Below, piece by piece: positions 1-64,000 of a stretch of 64,000 bases of DNA. The translations under genes and the position numbers were made by a program. Positions within the stretch are counted from its first letter, which is position 1, and each line of letters starts with the position of its first letter. The notes under the pieces are model-generated. The model was given only the letters and a program-made list of their open reading frames with translations, was not told the DNA's origin and ran no database searches. The stretch comes from Squalus acanthias (Eukaryota): NCBI GenBank assembly GCA_030390025.1, contig CM059432.1, positions 84,384,001 through 84,448,000 of the forward strand. Reading direction: 5' to 3'.

Positions 1-1590
1 GATTAATCCTTGCCTCTCCAAATGGAGACTAATTCTGTGCCTCAGAATTTTTTCCAATAATTTCCCTACCACTGATGTTAGGCTCACTGGCCTGTAATTC
101 CCTGGTTTATCCCTACTACCCTTCTTGAATAATGATACTACGTTAGCTGTTCTCCAGTCCTCTGGCACCTCCCCTGTGGCCAGAGAGGTTCTGAAAATTT
201 GTGTTAGAGCCCCTGCAATCTCCTCCCTTGCCTCACACTGCAGCCTGGGATACATCTCGTCTGGGCCTGGGGATTTATCCACTTTTAAGCCCACTAAAAC
301 TGCTAGTACCTCCTCCCTCTCAGTACTAATTTGTTCAAGTATATAACAATCCCCCTGCCTGATTTCTATGCCTACATCGTCCTTCTCCATAGTGAACACA
401 GATGCAAAATATTCATTTAAAACCTCACCTACATCTTCCGGCTCTACACACAGATTGTCACTTTGGTCCCTAATGGGCCCTACTCGTTCCCTGGTTATCC
501 TCTTGCCCTGAATATACTTATAAAACACCTTGGGATTTTCCTTTATTTTGACCGCCAGTGTTTTTTCATGCCCCCTCTTCGCTCTCCAATTTATTTTTTA
601 AGTACCCCCCTGCACTTTCTATACTCCTCTAGGGCTTCCACTGTTTTTAGTCCTTTGTATCTGCCAAAAGCCTCCCTTTTTTCCTAATCCATTATTGTAT
701 ACCCCTTGACATCCAGGGTTCCCTGGGCTTGTTGGTCCTACCCTTGACCTTTACGGGAACATGTTGGCGTTGTACTCTCTCTATTTCCTTTCTGAAAGAC
801 TCCCACTGCTCTGATGTGGATTTTCCTACAAGTAGCTGATCCCAGTCCACTTTGGCCAGATCCTGCCTTATCATATTAAAATCGGCCTTCCCCCAATTTA
901 GAACCTTTATTTTTGTCCATCTTTGTCCTTTTCCATGACTACCTTAAATCTCACCGAATTATGGTCACTGTCACCAAAATGCTCTCCTACTGACACTTCT
1001 ACCACTAACCCGGCTACATTCCCTAGAATTAGGTCCAGTACCGCCCCCTCTCTTGTAGGACTTTCTACATGCTGGCTCAAAAAGCTCTCCTGGATGCACT
1101 TTAAGAATTCCGTACCCTCTAAGCCTTTCACACTCTGACTATCCCAGTTAATATTGGGGAAGTTGAAATCCCCTACTATTATTACCCTATTATTTCTACA
1201 CTTCTCTGAGATTTATATCTGTTCCTCTATCTCCCCCTGACTGTTTGGGGGCCTATAGTACACTCCCAGCAAAGTGCTGGCCCCCTTTTTGTTTTTAAGT
1301 TCTACCCATATGGCCTCATTAGAGGAACCTGCTAAGATATCATCCCTCCTTACTGCAGTAATTGACTCCTTGATTAATATTGCAACACCCCCTCCTCTTT
1401 TACACACCCCTCTGTCTCGCCTGAAGATTCTATACCCTGGAATATTGAGCTGCCAGTCCTGCCCCTCCCTCAACCATGTCTCTGTGATAGCAACAATATC
1501 ATACTCCCATGTGTTCATCAACACCTTCAATTCATCTGCCTTACTCACAAGACTCCTTGCATTAAAATAAATGCCATCCAGCCTTGCCAT
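1..1590 (-). pseudogene. CR1 ORF2 (APE endonuclease and linker), broken by stops
   Basis: NARS, ITETWL, GGGV, VYYRPP, LDLIL, SDHN motifs spread over several short ORFs. Confidence 0.9.
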
Positions 1591-1709
1591 ACTCCCTTGT
1601 GCCGTTACATATTTGCTCTGCCTTCCAGGCTGACTTGATGTTTCCTCTATATTTGGCTGTGGATCACCCCCTACTATAGCTCCACTCTGTATCCCATCCC
1701 CCTGCCAAG

Positions 1710-2660
1710 TTAGTTTAAACTCCCCCCAACAGTACTAGCAAACCTCCCCGCAAGGATGTTGGTCCCATTCCGGTTCAGGTGCAACCCGTCCGACTTGTAC
1801 AGGTCCCACCTTCCCCAGAAGCAGACCCAGTGATCCAGGAAACAAAAGCCCTCCCTCCTGCACCAACTCTTTAGCCACACATTCATCTGCTCTATCCTCC
1901 TATTCCTATACTCACTAGCACATGGCACCGGGAGTAATCCAGAGATTAAAACCTTTGAGGTCCTGCTTTTTAATCTGCTACCTAGCTCCCTAAATTCTTG
2001 TTGCAGGACCTCATCCCTCTTTCTACCCATGTCATTGGTACCAATGTGAACCACGACCTCTGACTGTTCGCCCTCCCCCTTCAGAATGCCCTGCAGCCAT
2101 TCAGTGATATCCTTGACTCTGGCACCAGGGAGGCAACATACCATCCTGGAGTCATGTCTATGGCCACAGAAACGTCTATCTGTTCCCCTTACGATAGAAT
2201 CCCCTATCACTATTGTTCTCCCACTCTTTTTCCTCCCCTCCTCTGCAGCTGAGCCACTCGTAATGCCACGGACTTGGGTCTTGCTGCATTCCCCTGAGAA
2301 ACCATCTCCCCCAGCAGTATCCAAAACGGAAAATCTGTTGGAGAGGGAGATGGACACTGGGGACTCCTGCACTACCTTCCTAGTTCTTTTACTCTGTCTG
2401 GCGGTCACCCATTTCCTGTCTGCCTGTGCACTCTTTACCTGCGGTGTGACCACCTCATTAAACATGCTATCCATGAAGATCTCAGCTTCGCGGATGCTCC
2501 ACAGTGACTCCAGCCGCAGCTCCAGCTCCAAAACACGGATTTTGAGTAGCAGCAGCTGGAGACACTTCCTGCACATGTGTTCGCCCTGGACACCGAATGT
2601 GTCCCTGACTTCCCACATGGCACAAGAGGAGCACTCCACACTGCCGAGCTGCCCTGCCAT
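1710..2660 (-). CDS. CR1 ORF1p: N-terminal Cys motif/coiled coil + SGNH esterase domain, open 316 aa
   Basis: CSSC...CRKC, leucine heptads, GDS, PGA, HIGTND, DGLHLN motifs. Confidence 0.9.
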   Translation of the reverse strand: MAGQLGSVECSSCAMWEVRDTFGVQGEHMCRKCLQLLLLKIRVLELELRLESLWSIREAEIFMDSMFNEVVTPQVKSAQADRKWVTARQSKRTRKVVQESPVSISLSNRFSVLDTAGGDGFSGECSKTQVRGITSGSAAEEGRKKSGRTIVIGDSIVRGTDRRFCGHRHDSRMVCCLPGARVKDITEWLQGILKGEGEQSEVVVHIGTNDMGRKRDEVLQQEFRELGSRLKSRTSKVLISGLLPVPCASEYRNRRIEQMNVWLKSWCRREGFCFLDHWVCFWGRWDLYKSDGLHLNRNGTNILAGRFASTVGGSLN

Positions 2661-2994
2661 GTCCTACCCTTAATTTACTCCGTTTACTTCCTTTAAATTA
2701 AAGAATATTAAATACACTAGGGACCTTACTTCCCTTTAAACACTACTTACTCTAACCTAGAGACCTTACTTTTACTTTAACGACTGGACTGTAGAAATAC
2801 TCACCAGGTCCTACTTACCAATCAGCTCCTTCCCTGGTTGTGACATCACTTTAGCAGTTTCACAGTTGTTGTTGTTTGACTGCTCCCGCTCTCAGACTCT
2901 TTCCTTGGTGTAAAGTAAGAACCAATTCCTACAGGGTGAAAAGTTAGGAAAAACAAAGGCGAAGCAAGGGAGCTCCTCCTTCCACTCCTCACCT

Positions 2995-3335
2995 GACTCC
3001 CTGACTCACCCAACTCGCAGCACTCTGTTTAAACCGCACTCAGTGCAAAATTGCACTGCAAAGCCTGTTTTTATTGGCCCTGAAACAAAGGAGCTTGCTG
3101 AGCCCAGCTACAGGAGAACCCGTTTAATCTAGTTTCCCCAATTAACTGCCTTCAGCTGCTCTGAGTTGTAGGCCTTGTATATCACTTTATAACCCTGCTT
3201 AAAGCTGGGAAATTTAGATTTTTAACAGTAAACAGTAACAGTAAATGTGAAACAAACAAAAGTTTGATTTTCGCAAACAGTTAAGACTCCCTGACTCAGC
3301 CAACTCACAGCACTCTGTTTAAACCGCACTCAGTG
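2995..3335. repeat. 51-bp direct repeat (2995-3045 and 3285-3335), 290-bp period, at the CR1 5' end
   Basis: GACTCCCTGACTCA(C/G)CCAACTC(G/A)CAGCACTCTGTTTAAACCGCACTCAGTG, 2 mismatches. Confidence 0.9.
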
Positions 3336-6300
3336 AGGCTAGGTAAGAAGAGGGATCCTTACAGTGGGATGCAGCGAGCACTAGTGGGCAATAGCCACAC
3401 CAGATGGAAGGGATACCACAGGTGCCACCTTTCTGGGGGGTGGGGGCAAAGCCTCATACTAGTCCTGCTGTAGAGAAGTCAGATGAGGACCTCACAGGGC
3501 CAAGTTTCAGAAGAAGGCTGATGGGTGTGACAAACCAAGTGCTTGGTGCAATGGAGAGCCTGCCTGAAAGCTTACGGGTTGTGGCCAGGGGGATGGAGGA
3601 GTCCACCTCCACCTTGGTCTGTGGCATGACGCAGAGCCTGGAACCCATTCGATCCAGCATGTAGAGGCTGGTGACTTCCAGCCAGAGACCTGTGGAGCCC
3701 GACATCATGCAGCGTCTGAGGACTGAAGTCACAGCTTCCACTGCTGTCATTGCAGCTTCCATGGAATGGCAAGGTGCTGCAATGGAAGCTCAGGCAGCTC
3801 CCACAGTGGCTCTGAGTTCCTCGGTTGAAAGGGGCTTGTAGAGTGTCTCCAATAGCCAGAATCTGTCCTCCAGCAGATCACTGGGCAAGTTGAGCAGAGG
3901 CCCCGAGGTAGTGGTGTGTAAATCATGGAGCAGGAACCTACTGGTCTCTGTCCGGATGCCAGCATTGCTGCTCCCTCCCCCACTACTCCACCATTGCCCT
4001 TGCAGTTGCCTGTCAGCCAGGCAGCCCAGACAGCTGAAGCCCTTGCTGAGATGATGCAGACTGAGGCAGGGCCATCGTGGCCCACAGCCTCTCGAGGGTA
4101 TTGCAGGAGGACATCTGAACTGCCCTCTTCAGATTGTCAGCAGCCATCCACCCCGCCCGCTGCTGTCACTGGAGTTGCACGTCGTAGAAGGACTAGATGA
4201 CGCAAGAGCACTTATAGATAACCACTAAGGGTAAGCATCAGTGTGAATAGTTTAATACTTGTAAGTGCTGTTGGTTGTGTCATGTCTTCATTGTTTGTTT
4301 TTGTTGTAGATAAAGAGTGATGATGGTAATTGGGTAGTGGTGGAATTGGTGGTCTTTTTTATTGTGATCTTCATGGGGAAGGGATTGAAAGGATTAACTG
4401 CAGATGATGGACAGCCTGATGGATCTTCAGTCATGGAAGGTAAATCATGTGGCAACAGTGCTCCAGAGTCTGATGGTGGAGCATGTCTCTCAAAAGTGCT
4501 CTTCAATTAGATGGCGGTGAGTGATCTCACCAGTACGGGCCATCTACCTGGAAGCATCTGGTGCTCCCCATGATCCCCCTCCTCTTCCTTTTCTTCCTCT
4601 TCCTCCTCCTCTTCCCCCTCCTCCTCCTCTTGTGGCTCCTGAGTTTGACCCTCTTGACAATTACTGGTGGCAACAGCTGGTCTCTATGATCGCCAGATTG
4701 TGGAGCATGCAGCAAATCAGCACGAATCTGGAGACCTTCTCGGCTGAGTACTCCAGGGCACCTCCTGACTGGTCAAGGCATCCAAATTTCTGCTTGAGGA
4801 CCCCAATGGTCTGCTCAGTAATACTCCTGGTGGCTGAGTGGCTCTCATTGTATGAGTGCTCTGCTGGTGTCTGGGGCTTTCTCAGGGGAGTCATGAGCCA
4901 TGGCATCAGAGGGTATCCCTTGTCACCTAGTAGCCAGCCGTGCACAATGCATTGGGGCTCAAAGATCTGTGGGATGGATGACTGTCTCAATGGCCCAAAA
5001 ATTAGTGTTACTACGCGAGAGTACGCACTGTGTACTCTCGCGTATTCTGTCTCCAATTGCCGGTTTTCTGCATGCACTGCGCATGCGCTGAAAACCGGCA
5101 CTTGGTGATTTCAAAAGGGGGCGGTTCCTAAGTGAACCGCGTGCGCGCTACAGGCTGCGCGCACGCAGTGCACTTAGTGCTTTGAACGCGCAGGTAAGTA
5201 TGGAAGATTTTGCACATAAAGAAAGGAGGCGTAAGACCCTTTTTTAACAAGGTAAGTAGTTAATTAAGTATTATTTTGAATTTTTTTCAACAGGTATATC
5301 TTTTTTAGAGACTTTAAAGAAAGGTAAGTTTATTTTTATAACTTTTTAAAAGATTTTAAATTTTTTCAAAAATTAAATTTTTTGTTTAAAATGGTTAATT
5401 TATTTAACTATACTTATTTTATTAATGTGATGGTTTTAAAAAAAAATTTAATTGAGGTTTAGCTGTTCTTTTGGGGGGGTATAGATTCATAGCTTTCACA
5501 GCACTTGTTGTGAAAGCTATGAATGAAAGATGGTGTGCTGCCATTGGCTCTAACTGAGTCACGTGATCCCACAGCTCGCACGAATTAACTGCGCCTGTGG
5601 GATACGGAAGCCCTGCACAGCTGCTGTCCAGAACATCAAGTTCGTGCGAGCTGGGAATGAAAAAGCCAGCGCGCAGTGAGAGATCGCGGGGAAGCCTTAC
5701 CCTCGCACGAAGGCTCCCTCACTAATTTTTGGGCCATTATAAAAGCATCGTGGCAGCTCCCTGGATAGCAGGCACTCACCTGCATGATATGCTGCTGGTG
5801 ATCGCACACGAGCTGCACATTGTGGGAATGGAACTCCTTACTGTTCCTGAATGCCTCTGAGTTTAAATGAGGGGCTCGCATGTGTACAGTCATGGCTCCC
5901 TGGACCATGGGGAACCCTGCAATCCTGTTGAATCCTAGTGCTTTCTGCCTCTAGTCCTCTCTGGCAATAGGGAATGATATATAGTCACTCCTCAGAGCAT
6001 ATAGAGTCGCAGAGACCTCCCTTATGCAGATCTACAAAGAGGATTGTGATATGTGACTTATATCACCTGTGGCAGCCTGGAAACTTCCAATAGCAAAAAC
6101 GGTAAGAGCTACTGTGAGCTTGACTGCCACAGGCAATGCAGTCCTGGCTGTACTATGACGTCTGAGTCTTTATTCCATGAGGCCACAGATTTCTGTGACG
6201 ATCTCCTTGGTAATGAGCAGCCACCTCATGCAGTGGACTTGGGTCCTGTTAATGTAGGAGTACTGCTCTCCAAATACCCTGGGTGGATAGGGCCTCCTGC

Positions 6301-6963
6301 TGAGAGCTGTCCTTGCTCTCCTGTCCCTCTCTCCTGCAGCAGCTGGTGCTGCTCTGTCTGGCCTCATCTCTCCCTCCAATTCCTCATGCAGAGCGAGATG
6401 CCGATGACCAAGTACTCCCTTTCTCCTGGTAACTCCTATAAAGTGCCCAGTAAGGTAGAGTAGCACAGTACTTACTCTTTTTAGGTGAAGTCCTGAGAGA
6501 ATTTCTGAATAATTGTTGATAGAGTGTTGGTGAATCCTGACAAAGTGTCCCAGAAAGTCTCCTGATGTGTCTCAAAAGTCCTGTTCAAGCGCAGTGTAGT
6601 CAGTCGATCTCAATCAGCAAGTGAACAGTGAAAGCTGAGCATGGCTTTAAGTAGCACTCGAAATCCTCAGCAATGACTTGTTTACTCCTTTTCAGCTAGT
6701 TGCTGTTAGGAGAGGTCGTTAAATGAAGCGTTACCCATCAAGATGGCGTGCAGCCTCTTTAATGAGCACTAGCAGGCAATTTAATTGTCAATCAGCCCCA
6801 TAATGATCTGGTGGGCGGCCGTTTCTAGCGCGTGCTTCAACTCCTTTATGAAGAGGCCGTTCTGCGCTAAAGGCGGGCTAAACCAGGCATCGCAGCTTAA
6901 GACCCCAATCTTGGCCACCTCGGAGGCTCTTTAGCGCCTAAAGTATCCGTTGAAAATTGCCCC
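3336..6963. mobile_element. Degenerate PIF/Harbinger copy A: Myb/SANT gene last exon (+, ~3336-4250), transposase pseudogene (-, ~4500-6400), right TIR
   Basis: [43 protein letters not shown] similar to the intact 46682-47842 protein; end AAAATTGCCCC at 6953-6963. Confidence 0.88.
4992..5735. mobile_element. Harbinger-type MITE inserted in the copy A transposase
   Basis: 16-bp TIR GGCCCAAAAATTAGTG / CACTAATTTTTGGGCC; flanks AAT/ATT; empty site CTGTCTCATTATAAAAGC at 39641 in the sister copy. Confidence 0.92.
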
Positions 6964-7044
6964 TTAACTGTGTACTGGGTGTAGCTGGGGTTTGGTGTAA
7001 GCAGTCTTCACCCGTAGCAAACATGTTTGACCCAAATAGCTATT

Positions 7045-7200
7045 CAGCAATAACGCACACTTATGTAGCACCTTTAAAGTAACAAAATGTTCCAAGATGC
7101 TTCACAATGAGGGAATCAGACAAAGACAGAGTTGGGCAAAGGCTTAGGAGAAATGACCAAAGCGATAGTTGAAGAGATCATTTTTGAGGAGGCTGCAGGA
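7045..7200 (-). mobile_element. L2-type LINE/SINE 3' tail fragment
   Basis: Reverse complement reads ...GTGAAGCATCTTGGAACATTTTGTTACTTTAAAGGTGCTACATAAG..., similar to 42335-42525. Confidence 0.55.
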
Positions 7201-7230
7201 TGTAGCAGGATGAATGGGCTAAGAAATAAA

Positions 7231-9331
7231 GGGCTAGAAATTCATCAACTTACCGCCACTCCGTAGTGCCATGAAACTGCTGCTCTTTCACCAGCTAGTG
7301 GCGGATCCCGCGGTGGCCGCCATATTCCTCACCCCCTTTGCGCTGCCGGTAATTGGCAGCGCCCTGGGAAATAAATGACGACGTGGCGCTGTCAATTGGT
7401 GTGCAACGCCAACTTAACGTCACCAATGCGAACTTCGACCCTAGCGCTGAATTCAGCGCTGGGTCCTAAGCACACCAGGTTAACCTGGCATGCAAGCAGG
7501 CTGACAGTGGCGATGTCTGTATCTCTTAAAGGGACACACACATCGTTAGGTAAGTTTGAATGTAAAGTTTTGGACTGCGTTTTTTTGATTTTATTGAAGT
7601 GGTGGCTCAGATGGTAAATGAAGGCCTTTGAGAAGACAGAACATACTACGAATACTCAGCAGGTCAGGCAACATCTGTCGAGAAAACAACAGAGTTCACG
7701 TCTCAGGTCGGGATGCTGCCTGACCAGCTGAGTATTTCCAGCATATTACGCTGTCATTTCAGATTTACAGCATCCACTTGCAGAGGGAAGAGGAGGAAGC
7801 AGAAGAGGAGGAAGCAGAAGAGGAGGAATCAGATGGAAGGATGCATCCCAGACAACCCCTTTGTGGCCGGGATATCTGGAATGGAATCATCCGCCTGTGG
7901 TCCCAGTGACCACAACCCCAATTCCCCTTTCAGCATTAGTTCCAGATCATACCTTTCATCTGTTACTGACCATCACAACGTCCTCTTGGCCACAATGCTG
8001 AAATAAAATCCACCAAAAAGCAAACATTCCAATCCACCTATACATGTCTATCCATCCAATGTGACATCAAGAAATCAACTCATCACTTATATGCATTCCC
8101 TTAGTGACTGTCTTGTGTGTGCCTTTGCCTATCCTACTGATGTCACGCAGTGCTACCCCAGTGGCTGCAGCATGGCTGGTGGAAGGCTACATTTCAGTGG
8201 GGGACACTGCAAATGTCCTTGCTGGTTGACCTTGAGGGGCTGGTGGCTGGAACTGTCAAATCAATCTTCTTCTGTTCTTGTTCTTCTTCACTCTCTTCTC
8301 TTCTTGGTCGCCCACTGGCTGGACAGGCTGCATTTCTTGGGTGTGTGAAATGAGGAAGGCATAAGGGTGGAGTTGTGGTAACGGGAAGGCGGGAAAGCAT
8401 GAGGAGCATGCCAGAGGGAGGATAATGTATGAGGATACCAGCACCTTGTATCCTTTCTGCCCTGCTGCTGTCCAAGGGCTCAGCCATGCCCCTGCCAAGA
8501 ATGGCCTGCACCATCTCCTCCAAGGGGGTGAGCTGAGACTAGGAATGGGAGTGTGCCTTATGATTGGTGCAGATTGTTGTTAGGTGAGTGATTGGGGGTC
8601 GTGCATTGAGCAGTGTGTGAGGCTAGTGGTGCAGTTGGTAGGTGACGGCTTTTGAAGATGCATTCACTGACCTTGACCAGTGGACTGTGGTCATGAAGCT
8701 TCTTTGGGCACAGGAGCCAGATGGTGGGGGCAACACTGCTGGCAGTGACGACCTTGGTGATGTACTCCCACATCCTTCTTTCTGGAGGGCATCCTGGCCC
8801 TTGTGGGTAGAGGGCCTGTCTTGCAGTGTTGACCCCCTGCACAAAGCTGGAGTGCTGCGTGCGAGACCCTGGGTGCCCCTTCCCTGGTTTGCTGAGCAAT
8901 TTGTGTTCGTGCTGAGGCAGTTTTCCCATTTGTTGTGGTTCAGTAGGTAATTCAGCCTTAAGAGCTGAATATTCACATTTGGGACATTTTTTAACATTAA
9001 ATAGTTTTTAAAAGGCAGAAAGGGCTGAAAACTGTATTGTTTCACTTCATTTTATTTTGTATTGCTTCAGTGTGTATGGCCCCTTTAATTCTCAGACCTC
9101 TTCATTACCCACAATTCCTTGCGAGCTCCACAGCCTCGATTCCAGAAGCTGTGGGAAGCTGCAACGCTGCACCTGGACAGGAACTTTGTCTCGGATGCCT
9201 CCAGCAACACAACCAGGATGGCATTGCACGGAAGGTAAGCGCTGCACCAACAATCTCCTGCCCCCGCAGACCAATTTTGCTTCGTTTTCAGCGGCTGTTA
9301 ACTTTTGCTGGTGAACACGAATTTTTTCCCC
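7231..9331. mobile_element. Internally deleted, degenerate Harbinger element
   Basis: Ends GGGCTAGAAATTC / GAATTTTTTCCCC, TSD AAA/AAA; acidic transposase C-tail remnant (+, ~7785-7900) and Myb-gene remnants (-, ~8100-8930). Confidence 0.7.
7634..7775. mobile_element. Short fold-back repeat, probably Penelope-derived; same family as 26436-26583
   Basis: Inverted arms 7651-7675 / 7712-7736; shared TACTCAGCAGGTCAGGCA...CAGAGTT..CGT.TCAGGTCG. Confidence 0.65.
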
Positions 9332-9432
9332 AAAACTCCTAAATTTTGAAGCACGATGGCTGAAGGGTCTGCTACCAATGATGCAGGGGAATGAGAGCAG
9401 CAGATGCACAAGTAGATCCGAGCCGGATGAGG

Positions 9433-12400
9433 TTTTTTTTATTCGTTCATGGGATCTGGGCGTCGCTAGCAAGGCCAGCATTTATTGCCCATCCCTAGTT
9501 GCCCTTGAGAAGGTGGTGGTGAGCTGCCTTCTTGAACCGCTGCAGTTCGTGTGGTGAAGTTACTCCCACAGTGCTGTTAGGTAGGGAGTTCCAGGATTTT
9601 GACCCAGCGACGATGAAGGATCGACGATATACTTCTAAGTCAGGATGGTGTGTGACTTGGAGGGGAACTTGGAGGTGGTGATGTTCCCTTGCGCCTGCTG
9701 CCCTTGTCCTTCTAGATGGAAGAGGTCGCGGGTTTGAGAGGTGCTGCCGAAGAAGCCTTGGCGAGCTGCTGCAGTGCATCTTGTAGAGGGTACACACTGC
9801 AGCCACGGTACGCCGGTGGTGGAGGGAGTGAATGTTTAAGGTGGTGGATGGGGTGCCGATCAAATGGGCTGCTTTGTCCTGGATGGTGTCGAGCTTCTTG
9901 AGTGTTGTTGGAGCTGCACTCATCCAGGCAAGTGGAGAGTATTCCATCACACTCCTGACTTGTGCCTTGTAGATGGTGGAAAGGCTTTGGGGAGTCAGGA
10001 GGTGAGACACTCGCTGCAGAATACCTAGCCTCTGACCTGCTCTTGTTGCCACAGTATTTATGTGGCTGGTCCAGTTAAGTTTCTGTTCAATGGTGACCCC
10101 CAGGATGTTGATGGTGGGGGATTCTGCGATTGTAATGTCGTTGAATGTCATGGGGAGGTGGTTAGACTCTCGCTTGTTGGAAATAGTCATTGCCTGGCAC
10201 TTCTGTGGCGCGAATGTTACCTGCCACTTATCAGCCCAAGCCTGAACATCGTCCAGGTCTTGTTGCATGCTGGCATGGACTGCTTCATTATCTGAGGAGT
10301 TGTGAATGGCGCTGAACATTGTGCAGTCATCAGCGAACATCCCCATTTCTGACCTTATGTTGGAGGGAAGGTCATTGATGAAGCAGCTGAAGATGGTTGG
10401 GCCTAGGACACTGCTCTGAGGAACTCCTGCAGCGATGTCCTGGGGCTATGATGATTGACCTTCAATCACCACAACCATCTTCCTTTGTGCTAGGTATGAC
10501 TCCAGCCAGTGGAGCATTTTCCCCCTGATTCCCATTGACTTCAGTTTTACTAGGGCTCCTTGATGCCACACTCGGTCAAATGCTGCCTTGATGTCAAGGG
10601 CAGTCACTCTCACCTCACCTCTGGAATTCAGCTCCTTTGTCCATGTTTGGACCAAGGCTGTAGTGAGGTCCGGAGCTGAATAGTCTTGGCGGAACCCAAA
10701 CTAGGCATCAGTGAGCAGGTTATTGGTGAGTAAGTGCCGCTTGATAGCACTGTCGATGACACCTTCCATCACTTTGCTGATGATTGAGAGTAGACTGATG
10801 GGGCGGTAATTGGCCGGATTGGATTTGTCCTGCTTTTTGTGGACAGGACATACCTGGGCCATTTTCCACATTGTCGGATAAATGCCAGTGTTGTAGCTGT
10901 ACTGGAACAGCTTGGCTAGAGAGGCGGCTAGTTCTGGAGCACAAGTCTTCAGCACGATAGCCGGGATGTTGGCGGGGCCCATAGCCTTTGCTGTATCCAG
11001 TGCTCTCAGCCATTTCTTGATATCGCATGGAGTGAATCGAATTGGCTGAAAACTGGCTTCTGTGATAGTGGGGACCTCGGGAGTAAGCCGATATGGATCA
11101 TTCACTCGGCACTTCTGACTGAAGATGGTTGCAAACGCTTCAGCCTTGTCTTTTACACTCACGTGCTGGGCTCCACCCTCATTGAGGATGGGGATATTCA
11201 TGGAGCCTCCTCCTCCCGTTAGTTGTTTAATGGTCCACCACCATTCACGACTGGATGTGGCAGGACTGCAGAGCTTTGATCTGATCCGTTGATTGTGGGA
11301 TCGCTCAGCCCTGTCTATAGCATGCTGCTTCTGCTTTTTAGCACGCATGTAGTCCTGTGTTGCAGCTTCCCCAGGTTGGCACCTCATTTTTAGGTACGCC
11401 TGGTGCTGCTCCCGGCATGCTCTTCTGCACTCCTTATTGAACCAGGGTTGGTCCCCTAGCTTGGTTGTAATGGTAGAGTGAGGGATATGCCGGGCCATGA
11501 GGTTACAGATTGTGGTGGAATACAATTCTGCTGCTGCTGATGGCCCACAGCGCCTCATGGATGCCCAGTTTTAAGCTGCTAGATCTGTTCTGAATCTATC
11601 CCATTGAGCATGGTGGTAGTGCCACACAACACAATGGAGGGTGTCCTCAGTGTGAAGATGGGACTTCGTCTCCGCAATGACTGTGCGGTGGTCACTGCTA
11701 CCAATGCTGTCATGGACAGATGCATCTGCGACAGGTAGATTGGTGAGGACGTGGTCAAGTAGGTTTTTCCCTCGTGTTGGTTCTCTCACCACCTGTCGCA
11801 GGCCCAGACTGGCAGTTATGTCCTTCAGGACTCGGCCAGCTCAGTCAGTCGTGGTGCTACCGAGCCACTCTTGGTGATGGACATTGAAGTCCCCCACCCA
11901 GAGTACATTCTGTGCCCTCGCTACTCTCAGTGCTTCTTCCAAGTGGTGTTCAACATAGAGGAGTACTGATTCATCAGCTGAGGGAGGGCGGTAGGTGGTA
12001 ATCAGCAGGAGGTTTCCTTGCCCATGCTTGACCTGAAACCATGAGACTTCATGGGGTCCGGAGTCAATGTTGAGGACTCCCAGGACCACTCCTTCCCGAC
12101 TGTATCATCACCCCTGGTGGGTCTGTCCTGCCGGTGGGACAGGAGATACCCAGGGATGGTGATGGAGGAGTTTGGGACATTTGCTGAAAGGTATGATTCT
12201 GTGAGTATGACTATGTCAGGCTGTTGCTTGACTAGTCTGTGGGACAGCTCTCCCAATTTGGCACAAGTTCCCAGATGTTGGTGAGGAGGTCTTTGCAGGG
12301 TCGACTGGGCTGGGTGTGCCATTGCCGTGTCCGTGTCCGGTGCCGAGGTCGATGCCAGGTGGTCCATCTGGTTTTGTATTGGTTAGTTACAACTGAGTGA

Positions 12401-12695
12401 CTTGCTAGGCCATTTCAGAGGGCACTTAAGAGTCAACCACATTGCTGTGGGTCTGGAATCATATATAGGCCAGACCAGGTCAGGACGGAAGATTTCCTTC
12501 CCATTAGTGAACCAGATGGGTTTTTACGACAATTCGATAGTTTCATGGTTACCATTACTAATACTAGTAATTATTATTCCAGATTTATTTAATTAACTGA
12601 ATTTAAATTCCCCAGCTGTTGTGGTGGTCTCTGGATCATTAGTCCAGGCCTCTGGATTACTAGCCCAGTGACATTCCCACTACGCTACCATTCCC
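9433..12695 (-). mobile_element. CR1-group LINE with a single APE-RT reading frame (several stops/frameshifts), no ORF1, tRNA-like head, A-tail
   Basis: LTESYL, TYRPP, VGDFN, SDH (APE); NYRPISLL, LDIKAAFD, FADD (RT); YKAQVRSVMEY, SLHHRR; T8 at 9433-9440 is the tail. Confidence 0.88.
12375..12695 (-). promoter_or_regulatory. tRNA-like/SINE-like 5' region with a Pol III A box; B box not evident in this copy
   Basis: Minus strand TGGTAGCGTAGTGG (12691-12678) fits the A-box TRGCNNAGYGG; no A-tail between it and the LINE ORF. Confidence 0.65.
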
Positions 12696-13526
12696 TGTTG
12701 AGGGTGTGAGCTGGAATACAGGATAGGATGATTCCATCTAATATCTATAAATTATATTTTTATTTATATAACAGAGCACCATGTTCATCAAAACATCAAT
12801 CTCATATAAAGTGCACAATGTGGTTAGTGGACAGGATAGTTGATTTGTCTTTTTGTGTTTTTTTTTATATGCGTAAGGGATTAAAGCACCTTATCCTGCC
12901 AGTGACTTTCATTTTGATATCATTCATCTCACTTAGATAAAGTGTGTAAAATAGGTCAAGTCATCAGTACTGCAGGTGTCTCTAAAATTGTTAGCTCCGG
13001 TCTCCAGTCAGAACACCCTATAATTAGTATAAAGAGACGTTTGGTAATAACTAGGCAATATCTGCATTCATTCAGTACAGAACTGCTAATGTTTGGATCC
13101 ACTGCCTCTTAACATAACACCAACTGGGAGTAAAATAATTATCAGCCATTAGAAATGATCATAGTCAAGTACCTGAATGAGGTACAAATGAGTATTTTAC
13201 TGCAACTGGGAGAATTGCAACACACACAATCTGCATGTTGAAGAAATAGAAGCCCTCCTAATTGATGTAAATTACTGACTGAAAGCAAACATTTGACTTA
13301 TCATTTTTATTCCGCGGCCAATTGTTTTTATACACTTTTTGAGAAATGAAGGAACTTGTCACCTCTCTGGAAAAGTGTACCTGTCACATCCTGCATGTCG
13401 ATGGACAGGATACTTTGATCATTATCAATATCACTTTAATCTTCTCCAGGTGCCTGAAAAGAGTCGGTGGTAAAACAATGCATAAAAGCTGCTGTGAGCT
13501 GCACAGCTCCAGGTAGGATAGTTATT

Positions 13527-14273
13527 GAGGCAGAAATTCCGAACCCTACGGGTGTGTACGCGCTGTGTACTCACCCGTAGGGCCAACGGAAATTCCGGTT
13601 TCAGGCATGCATAGCGCATGCGCTGGAAACCGGCATTTCCGATCTGTCAAGAAAGCTCTTGACAGATCCTCCGCCTGCCCGGGAGAAGGGCCTCTGCGGG
13701 TGGAGAGTTCCGCTTTTTGGAGACCCTCCGCCCGCAGAAAACACTTACAATTCTTGTGCCTGGTAAAAGCTTTTACCAGGATAAGAGTTGAAAAAAGTAA
13801 AACAAAAAAAAAAAATTTCCACTGAATTATCATTTAAAAATACTTTAAAGAAAGGTAAGTTTATTTTTAGCCCCATTAAAAACTTTAATTATTTTTTTCA
13901 AAAAATAAAATTTTTGTTTAAAATACTTAATTTATGTAATTTAAAGTCATTTTAAAAATGTGATTTTTAAAAAAAAATTATTTGAAGTTTTACTATGTTT
14001 TGGGGGTGATCTCTATTCATATATTTGACTGGTCTTCCTGTCAAATGTATGATGGGAGATTCCCTTCTCTGATTGGCTCCCCATGGCCCACGTGATCCCA
14101 GGGACGCTGCGAACCACCTGCGCCTCTGGGATACGTGGGCCCTGCGCACCGGCAGTTTGGAGAGGCCCAGGAGTGGAACTCTGCGCCTCCCGGGAGCCCT
14201 CCGGTCTAGGCGCAGATTTTTCCAGATCGCAGCCCTCCGCCCGCGGGAGGCCTGCGAACGGAATTTCTGGGCC
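13527..14273. mobile_element. Harbinger-type MITE (747 bp)
   Basis: GAGGCAGAAATTCC / GGAATTTCTGGGCC, TSD ATT/ATT; reverse-complement sister at 45821-50748. Confidence 0.9.
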
Positions 14274-14518
14274 ATTGTCATTACGTAGCATTCCCAACAC
14301 TCCCGCTTTCGGCGATAGGTTTCCCACACGCTGCTCCTTGCAGCTCGGGCGAAGCAGTCCTTGTCTGCACAGTGGCCCGCCTGGCAACCAAACTGCTTTG
14401 TCTGAGCCCGCCTGTGCCCTGCTATTTGGAAACATCGCTTCGTTGCCAGTTGTGAGGATGACAGCATCGGGGCCGTCAAAAATCGCCTGGAATCTCCATG
14501 AGTTTTAAGAGAGCCACT

Positions 14519-14887
14519 GGAGGTGGGAGATAGAGACAGGAACACAAACTGCGGCGGTGGGGGGAGAGGGAGACAGAAAGACAATCTGGGGGGGAGGGGA
14601 GAGAGACAGAAACAAACTGGGGGGTGGGGCGGGAGAGAGACAGAAACACAAACTGGGGGGGGGGAGAGAGAGAGAAACACAAACTGGGGGAGAGAGAGAC
14701 AGAAACACAAACTGGGGGGGAGAGAGACAGAAACACAAACTGGGGGGGAGAGAGAGAGAAACACAAACTGGGGGGGAGAGAGACAGAAACACAAACTGGG
14801 GGGGAGAGAGAGAGAAACACAAACTGGGGGAGAGAGAGACAGAAACACAAACTGGGGAGAGAGAGACAGAAACACAAACTGGGGGGG
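14519..14887. repeat. G-rich ~28-bp minisatellite, block 1
   Basis: (G5-10)AGAGAGACAGAAACACAAACT tandem units. Confidence 0.97.
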
Positions 14888-16352
14888 TGTAAAATTCGCA
14901 ATTATTGCGATTCGAAATAACGAGATAAAGCAGATTCGTTTCATCAGTTTTATTTCAACGAAATGCTGTCATGATTAAACAGGACACAGAAGCCTGTAAA
15001 ATGGCCGCCGCGCCTCGTGGCAGAAGCTTCCAGAATTTTCAGTGGGCAGACAAAATGGCGTTCGAATAAACATTTATAAGTAATACGCAGCAAACACTGA
15101 TAAAGACAGGATGCAACCTGTCTGCATTCGACACAATAGCAAGATATAAGTGCTGGAATCATTTTCCATGCACAAGTAAGGACCATTGTACTGGGCAATC
15201 GAAGGCCCATCCAGATACATCAATACGCAAATTCCCCACGGCTCTACAATGAGAGAGCCATTCTCGGGTGATTAAGTCAGTATTCGAGGAGGCCCCAAAA
15301 CCAGTCAGGGAGACTCCTAGCCGGTTCGACAATGGGGAAAACATTAACGGGTAGTTGGCCAGTTTAAGGTGCTACCGAAACCCATTAAAGGAAAGAATCA
15401 CCCCATACTGGGAATTTTGAGCGCCAAGATTGTACAAAGGATGAACATTAAGATTTGGGCGGGAGATAAGGGAACACAGCACTATAACTATAGTGAACAA
15501 ACGTCCATCTCTCTCTTATTCCTCTGATCCTCCCGGGGCTGATTGGTTTTGAACTGACTCTTGACTGTTTTATCTCGCTGATGACTGCTGAACTTTTATT
15601 CTCCTCTTCTGATCCTCGGGGATCGCTCTGCTGGACGAGCAGCCTTCTGTGTTTTCTCTGGACTCTGTTGACTATGTTGGGTGGGGCTCAAACGGAACGA
15701 GTCGCCTCGACGAAGGCCAGTGACCGGGTGCACCATCCCGAGAGTTGGTAAACGGTGTTTGGACCCGAAGGCCCGAAGAAGACGAGACGAGATGAGACGA
15801 GACGAGAAGAAGAGGAGAAGAAGTGGGGTACAGGGACCCCTCCAAACACGTGACAGTCAGGCGCTGCAGCGAAACGAATCGAGTGCCTCGTTTAAAATTC
15901 TCCGAAGTATCACGAATGGTGAGCATGTTTCCTCGATCCTACAAATCTAGATTAGTGTAGGTATTGATAGGGGAGGGTGGTTTTATTAAGGATAAAGTAT
16001 AATGTGTTCCCCTTTTTACGATGTGCCGTGCATTCTTCATTACCATAGACCAAGCTTTATGAATGTATGTATACTTGTACTATCGTTAATTTGTGCCTAT
16101 GACATGTACTTCATGATTTTGGACGTTATGCAATAAAGATTTCCATTTCGTACTATTCAACCGGGTCTATTTGAGTTTTCTCTGCATTACTGCTCTCGCA
16201 CCTAAGTCCAGTGTTAGAACCGTAAGGGCGAGTGAGTCGAACCACTCACAGGTGCTTATTGCAACAAGGCTGGCCGGAGACCAGAGCAAGCAATAGTATT
16301 AGGCAACGAAGGCCTAACCCCGCACAAGCACCCACGAACCGAACCCCTTACA
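14888..16352 (+). mobile_element. Solo LTR (1465 bp) inside the minisatellite
   Basis: TGTAA...TTACA termini, GGGG on both sides, AATAAA at 16132, 3' segment similar to the 3' end of LTR 17043-18497. Confidence 0.85.
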
Positions 16353-17042
16353 GGGGAGAGACAGAAACACAAAATGGGGGGGAGAGACAGAAACTCAAAC
16401 TGGGGGAGAGAGAGACAGAAACACAAACTGGGGGGGGAGAGAGACAGAAACACAAACTGGGGGGGGAAGAGAGACAGAAACACAAACTGGGGGAGAGAGA
16501 GACAGAAACTCAAACTGGGGGAGAGAGAGACAGAAACACAAACTGGGGGGAGCGAGAGACAGAAACACAAACTGGGGCAGAGAGACAAAAACACAAACTG
16601 GGGGGGGAAGAGAGACAGAAACACAAACTGGGGGAGAGAGAGACAGAAACTCAAACTGGGGGGGGAAGAGAGACAGAAACACAAAATGGGGGGGAGAGAC
16701 AGAAACTCAAACTGGGGGAGAGAGAGACAGAAACACAAACTGGGGGGAGCGAGAGACAGAAACACAAACTGTGGGGGAGAGAGAGAGACAGAAACACAAA
16801 CTGGGGGGAGAGAGACAGAAACACAAACTGGGGGGAGCGAGAGACAGAAACACAAACTGGGGTGGAGAAACAGAAACACAAACTGGGGGGGCGAGAGAGA
16901 CAGAAACACAAACTGGGGGGGCGAGAGAGACAGAAACACAAACTGGGGGGCGAGAGAGACAGAAACACAAACTGGGGGGGCGAGAGAGACAGAAACACAA
17001 ACTGGGGGGTGAGAGAGACAGAAATACAAACTTGGGATGGGG
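16353..17042. repeat. G-rich ~28-bp minisatellite, block 2 (a last unit resumes at ~22757-22788)
   Basis: Same unit as block 1. Confidence 0.97.
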
Positions 17043-18497
17043 TGTAGGCTTTGCAAAGTCCCCCAGAAACTTGTATAGAACCCTAAAGGGGGTGAGTTTT
17101 GGATCTGAACACGAATTTGGAATGATGGGACCTAAATGAAGGAATTTGAGGTCAAAACCTCAGTTTTGGACTTTAAGGATCAGGGGAAGAAAACCCTGAG
17201 GAAAAAGACTTTGGATAAGACACCTTTTTAAAAGGGCCATTGGGTAAACCTGCAGTCACAGAAACACAGGCTCCAGGAAAGGGTGTGGTGAGGCAGTGGA
17301 CAGCTTTTGGGTATTGGGACCGAGCCAAGCTGTCTGGGAGATGTTTGCACTGCAATCCAACGAAGGAGGAAGAGCCTCACCCAAAACCTCACATACACAT
17401 CCAAAAAAATGAATAAACCAAAACCCCTTTTGAAATCCCCAGGTCCAAACAGAATTCCTAACAATAAAACGTCCAGTACACAGCTTCACAGCCTGTCATC
17501 CCATCAAAAACCAATCAGCCAAGAAGATCGACAGGATGCAAACCATCCCAAAAAAAACATTTGACACTTACAGAACCCATTAAAGACATACATAAAGATA
17601 GAAGTGCTAGACCCAGTCAAGAAACCCAAAACATGAGGACAATTCAAACTCCGATTAAACAACAGATTGACAGGATGGAGCTATCCTGAAAATCACTTCA
17701 CACATTTACAAAACCAGTTAACATGCTAGTAAAGTCGTTACTGTTAACGAGGTCTTACAATGACCGGGATTTGATTTGGTTTTGATAAGGCCACTTCAAT
17801 TTAGTATAATTGAAGGCCCATCAAGCAGTTCTCCAGTAAAACAGTTCAAGTTCAACAGAAGGCAGTTCTGCAGTTCAATCGAAAAGCCTGTTTTCAGCAG
17901 AAGTCGGGGCTGGAGTTACAGAGTTCAGGAGAAGCAAGGAAGAAGCAGCAAGGAGTTCCACAGTTCTGCAAGAAGGCAGTTCCACAGCTCGGAAGAAGAC
18001 AGTTTAAACAGAGGCAGAGTTCAACAGAAAGAAGTACAACAAAGAAGGCCAGCAGTTCAAGAGACCAGAGCGACCGCCTCAGTGACCATCGGACACCTCG
18101 CGGCAACAAGGGCCTTATGAAACCTTTTACTCAAAAGACTCTAAACCCTAACTCTCAACTGTCAAGAACTGTCATTTGGTGAGCATTATCCCTGATCTTC
18201 TCGAATCAAACCTAGCTAGGCAGTGGGATTTGGGAGGGATAAGGGTTTTTGTATATTATAATTCTCCCTCGCCTGTACCGTGTGTTCCCCAACCTGTGTT
18301 TAAGCATTAAGTGTGTTTTAAGTTTGTTACCTTTTTCTTTAATAAAAGTCAAAATTCTTTCATCAAAACCTGTTGTCTACTGCACCTTTGTTCGCAACCC
18401 CCAAATAAGTCCAAGGTCTAGAACCAGGGGCGTGGGAGCGATTCGAACCACTCACTGAGTCAGAGGTGAACCTGACCCCCACACACCACCCCCTACA
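17043..18497 (+). repeat. 5' LTR, 1455 bp
   Basis: TGTAGG...CCTACA termini, AATAAA at 18341, followed by TA and the PBS. Confidence 0.9.
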
Positions 18498-18499
18498 TA

Positions 18500-18516
18500 T
18501 GGCGACCGTGGCGGGA
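18500..18516 (+). promoter_or_regulatory. Primer-binding site, tRNA-Arg type
   Basis: TGGCGACCGTGGCGGGA vs complement of the vertebrate tRNA-Arg(TCG) 3' end as recalled, TGGCGACCGCGGCAGGA; both differences would be G.U pairs. Confidence 0.8.
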
Positions 18517-18570
18517 GCTTGGCAAAAGTGTTGTGAAGCAGTAGACGCTGTTTTTGAGGAGAGAACAAAA

Positions 18571-20322
18571 ATGGAAGAGAGGATGTCATCCTATGTGTAA
18601 AAAAAGGTTAATATAACCAAGAAATGGGTACTCAGGCTGTTGCATGCTGAACATCCTATGGACGCTGCAGCTACATGGACTGAGAGCAAGGAATATAATA
18701 AGTCTGTGGAAAAGGCCATATGGTTGGTCTGCTCCCAGAAACAGATGCAGCTTATGGGGAAGCGCATTCAGACTCTCATAGAAGAGCTAAGGGAAGAAAG
18801 CCAACTGTCCCGTGCCAGAGCCATAGTAGGGGAGAGGTTGTTAGCAGAGCTAAACTCAAAGATCAGGAACAGTTGCAGATAATAGAGGAACACCGTGCCA
18901 GTAAGGGATACCTCCAGTGTCAGGCCACCGAGGCCAAAAGTAGTGAACTGGCATTGCGAGAAGAGAACACCCGCCTTGCCAAGCAATTAAGGGAATTACA
19001 AGAAAAGTTAAAAGACGTTCAGACAGCTTACAGAGTAGCCAGTACTAGGGGGTTTGAGGTAGGAGACCACGGCCCCTGTCAGAAGCAGATTGAGAGTCTG
19101 AACCTTGCTCTGTCTAAGGCAAAAGGCATGGTGTGCCTGATAAGCCCGGGTGCGGCCCAGGAAGGCCTGGAAGAGCAGGGGGAGACTGTTCGACCACCAC
19201 CTGTGGCGCCAAGGAGAAGCTTAGTTAGGCAGCAGGAGGGGCAGATAATCTGTGAGGCTGACAGGGAGTGCACACCACCACCTGTGGCGTCGAGTTTTGA
19301 CTCGGTCTGGCAGCAGGGAGAGGGGGGCAAACCGAAGCAGGAAAAGTCGGGGCCGGGGCCGATGTGCCCAGCCCGACAGCAAAAGTTTGGCCCGCCCACC
19401 AGTGGTGGAGGTCAGGGACACCTTGAAAATCAATTCGTGGCTCCCCACGGTACCCAACAGCTTAGGGTTATGGTAAGCCACCTGAGTAAACTTACCCAAA
19501 AGGGAGACACCTCAGTCCACTTCATGGAAGTGGAACAGGCAGCAGGCATCAATGACTGTGATGATGCCGAGATGGCAAAAATGCTCCTGTTCTCACTGGA
19601 TGGCAAGCTATACCAGTCTCTCTCTGCTGAGAGCGAGAGAGGACAGAATGGGTATGCTGCCGTTAGAGAAGAAGTTTTAGAGGCCATGGGGATGAACGAT
19701 GGAAGTCCCTTCTCCCAGGTGGAGAGGACAGTGCAGCTCGCAGGGGAGACCCCACAGGCTTTCGCAGACAGGCTGTGGCCTGTGCACAGGGGTGCTTGTA
19801 ATAGGGATCTCGACCGAGCGAACCTGAACAGGGACGAGCTGGCCCACTGGCTCCGTAGCCTAGTGGCAAACAGCTTGCCACGAATCAAAGCCAAGGCTGA
19901 GCTTTGGTTTGACCATAGAGACCCCCGGGTCACCGAGGAGGCAGTGGTCAGACAACTGACCCTAGCCTACCTGGAACGGTAGAGGGGCTGAAGAGCCCCC
20001 ACCAAAAGGAAAGGTGTATGAAATAAAGCCCAGTCAGGATAAGAAGGAGTGGCACCAGGAAGGTGGTAAACCTTCCGACACAAAGCGTAACTGCTTCGGG
20101 TGCGGGAAGAGTGGGCACTGGAGAAAGGATTGTAGAAATCCCTGGATGGATATACTAACAAAGAATTCCCCAGCTTTTGCCCCAAAAGTAGAGGCACCGA
20201 CCTCTTCCCCCACACTGGACACAATAGTAGCGGCCATCAGAGTCCTGTTTGGTGGCCCAGGGAAGGTAGCTACAGCCACTGGTGCTGCAATCCCATCTGC
20301 CCCCCCTAACGCAGACCTATGA
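18571..20322 (+). pseudogene. gag: gag (coiled-coil N-terminus, capsid-like region, CCHC knuckle), one early stop and two frameshifts
   Basis: ORFs 18640-18882, 18720-19982, 20014-20322; CFGCGKSGHWRKDC. Confidence 0.85.
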
Positions 20323-20958
20323 CTAGAACCAGCGCAGCCTGTCTACCTGTGTTCCCCGGGATACGATGGTAAGATGGGGGTGGAGAAAGTGCAGGGGAGA
20401 TGTTTGGTGGACACCGGAGCTGCCAGCACGGTGGTCCATTCGGAAGACCTGACCAATTCACCCAGGTCTAACGGGGTCTCGTACAGTTTAATGGGAGTCA
20501 CAGGGAACGAGCAGGCTGGGGCAATGTCCAAACCTTTGGACATAGATTTAGGATCCTTCCATACCACGTGGGAGGGTAACCAAAAGGCCGGCAAGTTGGC
20601 CAAGCAGGGGGCCAGGGAAGGAGAGTTCTGGGATCCCTATAAAGCAGGTCCGGTAGCCGCAATCCGGGACAAGGGAGGCACACAGTGGGTAGCTTTGCCC
20701 CCGGACTTAAAGCAGGTCCAAGCACAGGATCCCATCCTTAAGGCCATCCTGGTAAAGAGAGAGAATGGGGAATCCATAGAAGGTCCGTTCAGGGCAGCGG
20801 ACGAGATTTTAAAACAAATTCACTGGCAAGCAGCCAGTAACCTGGGGAGCCAGCAGCAGAAAAATCGGCTGCTGTTAGAACCCCAGAGAACCCACGAGTG
20901 GGAGATTGACCAGTGTAAGCTGTTCAAACCCGGAAGCAGGGAACTGCCCCCAAGTTAG
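20323..20958 (+). pseudogene. pol: pro/pol remnant: aspartic protease fused to RNase H C-terminus and integrase-proximal linker; RT deleted
   Basis: LVDTGA; HTTW|EGNQKAGKLAKQGA; LKQVQAQDPILK; no YxDD. Confidence 0.78.
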
Positions 20959-22166
20959 AAATCCTCAGCCAGCAGCAGCTGTGGCAGACGCACAAGCTGC
21001 AGCGGCAGGGACAGTGTGCTGTTTCACAGGAGAGAACCCTCCACCGATTACATGGGACTCAAGCACACCCCCAGTGGCCAGAGTCCTAAGAAGGTCTCCC
21101 CACACACCACAGCCAAGGCTACTGTGGCCACAGGTGTATCAGTTTACAGGGTCCCACCCAAAGAGGGCTGCAACCCGAAAAAGAGCACCCAAGAGCAGGG
21201 AGCGTTCTAAAGTTGGGGATCCCCAGCCTACAGCCTCCAACAGTGAGGGACTCACAGGAGAGGTAGTACTGGGAGAAGAGAGAGAGAAGGCTCCCCAGCC
21301 TGCTGCCTCAGGCTAGGAGGAGCTCACAGATATGAACGAGGGCGCTGCAGCCACACCAAAGGGGGTAGTGTGCTGCAGCACAGGAGTCGGCTGGGATAAT
21401 AAGATACCCCCAGTGGTTTTGAGGAAGGCCTTCTGGGTCCGGCGGTACAGGCTGCACTACACCCAGGTGTACAAGCCATCCAGAGGCCACAAAAGGCAGA
21501 GGCTAAACAGAATTTAGCCCTGCCGTCCAGAGACGGGCGGAGAATGGACAGAGTTTTAATGTATTTTAGTGTTTTACAGTTTGGTAGTTTTAGGATTTTT
21601 TAGAATTAAGGATTTTAGTGAGTAAGTTTGAAAGTTTCTCGCGAATCGATCACCTGTCCAGCCAGAGAACCTTCTCGGGACATGGCTGTCTGTTTTGTGT
21701 GTCCCTACAGAAAGGAAATCGGCATGAGAAAGGTCCTGCTCCTGCTCGCCCTGGTAGGGGTGAGCATCGGTGACTTGCTGTGCACAAAATGCAAGGGAAA
21801 GGGCAGAGTGCTCCGATCCCGACATGAGAAAGCATGGGACCAGCATTGCAATAAAGTCTATGGCCAGGTTTAGGGCAAGCCTTAATTTGTTTTTATTAAA
21901 ATGAATAAAATTTTGTGATCGTGTATTATTTTTACTATGTATATACTGTGTTTTCCAAGTGGTGCAGGGGTGTTGGACTCCCTCCGTGCTTGGATGTGTA
22001 TGTAAAGATTGATTTTACCTGTATGTACCTAAAACACCACATTTAAAGGGGAATGTATGTTTTTTTTTTAGTTTAGCTAATTATAGGGGAAGGTTGGTTT
22101 TCGGGGATCATAAATTTTGCTCACCTGGTCATGATACTAAGTCAAGTTCAGTATCACATGGGGGAG

Positions 22167-22692
22167 TGTAGGCTTCGCAAAATCCCCCAGAAACTTGTAT
22201 AGAACCCTAAAGGGGGTGAGTTTTGGATCTGAACACGAATTTGGAATAATGGGACCTAAATGAAGGAATTTGAGGTCCAAACCTCAGTTTTGGACTTTAA
22301 GGATCAGGGGAAGAAAACCCTGAGGAAAAAGACTTTGGATAAGACACCTTTTTAAAAGGGCCATTGGGTAAACCTGCAGTCACAGAAACACAGGCTGCAG
22401 GAAAGGGTGTGGTGAGGCAGTAGACAGCTTTTGCATATTGGGACCGAGCCAAGCTGTCTGGGAGATGTTTGCACTGCGATCCAACCAAGGAGGATGAGCC
22501 TCACCCGAAACCTCACAAACACATCCAAAAAAATGAATAAACCAAAACCCCTTTTGAAATCCCCAGGTCCAAACAGAATTCCTAACAATAAAACGTCCAG
22601 TACACAGCTTCACAGCCCGTCATCCCATCAAAAACCAATCAGCCAAGAAGATCGACAGGATGCAAACCATCCCAAAAAAAAACATTTGACAC
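22167..22692 (+). repeat. 3' LTR truncated after ~525 bp, preceded by a polypurine tract (GGGGGAG, 22160-22166)
   Basis: Matches the 5' LTR from TGTAGG to CATTTGACAC, then diverges. Confidence 0.9.
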
Positions 22693-22758
22693 GTCTCAAA
22701 GCGCTTTACAACCAATGAAGTACTTTTGGAGTGTAGTCACTGTTGTAATGTGGGAAAC
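22693..22758 (-). mobile_element. SINE 3' fragment (HE1-like)
   Basis: CAAAGCGCTTTACAACCAATGAAGTACTTTTGGAGTGTAGTCACTGTTGTAATG, recognised from memory of shark SINE tails. Confidence 0.5.
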
Positions 22759-22925
22759 TGGTGGGGAGAGAGACAGAAACACAAACCAGGCGGGGGAGTG
22801 GGGCTTCTCTCTGAGGACTGAGCCTGTCTCCCTGAAGCTGGGCTTCAGGGGTGGCATGTGGGAGTCGGTAAATTGAATTAGGTTTGTTTGCTTTTATTTA
22901 TTGTTTGGTTTTATATATTTTATTT

Positions 22926-23981
22926 CTTCTTCTTCTTAGGCAGTCCATCGGAACCGAGGATGACTTGCTTCCACATTAAAAATGATTTCTCGGATGACTG
23001 ATGAGTCCAATGCGGGACCTACAGTCTCTGTCACAGGTGGGGCAGACAGTGATTGAAGGGGCGGGTGGGTGGGGTGCTTGAGTTGACGTGCGCTCCCTCC
23101 GCTGTTTGCGCTTGGCTTCCGCTTGCTCCTGGCGAAGAGACTCGAGATTTTGGGCCAGGGATTCCCAGGTGTCGGTGGGGATGTTGCACTTTTTCAAGGA
23201 GGCTTTGAGGGTGTCCTTGAAGCGTTTCCTCTGCCCACCTGGGGCTCTCTTGCCATGTCGGAGCTCAGAGTAGAGCGCTTGTTTTGGGAGTCTCGTATCG
23301 GGCATGCAGACGATGTGACCCGTCCATCGGAGCTGATCGAGCGTGGTCAAAGCTTCGATGCTGGGGATGTTGGCCTGAGCGAGAACACTGACGTTGGTGC
23401 ACCTATCCTGCCAATGGATTTGCAGGATCTTGCGGAGGCAGCGTTGGTGGTACCTCTCCAGTGCTTTGAGGTGCCTGCTGTACATGGTCCATGTCTCTGA
23501 GGCATACAGGAGGGCGGGTATTACTACTGCTCTGTAATAATTCTTTTGCGCAGTCAAGACCGCCTACGGCCCAAGCACCCAAGGTCTACCCCACTGCGGG
23601 CCAAGAACGGAGAGGTACTCATCAAGGACAGGGAGGCAGTCAGTGCTCGCTGGAAGGAGCACTTCGAAGATCTCCTTAACCAAGACTCTGTCTTCGACGC
23701 GAGTGTCCTCAACTCCATCCCGCAGCATGCTACCCGCCACCATCTCAGCACAACCCCAGCCCGGCATGAGGTTGAAAAGGCCATCCGACAACTGAAGAAC
23801 AACAAGGCCTCAGGAGCAGATGGAATCCCTGCCGAGGCGCTAAAGCATGGCGGAGAAGCACTATTGGCGCAAATTCATTAACTCTTTTCTCTTATCTGGA
23901 AGGAGGAGAGCATGCCAGGGGATCTCAGAGACACCGTAATTGTGACCATCTTCAAGAAAGGTGATAAGTCCGATTGCGGTA
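22926..23981 (-). mobile_element. RTE-clade LINE, 5'-truncated with an inverted segment
   Basis: Minus 22926-23536: YRAVVIPALLYASETW, QLRWTGH, RLPKQ, CPTC..H zinc motif, (GAA)n tail; plus 23541-23981: RWKEHF..KASGADGIPAE..DKSDCGN; TSD ATTTTATTT. Confidence 0.9.
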
Positions 23982-24423
23982 ATTTTATTTATTATTATTA
24001 TAACTTACTGTGTATTGGTAAAAAGTCATAAAATTTTACAAAAACTTTAGAAGCTACTTGTATCAATTATGTTTTTGTTGAATCAGTGGTACTTAATGTT
24101 TCTCATTGCAGCTGATACTATTGAAACATCACAGAAGTAGTGTTTTATTTAAACATCACTTATCCTTAAATTTTTCTATTCATTTGTGTTCTTTCTTTGA
24201 TTTATAAATTATATTCTTCATCTCACTATAAAATAAAAACTCAAATATTTTATTTGGGGCTTGGTGATACTGAGACGCTCAGTGGTGTCACATGATCGAA
24301 GGCCTTGTGATCAAATGTCACGTGATCAAACCTCCAGGAATACGTCAAACCAAAATTGGCATCCCTATCATTAAGGCGTCTCCTAAATCACCTTCTATAG
24401 CTCGAATCTGCTTATATAGTGGG

Positions 24424-25020
24424 GGTCTGAAATTTCTCAGATCCAAAGGTGGATCCCTAGTGGTAGTGGGGTGTGAGAGACCCAACGAAGTCCAAAATTT
24501 GGGCAGGAATGCCAGATCTCTGAAAACTTTAGCCTTCCAATTTGCACAGGTGGAAGTTCTGCTTACCCAAACATGGCCCCTAATGTCAGAGAGGACAGGC
24601 CTGAGGGGAGGAAATTCCCACACCGAGAATTTCCTCTGCAGTGCTCTCATTACCACACAATCATCTGGACACTAGGTGAGCCCTGCAGATGGGTTGCTTC
24701 ACTTGTGGAAGGAGGATCACCTAGGGGTCTAGGCCTAGGTCCTGGCCTGGACTCACCATAAAAATGTCAGTAGCATGAGTACTATCAGCCCCCTTATAAA
24801 GGAGATCAATTGAGCAGCATTAAATTGTTTTTTAAATGATGGCCAAAGAGCAGCAAGCAGAGCTATTTTGCTTTCTCCAACCACCCCACCACCCCAGCCT
24901 GGTCACTCAAGTGACCCTGGCTTGCCGCAGGATACTCCAGTGGGTCACGAATGTCAGTCACCAGCACCCACTCCACCACTACATCTATGCTGGCAGAGCG
25001 GTGCCGAGGATTTTCGGCCC
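24424..25020. mobile_element. Probable old Harbinger-type MITE
   Basis: GGTCTGAAATTTCTC / GAGGATTTTCGGCCC (11/15 inverted match); no TSD. Confidence 0.4.
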
Positions 25021-26435
25021 CACACTTCACACGTATCAAAATAATTTAACTTCAACATATTAGACTTTTTCTGTCGTTGAAACATCCTCTTTAATTTGCC
25101 TACCCAGAGATAATGCCAATATTTCATGGTTTTTTCTGCTCTCGCTTGAAAATAGCAGTGACTGTTGTTGCAGTAACAAAGAGATAAATATGTTGCAACA
25201 AGCTGAAAATACTGTTTTGTCCATTGGCAGCAAAGATAAATAAATTAAAATAGTGACCTGATTTATTTTATCTGAATTTAGTAATTAAACACCTAGCAAA
25301 CTGGCTTGAACGCCCTACAGAATTATAATTTACATCTTCTTAACTTGTTCTTTAAATTCTGTTTCACATCCTATGATCTCCAACTATGGTGAATAGGAGA
25401 AATAATAATATTCAGCACACTGAGCAGTGTTGCATATGTGGTTAAAAATGTAAGAGTTAGTGAATAGAGGCTGCCTACACCCAATAAATTCTATGGGGAA
25501 CTTTTATGATATCTGTAACTCAGCAGCAGTTAAAAAGAGTATTATAATGTGAACTGAGCAACAAACCTTATTATTAACCAACAGTAAGATAGTTTGTTTT
25601 ATTTATATTTCACTCTGTTGCAATGGCTCTTTCTCCCTCATGGGTTAGCACCTCCACACAATCTTCTTTAGTTAATAGGACATGTCACCTCTGTGATCAG
25701 CAAATAGAATCATCGTCAGAGCCAAGCAATTATACACTTTGGTTCCAAAATTAATGAGTTAGCTTCTTGGAGCCAAATACATTTAATATTTAGGTACAAA
25801 CTATTTAACTATGGGTGGTCTACTATTTCAATGCTTTGCTCACAGTTTTGAATTTGATTAATGTCTTGATGCTAAATGTGATTGGCTATGTATGTTATCA
25901 ATTACAGAATTATTTCATATTCATTAGATACACAAGAAAGTGAAAGGTCTCAAGGTGATCATGAGTCTGTTGACGCCAGCTCTAAACTGGAGGAAGGCTT
26001 GGCTCCAGGAATCATATTGTACTGATGGAGTCAGTCCAAAATGTTGGTTCTTGTAGCCAATACAAATGTAATTTGGCCTCAATTGGTCCCTTGGCTCCAG
26101 TTTGTCTACCTCAGGCGATTCACCACTCCTCTTCAGGTATGAGTGTTACTGTATGTTCAGCCAGCAGGAAACGTGTTTGCCCTAAAGTGATTTGATTTAT
26201 ATTGTTTTTTTCTTTACCTTGAAGCTTGTTGGCAGATTTGACCCACAATAACCCACAATAACTGCTTTTGTAGCAAACAGTTTTAATCCAATGCTGCCAG
26301 CATTTTCCTCTTATTATTGATGTTTCCTGTAAAAATAACGTGATAGCATAAGAGCAGTTTGTAATAATGAATATAACTGAAGAAAAGTTTCAAAATGTTT
26401 GAGATTCTGATATAAACTATTATAATTGTTTTTAA

Positions 26436-26583
26436 GCAAAAGCAAAATACTGCGGATGCTGGAAATCTGAGATAAAAACAGAAAATGGTGGAAATACTCA
26501 GCAGGTCAGGCAGCATCTGTGGAGAGAGAAACAGAGTTAACGTTTCAGGTCGATGACCTTTCACTCTGTTTCTCTCTCCACAG
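26436..26583. mobile_element. Short fold-back element with a partial hammerhead, probably Penelope-derived
   Basis: 14-bp TSD ATAATTGTTTTTAA (26422-26435, 26584-26597); 23-bp inverted arms 26515-26537 / 26563-26585. Confidence 0.8.
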
Positions 26584-28695
26584 ATAATTGTTTTTAAAAT
26601 CTTTTTGTGTATTGTCAGTTGTCAATCACACTGACAATTGGTGTGTGACCGAAATACCTAGTCACCTATTGAATGGCCACTACTGTAATTGACAGCTTGT
26701 CAATATGTATAACCAGTCTAAGAAAGCTAAATTAGAACCAAACTCAAAATCATGAGAACAACCAAAAAATACCTTGTCTTTTTACCAGATGCATATATTC
26801 ACTTATACACACCAGCAATAGTTTAAAATTAGGGGGCACTGAAGATTTAATTTTGATTGATTATCCTTAGAAAGGATTTTTTTTTAAATGAGGATAAAGC
26901 ACTTCACAGCCACCCACACGTGTGCAATAACACTAACTTTCTGATTTTCTTGCAAAAACATTTGGACAGGAAGTAAAACATTTTCCCAGTGGATGAAATA
27001 ACATTCAATTTTACCAATCAAAGCAAAACTGATTTTTGGATTTTATGTGTTTCCAACTGCCCAATCCCTTCAGAAAATAACCTGATTCCTGGAAACATTT
27101 CAAAATGTAAGGGAGTTCACAGCTTCTGGGTACAGGAATGAATATCCTTCTTGCATGTAAACAACCAAACCATTATGTTTCTTACTGAGATAAAGAATAC
27201 AATGATAAGTGAGGACTGTTCACAATACAAAGGGCTTCCTATTGCTAGTGTGGATAATCTTCCACAAAACCTTGCGTGTTTTGGCAAATCACACCAGATT
27301 AATCTATTAGGTATCTCATTTCATTATCAAATTTCCGCTACCTATCACAGTACATGCCTTATCACTTGGTCCATTTTCAATAGTGAACCCATTCCTAAGA
27401 TTTCAGCTGCTAGCCTTCCGTGGATGGAAAACAGGTGTCCCTACTGTTTTCTGTAGTAAAGGTTCCTGCACATAAGCATGGGAAAGGGCAAAAGCAGTGA
27501 CCGCTGTTCTACCTGAAGGAACAGGTAACAGAAAACTGTTGATTTGAGATATATTCACTTTTAACGAATTTTGGCACACTTTAGTTGGAGTCAAATGCTC
27601 TGATTAAATTGAAATTCTTTCTGCGACAAATTCTTCAACCTAACTTCATTCTTGTTTACCGCACTTTTTTATTAATGGCATCAACCAAGGAAGGGGGGGG
27701 GGATGAAGTGGCAAATCTTTTCAAATTATTTTATATGACTCAGCCTTTTTACAAGGATTTTAAACATTTCAGAATAAGGGTTTCATTTTAAATTCTTCAA
27801 ACAACTGCTGAGTTTCCTATTTTAATCTTTTTTGAAGGAAGTTTCTGTGCTTATCTCCACTTCTTGTCTCAAAAATCCAGAGAAGCTGTTATTTTGGACA
27901 GTGAGCATGCTTGTCCTTCATCCACTTACAAAGAAGTTTCATTCTTTGTAAAATTTTCCATTATTCAAAAATTGGCTGCATGCAAGGCACAGTAATAAAA
28001 TGAAGTCATTCAGGAAAGCCACCATGGTGACAACAGGAAGAGTTAGTCTGCTTTCAACTCACAGGTTTGACAGCAGGCACCCTGAAAAGTGGAGATGGGT
28101 CCCTGGTTATGCTTCATGAGTGGGAAGCATTTGATAAGCACATGACTTTTCTTCCGGTACGCCACAGCAAAGCTTTGTTTCATTTACAGATGATTAAATG
28201 GTCTGGAGGGCAATTATGAGCTGGAGGAAGGAACAGCTACTCTCTACAGGTTTCCTCAATCAACGTGATTGAATTTCTTAAAGAACAGGAGAACCACAAT
28301 GCATTCAACTTCAAAGTTTTCTACATAATTAAGCATATATAAAACTGGAAATCCATTTTTATCCATATTACTGTAATATAACTGTATAAAATTTTGCAAA
28401 TATGGAACTGCAGACATATCCAACAAATACCCTAGCTGTTTAAGATTTTTTAGCTTTTCATGTTAAAGCATTGCTTATCTCGAGTTTTTACATTTAACAA
28501 CCTTATTAAGTAGAAAGTGAACTTATGGCACGATTTAATCTCAGAAAATGTGCACATAGTTTAACAATTTTAGCTTAAAAGGGGTGGGGGGGGGTCAAGA
28601 AGATCCACAATTACAATTAAATCCTTAACCTGCCAAATAGAATTCCATATGTCAAACTAGAACAATAAAGTTCACAATTAATATTTTGAGTTAAG

Positions 28696-30066
28696 GGCCC
28701 CAATAATAACTGCAAGGCGGGAAGTGATCGGTGTGAGGGGGGAGGGAAGAGGAGGAGATATATTAGCCGGCAAACCCAGAGCATGGGTTTCTCAGAGGTC
28801 TTGTCGAATTTAACAGCAGGACCTGATATAAATTTTTCGTATCGGTTTCCTGGCTGCAGTCAGACAGTTTGAGAGGCTGGCTGGCTGTCTGGTGGGTAGG
28901 CTGCTGGGGAGCAGACCGGAGGTGAGTTGCACATGGAGGGGAGAGGTTGGGGGTGGGGGGAGTTGAACATCGGAGGTCGGGAATCAGGGGTCCAATTGCG
29001 GGGGTGGGGTGTTGGCCGAGGGTCAAAGCAACCTGCTGCGAGGGGTCGGATTACAGGGTGGTATACAGGGTAGCTTGGGGGTGCCAGGGGGAAGTACTCC
29101 TGCTTCAGGAAACCCGTGCTGGAGAGACGTTGGGGGAAAAATGTTGTTGCTTTGCGCAAAGCAACTAGCACCCGGGCGTGGCGCCGCCAACGCCTCCCGC
29201 AAAATTCAGCAGGAGGTTAGCGGCGGCACTAACCGTTAGCGCCCCGTGGCGCTGCGCCGCCAGTAATGACGTCATCACCGTGCGCAGCACCCCGCTTGCG
29301 CCCTGGCCACGATCTTCGGGAGCACCCCTGACTTACCGCTGGACGCTATATCCGACTGGGTCGGGGGGGCCTACCTGCGGCCAGGGAGGCGCGATTTAAA
29401 GGCCAGGTGCGGGGCGGCCATTTTTGTTACTGGCCGCCTGCCAGCACCTGCCTCCGCTCCCGTCCCCGGCCTCCTTACCTGCCCCCCCCCCTGGCCCCCG
29501 TGGAGTGCCGACTGCGCTCCATGAGCCTGGCACTTCTCTTGAGTGCCAAGCTTTTTTGCCGGCACTCCCAATCCCCGGGGGCCCAGCTGGGGAGGAAGGC
29601 CTGCAATACAGCGGCGCGACATAGCGCCGCGATATTCCCTCGCAGCGCCCCAAGAGGGCAGCGGGGCACTTCCAGTAGTGCTCCACTACCCTCTTGGGAT
29701 GCTACCACTCAATTTCTGTCGCGGGGGCGCTAATTTTTCCGGGGCGCTAAAGGTAGCGCACCGGCGAAGTTAGTGCACCAAAGAGGACACTACTCAATTT
29801 TTAGCCCGTTAAATTTAAAGGTCAGTGAAATTCAATTTAAAAAGACCTAATTAACGTCTCATAAGGATGTTAATTGCTGTGATAACTACCCGCCCGCCTG
29901 TACTAATTAAGGTCCCAACTGCGGTGAGTAGTTTACTCGTAGATATAAACGTGCATCCAGAAGTGGATGCATTGGAGCCGGGTTGCAGTCGTGAACTAAA
30001 ACTCATTTATTTTAACTACCCACCTGTCTCCAACCCACCTGTTCTTGGGGGTTAAAATTCCCCCCC
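28696..30066. mobile_element. Harbinger-type MITE hosting a second MITE
   Basis: GGCCCCAATAATAAC / GTTAAAATTCCCCCCC, flanks AAG/AAG; internal similarity to 55496-56090. Confidence 0.55.
29132..29807. mobile_element. GC/CpG-rich Harbinger MITE
   Basis: GGGGGAAAAAT / ATTTTTAGCCC, TSD GTT/GTT; many GGCGC/AGCGCC motifs. Confidence 0.8.
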
Positions 30067-31544
30067 AAGATGTCAGTTTAAACTTAAAAAATATAAAATA
30101 TGACCACAATAAAAGTTTTATGAACCTTCTACCTAATTGTTTCAGAGAAAGCCTAATCGAGTTAAAAAATCCTGTAAATTGCTTAGCTATTTAAGTAATG
30201 GTTTTAGTGTTGTTCTTTTTACAATGATTCAACTGGCATATTTAAGGAAAAAGCACACACCAAACTATTAGTCTGTCAGAAAATACAGAGCTCCTTAGTT
30301 CTAGAAATATGCGATGCAATTCAGATGTAAAGTCACATTTTGTAAAGTGTTGATTATGGGCCATATTAAACTCCAAAGAGATTGTTTGTGCAGTTTGTTC
30401 TAAGTTATTTAAATCATATAATATGGAAGCTCAGAACAATTGGTTTGTAAATCTCATAATAGCTAACCATTTAACACTGCACGAATAGTAAAGAACACAC
30501 TAAACCATAATTAAAGAGAACTATCCCTTGCTCCTCTAGGATTAATTTTCACTGACCCTGAATTCAGTATTTGCTTAACACGAGCAGCAGGTTGCTTTGA
30601 TGTTATCTACTTATACAAACAATAATGTGAAGTTCTCTCTCCAGCTGAACCAGTGCTGAATCTACTGAGAATTAACTGTATTAATCATTTTGAAGTCCAA
30701 CAACGAGCACTCATAAACCATATGTACAAACTATATTAAACAACACAACAAACATTCTAAATGGATTCATCATCGATCTTTTATTGACCACATGAAATAA
30801 CTAAAAATAGTATGTTTGTCTGTTAATTGTACTGCTAAAGTTTGATTACAGAAAATAGAGAAATAAGTTTTATTTAGAAGAAATGTGGCTTTTCAAATTG
30901 TATCTTCTCAAAAACTCTTAAATCTATTGCCCTGTCTTTGCTGCACTGTTACCTTCAAGTGAGCAACTGCAAAACTGCAAAAACAATATCATTATTTAAT
31001 TATTATTCTTATAGCCACTTATTTGATGAAAGAGTTATATTTGTCACATACTTGATAATTTATTTATTTCTTTTGACAGAAGACGAGACGAAAGGACCTT
31101 AAGTTCAACTTAAATAGTTTGTGATCAGTAATGCATTGTTGGAAGAATTGGCTGCTTTATTTCGGGAATTTATTTGCAACTTTGGTTTGTTAAGTTTTGC
31201 ACTTTTTAGGTCTTCACTGTTGTAACCAGCCATTATGCTTCCACCTTCAGCTGCGAGGCAATGGTTGCTTGGTTGGCAGCCACATCCACAACCACCAACA
31301 ATGACACTCCCTGTGGCAGAAGATTTTCTTTTCCGTGGTGTAACTGGTCCTATCAGTTTTTCTTGCTTCTGAATTGGTGTGCTCTGTTGCTCTGATACAC
31401 CCAACTAATGGCCTAGCCAAGCACTGGGAGTACTTATGACTAGTTTATCTGAGTATATATTGAGATGATCATGATAACAGGACACAATAGCTCCTCAACT
31501 GCTGGGACTGGTGGGTTTCTGTGGAGGTCAGCAGGCCACAGTTA

Positions 31545-31623
31545 AATAAGGGTGATGGCACGGACAAGATGGGCTGAATGGCCTCTTCTGTGCTGTAAAT
31601 TTCTATGATTCTATGATTCTATG
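31545..31623 (+). mobile_element. CR1 3' tail fragment
   Basis: GATGGGCTGAATGGCCTCTTCTGTGCTGTAAA followed by (TTCTATGA)3. Confidence 0.8.
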
Positions 31624-32145
31624 AATCAATATTCTGGAGTTTTACTTAATCACCTTTGAGGATCAGGAGATATTTAGGCAGAAATTTCCTGCAGGTTAGA
31701 TATTGACTTCCTTTCAAACATGTGAGACAGACACAATTATAGGGGTAAATTGTACACTGTTTGTGAAATGAGTGGGCTTGATGCCCCAAATGGCCTTTGT
31801 GTGTTTTTTAATTGTGAATGGGGTTATTTTGGAGAAAGAGTGAAAACTGGCGCTAAGTGGGTGATGTGCTAATAAGACACGCCTGTTTGAAAGTCTGGTT
31901 TCAGCCTGCAATTTTGGGGCTAACTGATTATTACCATGATTTAAACGTGCTTAGAGGTGCTAAAACAGATACCTGCATGTTTAGCACTCAAGCGCTGATG
32001 AGAAGCAATTTTCCTGGAGCGGTATACGTGGCCTCCATGCACCCACTTCCACTGAAGGTATGGAGTGTGCTGGCTAACACACAATGGAACGTTTCAGGGT
32101 GGCTCAGAGACTGAGGGAGAAGGCTCACAGGTTCTTGGGCACGGA

Positions 32146-35100
32146 ACCCTGTAGGAATTGGTTCTTACTCTACACTCAGGAAAGAGTCCGAGAGCAGGAG
32201 CAGTCAAACAACAACAACCACTGCAAAACTGCTAAAGTGACATCACAACCAGGAAGGAGCTGATTGGTAAGTAGGACGTGGTGAGTATTTCTACAGTCCA
32301 GTCGTTAAAGTAAAAGTAAGGTCTCTAGTTTAGAGTAAGTAGTGTGTAAAGTGAAGTAAGGTCCCTAGTGTATTTAATATTCTTTAATTTAGAGGAAGTA
32401 AAGGGAGTAAATTAAGGGAAGGACATGGCAGGACAGCTCGGCAGCGTGGAGTGCTCCTCCTGTGCTATGTGGGACACTTTTGGTGTCCAGGGCGAACACA
32501 TGTGCAGGAAGTGTCTCCAGCTGCAGCTACTCGAAATCCGCATTTCGGATCTGGAGCTGCGGCTGGAGTCACTGTGGAGCATCCGCGAGGCTGAGATCTA
32601 CATGGATAGCGCGTTTAACGAGGAGGTGGTCACACCGCAGGTAAAGAGTGCACAGGCAGAAAGGGAATGGGTGACCGCCAGACAGAGTAAAAGAACTAAG
32701 AAGATAGTGCAGGAGTCCCCTGGGTCCATTTCCCTCTCCAACAGATTTTCCGTTTTGGATACTGCTGGGGGAGATGGTTTCTCAGGGGAATGCAGGAAGA
32801 GCCAAATCCGTGGCACTATGAGTGGCTCAGCTGCACAGGAGGGGAGGAAAAAGAGTGGGAGAGCAATAGTGATAGGGGATTCTATCGTAAGGAGAACAGA
32901 TAGACATTTCTGTGGCTGCAGACGTGACTCCAGGATGGTATGTTGCCTCCCTGGTGCCAGGGTCAAGGATGTCACTGAGCGGCTGCAGGGCATTCTGAAG
33001 GGGGAGGGTGAACAGCCAGAGTTCATGGTCCATATCGGTACCAACGACATAGGTAGAAAGAGGGACGAGCTCCTGCAAGCAGAATATAGGGAGCTAGGAA
33101 ATAAATTAAAAAGCAGGACCTCAAAGGTAGTAATCTCAGGATTATTCCCAGTGCCACGTGCTAGCGAGAGCAGAAATAGGAGAATAGACCAGATGAATGC
33201 GTGGCTGGAGTGATGGTGTAGGAGGGAAGGATTTAAATTCCTGAGGCATTCGGACCAATTCTGGGGAAGGTGGGACCTGTACACGCTGGACGGGTTACAC
33301 CTCGGCAGAACCAGGACCAATATCCTCACAGGGGGGTTTGCTAATGCTGTTGGGAAGGATTGAAACTAGGTTGTCAGGGGGCTGGGAACCTAAGTGTGGG
33401 CCCAGAATGGAGAGAAACAAAGCTGGAAGTGCAAGTTAGAAACGTAGTCAGCAAAGCTAGTAGGGAGCAGAAACAAAGGCCAACAGTAAAGAGGGTCAAA
33501 GTGCAGAAAAATATTCAACAGGCAAAGTTGAAGGCACTTTATCTAAATGCACATAGCATTCGCAACACGGTGGATGAATTAATGGCACTAATAGAAGTAA
33601 ATGGGTATGATGTAATTGCCATTACAGAGACATGGTTGCAGGGTAACCAAAGCTGGGAACTGAATGTTCCAGGGTACTCAACATTTAGGAAGGACAGACA
33701 AAAAGGAAAAGGAGGTGGCATAGCGCTATTAATAAGGGATGAGATCGGTATGATAGAGATAAAAGATCCTGGCTCGGCAGATTGTGATGTAGAACTGGAA
33801 TCAGTTTGGGTGGAGCTAAGAAACAGCAAAGGGCGGGAAACATTGGTGGGAGTTGTGTATAGGCCACCAAACAGTAGTGGTAATGTAGGGCACAGTATCA
33901 ATCAAGAAATTAGAAGTGCATGTAACAAGGGCAATACGGTAATCATGGGGGACTTTAATCTACATATTGACTGGGCAAATCAAATTACCACTAATGGTGT
34001 GGAGGACGAATTCTTGGAATGCATGCGAGATGGTTTCCTGGATCAGTCTGTGGAGGAACCAACCAGGGAACAGGCTATTCTGGATCTGGTACTGTGTAAT
34101 GAGAAAGGTCTAATCAATAATCTTGTGGTAAAGAGGCCTTTAGGGACAAGTGACCATAATATGATTGAATTTTACATTAAGTTTGAGAGTGATGTAGCCC
34201 AATCTGAAACTAAGGTCTTCAATCTAAACAGAGGAAACTACAAGGGTATGAGGGACAAGTTGGCCATGGTAGATTGGGAGACTACACTAAAAGGTATGAA
34301 GGTGGACATACAATGGCTAACATTCAAGGAAATAATGCATAATTTGCAACAAACATATATTCCTCTAGGGCACAAAAACCCAAAAGGAAAAGTGATCCAA
34401 CCATGGCTAACAAAAGAAATTAAAGCTAGTATTAAGTCAAAGGAGGAAGCTTATAAAGTTGCCAGAAAAAGCGGTCAGCCTGAGGATTGGGATCTTTTTA
34501 GAAATCAGCAAAGGGGGACCAAGAAATTGATAAAGGGAAAATGGAATATGAGCACAAGCTAGCGAAAAATATAAAAACGGATTTTAAAAGCTTCTTATAG
34601 GTATGTGAAAAGGAAAAGACTGGTGAAGGTAAATGTAGGTCCTTTACAGTCAGAGACGGGAGAATTTATAATAGGGAATGAGGAAATGGCAGAGAAATTA
34701 AATAAATACTTTGTTTGTGTCTTCACGGAGGAAGACACAAAAAACCTCCCAAAAATACGAGAAAACCAAGGGTGTGGCGAGAATGAGGAACTTTAAGAAA
34801 TTATTATTAGTTAAAAAACAGTACTAGCAAAATTAATGGGACTAGAAGTCGATAAATCCCAAGGACCGGATGACCTACATCCTGGGGCTTTGAAATATTT
34901 TTATTCAAATACAATAATACCTGTACAACTCATCAATTACATAGTAAATCCATTACATAGTAAATCCATTACATTCATCCATCACAGTAAAAAAATAAAG
35001 CCTTAAAAACAGCCGTATAATTAATATAAATGCAATGATTACTTTTACAAATAATCAATAATGTTTACAGTACAAATACCCTTAAGCAATTCCACACAAC

Positions 35101-37155
35101 TTTTTAGATTTAAAATAATAAATCTCAAAGTTAACTCCACATAAAACAAACCATTTCAACACCAGTGTACAAACACATAGCACCATCATAATCCAATTAA
35201 ATGCTACAGATAACATTTATTCCAATAAACCAAGAAAACCTGTTTTACGCCAGTCCTACTGGCATTGTTCATTCGATCATTCATTCAATTGTTCGTTCGT
35301 TCATTCAAGCGTTCGTTCATTCGTAAGCGTAAGTTCCATTATGTATGTCTGAATGCGTGCGTGCGTATCAGTTGTCTAAGTGCGCGCCTGCGTGCGTTCA
35401 CTCGAATCGTTCGTCTGATCGTTCGCCACGCGATCATTCGTTCGATCGAGTGTAAGTTCCAATGTGCATGCTTGCGTTCGCTTGAATCGTTCGTTCGACC
35501 ACTACCTCCCAAGAGGTCGTTCATTCGATCGAGTGTAAGTTCCATTATGTATGTCTGAATGCGTGCGTGTGTAGCATAGTCTAAGTGCGCGCCTGCGTGC
35601 GTTTGCTCGAATCGTTCGCCTGGGGCTTTGAAAGAGGTAGCCATTGAGATAGTGGATGCATTGGTTGTCATCTTCCAAAATTCTATAGATTCTGGAACAG
35701 TTCCTACAGATTGGAGGATAGCAAATGTAACCCTGCTATTAAAGAAAGGAGGGAGAGAGAAAACGGGGAACTACAGACCTGTTAGCCTCACATCAGTAGT
35801 TGGGAAAATGCTGGAATCTATTATAAAGGATGCAATAACTGGGCACCTAAAAACTAGTAGTAAGATTGGGCAGAGTCAACATGGATTTATGAAAGGCAAA
35901 TCCTGTTTGACAAACCTATTGGAGTTCTTTGAGGATGTAACTAGTGGAGTAGACAAAGGGGAATCGGTAGATGTGGTGTATCTGGATTTTCAGAAGGCCT
36001 TCAATAAGGTCCCACACAAGAGGTTGGTGAACAAAATGAGGGCACATGGAATTGGGGGTAATATACTAGCATGGATTGAGAATTGGTTAACAGACAGAAA
36101 ACAAAGAGTAGGGATAAACGAGTCTTTTTCAGGATGGCAGGCTGTGACTAGTGGGGTACCGCAAGGATCGGGCTTGGGCCCCAGCTATTCACAATCTATA
36201 TCAATGATTTGGATGAGGGGACTAAATGTAACATTTCCAAATTTGCTGATGATACAAAGCTAGGTGGCAGTGTCAGTTGTGAAGAGGATGTGAAGAGGCT
36301 TCAAGGGGATATCGACAGGCTCAGTGAGTAGGCAAGAACATGGCGGATGGAATATAATGTGGATAAATGTGTAGAAAAAACAGAAAGGCAGAGTATTTCC
36401 TAATTGGTGAAAGATTAGGGAATGCAGATGCTCAAAGGGACCTGGGTGTCCTTGTACATGAGTCACTGAAAGTGAATGTGCAGGTGCAGCAAGCCATTAG
36501 GAAGGCAAATGGTATGCTGGCCTTCATTACAAGAGGATTTGAGTACAGGAGTAAAGAAGTCTTGCTCCAATTATATCGGGCCTTGGTGAGACCACACCTG
36601 GAGTACTGTGTACAATTTTGGTCTCCTTACCTAAGGAAGGATATACTTGCCATAGAGGGAGTGCAACGAAGGTTCACGAGATTGATTCCTGGGATGGCGG
36701 GACTGTTGTATGAGAAGAGATTGAGTAAACTAGGCCTTTATTCTCTTGAATTCAGAAGAATGAGAAGGGATCTCATTGAAGCATACAAAATTATTACAGG
36801 GCTTGATAGGGTGGATGCTGGGAGAATGTTTCCCTTGGCTGGGGAGTCTAGAACCAGGGGCACAGCCTCAGGATAAAGGGTAGGCCATTCAGGATTGAGA
36901 TGAGAAGAAATTTCTTCACACAGAGGGTGGTGAATCTTTGGAATTCTCTACCCCAGAGGGCTGTGGAGACTCAGTCATTGGGTATATTCAAAACAGAAGT
37001 CGATAGATTTCTGACTAGTAAAGGCATCAAGGGATATGGCGATAGGGCCAGTGAATGGAGTTGAGGCAGAAGATCAGCCATGATCTCATTGAATGGCGGA
37101 GCAGGCTCGAAGGGCTGAACAGCCTACTCCTGCTCCTATTTCTTATGTTCTTATG
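32146..37155 (+). mobile_element. Near full-length CR1 LINE (ORF1 with premature stop at 33213; ORF2 frameshifted and interrupted)
   Basis: ORF1 32425 onward (GDS, GTND, DGLH); APE 33360-34562; RT 35628-36876 (NYRPVSLTS, LDFQKAF, GVPQGS); tail TTCTTATG. Confidence 0.95.
34896..35618 (-). mobile_element. Unclassified 723-bp insertion in CR1 ORF2, probably a retroposed 3' UTR fragment
   Basis: 15-bp TSD CCTGGGGCTTTGAAA (34881-34895, 35619-35633); minus-strand AATAAA near the left end; CpG-rich internal repeats. Confidence 0.8.
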
Positions 37156-39898
37156 TCCTGGTGGAGGAGGTCCAGAGGAGGAGGGATCTCCTGTACCCAT
37201 GGGTGGGGGTAGGGGAAAACGCCACAGAGGCAGCTAATGTGGTGGATGTGGGAGGAGATCGCCCAGGAGGTAACAGCCAGCAGCCCTGCCCCCATAACAT
37301 GGCTCCAGTGCCGCAAAAATTTAACAACTTGACACGCGTGGAAAAGGTAAGAGCCCATTTTACAAACACACTGCTCAATAACTGCACAACCACCACCAGC
37401 ATCACAACCTCATCACACTGCATCCACCATCTAACTATACACTGGCATTCAAAGAACCCACGCTATTACATCCTTCACAGGCACTACTCACACCTCAGAC
37501 ACAACTCGCAATTCTTCAACCATTTGTGTCATCACACTCATTCACAAACACCACTCCTCAGGACAAGATAGCACATAACAGTTGCCAGCAGGACCTGACC
37601 GGGGGAGGAGAAGCACAGCTCCATGAGATCACTCCCCTTGAGGAGGCAGTGTTGGCTGTGATCGGGAGGGGCGTGGCAGACGCCATGACCACAGGCAGAG
37701 CAGGGGCAATATCGCCCAGAGGTATGTGGCCACTCCAGCTTTATTACAGATGCACAACTATTCCTGATCCCCAATCCCCAAACCTATCCTCACTCCCAAG
37801 CTTCATATGGTCTCCTCACATGCATCCTCCTATAATGGCCACACGTGCAGCTTAACCCTTCCGGCTTTATTATTGCAGGCTCCCAGGAGCAAGATCCGCC
37901 TCACCCCCTTGGAAGAACTGGAAGAGGAGTAAGGGCTACCTCGCCGGCCCCCCACCCCCTCCCCCCAGAGGAAGAGGAGGAGAGCGAGGAAGATGGCACT
38001 GCATCAATTGCTACCACTGTCGCAGGCACTAGCTCGGAGACTGGCAACACGTATAACATAGAGGTTAGGGTAGAAGAGGGATCCTCACAGTGAGAAGCAC
38101 TGGGCACTAGTGGGCAGCAGCGACGCCAGGTGGAAGGGACTCCACAGGTTCCGAGGGGCAAGGTTGCATACTGGTTCTGCTGATGAGGATCTCGTGGGGC
38201 CAAGCTTCAGAAGAAGGCTGATGGGTTTGGCAAACCAAACGCTTTGTGCAATGGACAGCCTGCCTGAAAACTTACAGGTCTTGGCTGGGGGATGGAGGAG
38301 TCTGCCTCCTGCTTGGCCCGTGGCTTGACATAGAGCCATTGTGGAGAGGCTGGCCAATTCCATCCAGTAACCTGTGAGCCCAACATCATGCAGCGCCTGA
38401 TGACTGAGGTTGCAACTTCCACTGCAGTCATAGCAGCTTCCATGGAATGCCAACAGCTTGCATGGAATGACAAAGTGCTGCAATAAAAGCCCAGACAGCT
38501 TCCATTGCACTACTTGCATCTTCCATGGAACGGCAAACTGCTGCAATGGAAGCTCAGGCAGCTCCCACAGTGGCTCTAAGCTCCTTGGTTGAAAGGGGCG
38601 TGCAGATTGTCTCCGATGCCCAGAGATCTGTCCTCCAGCAGATCACTGGGCTGGCTGAACAGAGGCCCCAAGATAGTGGAGTGGGAACCATGCAGCAGGA
38701 ACCTATTGGCCTCTGACTGCTGAAGCCTGCGCTGAGATGGTGCAGTCTGAGGTGGGGCCATGGCGGCCCACAGCCTCTCAAGGGTGTCCCAGGAGGACAT
38801 CTGAACTTCCCTCTTCAGAATCAAAGCAGCCTCCACCTCGCCTGCTGCTGCTCAGATGGCACTTCATAGAAGCACCAGAGTAGGCAAGAGCACTTATAGA
38901 TAGCCACTAAGGGGAAGCACCAGCGTGAACAGTTTAATACTTGTAAGTGCTGTTGGTTGTGTCATGTCTTCATTGTTTGTTTTTTCTGTAGATAAAGAGT
39001 GATGATGGTAATTGGGTAGTGGTGGAATTGGTGGTCTTTTTTATTGTGATCTTCATGGGGAAGGAACTGAAAGGATTAACTGCAGATGATGGACTTCCTG
39101 ATGGATCTTCAGTCATGGAAGGTAAATCATGTGGCAACAGTGCTCCAGAGTCTGATGGTGGAGCATGTCTCTCAAAAGCGCTCTTCAATTAGATGGCAGT
39201 GAGTGATCTCGCCGGTACGGGCCATCTACCTGGAAGCATCTGGTGCTCCCCATGATCCCCCTCCTCTTCCTTTTCCTTCTCTTCCTCTTGTGGCTCCCAA
39301 GCTTGACCCTCTTGACAATTACTGGTGGTAATAGCTGGTCTCTCATGATCGCCAGATTGTGGAGCATGCAGCAAATCACCACGAATCTGGAGACCTTCTC
39401 AGCCAAGTACTGCAGGGTACCTCCTGACCGGTCAAGGCATCGAAACCTCTGCTTGAGGACCCCAATGGCCTACTCAATAATATTCCTGGTGGCTGAGTGG
39501 CTCTCATTGTATGAGTGCTCTGCTGGTGTCTGGGGCTTTCTCAGGGGAGTCATGAGCCATGGCATCAGAGGGTATCCCTTGTCACCTAGTAGCCAGCCAT
39601 GCACATTGCGTTGGGGCTCAGAGATCTGTGGGATGGATGACTGTCTCATTATAAAAGCATCGTGGCAGCTCCCTGGATAGCAGGCATTCACCTGCATGAT
39701 ATGCTGTCAGTGGTTGCATACGAGCTGCACATTGAGGGAATGGAAAGCTACTGTGATCTTGACTGCTACAGGCAATGCAGTCCTGACTGTGCTGCGAGGT
39801 CTGAGTCTTCCTTCCATGAGGCTACAGAGCTCTGTGACAACCTCCTTGGTAAAGCGCAGCCTCCTCATGCACTGGTCTTGGGTCATGTGGGTTAGTGC

Positions 39899-41577
39899 TG
39901 TAGGACGTGTGGAATTACCCCTTGCCCCGTCCAACAGGTTATAAAGTTCGGACTTGAGACTTATGAGACACCAGACACATGGGTTCTGCCTTTAACCTTT
40001 TATTGTTCCAAGACAGATTCAAAACCCCAACCACTATTCGAGCAGTACACCAATAATGTTACAAGAAATCATACAGCGTTGATTTAGGCCACTTCCTTTC
40101 GACTGCAGCTCTTCGCCTTCCGACTGCAGTTCTTCGAGTTGAGATGATCAGCCAGGCCCCTCCTTCTGACTGCAGTCACTGGTTTTTATACAGTTTTCCT
40201 TGCCTTTTTCAGTAAATCAATCATTCAGCGATTGTGAGATGTTCCTTTAATGTTCGACCTGAGTTGTTTGAGCTGTCAAACTTTCACACTCACACATCCT
40301 GTGTGGCTATCCATTAGTTGCCTTTATCAAAGCCCAAATTTGTTCATTTACTCAATGGCCCAGAAATTGATCTCGCTCTGTTCCCGCGGGGGTAAGCCTT
40401 TCCCGCGATGTCTCACCTCGCTTATGCTTTTTCTGATCCAGCTCGCACGAAATTGATGTTCCAGACATCAGCTGTGCTGGGCTTGCGTATCCCAGCGGCG
40501 TAGTTAATTCGTGCGAGCTGTGGGATCACGTGACTCAGTTAGAGCCAATGGCAGCACACCATCTTCCATTCATAAGTCTCACAGCATGGCTGAGAGACTT
40601 ATGAATCTTACACCCCCCCAAAATAACAGCTAAACCTCAATTAAATTTAAAAAAAAACCCATCACATTAATAAAATAAGTATAGTTAATTAAATTAACCA
40701 TTTTAAATAAAAAATTAAATTTTTGAAAAAATTTAAAATCTTTTAAAAAGTTATAAAAATAAACTTACCTGTCTTTAAAGTCTATAAAAAAGATATACCT
40801 GTAAAAAAAAATTCAAAAAAATACTTAATTCACTACTTACCTTCTTAAAAGCGGGTCTTACTCCTCCTTTTTACATTTCCAAAATCTTCAGTACTTACCT
40901 GCGCGTCCAAAGCATGAAGTGCACAGCGTGCGCGCAGCCTGTAGCGCGCACGCGATGCACTCCGGCCCCGCCCCCTTTTCGGAAGAGCAATTGCCGGTTT
41001 TCAGCGCATGCGCAGGGCATGCAGAAAACCGGCAATTGGAGTGGGAATACGCGAGAGTATGCAGTGCGTACTCTCGCGTCCCGGGATCAATTTTCGGCCC
41101 ATAAAAGTTTACAAAACTGGCAGCAAACCACTTGGTCACATTTCACGTGTTACATCGCATCCTGTATTTCAGAACTTCAAATGTTTGACTCCTCCCCTTA
41201 ACCACCAAAAGTCATTCTACAACCTTGTAGCCTGTGTAGTTGTCGACACGAAGTCTGCAAATCTAAGGGGGTTTGTTTATCTCTGTTGTCTATGACTACC
41301 CCCTGCAGTCACAACCATTTATTCTGTCAGTATCTGCTTATCCGAAACACAGCTCTTGAAATATCTCCATCACAAAGCAGCTTCCAAATCCAACAGTTTC
41401 TTGTGAAAGCTCACCAAATCTTTGCTGCCTTTATCAAAGCACATTCCATGTCCACTTATCAGTGAAAGACAATCTGTTACATTCACAAACTTTATTTCAC
41501 CTCGAAAAACATTTTGGCCTGGCAAAGCATTTCAATATATACCAACATTAAAAATGAAGGGTCTGTATATACCTACA
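39899..41577 (-). mobile_element. Solo LTR in the copy B transposase (~930 bp without the nested MITE)
   Basis: TGTAGG...CCTACA termini, TSD GTGC/GTGC, minus-strand AATAAA near 40000. Confidence 0.85.
40357..41100. mobile_element. Harbinger MITE, reverse-complement sister of 4992-5735
   Basis: GGCCCAGAAATTGATC / GATCAATTTTCGGCCC; colinear similarity throughout. Confidence 0.9.
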
Positions 41578-41800
41578 GTGCTCTCTGAAAACCCTGGGTG
41601 GATAGGGCCTCCTGCTGAGAGCCCTCCTCGCCCCCCTGTCCCCCTCTCCTGCAACAGATGGTGCTGCTCTGCTTGGCCTCATCCCCTCCTTCCAGACCAA
41701 GGGAAATCCCTAGCAAGATCCCATGACCAACCACTCCTTTTCTCCTGGTGACTCCTATAAGGTACGGTAGCACTGTGCTTATTCTTTTTAGGTAAAGTCC

Positions 41801-42331
41801 TTGTGTGAGGTCATTGAATTTCTTGCATCCAGGCCCTCAGGGTTTGACTCCTGGCATTGACCATCATGGCTATCTGGTCCCACTGCCATCTGAGCGTTTG
41901 TCTGGAGGGCCTCCTGGACCTCTGTGGATAAAGCACTTCTCTCCTCCTTTCCACCTCCTCCACCAAGGCCTCCAGTGTAGTGCCGCGAATGTTGGAGCAC
42001 GCTCTCTCCCATGTTGTACCATTATTCAGTCTTTTTTCACCTCAGAGTGACTTGTACAAGGACATCCACCACCTGCTCCAGCCACAGTGCACTTCCCCTT
42101 TAAGAGGTGCAAGCTGGCTTTAGGTAGCGCAGGCTAACTTTAACTTGTGCTAGCCTCTCCTGATTTTGGGCCCCCTGCTGAGGCGTGCAGTCATTCAACA
42201 GCACGGTTAGGGCTGGCTGCATGCTACAATCATGGTAATGAACAAGCAGCACGAAGTTGGCATGCTGCCTGCATCACATTGAACGGGCGCGAGCCCTGTG
42301 CCCATTTTCGGGGGCTATCCAATTTAGCCCC
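41801..42331 (-). mobile_element. Myb-side end of another Harbinger (degenerate exon 1 + TIR)
   Basis: Minus strand MVQHGRERAPTF...KKFNDLTQ; end AATTTAGCCCC. Confidence 0.7.
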
Positions 42332-42334
42332 CCC

Positions 42335-42525
42335 TGTCTCCACTTCCCTCTCCTCCTTAAAACCCAGTCTTTTACCAGCCTTTTTGCCTCCCCTCCTAAT
42401 ATCTCCTTCTTCAGCTTAGCTTCGATTTCTTTGCACCTCTGTGACGTGCCTTGGGATGTTTTTTGATGTGCCTTGGGATGTTTTTGTATGTTAAATTCAA
42501 ATTGTTTTAAGTTAAGTTGTTATTG
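42335..42525 (+). mobile_element. L2-type 3' tail fragment
   Basis: CTCCTCCTTAAAACCC...CTCTGTGACGTGCCTTGGGATGTTTT with a local duplication. Confidence 0.55.
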
Positions 42526-42775
42526 TAAAGTTCATCACTACTGTGCATTTGCTCACTAATGCATCAAGATAGGGGGATTTTAATTTTTAATTGCTAATGT
42601 TTATGTGTCATTGCAATACATCTAAAATGCCTGGAGTGCTTGGATGTTTTGTGTGGTGGAGCATCAACATACTGCACCACAGTGGTGGATTGTGTTCAAG
42701 CCGCACATCCTCTCATTCTGATACTGATCACAGCCTTGCAGCTAGAAGGGATGCCAAGAGACGAAGAGAAACAAT

Positions 42776-43602
42776 GGTCGCGAATTTATCAATCAATGCG
42801 GCTTGGGAGTGGGTCAGCTGGTTTCCGGGTTCCAGTCCCGCCCCCAACTTCATCCGGCCCACGGACGTGATTTTACGTCAATTGGCCGCCCTGCGGGCTT
42901 GCCGGCCAATTAAGAAGAAGCCGGTCAGATGACGTCATTTGGTGATGCGTCATCTGCCGGTTTTCTAGAGGGACCATGCACATTTTTTCTTTGACAGCTC
43001 ATTGAGGTGCTGCAAACACTGACAATGACTGTTCACCGGTGAGTTCTTGCACCCAGGCACTCCAGTGACTCCCTCCTTAGGCTAGAACAGATGGCAGCTG
43101 CAGGTGAGGTTACAGAAGCGATCTGTCACTGGTGAGAGAGGTTCTCCTAATGAGGTGGGACTAGACAGCCAATTCAAAACTTGTTACCTACATTAAAAAT
43201 GAATTTCCCAAGTTTTCCTTACCTCTGAAACTCACCAGTGCACCATTGGATCTTTCACACCACTTTTGCAGCTGTCAGCAATGCAGAAACATTACAGCAG
43301 ACTCACAACATGCCACACTTACTTGGCGTGGTGTCCGGATGTCGGGAAACACGAAGTAGAAGTGTCAAAATTGCAAAAGAGCCTATTAACTGCCTGTTAA
43401 CAACCTTTAACAGGCAGTTAAGTGGCTATAATCCTCTTCCTGCCGCTAGGTGTTGGGTCCATGCGCAAATCGGGGGCCCGACACTTGGGAAGATTGATTT
43501 GGTGGTGGGTTGACAGTGGGTTTCCTGCCCGCTGTCAATCTTTGCGATTTTGCCGGATGTCCCGCCTCCAAACCCGCCCCGAGCACCGGCAAAATTCCGG
43601 CC
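42776..43602. mobile_element. Harbinger-type MITE
   Basis: GGTCGCGAATTT / AAAATTCCGGCC, TSD AAT/AAT; subterminal similarity to 56461-59442. Confidence 0.7.
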
Positions 43603-43605
43603 AAT

Positions 43606-44346
43606 GGCCCTGAAATTGCGGTGTCTTCGACAGCATACTCTCAGAGTACACCATCGTATTCCCTTTGAAAAGCCCCGTAAATTCCGGATTTCAGCATGCG
43701 CTTGCGCATGTGTGAAAGCGGAACTTGCAATCTGTCAAGGTATGTCTTGACAGGTCATCCGAACTGACTGAAAAATGAGTATTGCTGCCGCAGAGTTGGG
43801 CTATTTGCAACTCTTATGGCTGGTAAAAGCAGGTGTAGGGCCTGATTTCATCAGCGTAAGGGTACATATAAGGCTTAAATAAAACATTTAAAAATCCAAA
43901 ACTATGCACATAGACTTTAAATGAGTTTATGCAAATATTGGCCTGGATTAAGAAGTTTACAATTATTTACAAAAAATTACATTTTTTTTGAGGTTGGTAC
44001 AATGAAGGGACTTATGAATAAAATTGCAATTCAGTACATTTATAATCATTAGACTTCTGTACATTGTATAATTATTTGGGGATTCCATTGCATATCATTA
44101 GGGGATTCCCTTCGCAAATGATTGCAATGGAATTCTCCTTTGTCAATGGAGGACTGGGCCCACGTAATCCCAGGGATGCTTCTGAACCGTCTGCGTCCCT
44201 GGGATCCGTGGGCTTTTATGCTGCCGTATGCCTGGAGGCCTGAGACCGCAACCCTTTGCAGCCTGATGCCTGGAGGTAAATTCGTAAAAGTTTCGTGGAT
44301 CTGAGGCGTACTCTGGAGGTACACCTCCGACCGCAATTTCTAGGCC
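43606..44346. mobile_element. Harbinger MITE related to 13527-14273
   Basis: GGCCCTGAAATTGCGGT / ACCGCAATTTCTAGGCC, flanks AAT/ATT. Confidence 0.85.
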
Positions 44347-46681
44347 ATTAAAGTAGTCACTCTGGGCTGTATTTAAGCACCTTCCATGGACTAGTTGCAC
44401 AATAACATTGGCAAATCCATAGTTGCAGGTCTCCAATATGTCCTTTTAACTATGATTGATGAGTGTCATGGGAAGAGCAACCAAAAGGACAAGAGTAAAA
44501 CAAACATAGAACACCCTGGAATTTGATGTAAAAAAATAAGAGCATGGCGTGGATTTGGGGCACATGTGATGCTATTCGTTAAAATAGCACAACTATCAAT
44601 GTAATCATACAGCTAAATGTAGGTCTCCATTAACATAGGTATTCCATTGCCATTAAGAACATGGATCTAGTTGCTGCTTGAAGAATTTCTTTCTGAACTT
44701 GGAAACTTCAATTTAAACAGTTTTTTTGGAGCAGTAATCTGACAACAACTGTATAAGTAGGGGCCATCTATATTTGGTTCATGTTTTCCAAGTGTATTTC
44801 TGCCCAGTGAAAGTAGAAGGGATATGCCTAAAAAAACTAACATAATCATAGAAACTTTAAAACTGGTTTGTGTTTTTTTTACATTTAATCCATATTAATT
44901 AAATTGTTATATAATACTAAAGCAACATTATGTGAAATATGTAATATCAAGAATACTTGCAAATCAGACATCAAGGGGGTAACAAGGCATTATTTGAATT
45001 ATAATGTTTGATGATCATTACCCTTATCAAAGAAAATCCTTTGGAATAAACATCCTTTTACAAAATACATTTTAATTAAAAAATTCTTAACATTGTTGAA
45101 TATGTTCTTTATAATAGAGGATGGTTTTATTTTGATTGACTGGTTTCAGAAACTAATGCTTATTGGCATTGTAATTCGAATACAAGCAATCCATTCTGCT
45201 CCGTGCATAGTTTTCCTGATAATAAGCACTATTCATATTACTTAAGTGGCATGAACACACAAAAATAAAGTAATTAAAAAAATAAAGTAGTTTAGTGTTT
45301 TTGTTGATATTTGCTTTAAGTTTTCCATATAAGTGTTCGTGAAAAAAGTTTTGCTTAGCTGACTTTTTTTCATTTAATTTTCTTTTACAGAAAACCATCA
45401 AAAATGATACGAGCTTGTTCTTCTAGAAACATCCTGTATTATTGCAAATAGAGATTAACAATTAGTTCGAAGTTCAATAAATCGTGATACCTACCTCAAA
45501 TCTTCTGCTTTATCAGGCTACTACAATGAACAGAATCCCTTATAATTAAAGGAAGCAATATTTTTGCAGCTTCAGCTCAATGAGGTAACTGACCTTGATC
45601 TAATTCAGATGCAGCTTTCTTAGTAAAAACTTAGTCAATGGATATGGAAAATTGTTTTCTTGGATAGAGTCTTTCATTATTCTCAATAAAAACACATTTA
45701 TATATCAACACATATTTAGATACAGCTGAGTTTTGAATTCTAGCCGCAATAAATTTCAAGGAAGACATACCCACTAATAAATATTTAAGAGTCATTTAGT
45801 GCCTTCGTTTTTAAGACCATGGCCCGTATTTTCCGATCGCAGGCCTCTCGCGGGCTGAGGCCTGCGATCTGGAAAAATCTACGCCCTTACCTGAGGGCTC
45901 CCGGGATGCACACGCTTCTGCTCCTGGGCCTCTCCAAACTTGAAGTGCGCAGGGCCCACGTATCCCAGGGGCGCATGTAGTTCGCAGCGTCCCTGGGATC
46001 ACGTGGGCCATGGGGAGCCAATCACAGAAGGGAATCTCCCTTCATACATTTGACAGGAAGACCTGTCAAATATATGAATGGAGATCACCCCAAAAACATA
46101 GTCAAACTTTTTAAATAATTTTTTTTTAAATCACATTTTTAAAATGACTTGAAATTACAATAAATTAAGGGGTAAAAATTCAGTTGGTTGCGCCTCCCGT
46201 TAGCGCCTTAAATGGGCGCTAATGGGGCGTTAAGGCGCTAACGCCCGGGCGCAGCGCTGTTTGCGCCGCTCGAGAACTTAACTTGAGATTGTGCGGCGGC
46301 GCTAAAACTTACCGCTGCGACCACCTGCGCGCGCAGATTGTGACGTCAGTCCGTGGTGCAACGCCCTTGGGGCGCCCCGGAGCGGAAATTGAGTGGCGCC
46401 CCCTGCCTTACCGCCTGGCGCTTCCAACGACCGGAAGACTGGAACGTTATCAATCGGTCTGGGGCTGGGGGGGGGCGCTATTTAAAGGGGGCCTCTTCCT
46501 GTCTTTTTCTGTGGTCGACATTTATGCACCACTCGTTCTGAGAGAGAGAGAGAGATTCGGAGAGAGAGAGAGAGAGACTTCTACATTGACTCAACGCTTT
46601 GTGAGGTAGTTTTGCCTAGTTCATCCTAACTTTGCTGCTACTTTCGTTGCTGTACCTCATTACTTTTCTGGCAAAGAGAAG

Positions 46682-47842
46682 ATGGGGGCTGCAATGATTG
46701 GGGGCGTCGTCCTGCTCCAGCTCAATCGGAGCAGAGTGAGACGCAGACAGAGAGTGGCAATGATGGCCAGACGGAGGAGGCCCATCAGGCGCATGTACAG
46801 GAGAGCTTACCCTCCCAGGGTATATCGTGAACAGCTCTCCTACATCCACATGTCCGAGGAGCTGTGTTTGCGAAGGCTGCGATTCAGCAAGGAGGTGGTC
46901 ACTGAGCTCTGCCACCTGCTGCAGCCAGATCTGCAGCCTCAGCTGAGGTCCAGGACGTCTCTGTCGGTGGCAGTGAAGGTCACAGTGGCCTTGAACTTCT
47001 ACGCCACTGGCTCATTCCAAGCTGCTGTTGGGGACCTCGCCAATATCTCCCAGTTTGCGGTGCATCGCTGCATCCGGCAGGTCACCAATGCCCTCTTCAC
47101 AAGGAGACGAGACTTCATCTCCTTCCCTATGACCCCAGACAAGCAGCATGACCGTGCTATGGGCTTTGCGAGGGTAGCGGGCTTCCCCATGGTGCAGGGC
47201 GCCATTGACTGCACGCATGTGGCTTTGCGTGCTCCGCGAGAGAATGCAGAGGAGTTCCGGAACAGAAAGGGGTTCCATTCCTTGAATGTGCAGTTGGTCT
47301 GTGACCACAGACAGGTGATTCTCGCTGTCAATGCCCACTATCCGGGCAGCTGCCACGATGCTTTCATCCTGCGCCAGAGTACTGTGGCAGAAATTTTCGA
47401 GGCACCGCATCAGCCAGTTGGTTGGCTTCTGGGGGACAAGGGGTACGCATTGAGCACCTGGCTGATGACACCGCTCCGTGCGCCAAACACCCCTGCTGAG
47501 CTGCGGTACCAGGAAAGCCAACAAGCAACGAGGAACATTATTGAGCGCACAATCGGCGTGCTCAAACAACGATTCCGCTGTCTGGACCATTCCGGAGGAG
47601 CCCTGCAGTACTCGCCTGAGCAAGTTTCCAAATTCGTAGTGGTGTGCTGCATGTTGCACAACATGGCAATCCTCAGGACGCAGCCAATGCCACCAGGCCT
47701 TGCAGCACCACAAGAGGAGGAGGAGGAAGAGGAGGAACAGGCCGAGGACGATGATCAGCAGCAGCACCAAGGCAGGAGGGCGGCCCACAATGGTCAAACT
47801 GCAAGGGCCGTCCGTCAACGACTAATAGCAAGCCGCTTCTAG
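46682..47842 (+). CDS. Harbinger DDE transposase (HARBI1-like family), 386 aa, intronless
   Basis: GAIDCTH, NRKGFHSLNVQ, GSCHD, GDKGY, IERTIGVLKQRFRCL, CCMLHN, acidic tail. Confidence 0.95.
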   Translation: MGAAMIGGVVLLQLNRSRVRRRQRVAMMARRRRPIRRMYRRAYPPRVYREQLSYIHMSEELCLRRLRFSKEVVTELCHLLQPDLQPQLRSRTSLSVAVKVTVALNFYATGSFQAAVGDLANISQFAVHRCIRQVTNALFTRRRDFISFPMTPDKQHDRAMGFARVAGFPMVQGAIDCTHVALRAPRENAEEFRNRKGFHSLNVQLVCDHRQVILAVNAHYPGSCHDAFILRQSTVAEIFEAPHQPVGWLLGDKGYALSTWLMTPLRAPNTPAELRYQESQQATRNIIERTIGVLKQRFRCLDHSGGALQYSPEQVSKFVVVCCMLHNMAILRTQPMPPGLAAPQEEEEEEEEQAEDDDQQQHQGRRAAHNGQTARAVRQRLIASRF

Positions 47843-48136
47843 GACCCCTGCCAGTGCTACAAACACGAATCAACCCAGCACGCAACCCCTAAGCCGGCCA
47901 AGGCACCAATAATTCCAACCACCAGCCATGTATATTTTGAATACAGAAACTTATTTATTGTACAAACTCTGTGTGTGTCAATTCCTCATGACAAACTCAT
48001 AGAAATAAACACAAAAAAACAGTCAATAACATAACTGGTTCTCACAACCTGGAGATAATGTCCAAAACACTAAACAAAAGTTGGGCCATGAACCTCGGCC
48101 TTTAATAAAAAAATGACCAGCATTTTGGCACACCTC

Positions 48137-49992
48137 CTACTTTTTGCCCTTCGAGGGTGATCTCCTTCCCTTGCGCACTTCCCCCCTTCTAACCCTACTG
48201 CTCCTCCGTAATGGGACCTCAGTGGCTGCAGCAAGGCTGGTGGAAGGCTGCTGCTTGTCAGACCCTGACACTGCAGATGCCCCTGAAGGACGGCCTCGAC
48301 CACTTCTGGGCCTGGAGGGCCCGGCTGCAGACTGCACCAACTCTGCATGGGCGGCAGCAGTCTGTCCTACAGGCGGTGGCAAGTGCAGTGGAGAAGTGAC
48401 AGTGTTGGCAGCAGGAATGCTGTCATCGTGAGAGAGGACAGCAACTCCCTGCTCGCCCGACACACTGGCACTCCCACGGGGCAGCACTTCAGCATCCGGA
48501 GCAATTTGCCTGAGAACAGATTGCTGGCCTGCTGCGGCGCGGTGACAGCCCCGGGGACATGTGCACGAACCATCGAGGATGGCAGCAGTCAGTGCTCGCG
48601 TGGCCTCAATCTGAGTCTGCATGAGAGCAGGCTCAGATGGGTTCCTGGCAGCCAGTGACTGAATTGCAGCAGTAAGCTTTAGTGTGGCATCCGCCTGTGC
48701 TACAGCGAAGTGCTCCACACTCCTTGCCAGTGCCTCAATGCATTCGGGCACCCTTCCCACTGCACCCATGAGCTCAGTGTGCATGACCACCGCCTGGCTG
48801 TTCATTTCTGCAATCAGCCGCTCCTCCTCTGCGTCCATTGCATTAGGAGTGTCTGGCATACTCTCCCTCTGGGGAGAAGGCTCCCGTTCTTCCCTCCCCC
48901 CCCCATGGCGTTGCTGCAGCCCGCTGGGTCCTGGAACTTCACCATCATCAGCCCCTTCCCCCCTGCTCCCCCGTTCTTCCCTCCCCCCCCCATGGCGTTG
49001 CTGCAGCCCGCTGGGTCCTGCAACTTCACCATCATCAGCCCCTTCCCCCCTGCTCCCCTCCGGGGAAGGCGTGTTCCCAGTGTGGCCATGGGCTTCCTCG
49101 GGAGAGGGTGGCACTGATGCTCCGGCTTCCTCTTCCTCCTCAGCTGCAGCATCACTCCCAGTGGCAGCTTCAGGGACCATCTCCTCAGCTGGTGAATCAC
49201 CATCTGAAAGCAGGGAGGTACAAGAGTGGCTTTAGCGTGAGGACAGGGTGGCAGTAAGGGAGGAATAAGTGCAGCGAGTTAGCAAGTTGGATTGAAAGTG
49301 TCAAAGGCTGGTATTGTGAGGGACAAGTGGAAGGACAGAGGACAAAAAGGTGATGACCTTACCATTGCTGTCCACAACGGGGTCGGCGTCTCCAGTGGCG
49401 ACGGGACCGATCACCCGGCTTGCCACAATCCTGTGGACGCGCTCCTCCAGATCGCTGAGGGGTTGCAGCTGAAGCCGCCCTCCACCCGTCCGTTGCTGCT
49501 GTCTCCGATTATGAGCCAGCTTAGCCTGCAAGAAAAAGGACAGCATCTGAGTCAATATACAGCCATGGTCTTGCCTGATGTGCCTCCCATAGGTGAATAG
49601 CCCTTACTGTATGCAAAGTGTGGAATGTGTGTGTGTGTTTGATGAAAGGGCCATAGGTGTTGGATGAGTGTTGTGCATTGGGGTTTTAAGACCCTCTGGC
49701 CATAGAGTGAGGTTGAGATGGAGGGATGGAGAGGTATTGAGAAAAAGCCACTCACCCTGACGACCCGAGTGAGGTCGTTGAACTTTTTGCGGCACTGGAC
49801 ATGGGTCCTGGGCACCATGCTCCTGGAGGAGACGCTCTGAGCCACCTCCCTCCACACTCTTCTGAACTCGCGTGGCAAAGGCCTCCTGCCACTCTCTGGG
49901 AACAGCATGCATCGTCTGCGCTCCACTGCGTCAACCAGAGCATCCAAGGCCCGCTCGGTGAAGCGATGAGCGCGTTCTCTCACCCTCTCCAT
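48137..49992 (-). CDS. Harbinger Myb/SANT-like DNA-binding protein, 3 exons (49992-49756, 49525-49363, 49203-48137), 488 aa
   Basis: RFTERAL..W.EVA..R...QCRKKFNDL; donors AGG/GTGAGT and ATG/GTAAGG, acceptors TTTTTCTTGCAG and CTGCTTTCAG; 237+163+1067=1467 nt, open throughout. Confidence 0.88.
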
Positions 49993-50821
49993 TCTTGGCA
50001 GCAAAATGGATTACAGGTCTCTCCAGGCTGAGATTCAAGGCTGCAATGAGCAGGGTGTGGCTGGGGAGCAAGTGGCCCCCCCCCGCTTTAAGAAGTGTCC
50101 GGCGCCAGTGTGTCTGTGTTCCCGCGCTAACTGGCAGCAGCTGCGCTGCGCTCGTGCGCTGAGTTAGCGCCTCACTCCTAGGCCTTTGCGCCTTAAGAGA
50201 GGTGTGCAGCGCCTAATTTAGCGCTCCACTCACCTCCCGGGGCGGTAAAAGTGAAGTTTCCTGTCAGTGCCGATAATTAGCGCCAGGCGCTAATATTTGC
50301 GCCCCAAATGGGGCGCGACCTAATTTCTACCCCTAAGTATTTTAAACAAAAATTTAATTTTTTGAAAAAAATAATTAAAGTTTTTTACGGGGCTAAAAAT
50401 AAACTTACCTTTTTTTAAAGTATTCTTAAATGATAAATCAGTGAAATTAAAAAAAAAAAAAACTTTTTTCAACTCTTATCCTGGTAAAAGCAGGCCTTAC
50501 GCCTGCTTTTACCAGGCGTAACAATTGTAAGGGTTTTCTGCAGGCGGAGGGTCTCCAAAAAGCGGAACTATCCGCCCGCAGAGGCCCTTCTCCAGGGCAG
50601 CCGGAGGATCTGTCAAGACCATTCTTGACAGATCGGAAATGCCGGTTTTCAGTGCATGCACTGTGCATGCCTAAAACCAGCATTTCCGATGTCCCTACAG
50701 GTGGGTACACAGCACGTACCCACCCGTAGGGATCAGAATGTCTGGGCCCATATTTTGATAATTTTCCCTTTTAGCCAAGAAAAAAATTGGTTTCCATTCA
50801 AAGCTTTTGAGCGAACAAACA

Positions 50822-53296
50822 CTTCTACATATAGATTGGGCTAACCAAATTAGTAACAATACTGTGGAGGAGGAATTCCTGGAGTGTATACAGGATGGTT
50901 TCCTGGACCAATATGTCGAGGAACCAACTAGAGATCAGGCCATCTTAGACTGGGTATTATGTAATGAGAAAGGATTAATTAGCAATCTTGTTGTGCGAGG
51001 CCCCTTGGGTTGGAGCGATCATAATATGATAGAATTCTTCATTAAGATGGAGAGTGAAGTAGTTGACTCAGAGACTAGGGTCCTGAATTTAAATAAAGGA
51101 AACTACGATGGTATGAGGCGCGAGATGGGTAGGATTGATTGGGGAATGTCACTCAAAGGGTTGACGGTGGATAGGCAATGGCAAACATTCAAAGATCGCA
51201 TGAATGAACTACAGACTTTGTTCATCCCAGTTTGGCATAAAAATAAAACAAAAAAGGTGACTCAACCGTGGCTAACAAGGGAAATCAGGGATAGCATAAG
51301 ATCCAAGAAGAGGACATATAAATTGGCCAGAAAAAGCAGAAAACCTGATGATTGGGAGCAGTATAGGATTCAGCAAAGAAGGACAAAGGGATTAATTAAG
51401 AGGGGGAAAATAGAGTATGAGAGTAAGCTTTCAGAGAACATAAAAACTGACTGTAAAAGCTTTTATAGATATGTGAAGAGAAAAAGATTGGTGAAGTCAA
51501 GCGTAGGTCCCTTGCAGTCAGAATCAGGGGAATTTATAATGGGGAACAAAGAAATGGCAGACCAATTAAATACATACTTTGGTTCTGTCTTCACAAAGGA
51601 GGACACAAATAACCTCCCAGAGATGTCGGGGAACATAGGGTCTAATGAGAGGGAGGAATTGAAAGAACTCAGTATTTGTAGGGAAATAGTGTTAGCGAAA
51701 TTGATGGGATTGAAGGCCAATAAATCCCCAGGGCCTGATAATCTACATCCTAGGGTACTTAAGGAAGTGGCCCTAGAAATAGTAGATGCATTGCTGGTCA
51801 TCTTCCAAAATTCTATAGACTCTGGAACAGTACCCATGGATTGGAGGGTAGCTAATGTTACCCCACTATTCAAAAAAGGTGGTAGAGAGAAAACGGGGAA
51901 TTATAGTCATCGGTAGTGGGGAAAATGCTAGAGTCCATTATAAAAGATGTAATAGCAGAGCACTTGGAAAACAGTGACAGGATCGGACAAAGTCAACATG
52001 GATTTACAAAAGGTAAATCGTGCTTGACTAATCTACTGGAATTTTTTGAGGATGTAACTGGTAAAATAGATAAGGGAGAACCAGTGGATGTGGTGTATTT
52101 GGACTTTCAGAAGGCTTTCAAAATAGGTCCCGCATAAGAGATTAGCGTGTAAAGTTAAGGCACATGGGATTGGGGGTAAGGTATTGACTTGGATAGAGAA
52201 CTGGTTGGCAGACAGAAAGCAAAGATTTGGAATAAATGGGTCTTTTTCCGAGTGGCAGGCAGTGACTAGTGGGGTACCGCAGGGATCGGTCCTTGGACCC
52301 CAGCTATTCACAATATATATGAATGATCTAGACGAGGGAATTGGATGTAATATCTCTAAGTTTGCAGACGACACAAAGCTGGGTGGGAGTGTGTGCCGTG
52401 AGGAGGATGCCGAGAAACTCCAGTATGATTTGGACAGGTTGGGTGATTGGGCAGAAGCATGGCAGATGCAATATAATGTGGATAAATGCGAGGTTATCCA
52501 CTTTGGTGTCAAAAACAGGAAGGCAGATTATTATCTGAATGGCAATAGATTGGGAGAAGGGGAAGTGCAACGAGACCTGGGTGTCCTTGTGCACCAGTCG
52601 CTGAAGGTAAGCATGCAGGTGCAGCAGGAGGTTAAGAAGGCAAATGATATGTTTGCCTTCGTAGCGAAAGGGTTCGAGTACAGGAATAAGGATGTCTTGC
52701 TGCAGTTGTACAGGGCCTTGGTGGGACCACATCTTGAGTATTGTGTGCAGTTTTGGTCGCCTTATCTGAGGAAGGATGTTCTTGCCATGGAGGGAGTGCA
52801 GCGAAGATTCACCAGGTTGATACCTGGGATGGCAGGAATGACGTATGAGGAGAGATTGGGTCGACTGGGCTTATACTCGCTGGAGTTTAGAAGAATGAGA
52901 GGGGATCTCATTGAAACTTATAACATTCTAACAGGACTAGACAGACTAGATGCAGGAAGGATGTTCCCGATGGCCGGGGAGTCCAGAACCAGGGGTCACA
53001 GTCTAAGGATAAGGTTAAAGGTAAGCCATTTAGGACTGAGATGAGGAGGAATTTCTTCACCCAGAGAGTGGTGAACCTGTGGAATTCTCTACCACAGAAG
53101 GCAGTAGAGGCCAATTCATTAAATATATTCAAGAAGGAGTTAGATATATTTCTTAAGCTAAAGGGATCAAGGGATATGGAGAGAAGGCAGGGACAGGGTA
53201 CTGAATTTGGATGATCAGCCATGATCTCATTGAATGGCGGAGCAGGCTCGAGGGGCTGAATGGCCTGCTCCTGCTCCTATCTTCTATGTTTCTATG
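50822..53296 (+). mobile_element. 5'-truncated CR1 LINE (ORF2 with a small deletion and frameshifts)
   Basis: SDHN, KSPGPD, LDFQKAF, GVPQGS, FADD, HLEYCVQFW; tail CTATGTTTCTATG. Confidence 0.95.
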
Positions 53297-56104
53297 CTCT
53301 TCTTGACCTGGTGCCCCATACCCAAAATTACCATTTTCTTTTTTCTTGCATATTTGATCTTACTTATTCATTTCTCTTTTGGGAAAAGCAATGCTGCATT
53401 ATCAGAACACTGTCTTACTCTGGGGAACAGCACAGAAAAAATAAACTTTTGTCTCACAGGTCAACAGATTAAACCTTGACAAAAACTGCTGGGGAGCAAC
53501 AAAAAAGAGAAAAAAACTCCACCAGAACAAATTGAGATGAACAGACTGTGTGCTATTATGGTGTGATAAATTGATGCGGGATGTTTTGTTGACTGCACAC
53601 AATGTTGTAGAATCTCAGTTTTAACTTGCTTCAGGTAAAAATACAGCCAATTTGTTCATTTAATCGTCAGCTGATAATCACAGATAATCTAACTTTGATT
53701 TCCAACAAATCAGCCCAAAAAGCTCATAATATTCAACTAACAATTCTACAAATACATATTCAGATTACAAATGCTGTAATACTTCATGAGAATCAATATT
53801 TTCACCAATAATGATGAATTTCAGAATAACATGTGCAGACCCTTTTGAAACACTGTGCTCAACCACAGATAGCATTATCTTATAAGAAAATAAATAGTTG
53901 TTTCCTTCATTTTCCAAACCTTCAAGATCTTATAACAACAGAATAATATGGAAGTTAAAAAACAAAAGTTGAAATTTCCCCCATTAATAGTCAGTAAGGG
54001 CAAATTCCACCCAAGACTTAAGGCATGGTCATAAAAGCTGTAGAAACTGTCACATGATTTTCAAGTGTTTATCAAATCAGCAGTCCAATATTTCTGTGGT
54101 GAAGCTTCTTCTGAAACCGTATTGTTTGATTATTAATGCCTAACACTAATAATTAAGTACCTTGACAATACTTCCAAGAACTACGATGTATTCTAATCGA
54201 TGACAATTAAACAATTATGAATTAATATCTAAAGGTAAGTATAAAACATGTTTAGCTAACAGTCAGGTTTTCTTTATTTCAAGTATATCATACATGTCTG
54301 TCAGTGTTCATAACTCATCACAAACTCATTAACTTGACTTAACCTTTAGACTAAGTTTGTACGGGGCCCTGTTGAGGAGAATAAAATATATTGAAAATAA
54401 ATTAGATTTAGTGTAGCCAATTTATAAGTAAATTATATAAATAAAAAATAATCATTATAGAGTAGAAAATAATAGTTTGAAGAGAAATAGTAGGAACAGC
54501 GTCTGAAACCAATTGTTTAGCAAATGCATCAAATTGAATTCACAACAATCATCTTTGCATCAATAAAGCATTGAATTGGGAATATATTTACCAGAACTGG
54601 TAAATGGACATTTCCAAAACAATGTATTGTTGGGAAAATAACTTAATCTAAGTATATACCTTACCTTAATGATGCTCAATTCATGAATAGCAACTAAAAT
54701 AGGGCTAGAAGGTTGAGAAAGCTCAATGACACTTATTCGTTGAAAATGTATGTAAGAACTGAACTGAGAATGACATGAATCTCCAAATTCACTGAAATAG
54801 ATCTTGTATTCGTACTGTACAGCATAATGCTGATTTACTGGATTGTGGTACATGGGATGCTTTTTCTAGCTCTTCTACTGTAATCTGTAAATTTCCAAAT
54901 CTGTGAATTATCTGCAAATAAAATACTGTGCCTCAAATGCATAATCAGAATAAAAAATATTATCAAGAATGTACATAATATTTTCTATTATGCTTGTGTT
55001 TGTAGTTGACTATAATTTCCAAATAATTGCATGACCAAAACCATACTAGAAAATCCTCTGAGATCATGTTTCATTTGGCGTCAATTTTCTTCTTAAATCT
55101 GATCTAGTGCAATTTTTAGCATTAATGCATGACATCTGAAGAAAAATATTATTGTCTGGCCCAGTATTAGCTGCAATTTTCAATAATATTCACAGTAGAT
55201 GGTAGTGTAGAAAGTAGAGCTTTTACGCTACTTTAGTCAAAGTTATAAACCTTGTCCCAATAGGACTGACTTGATTTAAGATGAGGGTATCACCCTCCTA
55301 ATTCACAATATATTTGTTTGAAAGAAGTATTTTTCCTGTACCACGTGTAAAATATATTTTTGAAAGCCTGTCTTACTGGGAACAGGTGTCCAATGCTACG
55401 CAGATATGTACAACTATGCCACTCAGAAAATAATTAATTGTTTCAGAAGCAGCAGTAACAGAACAAGTACTATGATATTAGTTCAGGAACACAAAGGCCT
55501 CGATATTAATCCCCCCCCCACCCCCCCCCCCCCCACAATGATGGGTGGGGGAGGGTTAAAAAGTAAAATGAGCAGAACATGACTGCAACCCGCCACACAC
55601 GCACCCACCGCTATTTTTAAAGGAGGCAGATATCGGGGCGTCCATGTGTCCCACCATGGAGAGGCAGATCGCTCATTAAATCAGGCTCCTACAATGCAGA
55701 TGGAAATCTGGTTTGAATTGAACTCGTGTTGCATGGGTTTCCCAAGGGTCGGGAAAATCAGCAATGAAATAGAGGCGGGAGCTGCTGGCTCCCCAAGTTA
55801 AGTGGCTGTTTCAGCACTCCTTTTGGGCCAAGAGGAGCAGGAGTGCTAACCCCCAGGCTCCTCAAGGAAGCCTTCAGCACCCCAAACTCTGATCGCCAGC
55901 CCCCCCAGCCCTGCTCGCCAGCCTCTCTCCCCACAGCCCTTTTTGCCAGCCCCTCCAGCTCTGCTCGCCAGCCTTTCCCCCCCATCCCCCCCCAGCGCTG
56001 ATCGTCAGCCTCCCTCCCCACCCAGCCAATGTTGCCTCTTATATTTTGGGGGGCACGGCCCCTTTAAGGGGCTGTGCAGCCCATTCACAGTTTCATGTGA
56101 TTTG

Positions 56105-59100
56105 ATATTTGATCGAGGTGTTCAAAATCATGAGGGGGTCTGGACAGAGTAGATAGAGAGAAACTGTTCCCATTGGCAGAAGGGTCGAGAACCAGAGGAC
56201 ACAGATTTAAGGTGATTGGCAAAAGAACCAAAGGCGACATGAGGAAAAACTTTTTTACGCAGCGAGTGGTTAGGATCTGGAATGCACTGCCTGAGAGGAT
56301 GGTGGAGGCAGACTCAATCATGGCTTTCCAAAAATAAGAAAAAAATTAGCAGGGCTACGGGGAAAGGGTGGGGGAGTGGAGCTAGCTGAAGTGCTCTTGC
56401 AGAGAGCCGGCATAAGCTCAATGGGCCAAATTCTTTGCTGTAACCATTCTATGATACTATGGCCAGAATTTTCCGGGGGCCGTGCGGGCGTGATCGGAGG
56501 CGTGTTGGTTGGGAAAGTTGAAATTTCTTGCAGCGGGTCAGGAACCCACCGTCATCCCACCTTTCCCTCAGGCGTGTCTGTTAGCACGGTAGCAACCTGG
56601 CCGGCAGAGGCGGGCAACCCAATTTAAAGGATTATTAGCTTGTTGTCAGACCCTTAAGAATGTTTTTAACCTTATCTTTCCAATTTCACTGGATGTCCAC
56701 GGGACTCATGCTGCTCAGGGACCACGTCTGTCAATCTGAGGCGGGAGTTGAGTGGCCATTGATCCAGCTGATTAGTTGACAGCATCAAATGTACTATAAA
56801 AGCACCCACCTGACAGCTGATCACTTTCCTCAGGCAGAAGCTGTTGCTCACTGCATTGCCAGCACAGATTGAACTTTCTGCAGGCTGCAAGTCTTTCCAG
56901 CAAAGTCTCCATCCAGTATCACCTTATTGGAAGAGCCTCTCTCACCATTGACAGATTGCTTCTGTTATCTCTACTTCACCTGCCATGTATTCCATCAACA
57001 TGGGTGCCATTTATACTGTCTCACCTTGGTCCTCAGAATCTGATGCCCAACACCAGCAGCACCAGGCACACCAGCAGTACCAACAACAACACCAACCTTC
57101 TCTGCAATCACCTGATGCTCCACAGGACAGAGGGCATCAGCACCCGAGCACATTGCTGCCCAGGAGGCCAGGGATGGCCTCGCCATGGCCAGGTTTACTT
57201 AACTTTATGCTGTACACTCATATGACGCCAAGTTGGCACCACCCCACACCAACACCATAAAGCATCCCTACAATGACCAAGCCATTCCTATCACACTCAC
57301 CACCATTGCTGGCAGCACCATTATGTCTCACCATTCACTGCAACTCACTAAGCCACTTCCAAAGGTGCACACAAATCTGTCCAAGACCGGAAAGTGTTGA
57401 AAATAAAGATTTTTATGTTTGACAGCACATTAACGGAAACTTTACATAAACATTGGATAAAACACCCAAGTGGCTACCGTTGTGAATCTACTTCCGTGTC
57501 ATCTTTCTCTTCTGCATGCTTCTACAAGGTGCTACCCCTGTGGCTTCAGCAGAGGTAGTGGCAGCCTACTCACTTCCCTGCTGCCAAGGAGCTGGAGAGC
57601 ACCTTGCTGCGCATCAATGGGGCCATGAGGACCCATGTCTACGCTGACACCCCTTCTAGAGAGGAGGTCTATGAGTCTCTGCCATCGATTCTCCATAGCT
57701 AGCCATCTATTCGCCATAGAGACCATGCAATCCTGTGAGTGACACATTAGCTGCTCCATGTAGGTGCCCATCCTATCCATGGAGGAGCCTACAGTCACCA
57801 TCGCTTGTGACATGGTGGTGCTCATGTTGGAGATGGACTCCTCCATTCTCTGAACATTTGCAGACATCGCACTAGCAAAACCTGTCACAGCCTCCTGCAC
57901 TTCTTCCTGCACCTCCAGGATCGACCTCTTTCTGGATGGCCCCCGAGGTTCAACGTCTGCATGCAACTGAGCAGAGCTGGATGCGTCCTGTGCCCTCCGG
58001 CGAGGAGTCTCCACTGCTGTCCCTGTCTCCACCATCTGCTCTTGCTCACTTGTGAGTTGTGAGACACCAGGTGACAACACTACTCTATCTCGCGGGGTGC
58101 GTATCTGCGCTGGTGCCGTGTGCGCTTATGTCTGGTGACAGTGCACCCTCAGAGGCCAGGGGCTCCTCTGAGGAGTCGTCTTCCTCTTCCTTCTGGACAG
58201 TGTGGGGGGGGGGGAGTGGGGGGTGGGGGGTGGGGGGGCTCTTGATGGACCTGTGGGAGAGTAAAGAGATGAGTTAGATATGTCATATGAAGAATGGGTA
58301 CAGATACCATTATGCACATGATGACCATTCAATGGCTGCTGACATCAGTCCCCATAGGAGTGACTGCTGTATGCCATGTGACTGTATGATATGTATTTCT
58401 GTCACCAGGTTGCTGAGATGTCTGCCTCTCTCCGTCTCCCATCGCCAGCTGCTCGGCAACTCCAGATATTTCTAAAGCAACCTCCTCTGCTGTTGTACAG
58501 TTTGCAAATGATGGAGGGCCACCGCAGGTTCTCTCCCTCTCCCCCTTATTTTGAGCTTTCTTTTCCTGCAAGGAGGGAAAGAAGAGAAAGTTGAGTGAGA
58601 GTGATGGAATGAGTGTAAGGAATGGATGGGTTAGATCTTTAGAGGGATACTATGATGGAGTGGGGTGCCAAAGCCAAGTGGCCTCTTTGTGTGTTGATAG
58701 TTGGTATGATTGCATTAGGATGAGGGTGAGTGTGAGGGGTGGTTAGTCAGATGGGGATGTGATAATGTAGATAGAGAGAGAGGGATGGGTGGATGTGCAA
58801 GGTGTGTTGGTGTGAGTAATGATGTGCAGGAGCAGGGTTGGGAAGGCAGAGTGATGGGGATGTGATGAGAGGCACAGCAGGATGAAGTTGGGTGTGGCTT
58901 TGCATTCACGTTTCCTGATCTAATGAGATCATTAAAAAGTTTGCGGCACTGCACCCAGGTCCTCCTGACCACATCCCTGCTGTTGACCTCCTCTGCATAC
59001 TCCAACCAGGCTGTTTCGGTCTCCTGGGAAGGTCTCTTCCACCCATTGGAAGGGAAGAGGACTTCCCTGCGTGCTCTGACTCCGTCTACAAGCATATGGA

Positions 59101-59454
59101 GGGAGTCATCGGAGAACCTGGGTGCAGCCCTCTGCCTCTGTGCAGTCATTTCCAAAGTGTTTGCAGCACTCCAATGCTGTCGTGCACTGACTGCACTATT
59201 TTAGATCAACCTTCAAATGTAACGTGGCCATGGCCCCTTTAAATATCCCGGCTGAAAATGCGTCATTGATGACGTCAGCAGACCCGCACCATTTAATTGG
59301 ACTAGGTAACGCGCAGGGCGGACTTAATGGGCCCTATTGAAGTAAAGTCGTTTTGTGCAGCGGGATGGAGTTAGCAATGAGGCCGCGATCCGCCGTGGCC
59401 ACTGCCTGTACCAGACTTGCCCAGGTAGGGAAAATTCCGGCCTATGATTCTATG
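56105..59454 (+). mobile_element. CR1 3' fragment (56105-56460) whose (TTCTATGA)n tail is split by a Harbinger
   Basis: LIEVFKIM..LFPLAEGSRTRGHRFK..KNFFTQRVVRIWNALP; tail resumes at 59443. Confidence 0.85.
56461..59442. mobile_element. Non-autonomous Harbinger: transposase almost entirely deleted, Myb gene retained but frameshifted
   Basis: TIR GGCCAGAATTTTCC / GGAAAATTCCGGCC (13/14), TSD TAT/TAT; minus exons 59149-58910, 58565-58406, 58250-~57480. Confidence 0.9.
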
Positions 59455-59957
59455 AAACTTTACATTGAAAAAGCCGGTCCTGGGCTGTGCGGGACCGGAG
59501 AGAGATGCACGGCCGCGCAGCTTATAGGGAACATTGCCCCCAGCCCTCATGACCAGCCTCCCCTCCCTCCCGATTGCCAAATGCCCCAATCGCAGGCCTC
59601 CCCCCCCCATCCCAATTGCCGACCATCATCTCCCCCCATCCCTGATTGCTGACATTTTCCCCTCCTCCCAGCCCCGATTGCCGACCTTTCCCAATTGCTA
59701 GAAACTGTCCCCAAGGGTCCCCGGCTACGGCCTACTGCCACTGGTGTAACCTCCTGCCCACCAGCCAGGCTGTCCATTTGGCTGGCTGCCAGGCGAGAAA
59801 TGGAGGGACAAGATGTTAATGAGGTCCTGCTGTTAAGCTTGAGCTTTTCAGGTCTTCGGCCATTTTCTGCCTCAACCGCACCCTCCTCTCCTCCCCATAA
59901 ATATCGGGGCCAAAGATTCATACTTCTTAGAATCATACAAATTAATTCAAGCAATCA

Positions 59958-60056
59958 AATGTCAATATGGATAGCTCTTTCAAAGAGCTTGCACGGGTAC
60001 GACAGGCTGAATAGCCTTCTTCTGTGCTGTAGATTCTATAATTCTATGATTCTATA
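59958..60056 (+). mobile_element. CR1 3' tail fragment
   Basis: GATAGCTCTTTCAAAGAGC...GGCTGAATAGCCTTCTTCTGTGCTGTA then ATTCTAT repeats. Confidence 0.75.
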
Positions 60057-60334
60057 TGGAAGGGTTAGTTTAAGAAAAAAGCCAGTTTTTAGAATATTTT
60101 GGAATTTCTGGGTCATAGTTAAGAATGTCTTTCAGTGTTAAATCTCCAGTTGGAAGAGTACAGTAATGAAATCTGCCAGCACTGTGGAATGGTTCAGTGC
60201 AAAGGAAAATACTTCTATTTCATTGAACCATGATATGTAGTTTTAATGATGCGGAGATGCCGGTGTTGGACTGGGGTGGACAAAATTGAGAGGTCGCACA
60301 ACACCAGGTTATAGTCCAACAGTTTTATTTGAAA

Positions 60335-60372
60335 TCACAAGCTTTCGGAGCTATCACTCCTTCCTCAGGTGA
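60335..60372 (-). ncRNA. Minimal type I hammerhead ribozyme motif
   Basis: UCAC-CUGAGGA-A-GGAG-ugauag-CUCC-GAAA-GC-UU-GUGA: core boxes, stem II, palindromic AAGCUU, stem I UCAC/GUGA. Confidence 0.85.
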
Positions 60373-60708
60373 AGTAAATTGGATACAGAATCGCCAGAGC
60401 ATATATAGATGGAAAAAAAAGCATGTGTACTTTACAATTGCAGACCAATAAATTAAATCATCCTGACTATCTGCCGAGGTGTGATAAAGTTAATTAAGTC
60501 AGCCAGGAAGGTACCACATCAAAAGACATAGCAAGATACAACTGAGACAATGAGGTGTAGTCGCAGGGGTTCCAACGTGTCAAAAGCTGCCGTCTGTATG
60601 TAAAACGAAAAGCTTTAAAAAAAAATTTTTACTTTTTTACTGGGAAAATTTTTACTTTTTTACTGGGAATCACATCTGTGAACAAGCTAACGACGACTCG
60701 AGTCCGGA

Positions 60709-62961
60709 TCACGTCATGTATCGTGACATAAACCCAAGATCCCGATTGAGACCGTCTTCATGAGTTCGGAACTTGGCTATCAGTTTCTGCTCGATGATTT
60801 TGCGTTGTCGTGTGTTTCTAAGGTTGCCTTGGAGAACGCTTACCCGCAGATCCGAGGCTGAATGTCCTTGACTGCTGAAGTGTTCCCCGACTGGGAGGTA
60901 ACAATCCTGCCTGGCGATTGTTGCGCGGTGCTCGTTCATACGTTGTCTCAGTGTCTGCATGGTCTCGCCGATGTACCATGCCGCGGTGCATTCTTTCCTG
61001 CAACGTATGAGGTAGACAACGTTGGCCGAGTCACATGAGTATGTACCATGTACCTGGTGGGTAGTGTCCTCACGTGTGATGGTGGTATCTGTGTTGATGA
61101 TCTGGCATGTCTTGCAGAGTTTGCCATGGCAGGGTTGTGTGGTGTCGTGGTCGCTGTTATCCTGAAAGCTGGGTAATTTGCTGCGAACGATGGTACTTCT
61201 GAGGTTAGGCGGCTGTTTGAAGGCAAGTAGTGGAGGCGTGGGGATGGCCTTAGCGAGGTGTTTGTCGTCATCGATGACATGTTGAAGGCTGCGAAGAACA
61301 TGTCGTAGTTTCTCCGCTCCGGGGAAGTACTGGACGACGTAGGGTACCCTGTTGGTTGTGTCCCGTGTTTGCCTTCTGAGGAGGTCTATGCGATTTTTCG
61401 CTGTGGCCCGTCGGAACTGTCGATCGATGAGTCGAGCGTCATATCCCGTTCTTACGAGGGCGTTTTTCAGCGTCCGTAGGTGTCCATCGCGTTCCTCCTC
61501 GTCTGAGCAGATCCTGTGTATTCGCAGGGCTTGTCCATAGGGGATGGCTTCTTTAACATGGTTAGGGTGGAAGCTGGAGAAGTGGAGCATCGTGAGGTTG
61601 TCCGTGGGCTTGCGGTAGAGTGAAGTGCTGAGGTGTCCGTCTTTGATGGAGATTCGTGTGTCCAGGAATGAGACCGATTCTGAGGAGTAGTCCATGGTGA
61701 GTTTGATGGTGGGATGGAACTTGTTTATGTTATCGTGTAGTCTTTTCAGTGATCCTTCGCCATGGGTCCAAAGGAAGAAAATGTCGTCGATGTATCTGGT
61801 GTACAGCGTTGGCTGGAGGTCCTGTGCAGCGAAGAAGTCTTGCTCGAACTTGTGCATGAAGATGTTGGCGTATTGGGGTGCGAATTTGGTCCCCATGGCT
61901 GTTCCGTGTGTTTGGGTAAAAAAATGGTTGTCGAAGGTGAAGACATTGTGGTCAAGGATGAAGCGGATGAGTTGTAGGATGGCGTCTGGAGATTGGCTGT
62001 TGTTGATGTTGAGTACTGAGGCTGTTGCAGCGATGCCGTCATCGTGGGGGATACTGGTGTAGAGTGCCGATACGTCCATCGTGGCAAGGAGTGTTCCTGG
62101 TTCAACTGGTCCGTGGGTGCTGAGTTTCTGTAAGAAGTCTGTAGTGTCGCGACAGAAGCTGGGGGTTCCCTGTACGATGGGTTTCAGAATGCCCTCGACG
62201 TATCCAGAGAGGTTCTCACACAGGGTTCCATTGCCTGATACGATAGGACGTCCGGGTGTGTTGGCTTTGTGTATCTTTGGGAGGCAGTAGAAGTCTCCCA
62301 CGCGGGGAGTACGTGGGATGAGAGCGCGTAGGATGTTTTGAAGGTCTGGATCGAAGGTCTTGATCAGTCTATTGAGTTGGCGGGTGTGTTCTTTGGTCGG
62401 ATCTGCGGGTAGCTGTCTGTAGTGTTCCTGGTTGTCCAGTTGTCGGTATGCTTCTTTACAATAGTCCGTTCTGTTCTGTATGACGATGGCTCCTCCTTTG
62501 TCCGCTGGTTTGATGACAATGTTGCGGTTGGTCTTGAGAGCGTGGATGGCGTTGCGTTGTGCTCGGGTGACATTCTGGACTGTCTTGTGAGTGCGGCTGA
62601 TGAATCTGGCGTTGATGCATTTCCTGACAGCTTGAGCATACATGTCAAGCTTGGGGCAGCGACCCTCCGGAGGGGTCCAGTTTGACTCTTTTTTCTTCGG
62701 TTGCTGCACTGCGAGTCCCTCTGTCTGCTGTTCTGGATCATTGATTGTCTCATTGGGTTTGTTGCTGACATCTTGGGATTTGTGGAAGTATTCCCGGAGC
62801 CTCATTCTCCTGATGAATTCCTCCGTGTCTGCCGCGAGACCGATGGGGTCCATTTTGGTGGTTGGGCAGAACTTGAGCCCTAGGGCGAGAACTTTGATTT
62901 CGTCTGGTTGAAGGGTGTGGTCCGACAGGTTGACGATGGTTGCAACCACAGGGAAGTCCAT
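60709..62961 (-). CDS. Penelope RT-GIY-YIG endonuclease, uninterrupted 750 aa from the ATG at 62961 (probably lacks the native N-terminus)
   Basis: IVNLS, KPADKGG, LPKIHK, GRPIVS, DVSALYT, GTAMG, RYIDD, CHGKLCKTC, NVVYLIRC..YIGET, GLN. Confidence 0.95.
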   Translation of the reverse strand: MDFPVVATIVNLSDHTLQPDEIKVLALGLKFCPTTKMDPIGLAADTEEFIRRMRLREYFHKSQDVSNKPNETINDPEQQTEGLAVQQPKKKESNWTPPEGRCPKLDMYAQAVRKCINARFISRTHKTVQNVTRAQRNAIHALKTNRNIVIKPADKGGAIVIQNRTDYCKEAYRQLDNQEHYRQLPADPTKEHTRQLNRLIKTFDPDLQNILRALIPRTPRVGDFYCLPKIHKANTPGRPIVSGNGTLCENLSGYVEGILKPIVQGTPSFCRDTTDFLQKLSTHGPVEPGTLLATMDVSALYTSIPHDDGIAATASVLNINNSQSPDAILQLIRFILDHNVFTFDNHFFTQTHGTAMGTKFAPQYANIFMHKFEQDFFAAQDLQPTLYTRYIDDIFFLWTHGEGSLKRLHDNINKFHPTIKLTMDYSSESVSFLDTRISIKDGHLSTSLYRKPTDNLTMLHFSSFHPNHVKEAIPYGQALRIHRICSDEEERDGHLRTLKNALVRTGYDARLIDRQFRRATAKNRIDLLRRQTRDTTNRVPYVVQYFPGAEKLRHVLRSLQHVIDDDKHLAKAIPTPPLLAFKQPPNLRSTIVRSKLPSFQDNSDHDTTQPCHGKLCKTCQIINTDTTITREDTTHQVHGTYSCDSANVVYLIRCRKECTAAWYIGETMQTLRQRMNEHRATIARQDCYLPVGEHFSSQGHSASDLRVSVLQGNLRNTRQRKIIEQKLIAKFRTHEDGLNRDLGFMSRYMT

Positions 62962-64000
62962 CGTCAACCTGTCGGACCACACCCTTCAACCAGACGAAAT
63001 CAAAGTTCTCGCCCTAGGGCTCAAGTTCTGCCCAACCACCAAAATGGACCCCATCGGTCTCGCGGCAGACACGGAGGAATTCATCAGGAGAATGAGGCTC
63101 CGGGAATACTTCCACAAATCCCAAGATGTCAGCAACAAACCCAATGAGACAATCAATGATCCAGAACAGCAGACAGAGGGACTCGCAGTGCAGCAACCGA
63201 AGAAAAAAGAGTCAAACTGGACCCCTCCGGAGGGTCGCTGCCCCAAGCTTGACATGTATGCTCAAGCTGTCAGGAAATGCATCAACGCCAGATTCATCAG
63301 CCGCACTCACAAGACAGTCCAGAATGTCACCCGAGCACAACGCAACGCCATCCACGCTCTCAAGACCAACCGCAACATTGTCATCAAACCAGCGGACAAA
63401 GGAGGAGCCATCGTCATACAGAACAGAACGGACTATTGTAAAGAAGCATACCGACAACTGGACAACCAGGAACACTACAGACAGCTACCCGCAGATCCGA
63501 CCAAAGAACACACCCGCCAACTCAATAGACTGATCAAGACCTTCGATCCAGACCTTCAAAACATCCTACGCGCTCTCATCCCACGTACTCCCCGCGTGGG
63601 AGACTTCTACTGCCTCCCAAAGATACACAAAGCCAACACACCCGGACGTCCTATCGTATCAGGCAATGGAACCCTGTGTGAGAACCTCTCTGGATACGTC
63701 GAGGGCATTCTGAAACCCATCGTACAGGGAACCCCCAGCTTCTGTCGCGACACTACAGACTTCTTACAGAAACTCAGCACCCACGGACCAGTTGAACCAG
63801 GAACACTCCTTGCCACGATGGACGTATCGGCACTCTACACCAGTATCCCCCACGATGACGGCATCGCTGCAACAGCCTCAGTACTCAACATCAACAACAG
63901 CCAATCTCCAGACGCCATCCTACAACTCATCCGCTTCATCCTTGACCACAATGTCTTCACCTTCGACAACCATTTTTTTACCCAAACACACGGAACAGCC
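61897..64000. repeat. Long inverted repeat: 61897-62939 pairs with 62958-64000
   Basis: Position x mirrors 125897-x; mirrored ORFs in the track are identical in several frames. Confidence 0.97.
62936..64000 (+). CDS. Second Penelope ORF copy (MVATTGKSIVNLSDH...), open to the window edge
   Basis: Mirror of the minus copy; ATG at 62936 in frame; absent from the ORF track because it has no stop in the window. Confidence 0.85.
   Translation, partial: MVATTGKSIVNLSDHTLQPDEIKVLALGLKFCPTTKMDPIGLAADTEEFIRRMRLREYFHKSQDVSNKPNETINDPEQQTEGLAVQQPKKKESNWTPPEGRCPKLDMYAQAVRKCINARFISRTHKTVQNVTRAQRNAIHALKTNRNIVIKPADKGGAIVIQNRTDYCKEAYRQLDNQEHYRQLPADPTKEHTRQLNRLIKTFDPDLQNILRALIPRTPRVGDFYCLPKIHKANTPGRPIVSGNGTLCENLSGYVEGILKPIVQGTPSFCRDTTDFLQKLSTHGPVEPGTLLATMDVSALYTSIPHDDGIAATASVLNINNSQSPDAILQLIRFILDHNVFTFDNHFFTQTHGTA

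Follow-up and report, generated by a model that had tools for sequence, protein, structure and literature searches.

A dead elasmobranch Zenon LINE with a SINE-type 5' end, its RNA probably made by RNA polymerase III and probably translated without an AUG

The divide between LINEs and SINEs is a divide between coding elements transcribed by RNA polymerase (Pol) II and non-coding elements transcribed by Pol III. On one side of it, Zenon LINEs (CR1 group) have no ORF1 and end in a poly(A) tail (PMC13343379); published consensuses cover five elasmobranchs, the dogfish (SquAca, with SquAca_Zenon-1/2/3 named), white shark (CarCar), whale shark (RhiTyp), catshark (ScyCan) and stingray (HypSab) (Stuart et al. 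2026). On the other side, the DeuSINEs SacSINE1 and LmeSINE1 of sharks, skate, chimaera and coelacanth consist of a tRNA head, a conserved body and a tail shared with a LINE (PMC5499810, PMC4824008), as do the SINEs found here. They are non-coding, and the homology to a LINE that these papers report is that of the tail to L2-2_CM (Luchetti et al. 2017; Nishihara et al. 2016). The function of the conserved central domains of SINE superfamilies is there called unknown (PMC4824008).

The window, 64,000 nucleotides of Squalus acanthias DNA (GCA_030390025.1, contig CM059432.1, positions 84,384,001 to 84,448,000), contains an element with features of both. We read it, from sequence comparison, as a dead elasmobranch Zenon copy with a SINE 5' end, whose RNA was probably made by Pol III and probably translated without an AUG.

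The copy in the window and its family

Read along the minus strand from 12695 to 9433, the element presents an A box, then a non-coding stretch of ~320 nt, a broken frame for APE-RT and, at its 3' end, AATAAA with poly(A) (Table 1). A preliminary description of this DNA had singled out the A-box head as joined straight to the APE-RT frame, and so it is: no poly(A), target-site duplication (TSD) or ORF1 lies between them. The absence of ORF1, which it had also pointed out, is real but ordinary for Zenon, as is the poly(A) (PMC13343379). The window copy is dead: it differs from the family majority by indels of 14, 2, 8, 19, 1 and 10 nt, and its frame has four in-frame stops. Its B box is missing because of the private 14-nt deletion between 12628 and 12627, and tRNA searches find no match in this copy's own head. 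A TATTT at 10185 is a private mutation, like the T4 (TTTT) listed in Table 1. The conserved body is presumably, judging by its structure, the Deu-type body of SacSINE1.

Table 1. Features of the element, in coordinates of the window
Feature	Position	Strand	Remark
Zenon LINE copy, full-length, decayed	9433..12695	minus	96.7% identity to the 3313-nt family majority
tRNA-derived head, including a duplicated ~21-nt segment	12622..12695	minus	5' end of the element is 8 nt ahead of the A box
A box	12677..12687	minus	
Site of private 14-nt deletion, B box lost	12627..12628	minus	B box present in the family
Conserved body, common to LINE and SINEs	12389..12523	minus	
Long helix, 12518-12514 pairing with 12457-12453	12453..12518	minus	one pair with a two-sided change in 6/20 rows (older SINE subfamily)
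Hairpin with 7-nt anticodon-like loop CUAGCAA	12393..12418	minus	putative partner GCUA at 12380-12377, mutated in the window copy
Arg-rich leader of the open frame, without in-frame ATG	12290..12386	minus	19-nt deletion in the window copy
Single APE-RT frame	9495..12386	minus	973 codons in the majority; broken in the window copy
Lone sense T4	11049..11052	minus	private mutation; majority has GTCTTC in 73 copies
3' tail common with SINEs	9433..9508	minus	AATAAA 9486-9481, poly(A) 9440-9433

The junction of head and ORF is not unique to this locus. A query spanning head and junction has 9734 candidates in the 3.7-Gb genome, with the junction covered in 40 of 40 scored, and the head is joined to the ORF in all 39 other copies fetched, which have one sharp shared 5' end and unrelated flanks. 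With the head alone as query, 27 of 29 other loci continue into the ORF and the remaining two are internal deletions; with the ORF alone, the first bases of the element are reached in 15 of 30 loci, the other 15 ending inside the head or the leader. Exact 20-mers number 8967 for the body end, 6186 for the start of the endonuclease and 60964 for the tail. In thousands of copies the insertion is a single unit made up of head, body, ORF and poly(A); a consistent TSD, sought in 20 full-length copies, was not found. A majority sequence was taken from 27 near-full-length copies (that of the window and 26 of the 39 others, with shorter and interrupted copies and one duplicate excluded). It is 3313 nt long, with one 973-codon frame, a poly(A) tail and neither ORF1 nor T4, and the copies are 93.5-97.6% identical to it.

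By eye, the first ~340 letters of SquAca_Zenon-1 (3314 nt; PMC13343379) match this majority. In Heptranchias, Pristiophorus, Heterodontus and Carcharodon, protein fragments give matches of 66-88%, and a tree of reverse transcriptases, built without a named Zenon protein, separates the shark LINE from two CR1 controls and sets it near a lancelet protein and unnamed single-ORF proteins (90/89, an open node); a search of viral contigs gave no relative. The match to the named consensus, the single APE-RT ORF without ORF1 and the poly(A) tail class the window copy as an elasmobranch Zenon LINE. Annotated shark proteins in public databases, P0102, P0108, P0114, P0116, P0041 and P0048, include in-frame pieces of the same LINE, and these are probably gene-model errors.

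Variants that copies share in the ORF are synonymous in 17 of 34 cases and include no stops, as against 455 of 1778 synonymous and a further 63 stops among singletons. This contrast means that the source lineages needed the protein: it was under purifying selection in them. That selection, together with a majority open for 973 codons, speaks against the element being a non-autonomous 'long SINE' mobilised by a separate headless or ORF1-bearing Zenon, a reading with which the lack of an intact ORF among the fetched copies (longest open piece 587 aa) would agree. A separate Zenon of that kind is also missing where it was looked for, since 129 upstream flanks have no alternative 5' region in common, and a search with a diverged piece of the ORF for an older subfamily gave 30 loci, all of the same family and all without an alternative 5' end. 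The 'long SINE' reading is largely refuted and we give it very little credence.

Other repeats in the window are described here for completeness. At 61897-64000 there is an inverted duplication, near-perfect at 99.3% over 2.1 kb and centred near 62950, that extends past the window edge and surrounds an open frame of 758 aa (60709-62985, minus strand) in which an RT domain is recognised; it looks like either a young retroelement that has inverted arms or a fold-back of the assembly. Two 530-bp direct repeats (17039-17567 and 22163-22692, 97% identical, 5.1 kb apart) are LTR-like; Pfam gives no match for either of the two longest frames between them, of 426 and 211 aa. Two arrays of one 28-29-bp G/A-rich minisatellite, at 14516-14887 and 16353-17036, adjoin this pair.

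The tRNA-type head and the shortage of sense-strand T runs

The B box that the window copy has lost belongs to the family. Among 83 head-bearing LINE copies the A box is intact in 69, the B box in 68 and both in 57. An intact head (copy L034) scores 22.3 bits (E 0.034) against the Rfam tRNA model, with a 22-nt insertion and below the gathering score of 29, and ARAGORN finds no tRNA in the head; the 5' end of the LINE sits at about tRNA position 0/+1. In the first 400 letters of the five published consensuses, compared by eye, the A box is present in all five and a canonical B box in four, T4 is absent and the body is nearly unchanged, while the spacer has diverged. The head is not evident, again by eye, in the first 400 letters of the hagfish and coelacanth Zenon 5' ends. 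Among metagenome and GTDB contigs, 124 relative loci were also compared with the A/B-box head and body, and no homology to either was found; the closest non-shark relatives, P0130, P0131, P0001 and P0103, are represented by protein sequences. Conservation of the boxes could also stem from exchange with SINEs.

We regard transcription of elasmobranch Zenon by Pol III as likely. In the manner of a type-2 unit, TFIIIC and Pol III would initiate at the first G and transcribe 3.3 kb, until a T-run in the flank is met. The placing and the retention of the boxes go against an element transcribed by Pol II: with its 5' end just 8 nt ahead of the A box, the unit has no space for another promoter, and the boxes are kept across sharks and a ray while the spacer diverges. 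In such a Zenon the captured SINE 5' end would be a passenger, or a Pol II promoter or enhancer, and the poverty in T would be compositional; LINEs are, in general, transcribed by Pol II (PMC5786205), and the 3' AATAAA and poly(A) of this one are as in other Zenon.

TTTT and TVTTT are the shortest functional Pol III terminators in mammalian cells (PMC8466645). The preliminary description had counted one sense T4 against about a dozen A4 runs, and the count is exact for T4, with 13 A4+, 11 C4+ and 8 G4+ beside it; CR1 pieces in the window are T4-rich, as it had also said, with 15, 13 and 4 sense T4 (1.6-5.1/kb against 0.31/kb in the LINE copy). Its own caveats, a T-poor strand, no clear B box and a dead copy, were equally well placed, seeing that a single T4 in this copy is within chance (mean 4.3 and P=0.07 in mononucleotide shuffles; mean 1.8 and P=0.45 in a dinucleotide model). 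In the majority, with seven TTT, the zero count for T4 stands, but it is not significant when taken alone: synonymous shuffles, which hold protein and codon usage constant, average 1.8 (P=0.118). For T4 and TVTTT combined, a test picked after the T4 result was seen and showing a modest effect, there are 0 against 3.5 in shuffles (P=0.012). Corresponding counts for A, C and G give P=0.89, 0.45 and 0.17, and the antisense strand of the majority has 20 such terminators. TTT runs number 5 against 11.2 in synonymous shuffles (P=0.005).

In the same genome, two CR1 families, taken as majorities of 10 copies apiece, have 13 T4+TVTTT against 15.2 in shuffles and 19 against 15.6, and at the level of copies the open-frame pieces of the Zenon family have 0.095 T4/kb, compared with 3.9 in the genome's other LINEs. 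All 68 of the 124 relative loci with frames of at least 700 aa have at least 9 T4+TVTTT; these relatives are T-richer (23-36%), and some are depleted relative to shuffles too (lowest ratio 0.56). For TTT, observed/expected is 0.35 in the shark majority and at least 0.69 in the 68 relatives. Phe makes up 1.85% of the shark frame against 2.8-6.7% in the 68 relatives, with a lancelet relative lower still at 1.54%. Depletion of T runs is thus real, specific to T on the sense strand, and modest once composition is fixed. Its survival under control for protein and codons, and its confinement to T and to one strand, go against the Pol II-transcribed Zenon, in favour of which stand the T4 count by itself and a strand with only 19.6% T; we consider that alternative unlikely.

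Two further observations belong to this subject. An RTE-like ORF piece of the same genome (L281, one short piece of 906 nt) is likewise free of T4 and poor in TTT (observed/expected 0.61), which counts against the Pol III reading. A T-run ahead of the poly(A), at least T2 long in 9 of 25 LINE ends, was considered as the rudiment of a T+ SINE-type terminator and rejected because headless relatives have it too.

The 5' end at about tRNA position 0/+1 would also be expected if the element were read through by host Pol II, with the tRNA-like head as an RNase P-type processing signal that sets the 5' end and the body as an IRES. HDV-like ribozymes set the 5' ends of R2 and L1Tc, and uncapped, IRES-translated non-LTR RNAs are described (PMC6765202); the lack of an AUG, referred to below, would suit such an RNA. 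The head, with its 22-nt insertion, makes no good cloverleaf, and processing leaves the avoidance of terminators unexplained, so that we judge this reading improbable. A search for an HDV-like ribozyme in the element found none, and a search against Rfam gave no ribozyme or IRES match. The 5' UTRs of L101 and L180 and positions 1-80 of L103, all headless invertebrate Zenon-like elements, have a common motif (GTAGTGCCA...GCGC...CCCTGC...GAGGCC), also without an Rfam match, that could be a ribozyme or a translation element.

The start of the coding frame

The frame of the majority opens past a stop at the body end; its first Met is residue 287, and there is no in-frame Met upstream of the endonuclease, a position shortly before the first endonuclease strand at which relatives do have one. 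What stands there instead is an Arg-rich leader. An out-of-frame ATG lies 28 nt into it in most copies and in all five published consensuses, which leaves room for frameshifting or reinitiation: whichever the promoter, this ATG (present in 70 scored copies and the five published 5' ends) would open a 48-codon mini-ORF, with ORF2 reached by -1 frameshifting or by reinitiation. The mini-ORF scheme strikes us as somewhat unlikely. An older source lineage, marked by linked head and ORF variants in 20 copies, has ATA in place of the ATG; the closest non-shark relative, too, has an Arg-rich leader that lies in the frame of the endonuclease; and 9 of 12 leader CpGs are at Arg codon positions 1-2 of that same frame. 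Differences in leader length are multiples of three in 41 of 67 copies, a bias confounded by 3n microrepeats.

A second candidate for the start is the hairpin at the body end. Its eight pairs are each retained in 95-99% of ~100 LINE copies, and a C/T polymorphism (G-C/G-U) leaves the pair intact. GCUA follows 12 nt downstream, in the ORF frame. Hairpin and GCUA are identical in all five published 5' ends, by eye, the bases flanking GCUA being variable and length differences downstream of it being multiples of three. The pairing of loop and GCUA is broken in 5-23% of copies per pair, with no compensatory change, and the chance of the hairpin/GCUA motif is 0.045 per 3.3 kb for a pattern defined post hoc. 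Folding of head and body (z -0.6 to 0.15), and of the hairpin (z -0.9 to 1.0), shows no excess over shuffled sequences, and RNAalifold on the decayed copies is weak (-7.8 kcal/mol). A GTGACT/AGYCAC pseudoknot was rejected, one of its pairs being unpaired in 18 of 20 rows. The hairpin loop (12412-12400) is similar to the anticodon arm in the tRNA head of the same element (12666-12655), and since one motif scan matched both sites, the hairpin may be a duplicated anticodon arm.

In dicistrovirus IGR IRESs, PKI mimics a tRNA-mRNA pair by the first codon (PMC5759354), and the shark hairpin with its GCUA looks alike. These IRESs have a larger PKII/PKIII ribosome-binding domain and initiate without factors; the shark element offers one enclosing helix with a single two-sided change. 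By this analogy tRNA-mimic initiation at hairpin and GCUA is plausible, and a weaker claim than transcription by Pol III. The structured body would bring the uncapped RNA to the ribosome, where the anticodon-like hairpin may pair with GCUA in the manner of the dicistrovirus elements; ORF2p would then copy its own RNA by target-primed reverse transcription.

SINE derivatives and known systems

A pattern for direct head-to-tail junctions has 115 matches in the genome against 1 for the control. The matching SINE copies consist of the LINE head and body fused to its last 75 nt; they are ~400-450 nt long and non-coding, beside a LINE of 3.3 kb with a selected frame. Of 30 loci sampled in order of position by the body-end motif, 18 prove to be LINEs; the other 12 are SINEs with at least six breakpoints, and 7 of these retain 10-20 nt of LINE leader. 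SINE heads bear diagnostic bases of an older LINE subfamily. Several breakpoints, retained leader and older-subfamily bases mark the recent same-head SINEs as deletion products of the LINE, which thus yields SINEs repeatedly, each by a single deletion. Coverage of the element, with head-to-tail joints that skip about 2.85-2.93 kb, is also given by assembled contigs from four sequencing runs presumed to be RNA; these contigs carry no information on polymerase, strand or start.

The preliminary description had derived the same-head SINEs from the LINE by deletion, which holds for recent ones but probably not for the first fusion. There the LINE probably captured an older SINE head, rather than the SINE being born from the LINE, in view of SacSINE1-type elements in chimaera and coelacanth (PMC5499810), Deu bodies that are much older (PMC4824008), bivalve Deu SINEs partnered with CR1-Zenon (PMC11481361), and invertebrate relatives with T-rich headless 5' ends and a normal Met. 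The capture would have happened by template switching in an ancestral Zenon, before the shark-ray split, with the 5' part taken from the SINE that parasitised it. The full combination, an autonomous coding Pol III element, with a dicistrovirus-like tRNA-mimic IRES in the Deu-type body as a ribosome-binding module and with LINE and SINE interconverting by capture and deletion, is put forward tentatively, as a possibility suggested by the sequences.

The family, then, is known and its architecture is undescribed. The main text of PMC13343379 nowhere mentions tRNA, Pol III or SacSINE, nor does it describe the head, the avoidance of terminators or the missing AUG, and the openly readable papers searched do not describe any autonomous LINE that carries a Pol III head. 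If the proposal is true, the family would amount to a natural Pol III mRNA, its selected 973-codon ORF having kept a Pol III head in sharks and rays alike. A single clone makes testable both the translation of an uncapped Pol III RNA and the role of conserved SINE central domains.

Each of the nearest described systems has a part of this arrangement. The Persaeus SIDEs of lepidopteran Zenon are likewise internal-deletion derivatives; they are described as having no tRNA homology and no Pol III promoter (PMC6740152), whereas the shark SINEs carry a tRNA head. In the bipartite SINEs of the Bov-tA, RTE and Vingi types (Kojima 2018, PMC5786205), body and tail are the 5' and 3' ends of a LINE, as in the SINEs found here; their tRNA head stands on the non-autonomous unit, the LINE is assumed to be transcribed by Pol II, and the cases are of RTE and Vingi only, whereas in the shark it is the autonomous element that carries the head. 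R2 and L1Tc, whose uncapped coding RNAs have IRES-like 5' ends, offer a parallel for cap-free translation (PMC6765202). The R2 RNA is co-transcribed by Pol I and freed by a ribozyme; the shark element, without an Rfam ribozyme match, would instead owe its 5' end to a promoter captured from a SINE.

Follow-up and report, generated by a model that had tools for sequence, protein, structure and literature searches.

Two-gene Harbinger systems and the dogfish element

Transposons of the Harbinger family are known to move by means of two proteins: a Myb-like protein binds the ends of the element and imports the transposase into the nucleus, and the DDE transposase ensures excision and integration. 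Within the PHIS superfamily as described by Han et al. (2015, PMC4482050), PIF/Harbinger elements display a TWA duplication, a DDE transposase together with a Myb/SANT gene, and a short TIR starting with G, their mean length being about 4,124 bp. We found an element of this kind, 4,165 bp long, in a stretch of 64,000 nucleotides from Squalus acanthias (hereafter the window). It combines a TWA duplication, with a paralogous empty site, with short G-starting TIRs, a DDE_Tnp_4 ORF and a Myb/SANT ORF, and its architecture is ordinary, that of an already-known kind of transposon. Its target reads T-TAA-G, by which NuwaI (CWG), NuwaII (C|TNA|G), Pangu (ANT) and ISL2EU (AT) were ruled out on the group definitions of the same paper. 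There, 'potential active' designates families with two intact ORFs, 88 of which are listed, and the element falls under this definition. On the other hand, the motif usual before the catalytic E is given there as YNxSH, whereas the element has YQESQ. No named PIF/Harbinger family matched it in our comparison, which lay outside Repbase and Dfam.

Several described systems offer a parallel. In zebrafish Harbinger3_DR, the ends are bound by the Myb-like protein, which also imports the transposase, and the target preference is palindromic (Sinzelle et al. 2008, cited in PMC3016246 and PMC9392472). The dogfish element, with its two genes, would share this two-protein mechanism. However, Harbinger3_DR had to be reconstructed, and its CWG target lies in a 15-bp consensus; in the dogfish element the native frames are open and the duplication is TAA. 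Harbinger-Snek of sea kraits resembles the present family in being a vertebrate Harbinger expanded on a massive scale, some copies keeping both genes intact (269 in L. colubrina, 1 in L. laticaudata); both genes are covered by RNA and non-autonomous derivatives are many, activity having been inferred and not assayed according to PMC8437027. It arrived by horizontal transfer, whereas the proteins closest to those of our element belong to other elasmobranch Harbingers. The coelacanth, home of LatiHarb1, is another slowly evolving vertebrate whose Harbinger families are abundant and diverse (cited in PMC3787270 and PMC9179366), but LatiHarb1 is a different lineage, likened here by description and not by sequence. 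In rice, Ping/Pong and mPing associate an autonomous element with non-autonomous derivatives, and the TIRs may match imperfectly, as they do here; mPing shares the ends of Ping, whereas the local GGCCC MITEs lack the ends of our element (PMC9921582). As for cartilaginous fish, Harbingers were reported as undetected in the elephant shark, other species being left for testing (PMC9179366), and a later shark genome paper places Harbinger among the commonest DNA transposons (PMC12498223). Our literature search, with most subscription papers and supplements outside it, returned neither a paper centred on shark Harbingers nor an assay of a native Harbinger from a vertebrate.

Bounds, host MITE and genes of the element

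We think it quite probable that this element is an intact copy from a young subfamily, the PIF/Harbinger family as a whole being very abundant, and that it was inserted at a TAA inside an older MITE of another family. It spans positions 46169..50333 and is flanked on the plus strand by TAA duplications at 46166..46168 and 50334..50336. The left TIR (GGGGTAAAAATT, 46169..46184, plus strand) matches the right one (GGGGTAGAAATT, 50318..50333, minus strand) at 11/12 and 13/16 bases, with a mismatch at position 7; the 11/12 match has a chance of about 2e-6, the ends being fixed independently via the empty site. Inside the TIRs lie two subterminal clusters of TTAGCGCC, CpG-rich on the left (46200..46305, four exact copies; 50164..50293, three exact copies), which are candidate Myb binding sites. 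In the two outermost 200-bp bins of the element, CpG o/e is 1.34 and 1.25, versus 0.45 in the window.

The host MITE is recognized on both sides, on the plus strand, as a left arm with a GGCCC-type end (45821..46165) and a right arm (50337..50749). An uninterrupted paralogous MITE occupies 13527..14273 on the minus strand, with an empty TAA at 13927-13929. The empty site pointed out by the first-pass annotation at about 13917-13935 is real, as a 20-mer at 13916-13935 on the minus strand, but it belongs to a paralogous MITE copy and is not an empty allele. Since this copy differs from the host MITE at 83 of 742 aligned bases (11%), the empty site fixes the ends of the element and gives no insertion date. 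In public DNA, a joint skipping exactly 4,168 bases, that is the element and one TAA, is present in 12 contigs of run X1 and 11 of run X3, which backs these ends. The host MITE is present at the locus in both runs and the empty joints are not assignable to this locus; we did not take them as polymorphism because paralogous MITEs yield the same joint.

The transposase ORF (46682..47842, plus strand, 386 aa) matches PF13359 (DDE_Tnp_4) with an E-value of 5e-38 and possesses D176 (47207), D226 (47357), D252 (47435) and E288 (47543). At columns conserved in at least 80% of the best 120 homologues, it keeps 90 of 92 residues, ranking 4 of 121, with a median of 0.88. Three residues deviate, and all three count against our reading. 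Homologues carry N in place of Q277 (104/115), H in place of Q280 (96/117), and P in place of A256 (72/115), a P also found in much of the family's own depth. Compared with a decayed relative in the window, dN is 0.24 and dS 1.9 over 141 codons, dS being saturated in two of three paralogue comparisons. In the predicted model (pLDDT 88.5), D176 falls on a strand and E288 is part of a long helix. A search of PDB sequences returned no relative, only a single chance match to neuroguidin (E 0.013), a PDB profile search gave no match, and Foldseek gave none at E 0.001, with weak matches to DDE transposases and integrases (best E 5e-3). Of the 120 best protein matches, most come from sharks and rays under the name 'HARBI1', and none exceeds 66% identity. 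By tblastn, the window contains five transposase matches, that of the element being the only intact one.

The Myb-like gene is convergent with the transposase gene and lies on the minus strand. Exon 1 (49756..49992, 79 codons) encodes the Myb/SANT domain and matches PF13873 (E 1.3e-9). It is followed by intron 1 (49526..49755, 230 nt, GT-AG, predicted from sequence), exon 2 (49363..49525, 163 nt), intron 2 (49204..49362, 159 nt, GT-AG) and exon 3 up to the stop (48137..49203), with a basic C-terminus (12 K/R among the last 30 positions). Exon 3 contains an in-frame 87-bp tandem duplication with one mismatch (48883..49058). Spliced in silico, the three exons give 488 open codons, and the two genes together 874 codons without stop or frameshift. 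Searching for longer proteins with exon 1 yielded one match among 158 candidates, too few for checking exons 2 and 3. The joint 49203-49363 (CT..AC, 159 bases skipped) occurs in three contigs of run X17, a probable RNA run by our guess from a list where none is recorded as RNA, with only 24 letters on the shorter side, and in none of the three other runs compared (X1, X2, X3). The intron 1 joint is absent among the 15 joints listed of 225, and one X17 contig crosses the intron 1 donor unspliced. At 24 of 28 listed places inside the element, which are the best-supported differences and hence biased, X17 shows solely the other letter. Intron 2 is probably spliced as predicted at the level of the family, the X17 letters following other copies than the element. 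Altogether, the complete two-gene Harbinger announced by the first-pass annotation is confirmed, with its TAA duplications and TIRs, its open transposase with D176, D226 and E288, its open three-exon Myb-like gene with GT-AG introns and its CpG-rich ends.

Sister copies, age and abundance

Contigs were compared for 4 of the 24 listed runs (X1, X2, X3 and X17), and the word shares of the other 20 serve as leads only. Five interior contigs of X2 show 4 differing letters in 3,394 bases of the element, the contig covering 47185-47699 showing none; X2 bears another organism label and its contigs are collapsed, so that this comparison is not between two single copies of one species. X2 leaves the unique flank uncovered and shows three loose ends, at 46167, 50334 and 50337, that continue into other flanks. 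The contig at the left end differs at 7 of 231 bases, and differences also occur at two places of the right end, which counts against our reading; with the left-end contig added there are 11 differences in 3,595 bases, and the whole-element match is therefore nearer 0.3% difference. The alleles of the unique flank show 4 differences in 1,147 bases for X1 and 1 in 1,144 for X3, and the X2 divergence is like the allelic one of X1, not lower (Fisher p 0.12, not significant). These near-identical copies at other flanks support a lineage that moved recently in a relative sense. The recent insertion that had been proposed holds in this sense and not as a date: at 7e-10 per generation, 4 differences in 3,394 bases amount to 0.23-2.2 million generations, the shark mutation rate being slow in the account of PMC10587355.

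The family is very abundant. Summed contig depth over the element in X1 and X3 is 10^4 to 10^5 times that of the unique flank, the ends standing at 2.2-2.8 times the interior; divided by 31 for contig overlap it is still about 500-4,700 times, an order of magnitude only and not a copy number. The family contigs are widely spread in divergence (90-99%). Among the listed coding differences to other letters of the family, 9 of 15 are non-synonymous and 6 of 15 synonymous, a share that is uninformative, the listing covering 40 of 200 rows.

Competence of the element and rival explanations

We propose that the element arrived by cut-and-paste, using a TAA within the AT-rich central part of an older MITE, which was a target only. 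The Myb-like protein would bind the ends, most likely at the TTAGCGCC clusters, a choice of site that we infer, and would bring the transposase to the TIRs after importing it into the nucleus. The DDE transposase would then excise the element and integrate it with a 3-bp duplication. That the two genes form a native, competent pair of a subfamily segregating or moving in sharks is a tentative proposal, which we hold at well under even chances. A copy that is well preserved yet dead or crippled would have the same anatomy and differ on competence. In that case the frames would have stayed open through slow mutation (PMC10587355), the subfamily would have stopped long ago or moved in trans, and P256A, N277Q and H280Q would impair the enzyme. 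We give this explanation serious weight, though still short of an even chance. The three deviations at conserved positions, the TIR mismatch, the X17 letters that follow other copies and the non-synonymous majority of the listed coding differences are consistent with it. However, N277Q requires two base changes and the X2 contig spanning this region is identical, which argues that the deviating residues were copied through transposition and not gained in decay; the 874 open codons also speak against a dead copy, and mobile Pong has imperfect TIRs as well, as described in PMC9921582. As to domesticated host genes of the HARBI1/NAIF1 type, the name 'putative nuclease HARBI1' is indeed borne by 118 homologues out of the 120 listed, but many listed proteins of this name lack catalytic residues (E288 is kept in 75 of 116), as would be expected of annotated transposon copies. 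Domesticated genes would be single-copy and devoid of TIRs and target-site duplication; the empty site, the very high summed depth and the copies at other flanks refute this explanation, to which we attach practically no credence. Recent acquisition of the subfamily by horizontal transfer would account for near-identity across organism labels and a best protein identity of about 65%. Fifteen listed runs, under six labels or none, each contain at least half of the sampled words, and over the interior the agreement with X2 (label B) is 99.9%. Yet the best protein matches are sharks and rays, the divergence of the family contigs is widely spread, close shark species and slow evolution account for the sharing, and the labels are coded, with 4 of the 24 runs compared; we regard such a transfer as very unlikely.

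The first-pass annotation also saw the element as a candidate active system driving the local MITEs. A reading in which the element is autonomous and active today and its proteins mobilised the GGCCC-ended MITEs as well appears improbable to us, and the driving of these MITEs is not upheld. Both TIR types read GG....AAATT, with 8-9 of 12 bases in common, and all are Harbinger-like; the only intact transposase of the window is that of the element, and its left end aligns weakly with the MITE at 13527-14273 (score 39, z 4.4). However, the other 11 of 12 end-to-MITE alignments have z 1.7 or less, the MITEs differ from the element at TIR positions 3-5, and their flanks are AT-centred, not TAA. The element's ends hold seven exact TTAGCGCC copies versus none in the host arms and four GGCCC-ended MITEs, and mPing depends on terminal TIR bases as far as PMC9921582 describes it. 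The MITE copies are at least 11% apart, a divergence far above that between the element and its sister copies. A decayed Myb-bearing element at about 56461-59443 has GGCC ends and TAT flanks, and is a closer candidate partner type for them. Returning to the intact copy of a young subfamily, a decayed non-autonomous relative shares its end design (29130..29807, plus strand, left edge approximate), and its own non-autonomous derivatives, presumed to exist, probably lie elsewhere. Many diverged Harbinger families coexist within the window.

The Harbinger content of this elasmobranch window is rich and includes a young copy that is intact. Should the native proteins prove functional, vertebrate cells would allow a test of the two-protein mechanism without reconstruction. 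If our proposal is true, a structure would come within reach for a transposase family with no PDB relative by sequence and none at E 0.001 by fold, and a native vertebrate Harbinger would present a readable end code, the TTAGCGCC clusters, together with a TWA target motif. It would also mean that DNA transposition continues in a very slowly mutating vertebrate.

Structure of the element and its insertion site

The element (46169-50333, 4,165 bp) is flanked by TAA at both ends and carries TIRs identical at 11/12 and 13/16 positions. Its transposase ORF (46682-47842, + strand) comprises 386 uninterrupted codons and matches the DDE_Tnp_4 domain (E 5e-38). The Myb-like gene, on the - strand, consists of three exons (49992-49756, 49525-49363 and 49203-48137) separated by introns of 230 and 159 nt, both GT-AG; in silico splicing yields a frame of 488 open codons, and Myb_DNA-bind_5 is matched by exon 1 (E 1.3e-9). 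The genes are convergent, with AATAAA between them at 48004 and 48104 (+) and at 47954 (-). CpG o/e reaches 1.34 in one terminal bin and 1.25 in the other, versus 0.45 in the whole window. All four features that define PIF/Harbinger in the cited portion of Han et al. 2015 (PMC4482050) are present, and the element belongs to this already known group. The transposase gene may have an intron in its 5' UTR, at 46606-46681 (GT at 46606, pyrimidine tract, AG directly before the ATG). Myb exon 3 contains an in-frame 87-bp tandem duplication with 1 mismatch (48883-49058), where contigs of the sequencing run X3 skip 88-90 bases, indicating that other copies are devoid of it.

The element splits an older MITE into two arms (45821-46165 and 50337-50749) at a site reading AAAT-TAA-GTAT, while an uninterrupted paralogous MITE (13527-14273, opposite strand) displays a single TAA at 13927-13929. 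In the public runs X1, X3 and X17, a joint that omits precisely 4,168 bases is present in 12, 11 and 1 contigs, respectively, which confirms the ends and the TAA duplication. We did not take this joint as evidence for or against insertion polymorphism at the locus, since its depth (408 in X1, 203 in X3) is at the level of dozens of paralogous MITEs. Altogether, the ends, TAA, TIRs, two genes, CpG-rich ends and empty site described in the first-pass annotation were all confirmed in the sequence.

Abundance and age of the subfamily

The search of public runs listed 24, of which 20 contained the element or part of it and 15 half of its words or more. Runs with at least half of its 31-letter words bear six organism labels, or none. 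We aligned four of the 24, each of them a set of contigs (X1, X2, X3 and X17; A and B being the only coded labels among them), to 44700-51000. The unique left flank had a depth of ~12 in X1, which differs from it by 4 substitutions over 1,147 bases, and of 6.4 in X3, which differs by 1 over 1,144; being nearly unchanged, the flank assigns both runs to the species of the window or a very near one. Summed contig depth over the element was 10^4 to 10^5 times that of the unique flank, a ratio that is not a copy number and that, divided by 31, still amounts to hundreds to thousands. The matching contigs in these runs were 90% to over 99% alike. At both ends, depth rose to 2.2-2.8 times the median of the interior, suggesting putative internally deleted derivatives of the family elsewhere.

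X2 comprises just 184 records (0.14 Mb) under another organism label, B, and the unique flank is uncovered in it. Five of its contigs cover the interior of the element, departing from the window at 4 of 3,394 bases, and loose ends lead into other flanks at 46167, 50334 and 50337; an empty sister MITE lies separately on one 2,550-nt contig. The flank at 50334 corresponds by eye to window 60290-60318 on the opposite strand (28/29 letters), a repeat adjoining a Penelope-like element. Of the 19 listed interior places where much family depth in X1, X3 or X17 differs from the window, 18 agree with it in X2, so that the window and X2 copies form one subfamily. The count of 4 excludes the left-end contig, which has a higher depth, differs at 7 of 231 bases and is probably collapsed with derivatives; including it gives 11 differences in 3,595 bases, counted by hand, and two right-end places and one gap also differ. 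The resulting divergence, 0.12% or 0.3%, is within the allelic range of 0.09-0.35% and not significantly lower (p 0.12), and lies far under the 11.2% separating the two MITE copies. By the standard of this genome the subfamily is young, and the recent insertion proposed at first is thus supported, in a relative sense, by near-identical X2 copies at other flanks. However, 4/3,394 corresponds to 0.23-2.2 million generations if mutations arise at 7e-10 per generation, as in the epaulette shark (from the cited part of PMC10587355), and movement today does not follow.

Relationship to the local MITEs and neighboring repeats

According to Sinzelle et al. 2008, as cited in PMC9392472, both Harbinger genes are required, the Myb-like protein binding the ends, and importing and recruiting the transposase. 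Clusters of TTAGCGCC could be the binding sites of this protein. Of the 13 exact TTAGCGCC in the window, 7 are located in the ends of the element (4 left, 3 right; ~0.02 expected per end) and none in its interior. None was found in the host arms or in the MITEs 4992-5735, 13527-14273, 40357-41100 and 43606-44346, each with at most 1 when one mismatch is allowed. The local MITEs have GGCCCAGAAATT as TIR type versus GGGGTAGAAATT in the element. Flanks of the GGCCC-ended MITEs (these four loci and 45821-50749) read AAT..ATT twice, AAT..ATA, ATT..ATT, and CAT..CAT or AT..AT; they are AT-centred, not TAA, and resemble the A|AT|T (ISL2EU) or ANT (Pangu) patterns, not TWA, as these are given in PMC4482050. 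For MITE 4992-5735, a paralogous empty site near 39648 shows a single ATT, so that a 2-bp or a 3-bp duplication would each need one extra change. Alignment of the element ends with six MITE pieces gave z 1.7 or less in 11 of 12 cases and 4.4 in the other; every TIR base is reported to contribute to mPing mobility in the passage cited (PMC9921582). A decayed element at ~29130-29807, in contrast, can be aligned with either end of the intact one (z 16.7 and 6.3) and contains 3 exact TTAGCGCC. The proposal that the intact element drives the local MITEs is not supported by these motifs, TIRs, flanks and alignments, and the host MITE is best interpreted as its target, not its cargo.

Remnants of transposase or Myb genes mark at least four further Harbinger-type elements, all decayed, at 3335-6975, 7231-9050, 37155-42335 and 56461-59443. 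MITEs 4992-5735 and 40357-41100, each with three CTTACC/GGTAAG donor-like motifs on one strand, are inside two of them; nesting thus occurs both ways. The Myb-bearing element at 56461-59443 has GGCC ends and TAT flanks, in a target that reads by eye as a CR1 short-repeat tail, and the ends of the local MITEs are closer to its type than to that of the intact element. CR1-type LINE copies (33345-37155, 50824-53296, 1692-2937 and 32146-33387) show endonuclease, RT and GDSL-esterase ORF1 matches, the one at 50824 being 5'-truncated and 75 bases from the host MITE. A 28-bp minisatellite forms two arrays (14518-14990 and 16343-17034). At 61897-64000, up to the window end, an 18-nt spacer separates the 1,043-nt arms of a perfect inverted repeat. 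This repeat reflects either a very young insertion in inverted orientation or an artefact of assembly; it overlaps a 758-codon open RT frame (60712-62985, - strand; PF00078), presumably Penelope-like.

Competence of the encoded proteins

Of 3,045 candidates in the protein search with the transposase, 361 were relatives with E-values of 1e-20 or lower. The name 'putative nuclease HARBI1' is borne by 118 of the 120 best ones listed; sharks and rays are the majority, which suggests an elasmobranch host, and identity is at most 66%. The transposase keeps 90 of the 92 columns conserved at 80% or more in these 120 (rank 4/121, median 0.88), with D176, D226, D252 and E288 in place. It deviates at Q277 (N in 104/115 relatives), Q280 (H in 96/117) and A256 (P in 72/115). 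An X2 contig (47185-47699) is identical to the element, these three residues included, indicating that they were carried through transposition, which could have run in trans. Comparison with one decayed relative in the window gave dN 0.24 and dS 1.9 over 141 codons, dS being saturated in the other two of three comparisons. The structure model is confident (pLDDT 88.5, pTM 0.84); Foldseek returned no match at E 0.001, only weak ones, many of them DDE transposases and integrases.

X17, taken as RNA by guess, leaves the unique flank uncovered. Alone of the four runs, it displays a joint at 49203-49363 (159 bases skipped, CT..AC ends; 3 contigs, depth 336) that coincides exactly with the intron 2 borders predicted beforehand, its shorter side spanning 24 letters only. 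The expected splicing was thus recovered for intron 2 but not for intron 1, whose joint was not found among the 15 displayed of 225 and whose donor is crossed unspliced by one contig (49650-49896). At 24 of 28 listed places in the element X17 has the other letter only, a biased count as the rows were picked as differences, and its letters there give no sign of transcription of the window copy itself. We consider the chances about even that the proteins of this copy are still functional; competent proteins together with ongoing or segregating insertions seem rather doubtful, with perhaps one chance in three.

In the sources as cited, Han et al. 2015 count 88 families with two intact ORFs (PMC4482050), and Harbingers make up 9.3% of the coelacanth genome (PMC3787270). 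Among cartilaginous fish, Etchegaray et al. report none in the elephant shark and leave the others open (PMC9179366), and a grey reef shark paper names Harbinger in one line of the text cited (PMC12498223). In the literature covered, which takes in few subscription papers, we found neither work devoted to Harbingers of sharks nor an activity assay of any native vertebrate element. Among vertebrates, sea kraits are reported to have intact copies whose two genes are both covered by RNA; one species has 269 intact copies (PMC8437027, in part). Harbinger3_DR, the vertebrate member with demonstrated mobility, was a reconstructed one (PMC3016246, in part), and Spy, an insect element of the same superfamily, is described as natively active (PMC11304231, in part). 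The element presented here is a good candidate for an activity assay.

Follow-up and report, generated by a model that had tools for sequence, protein, structure and literature searches.

A head-to-head double copy of a Penelope-like element in Squalus acanthias and its probable origin by cDNA snap-back

Penelope-like elements (PLEs) are described as frequently carrying, at their 5' end, a further copy that is inverted and 5'-truncated (PMC8557442; PMC8969392). The head-to-head arrangement has been reported as the most frequent inverted form, and the palindromes at its junction were interpreted as the result of self-priming on the antisense strand (PMC3846280). Canonical EN+ PLE units (Penelope/Poseidon, Neptune, Nematis, and Naiad; PMC8557442, PMC8969392) have in common with the locus analyzed here an inverted and 5'-truncated additional copy next to the 5' end, with 3' ends on both outer sides. 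As described in these sources, they also share a reverse transcriptase (RT) with a C-terminal GIY-YIG-type endonuclease (EN), a CX2-5CxxC linker, and a hammerhead motif in the terminal repeat. In contrast, both copies at our locus are truncated within the ORF at almost identical points and measure ~2.7 kb each (a predicted length for the right arm), whereas the inversions published in these sources are mostly pLTR-sized; neither a direct tandem copy nor a 5' pLTR was seen.

The Pen2, Pen2a, and Pen3a elements of Adineta vaga (PMC3846280) likewise have inverted repeats in head-to-head order, and where these meet there are palindromes, which were read as traces of self-priming. Their palindromes are 18–38 bp long and lie at the 5' end of the pLTR, whereas ours is 10 bp long and lies inside the ORF; the authors discuss an antisense template, while at our locus the first-strand cDNA would supply the antisense strand. 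PAc, a Poseidon element of Anolis carolinensis (PMC11167929), shares the AT-rich target, a defined 3' start of reverse transcription, and a hammerhead in the repeat, but it belongs to a different clade, Penelope/Poseidon, which is described as being without the Zn-finger linker (PMC8557442). Among the matches listed, PLE proteins of the sharks Heptranchias perlo, Scyliorhinus torazame, and Mustelus asterias are 78–94% identical to ours over the shared part; these are uncharacterised partial gene models that come without an insertion structure. A literature search that extended to few subscription papers found nothing on palindromes of shark PLEs, nor on snap-back of PLE cDNA beyond PMC3846280.

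The layout is already known for PLEs, and the locus is of an ordinary kind, of which it is a clean example. Its value is that of a specimen resolved to the base, in which the loop is attributable to a single arm, the junction lies on a natural palindrome, and there is an apparent element-free allele. Such loci allow tests of how PLEs form their inverted ends, a step left open in the accounts given by PMC3846280 and PMC11167929.

Identity and coding content of the element

We analyzed a window of 64,000 nucleotides of the S. acanthias assembly GCA_030390025.1 (contig CM059432.1, positions 84,384,001 to 84,448,000). Its features are summarized in Table 1, in which positions are those of the window.

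Table 1. Features of the palindromic locus and its left flank.
Feature	Position	Strand	Evidence
Left flank, single-copy in other samples, AT-rich beside the insertion	59499..60246		Contig depth 4–16
Left arm, Penelope-like element, 5'-truncated, 2693 nt, reaching the family's 3' end	60247..62939	-	Mirror, repeat search, family contigs
Minimal hammerhead ribozyme motif (predicted), in the 3' repeat	60335..60372	-	Sole motif-scan match in the window
23-nt tandem duplication in the 3' UTR, 2.1 copies, 100% matches	60622..60669		Tandem-repeat search
Open frame, 750 codons	60709..62961	-	ORF list, homologue comparison
C-terminal GIY-YIG-type endonuclease region, VYL...YIG, C654/C658/H678/H694 (CCHH)	60712..61020	-	Motif and homology
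CX4CxxC linker, Neptune/Nematis type, residues 611–619	61105..61131	-	Motif; present in 4/4 homologues checked
Reverse transcriptase core RVT_1, residues 285–415, YIDD at 390	61717..62109	-	Pfam E 1.2e-08, above cut-off
Right arm, 5'-truncated copy, frame open up to the window edge	62938..64000	+	Mirror, repeat search
Natural 10-bp palindrome of the element, centre 62942/62943, at the right arm's 5' truncation point	62938..62947		Family contigs
Unpaired loop, 18 nt, natural sense sequence of the right arm	62940..62957	+	Mirror, homologue and contig comparison

The RT core, the linker, the endonuclease motifs, and the shark PLE homologues all support the identification of a Penelope-like element made in the initial annotation. 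Among the best 120 of 1702 matches, those at the top were shark proteins, including one of Heptranchias perlo with 92% identity over 86%. The Pfam GIY-YIG model gave no match to the 750-aa product, though it is annotated for several homologues; the additional Pfam matches obtained at E up to 1 were all below the cut-off and were discarded. A CX2-5CxxC linker between RT and EN is described as the mark of Neptune and Nematis PLEs (PMC8557442). Judged by this linker motif, on which the assignment to a clade rests, both arms appear to be the same Neptune/Nematis-type element.

The minus-strand frame had been described as intact. It is open for 750 codons, but it is 5'-truncated in comparison with P0006, P0007, and P0017, which are close, full-length homologues with 132–142 extra N-terminal residues. 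Since the full-length homologues extend this far, both arms must be truncated inside the ORF: they lack ~130–145 N-terminal codons as well as the 5' repeat, and neither arm has a complete ORF of ~880 aa with a 5' repeat/promoter. The loop and the opposite arm supply the ATG and the first seven codons of the minus frame, and the remainder is natural RT-EN sequence. The plus strand holds the same frame. Each arm's ATG is thus borrowed from the opposite arm; it is in frame, in the context ACGATGG.

The predicted hammerhead consists of helix I (UCAC/GUGA), the CUGAGGA core, helix II, and GAAA, and its centroid fold shows both helices (z = -0.78). The Rfam search returned no hammerhead match; the minimal motif fits the description given for PLE repeats (PMC4209133). 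No second direct copy that would form a 5' pLTR by partial tandem repetition occurs within the window, and this feature is optional for truncated insertions. Besides the two mirrored arms, the window contains no further copy of the element family.

Geometry of the palindrome and its centre

When each position x was compared with position 125897-x, 1044 of the 1052 pairs were complementary, and all eight mismatches were central. At 49 other mirror offsets, 252–327 matches were found per ~1050 pairs, which is the level of chance. A repeat search returned the inverted arms 61897–62939 and 62958–64000, of 1043 nt each, with 100% identity (1043/1043) and 18 nt between them. The comparison is limited to these 1043 nt per arm, the window edge at 64000 falling inside the right arm, whose 3' end is predicted by the mirror at 65650, outside the window. 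The mirror at 125897-x up to the window edge and the letters of the centre were as the initial annotation had given them.

On the 5' side the right arm is 18–20 nt longer than the left, and the truncation points are separated by 18 nt in 2.7 kb. The loop (50% GC) is closed by a 2-nt microhomology, GG (62938–62939) with CC (62958–62959). This description is equivalent in sequence to the earlier one, in which 12 nt were missing from the left arm between CCA repeats of a spacer-less palindrome. The symmetry centre then proposed, 62942/62943, has gained new backing, as the ten bases with which the natural right-arm sequence begins (62938–62947) form a perfect palindrome of the element that has its centre there and lies right at the point of truncation. 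There are nine such palindrome sites within the 2713 nt of the visible element, and the chance of a random break on a palindrome edge is 0.3%, or ~1.5–1.7% with a tolerance of 2 nt. The 14 Rfam matches at the centre, all to miRNA models, were below the gathering score and were set aside as reflecting only the hairpin.

Contigs were mapped on 59000–62995 for 4 of the 24 runs listed. Of these four runs, X3 and X5 belong to one sample (S3), X1 was covered to ~55%, and X2, from another organism and with five records only, was set aside. Two X3 contigs match the window from 62938 onward and differ from it before this position, and their letters upstream of 62938, read by eye, are in frame and resemble homologue P0055. 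This homologue agrees with the plus-arm reading across the loop and not with the minus-arm reading. The two contigs of a single run and the protein homology suggest that 62938–62957 is natural sense sequence belonging to the right arm.

Among the 40 of 126 variant sites that were listed, nine lie within the mirror. At each of them both arms carry the window letter, and 25–98% of the summed contig depth carries another letter. The probability of finding no difference in 1043 nt is 3e-5 at a divergence of 1%. Because no difference was found in 1043 nt and the window letters are shared at nine variant sites of a diverse family, we infer that the arms derive from one template. Two independent insertions are ruled out by the same identity amid this diversity, and the head-to-head layout with an origin in one event, as originally proposed, is supported.

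Flanking sequence, family copies, and age

Contigs of X1, X3, and X5 cover 59499–59776 and 59778–60246 with 2–3 differing letters each. This single-copy match shows that the two samples concerned come from the same species as the window. In X1, 93 contigs start at 60246, each with an unrelated flank, which indicates that the left arm ends at the common 3' end of the family. These contig starts, together with the S3 flank contigs that match the window through 60246, move the left end of the element from 60248, where it had been placed, to 60246/60247. The S3 flank contigs (X3 record 17 and X5 record 24) run on for 35 letters beyond 60246 with a sequence that does not fit the element, and the flank contig of S1 (X1 record 3) departs from the window sequence after 60237. 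The 35-letter continuation in S3 is most simply understood as the empty-site allele, free of the element. A second S3 record with the window letter, not among the records listed, spans 60183 (depth excess 3.3 and 6.4). The insertion is probably still polymorphic.

The family contigs of X1 numbered 7006 at 99+% identity, 8430 at 95–99%, and 8078 at 90–95%, and their depth declines steadily from 3' to 5'. The Logan contigs of this public run also contain other opposite-strand joints of the family, at 60892/61013 and 60588/62428. Neither the 15 joints listed, out of 132, nor the 29 listed pieces include the centre junction, and contigs of this kind show presence, not absence. When 62790–62990 was compared with sequencing runs, the best of the 24 runs listed shared 0.73 of 15 words, where the missing words may lie anywhere in the query; no RNA run is on record among these 24.

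The absence of differences in 1043 nt bounds the divergence of the arms at 0.29% (95%). The mutation rate reported for the epaulette shark is 7e-10 per base per generation (PMC10587355), and with this rate of another shark species the bound corresponds to up to ~2 million generations. As a clock, the arm identity was rejected as too weak, and gene conversion might also have levelled the arms. The "very young" age assigned to the element in the initial annotation does not follow from the identity, which allows up to ~2 million generations, though the apparent element-free allele in S3 and the stop-free frame point to youth.

Origin of the inverted copies

We consider it rather probable that the locus arose in a single retrotransposition event of a Neptune/Nematis-type PLE, in which a cDNA primed at the right flank snapped back and copied itself. 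Snap-back of the cDNA had been suggested initially and is supported as the leading mechanism by the right-arm origin of the loop and by the truncation points 18 nt apart. In this event, the endonuclease would have nicked AT-rich DNA, and, with the right-hand flank as the primer, the RT would have begun to copy the RNA at the 3' end of the element. The first-strand cDNA appears to have halted ~2.7 kb in, at 62938, just past the natural 10-bp palindrome. Its 3' end may then have folded on the palindrome, been extended by one base, and reached the following CCA by a slip of 12 nt; alternatively, it may have paired directly with the GG 18 nt away. The self-copying would have continued to the element's 3' end, which presumably was then linked, at 60246/60247, to the left flank. 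The left arm is accordingly read as the copy synthesised after the snap-back, and the product would be a dead head-to-head double copy without a 5' repeat and without the N-terminus. Because the loop is natural to the right arm alone, synthesis would have run from right to left, and the proximity of the truncation points is accounted for because fold-back yields nearly equal ends automatically.

For a cDNA ending at 62938, the minimum-energy form is the fold on the natural palindrome, at -0.5 kcal/mol, and direct 2-bp pairing over the 18-nt loop was calculated at +1.8 kcal/mol, so both fold-back pairings are energetically marginal in this calculation. The same letters result from three histories: a direct snap-back on 2 bp, a fold on the palindrome followed by a 12-nt slip, and the loss of 12 nt, at a later time, from a palindrome without a spacer.

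A possible, if unlikely, alternative is priming from both ends, in which both target strands are nicked, each primes cDNA synthesis starting at the 3' end of the element, and the two cDNAs are joined head-to-head through the 10-mer or through GG/CC. Purified PAc is reported to cleave and extend both strands and is a predicted dimer (PMC11167929), and a tail at just one end is described as common in PLEs (PMC8557442). The pairing of identical cDNA ends through the 10-mer was moreover calculated at -12.6 kcal/mol, far more stable than either hairpin. However, unless the same broken RNA was copied twice, both cDNAs would have had to stop ≤ 18 nt apart after 2.7 kb, and such coincident stops are required here in a family whose depth drops steadily from 3' to 5'.

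It is rather improbable that a spacer-less palindrome at 62942/62943 existed first, or that a single copy was folded back at a later break, and that host repair then deleted 12 nt between the CCA repeats. The natural palindrome does make 62942/62943 a true centre of symmetry. Long palindromes are known to undergo central deletions. Our literature search found no paper on such deletions in long palindromes. Short inverted repeats are reported to promote duplication by snap-back where DNA breaks, and instability to rise when the spacer is short or missing (PMC7999016). Against this history, a single slip during synthesis gives the same letters in fewer steps, and a fold-back induced by a break would not be expected to halt at the common 3' end of the family.

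A fold-back read or an assembly artefact that mirrored one longer element is very improbable: the lack of differences between the arms, the absence of the centre among the 15 of 132 contig joints listed, and the ~0.55–0.6% of fold-backs reported for ONT genomic reads (PMC12870357) would agree with it, but the right-arm loop would require the left arm and all 60 kb leftward to be the mirrored side, the centre has no adapter or foreign letters, further inverted joints of the family are present among Logan contigs from a public run, PLEs typically have this layout, and the same source describes fold-backs as virtually absent from HiFi reads, the platform behind the assembly being possibly either.

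Returning to cDNA snap-back, we checked the two other inverted joints of X1, with the window sequence as a proxy for the joint sequence. Neither (0/2) was on a palindrome edge, and the nearest palindrome was an 8-mer 4 nt away, so folding guided by palindromes is not the sole route to inverted ends. It seems quite doubtful as a general rule that the inverted ends of this family arise by the first-strand cDNA folding on short ORF palindromes and then slipping, that loops mark the primed side, and that near-full-length doubles act as hairpin-RNA traps. If fold-back on short palindromes did hold across the family, its many young copies would constitute a natural experiment on snap-back versus two-ended priming by an RT dimer. 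If the last part held and the doubles were read through, near-full-length doubles with borrowed in-frame ATGs would be kilobase-long hairpin-RNA traps directed against their own family. In the 11 of 44 long window frames that were scanned with Pfam, no host gene able to drive read-through was identified; seven of them had Pfam matches, all of the transposon type.

Finally, a perfect inverted repeat of several kilobases with an 18-nt spacer is a candidate fragile site by analogy, and, as suggested initially, it might extrude a cruciform or give rise to hairpin RNA. In eukaryotic cells, a spacer of 12 bp is reported to stall replication and one of 52 bp not to do so (PMC7999016), and the spacer found here falls between these two lengths.

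Centre and left border of the double element

Each of the two head-to-head arms gains an in-frame ATG from the other and, because the unpaired loop between them is 18 nt long, the frames of both arms stay open across the centre; both are probably due to chance. The table lists the two ATG codons together with the other features located in the window. The left arm carries a perfect 23-nt tandem duplication in its 3' UTR, and if it is true that the right arm mirrors this duplication, the duplication would have originated in the template. At the left insertion border, the flank contig of S1, the sample of run X1, departs from the window sequence 9 nt before the contigs of S3, the sample of runs X3 and X5 (60237 vs 60246). 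This early departure may represent a third allele or a different insertion into the same AT-rich spot.

Features of the Penelope-like element and its surroundings in the window
Feature	Position	Strand	Details
Tandem duplication	60622-60669		left arm
ATG from opposite arm	62936-62938	+	A at -3, G at +4
ATG from opposite arm	62959-62961	-	A at -3, G at +4
Myb/SANT frames and DDE_Tnp_4 transposase frame	58718-59200, 49555-50010, 46610-47839	-, -, +	Pfam
LINE fragments	1713-2663, 9498-10445, 33345-34559, 52127-53041		GDSL-esterase, AP-endonuclease and RT domains (Pfam)
Two arrays, 28-nt unit	14575-14960, 16350-17034		~1.6 kb apart; repeat search
Frame, 426 codons	18702-19979	+	
Frame, 211 codons	20323-20955	+	

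Rearranged copies in public sequencing runs

Among the joints listed for the X1 contigs, 60892/61013 and 60588/62428 connect element parts on opposite strands, with depths of 76 and 50, respectively, vs ~10 in the single-copy flank. These joints are further inverted copies of the element's family, perhaps amplified ones. In the X3 and X5 contigs, a joint from 60278 to 60247, with a depth of 25-29, runs a second time through the element's terminal 32 nt after an insert of 15 unrelated letters; this is a duplicated 3' tip of the element at some other locus.

Other transposons and frames

The Myb/SANT and DDE_Tnp_4 domain pair presumably marks Harbinger-type DNA transposons, one of which lies ~1 kb left of the Penelope-like insertion, and we take the LINE fragments to be CR1/L2-like. 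A Pfam scan of the 426- and 211-codon frames gave no match for either. The latter contains a DTG motif resembling that of aspartic proteases and is possibly an LTR-retroelement remnant.
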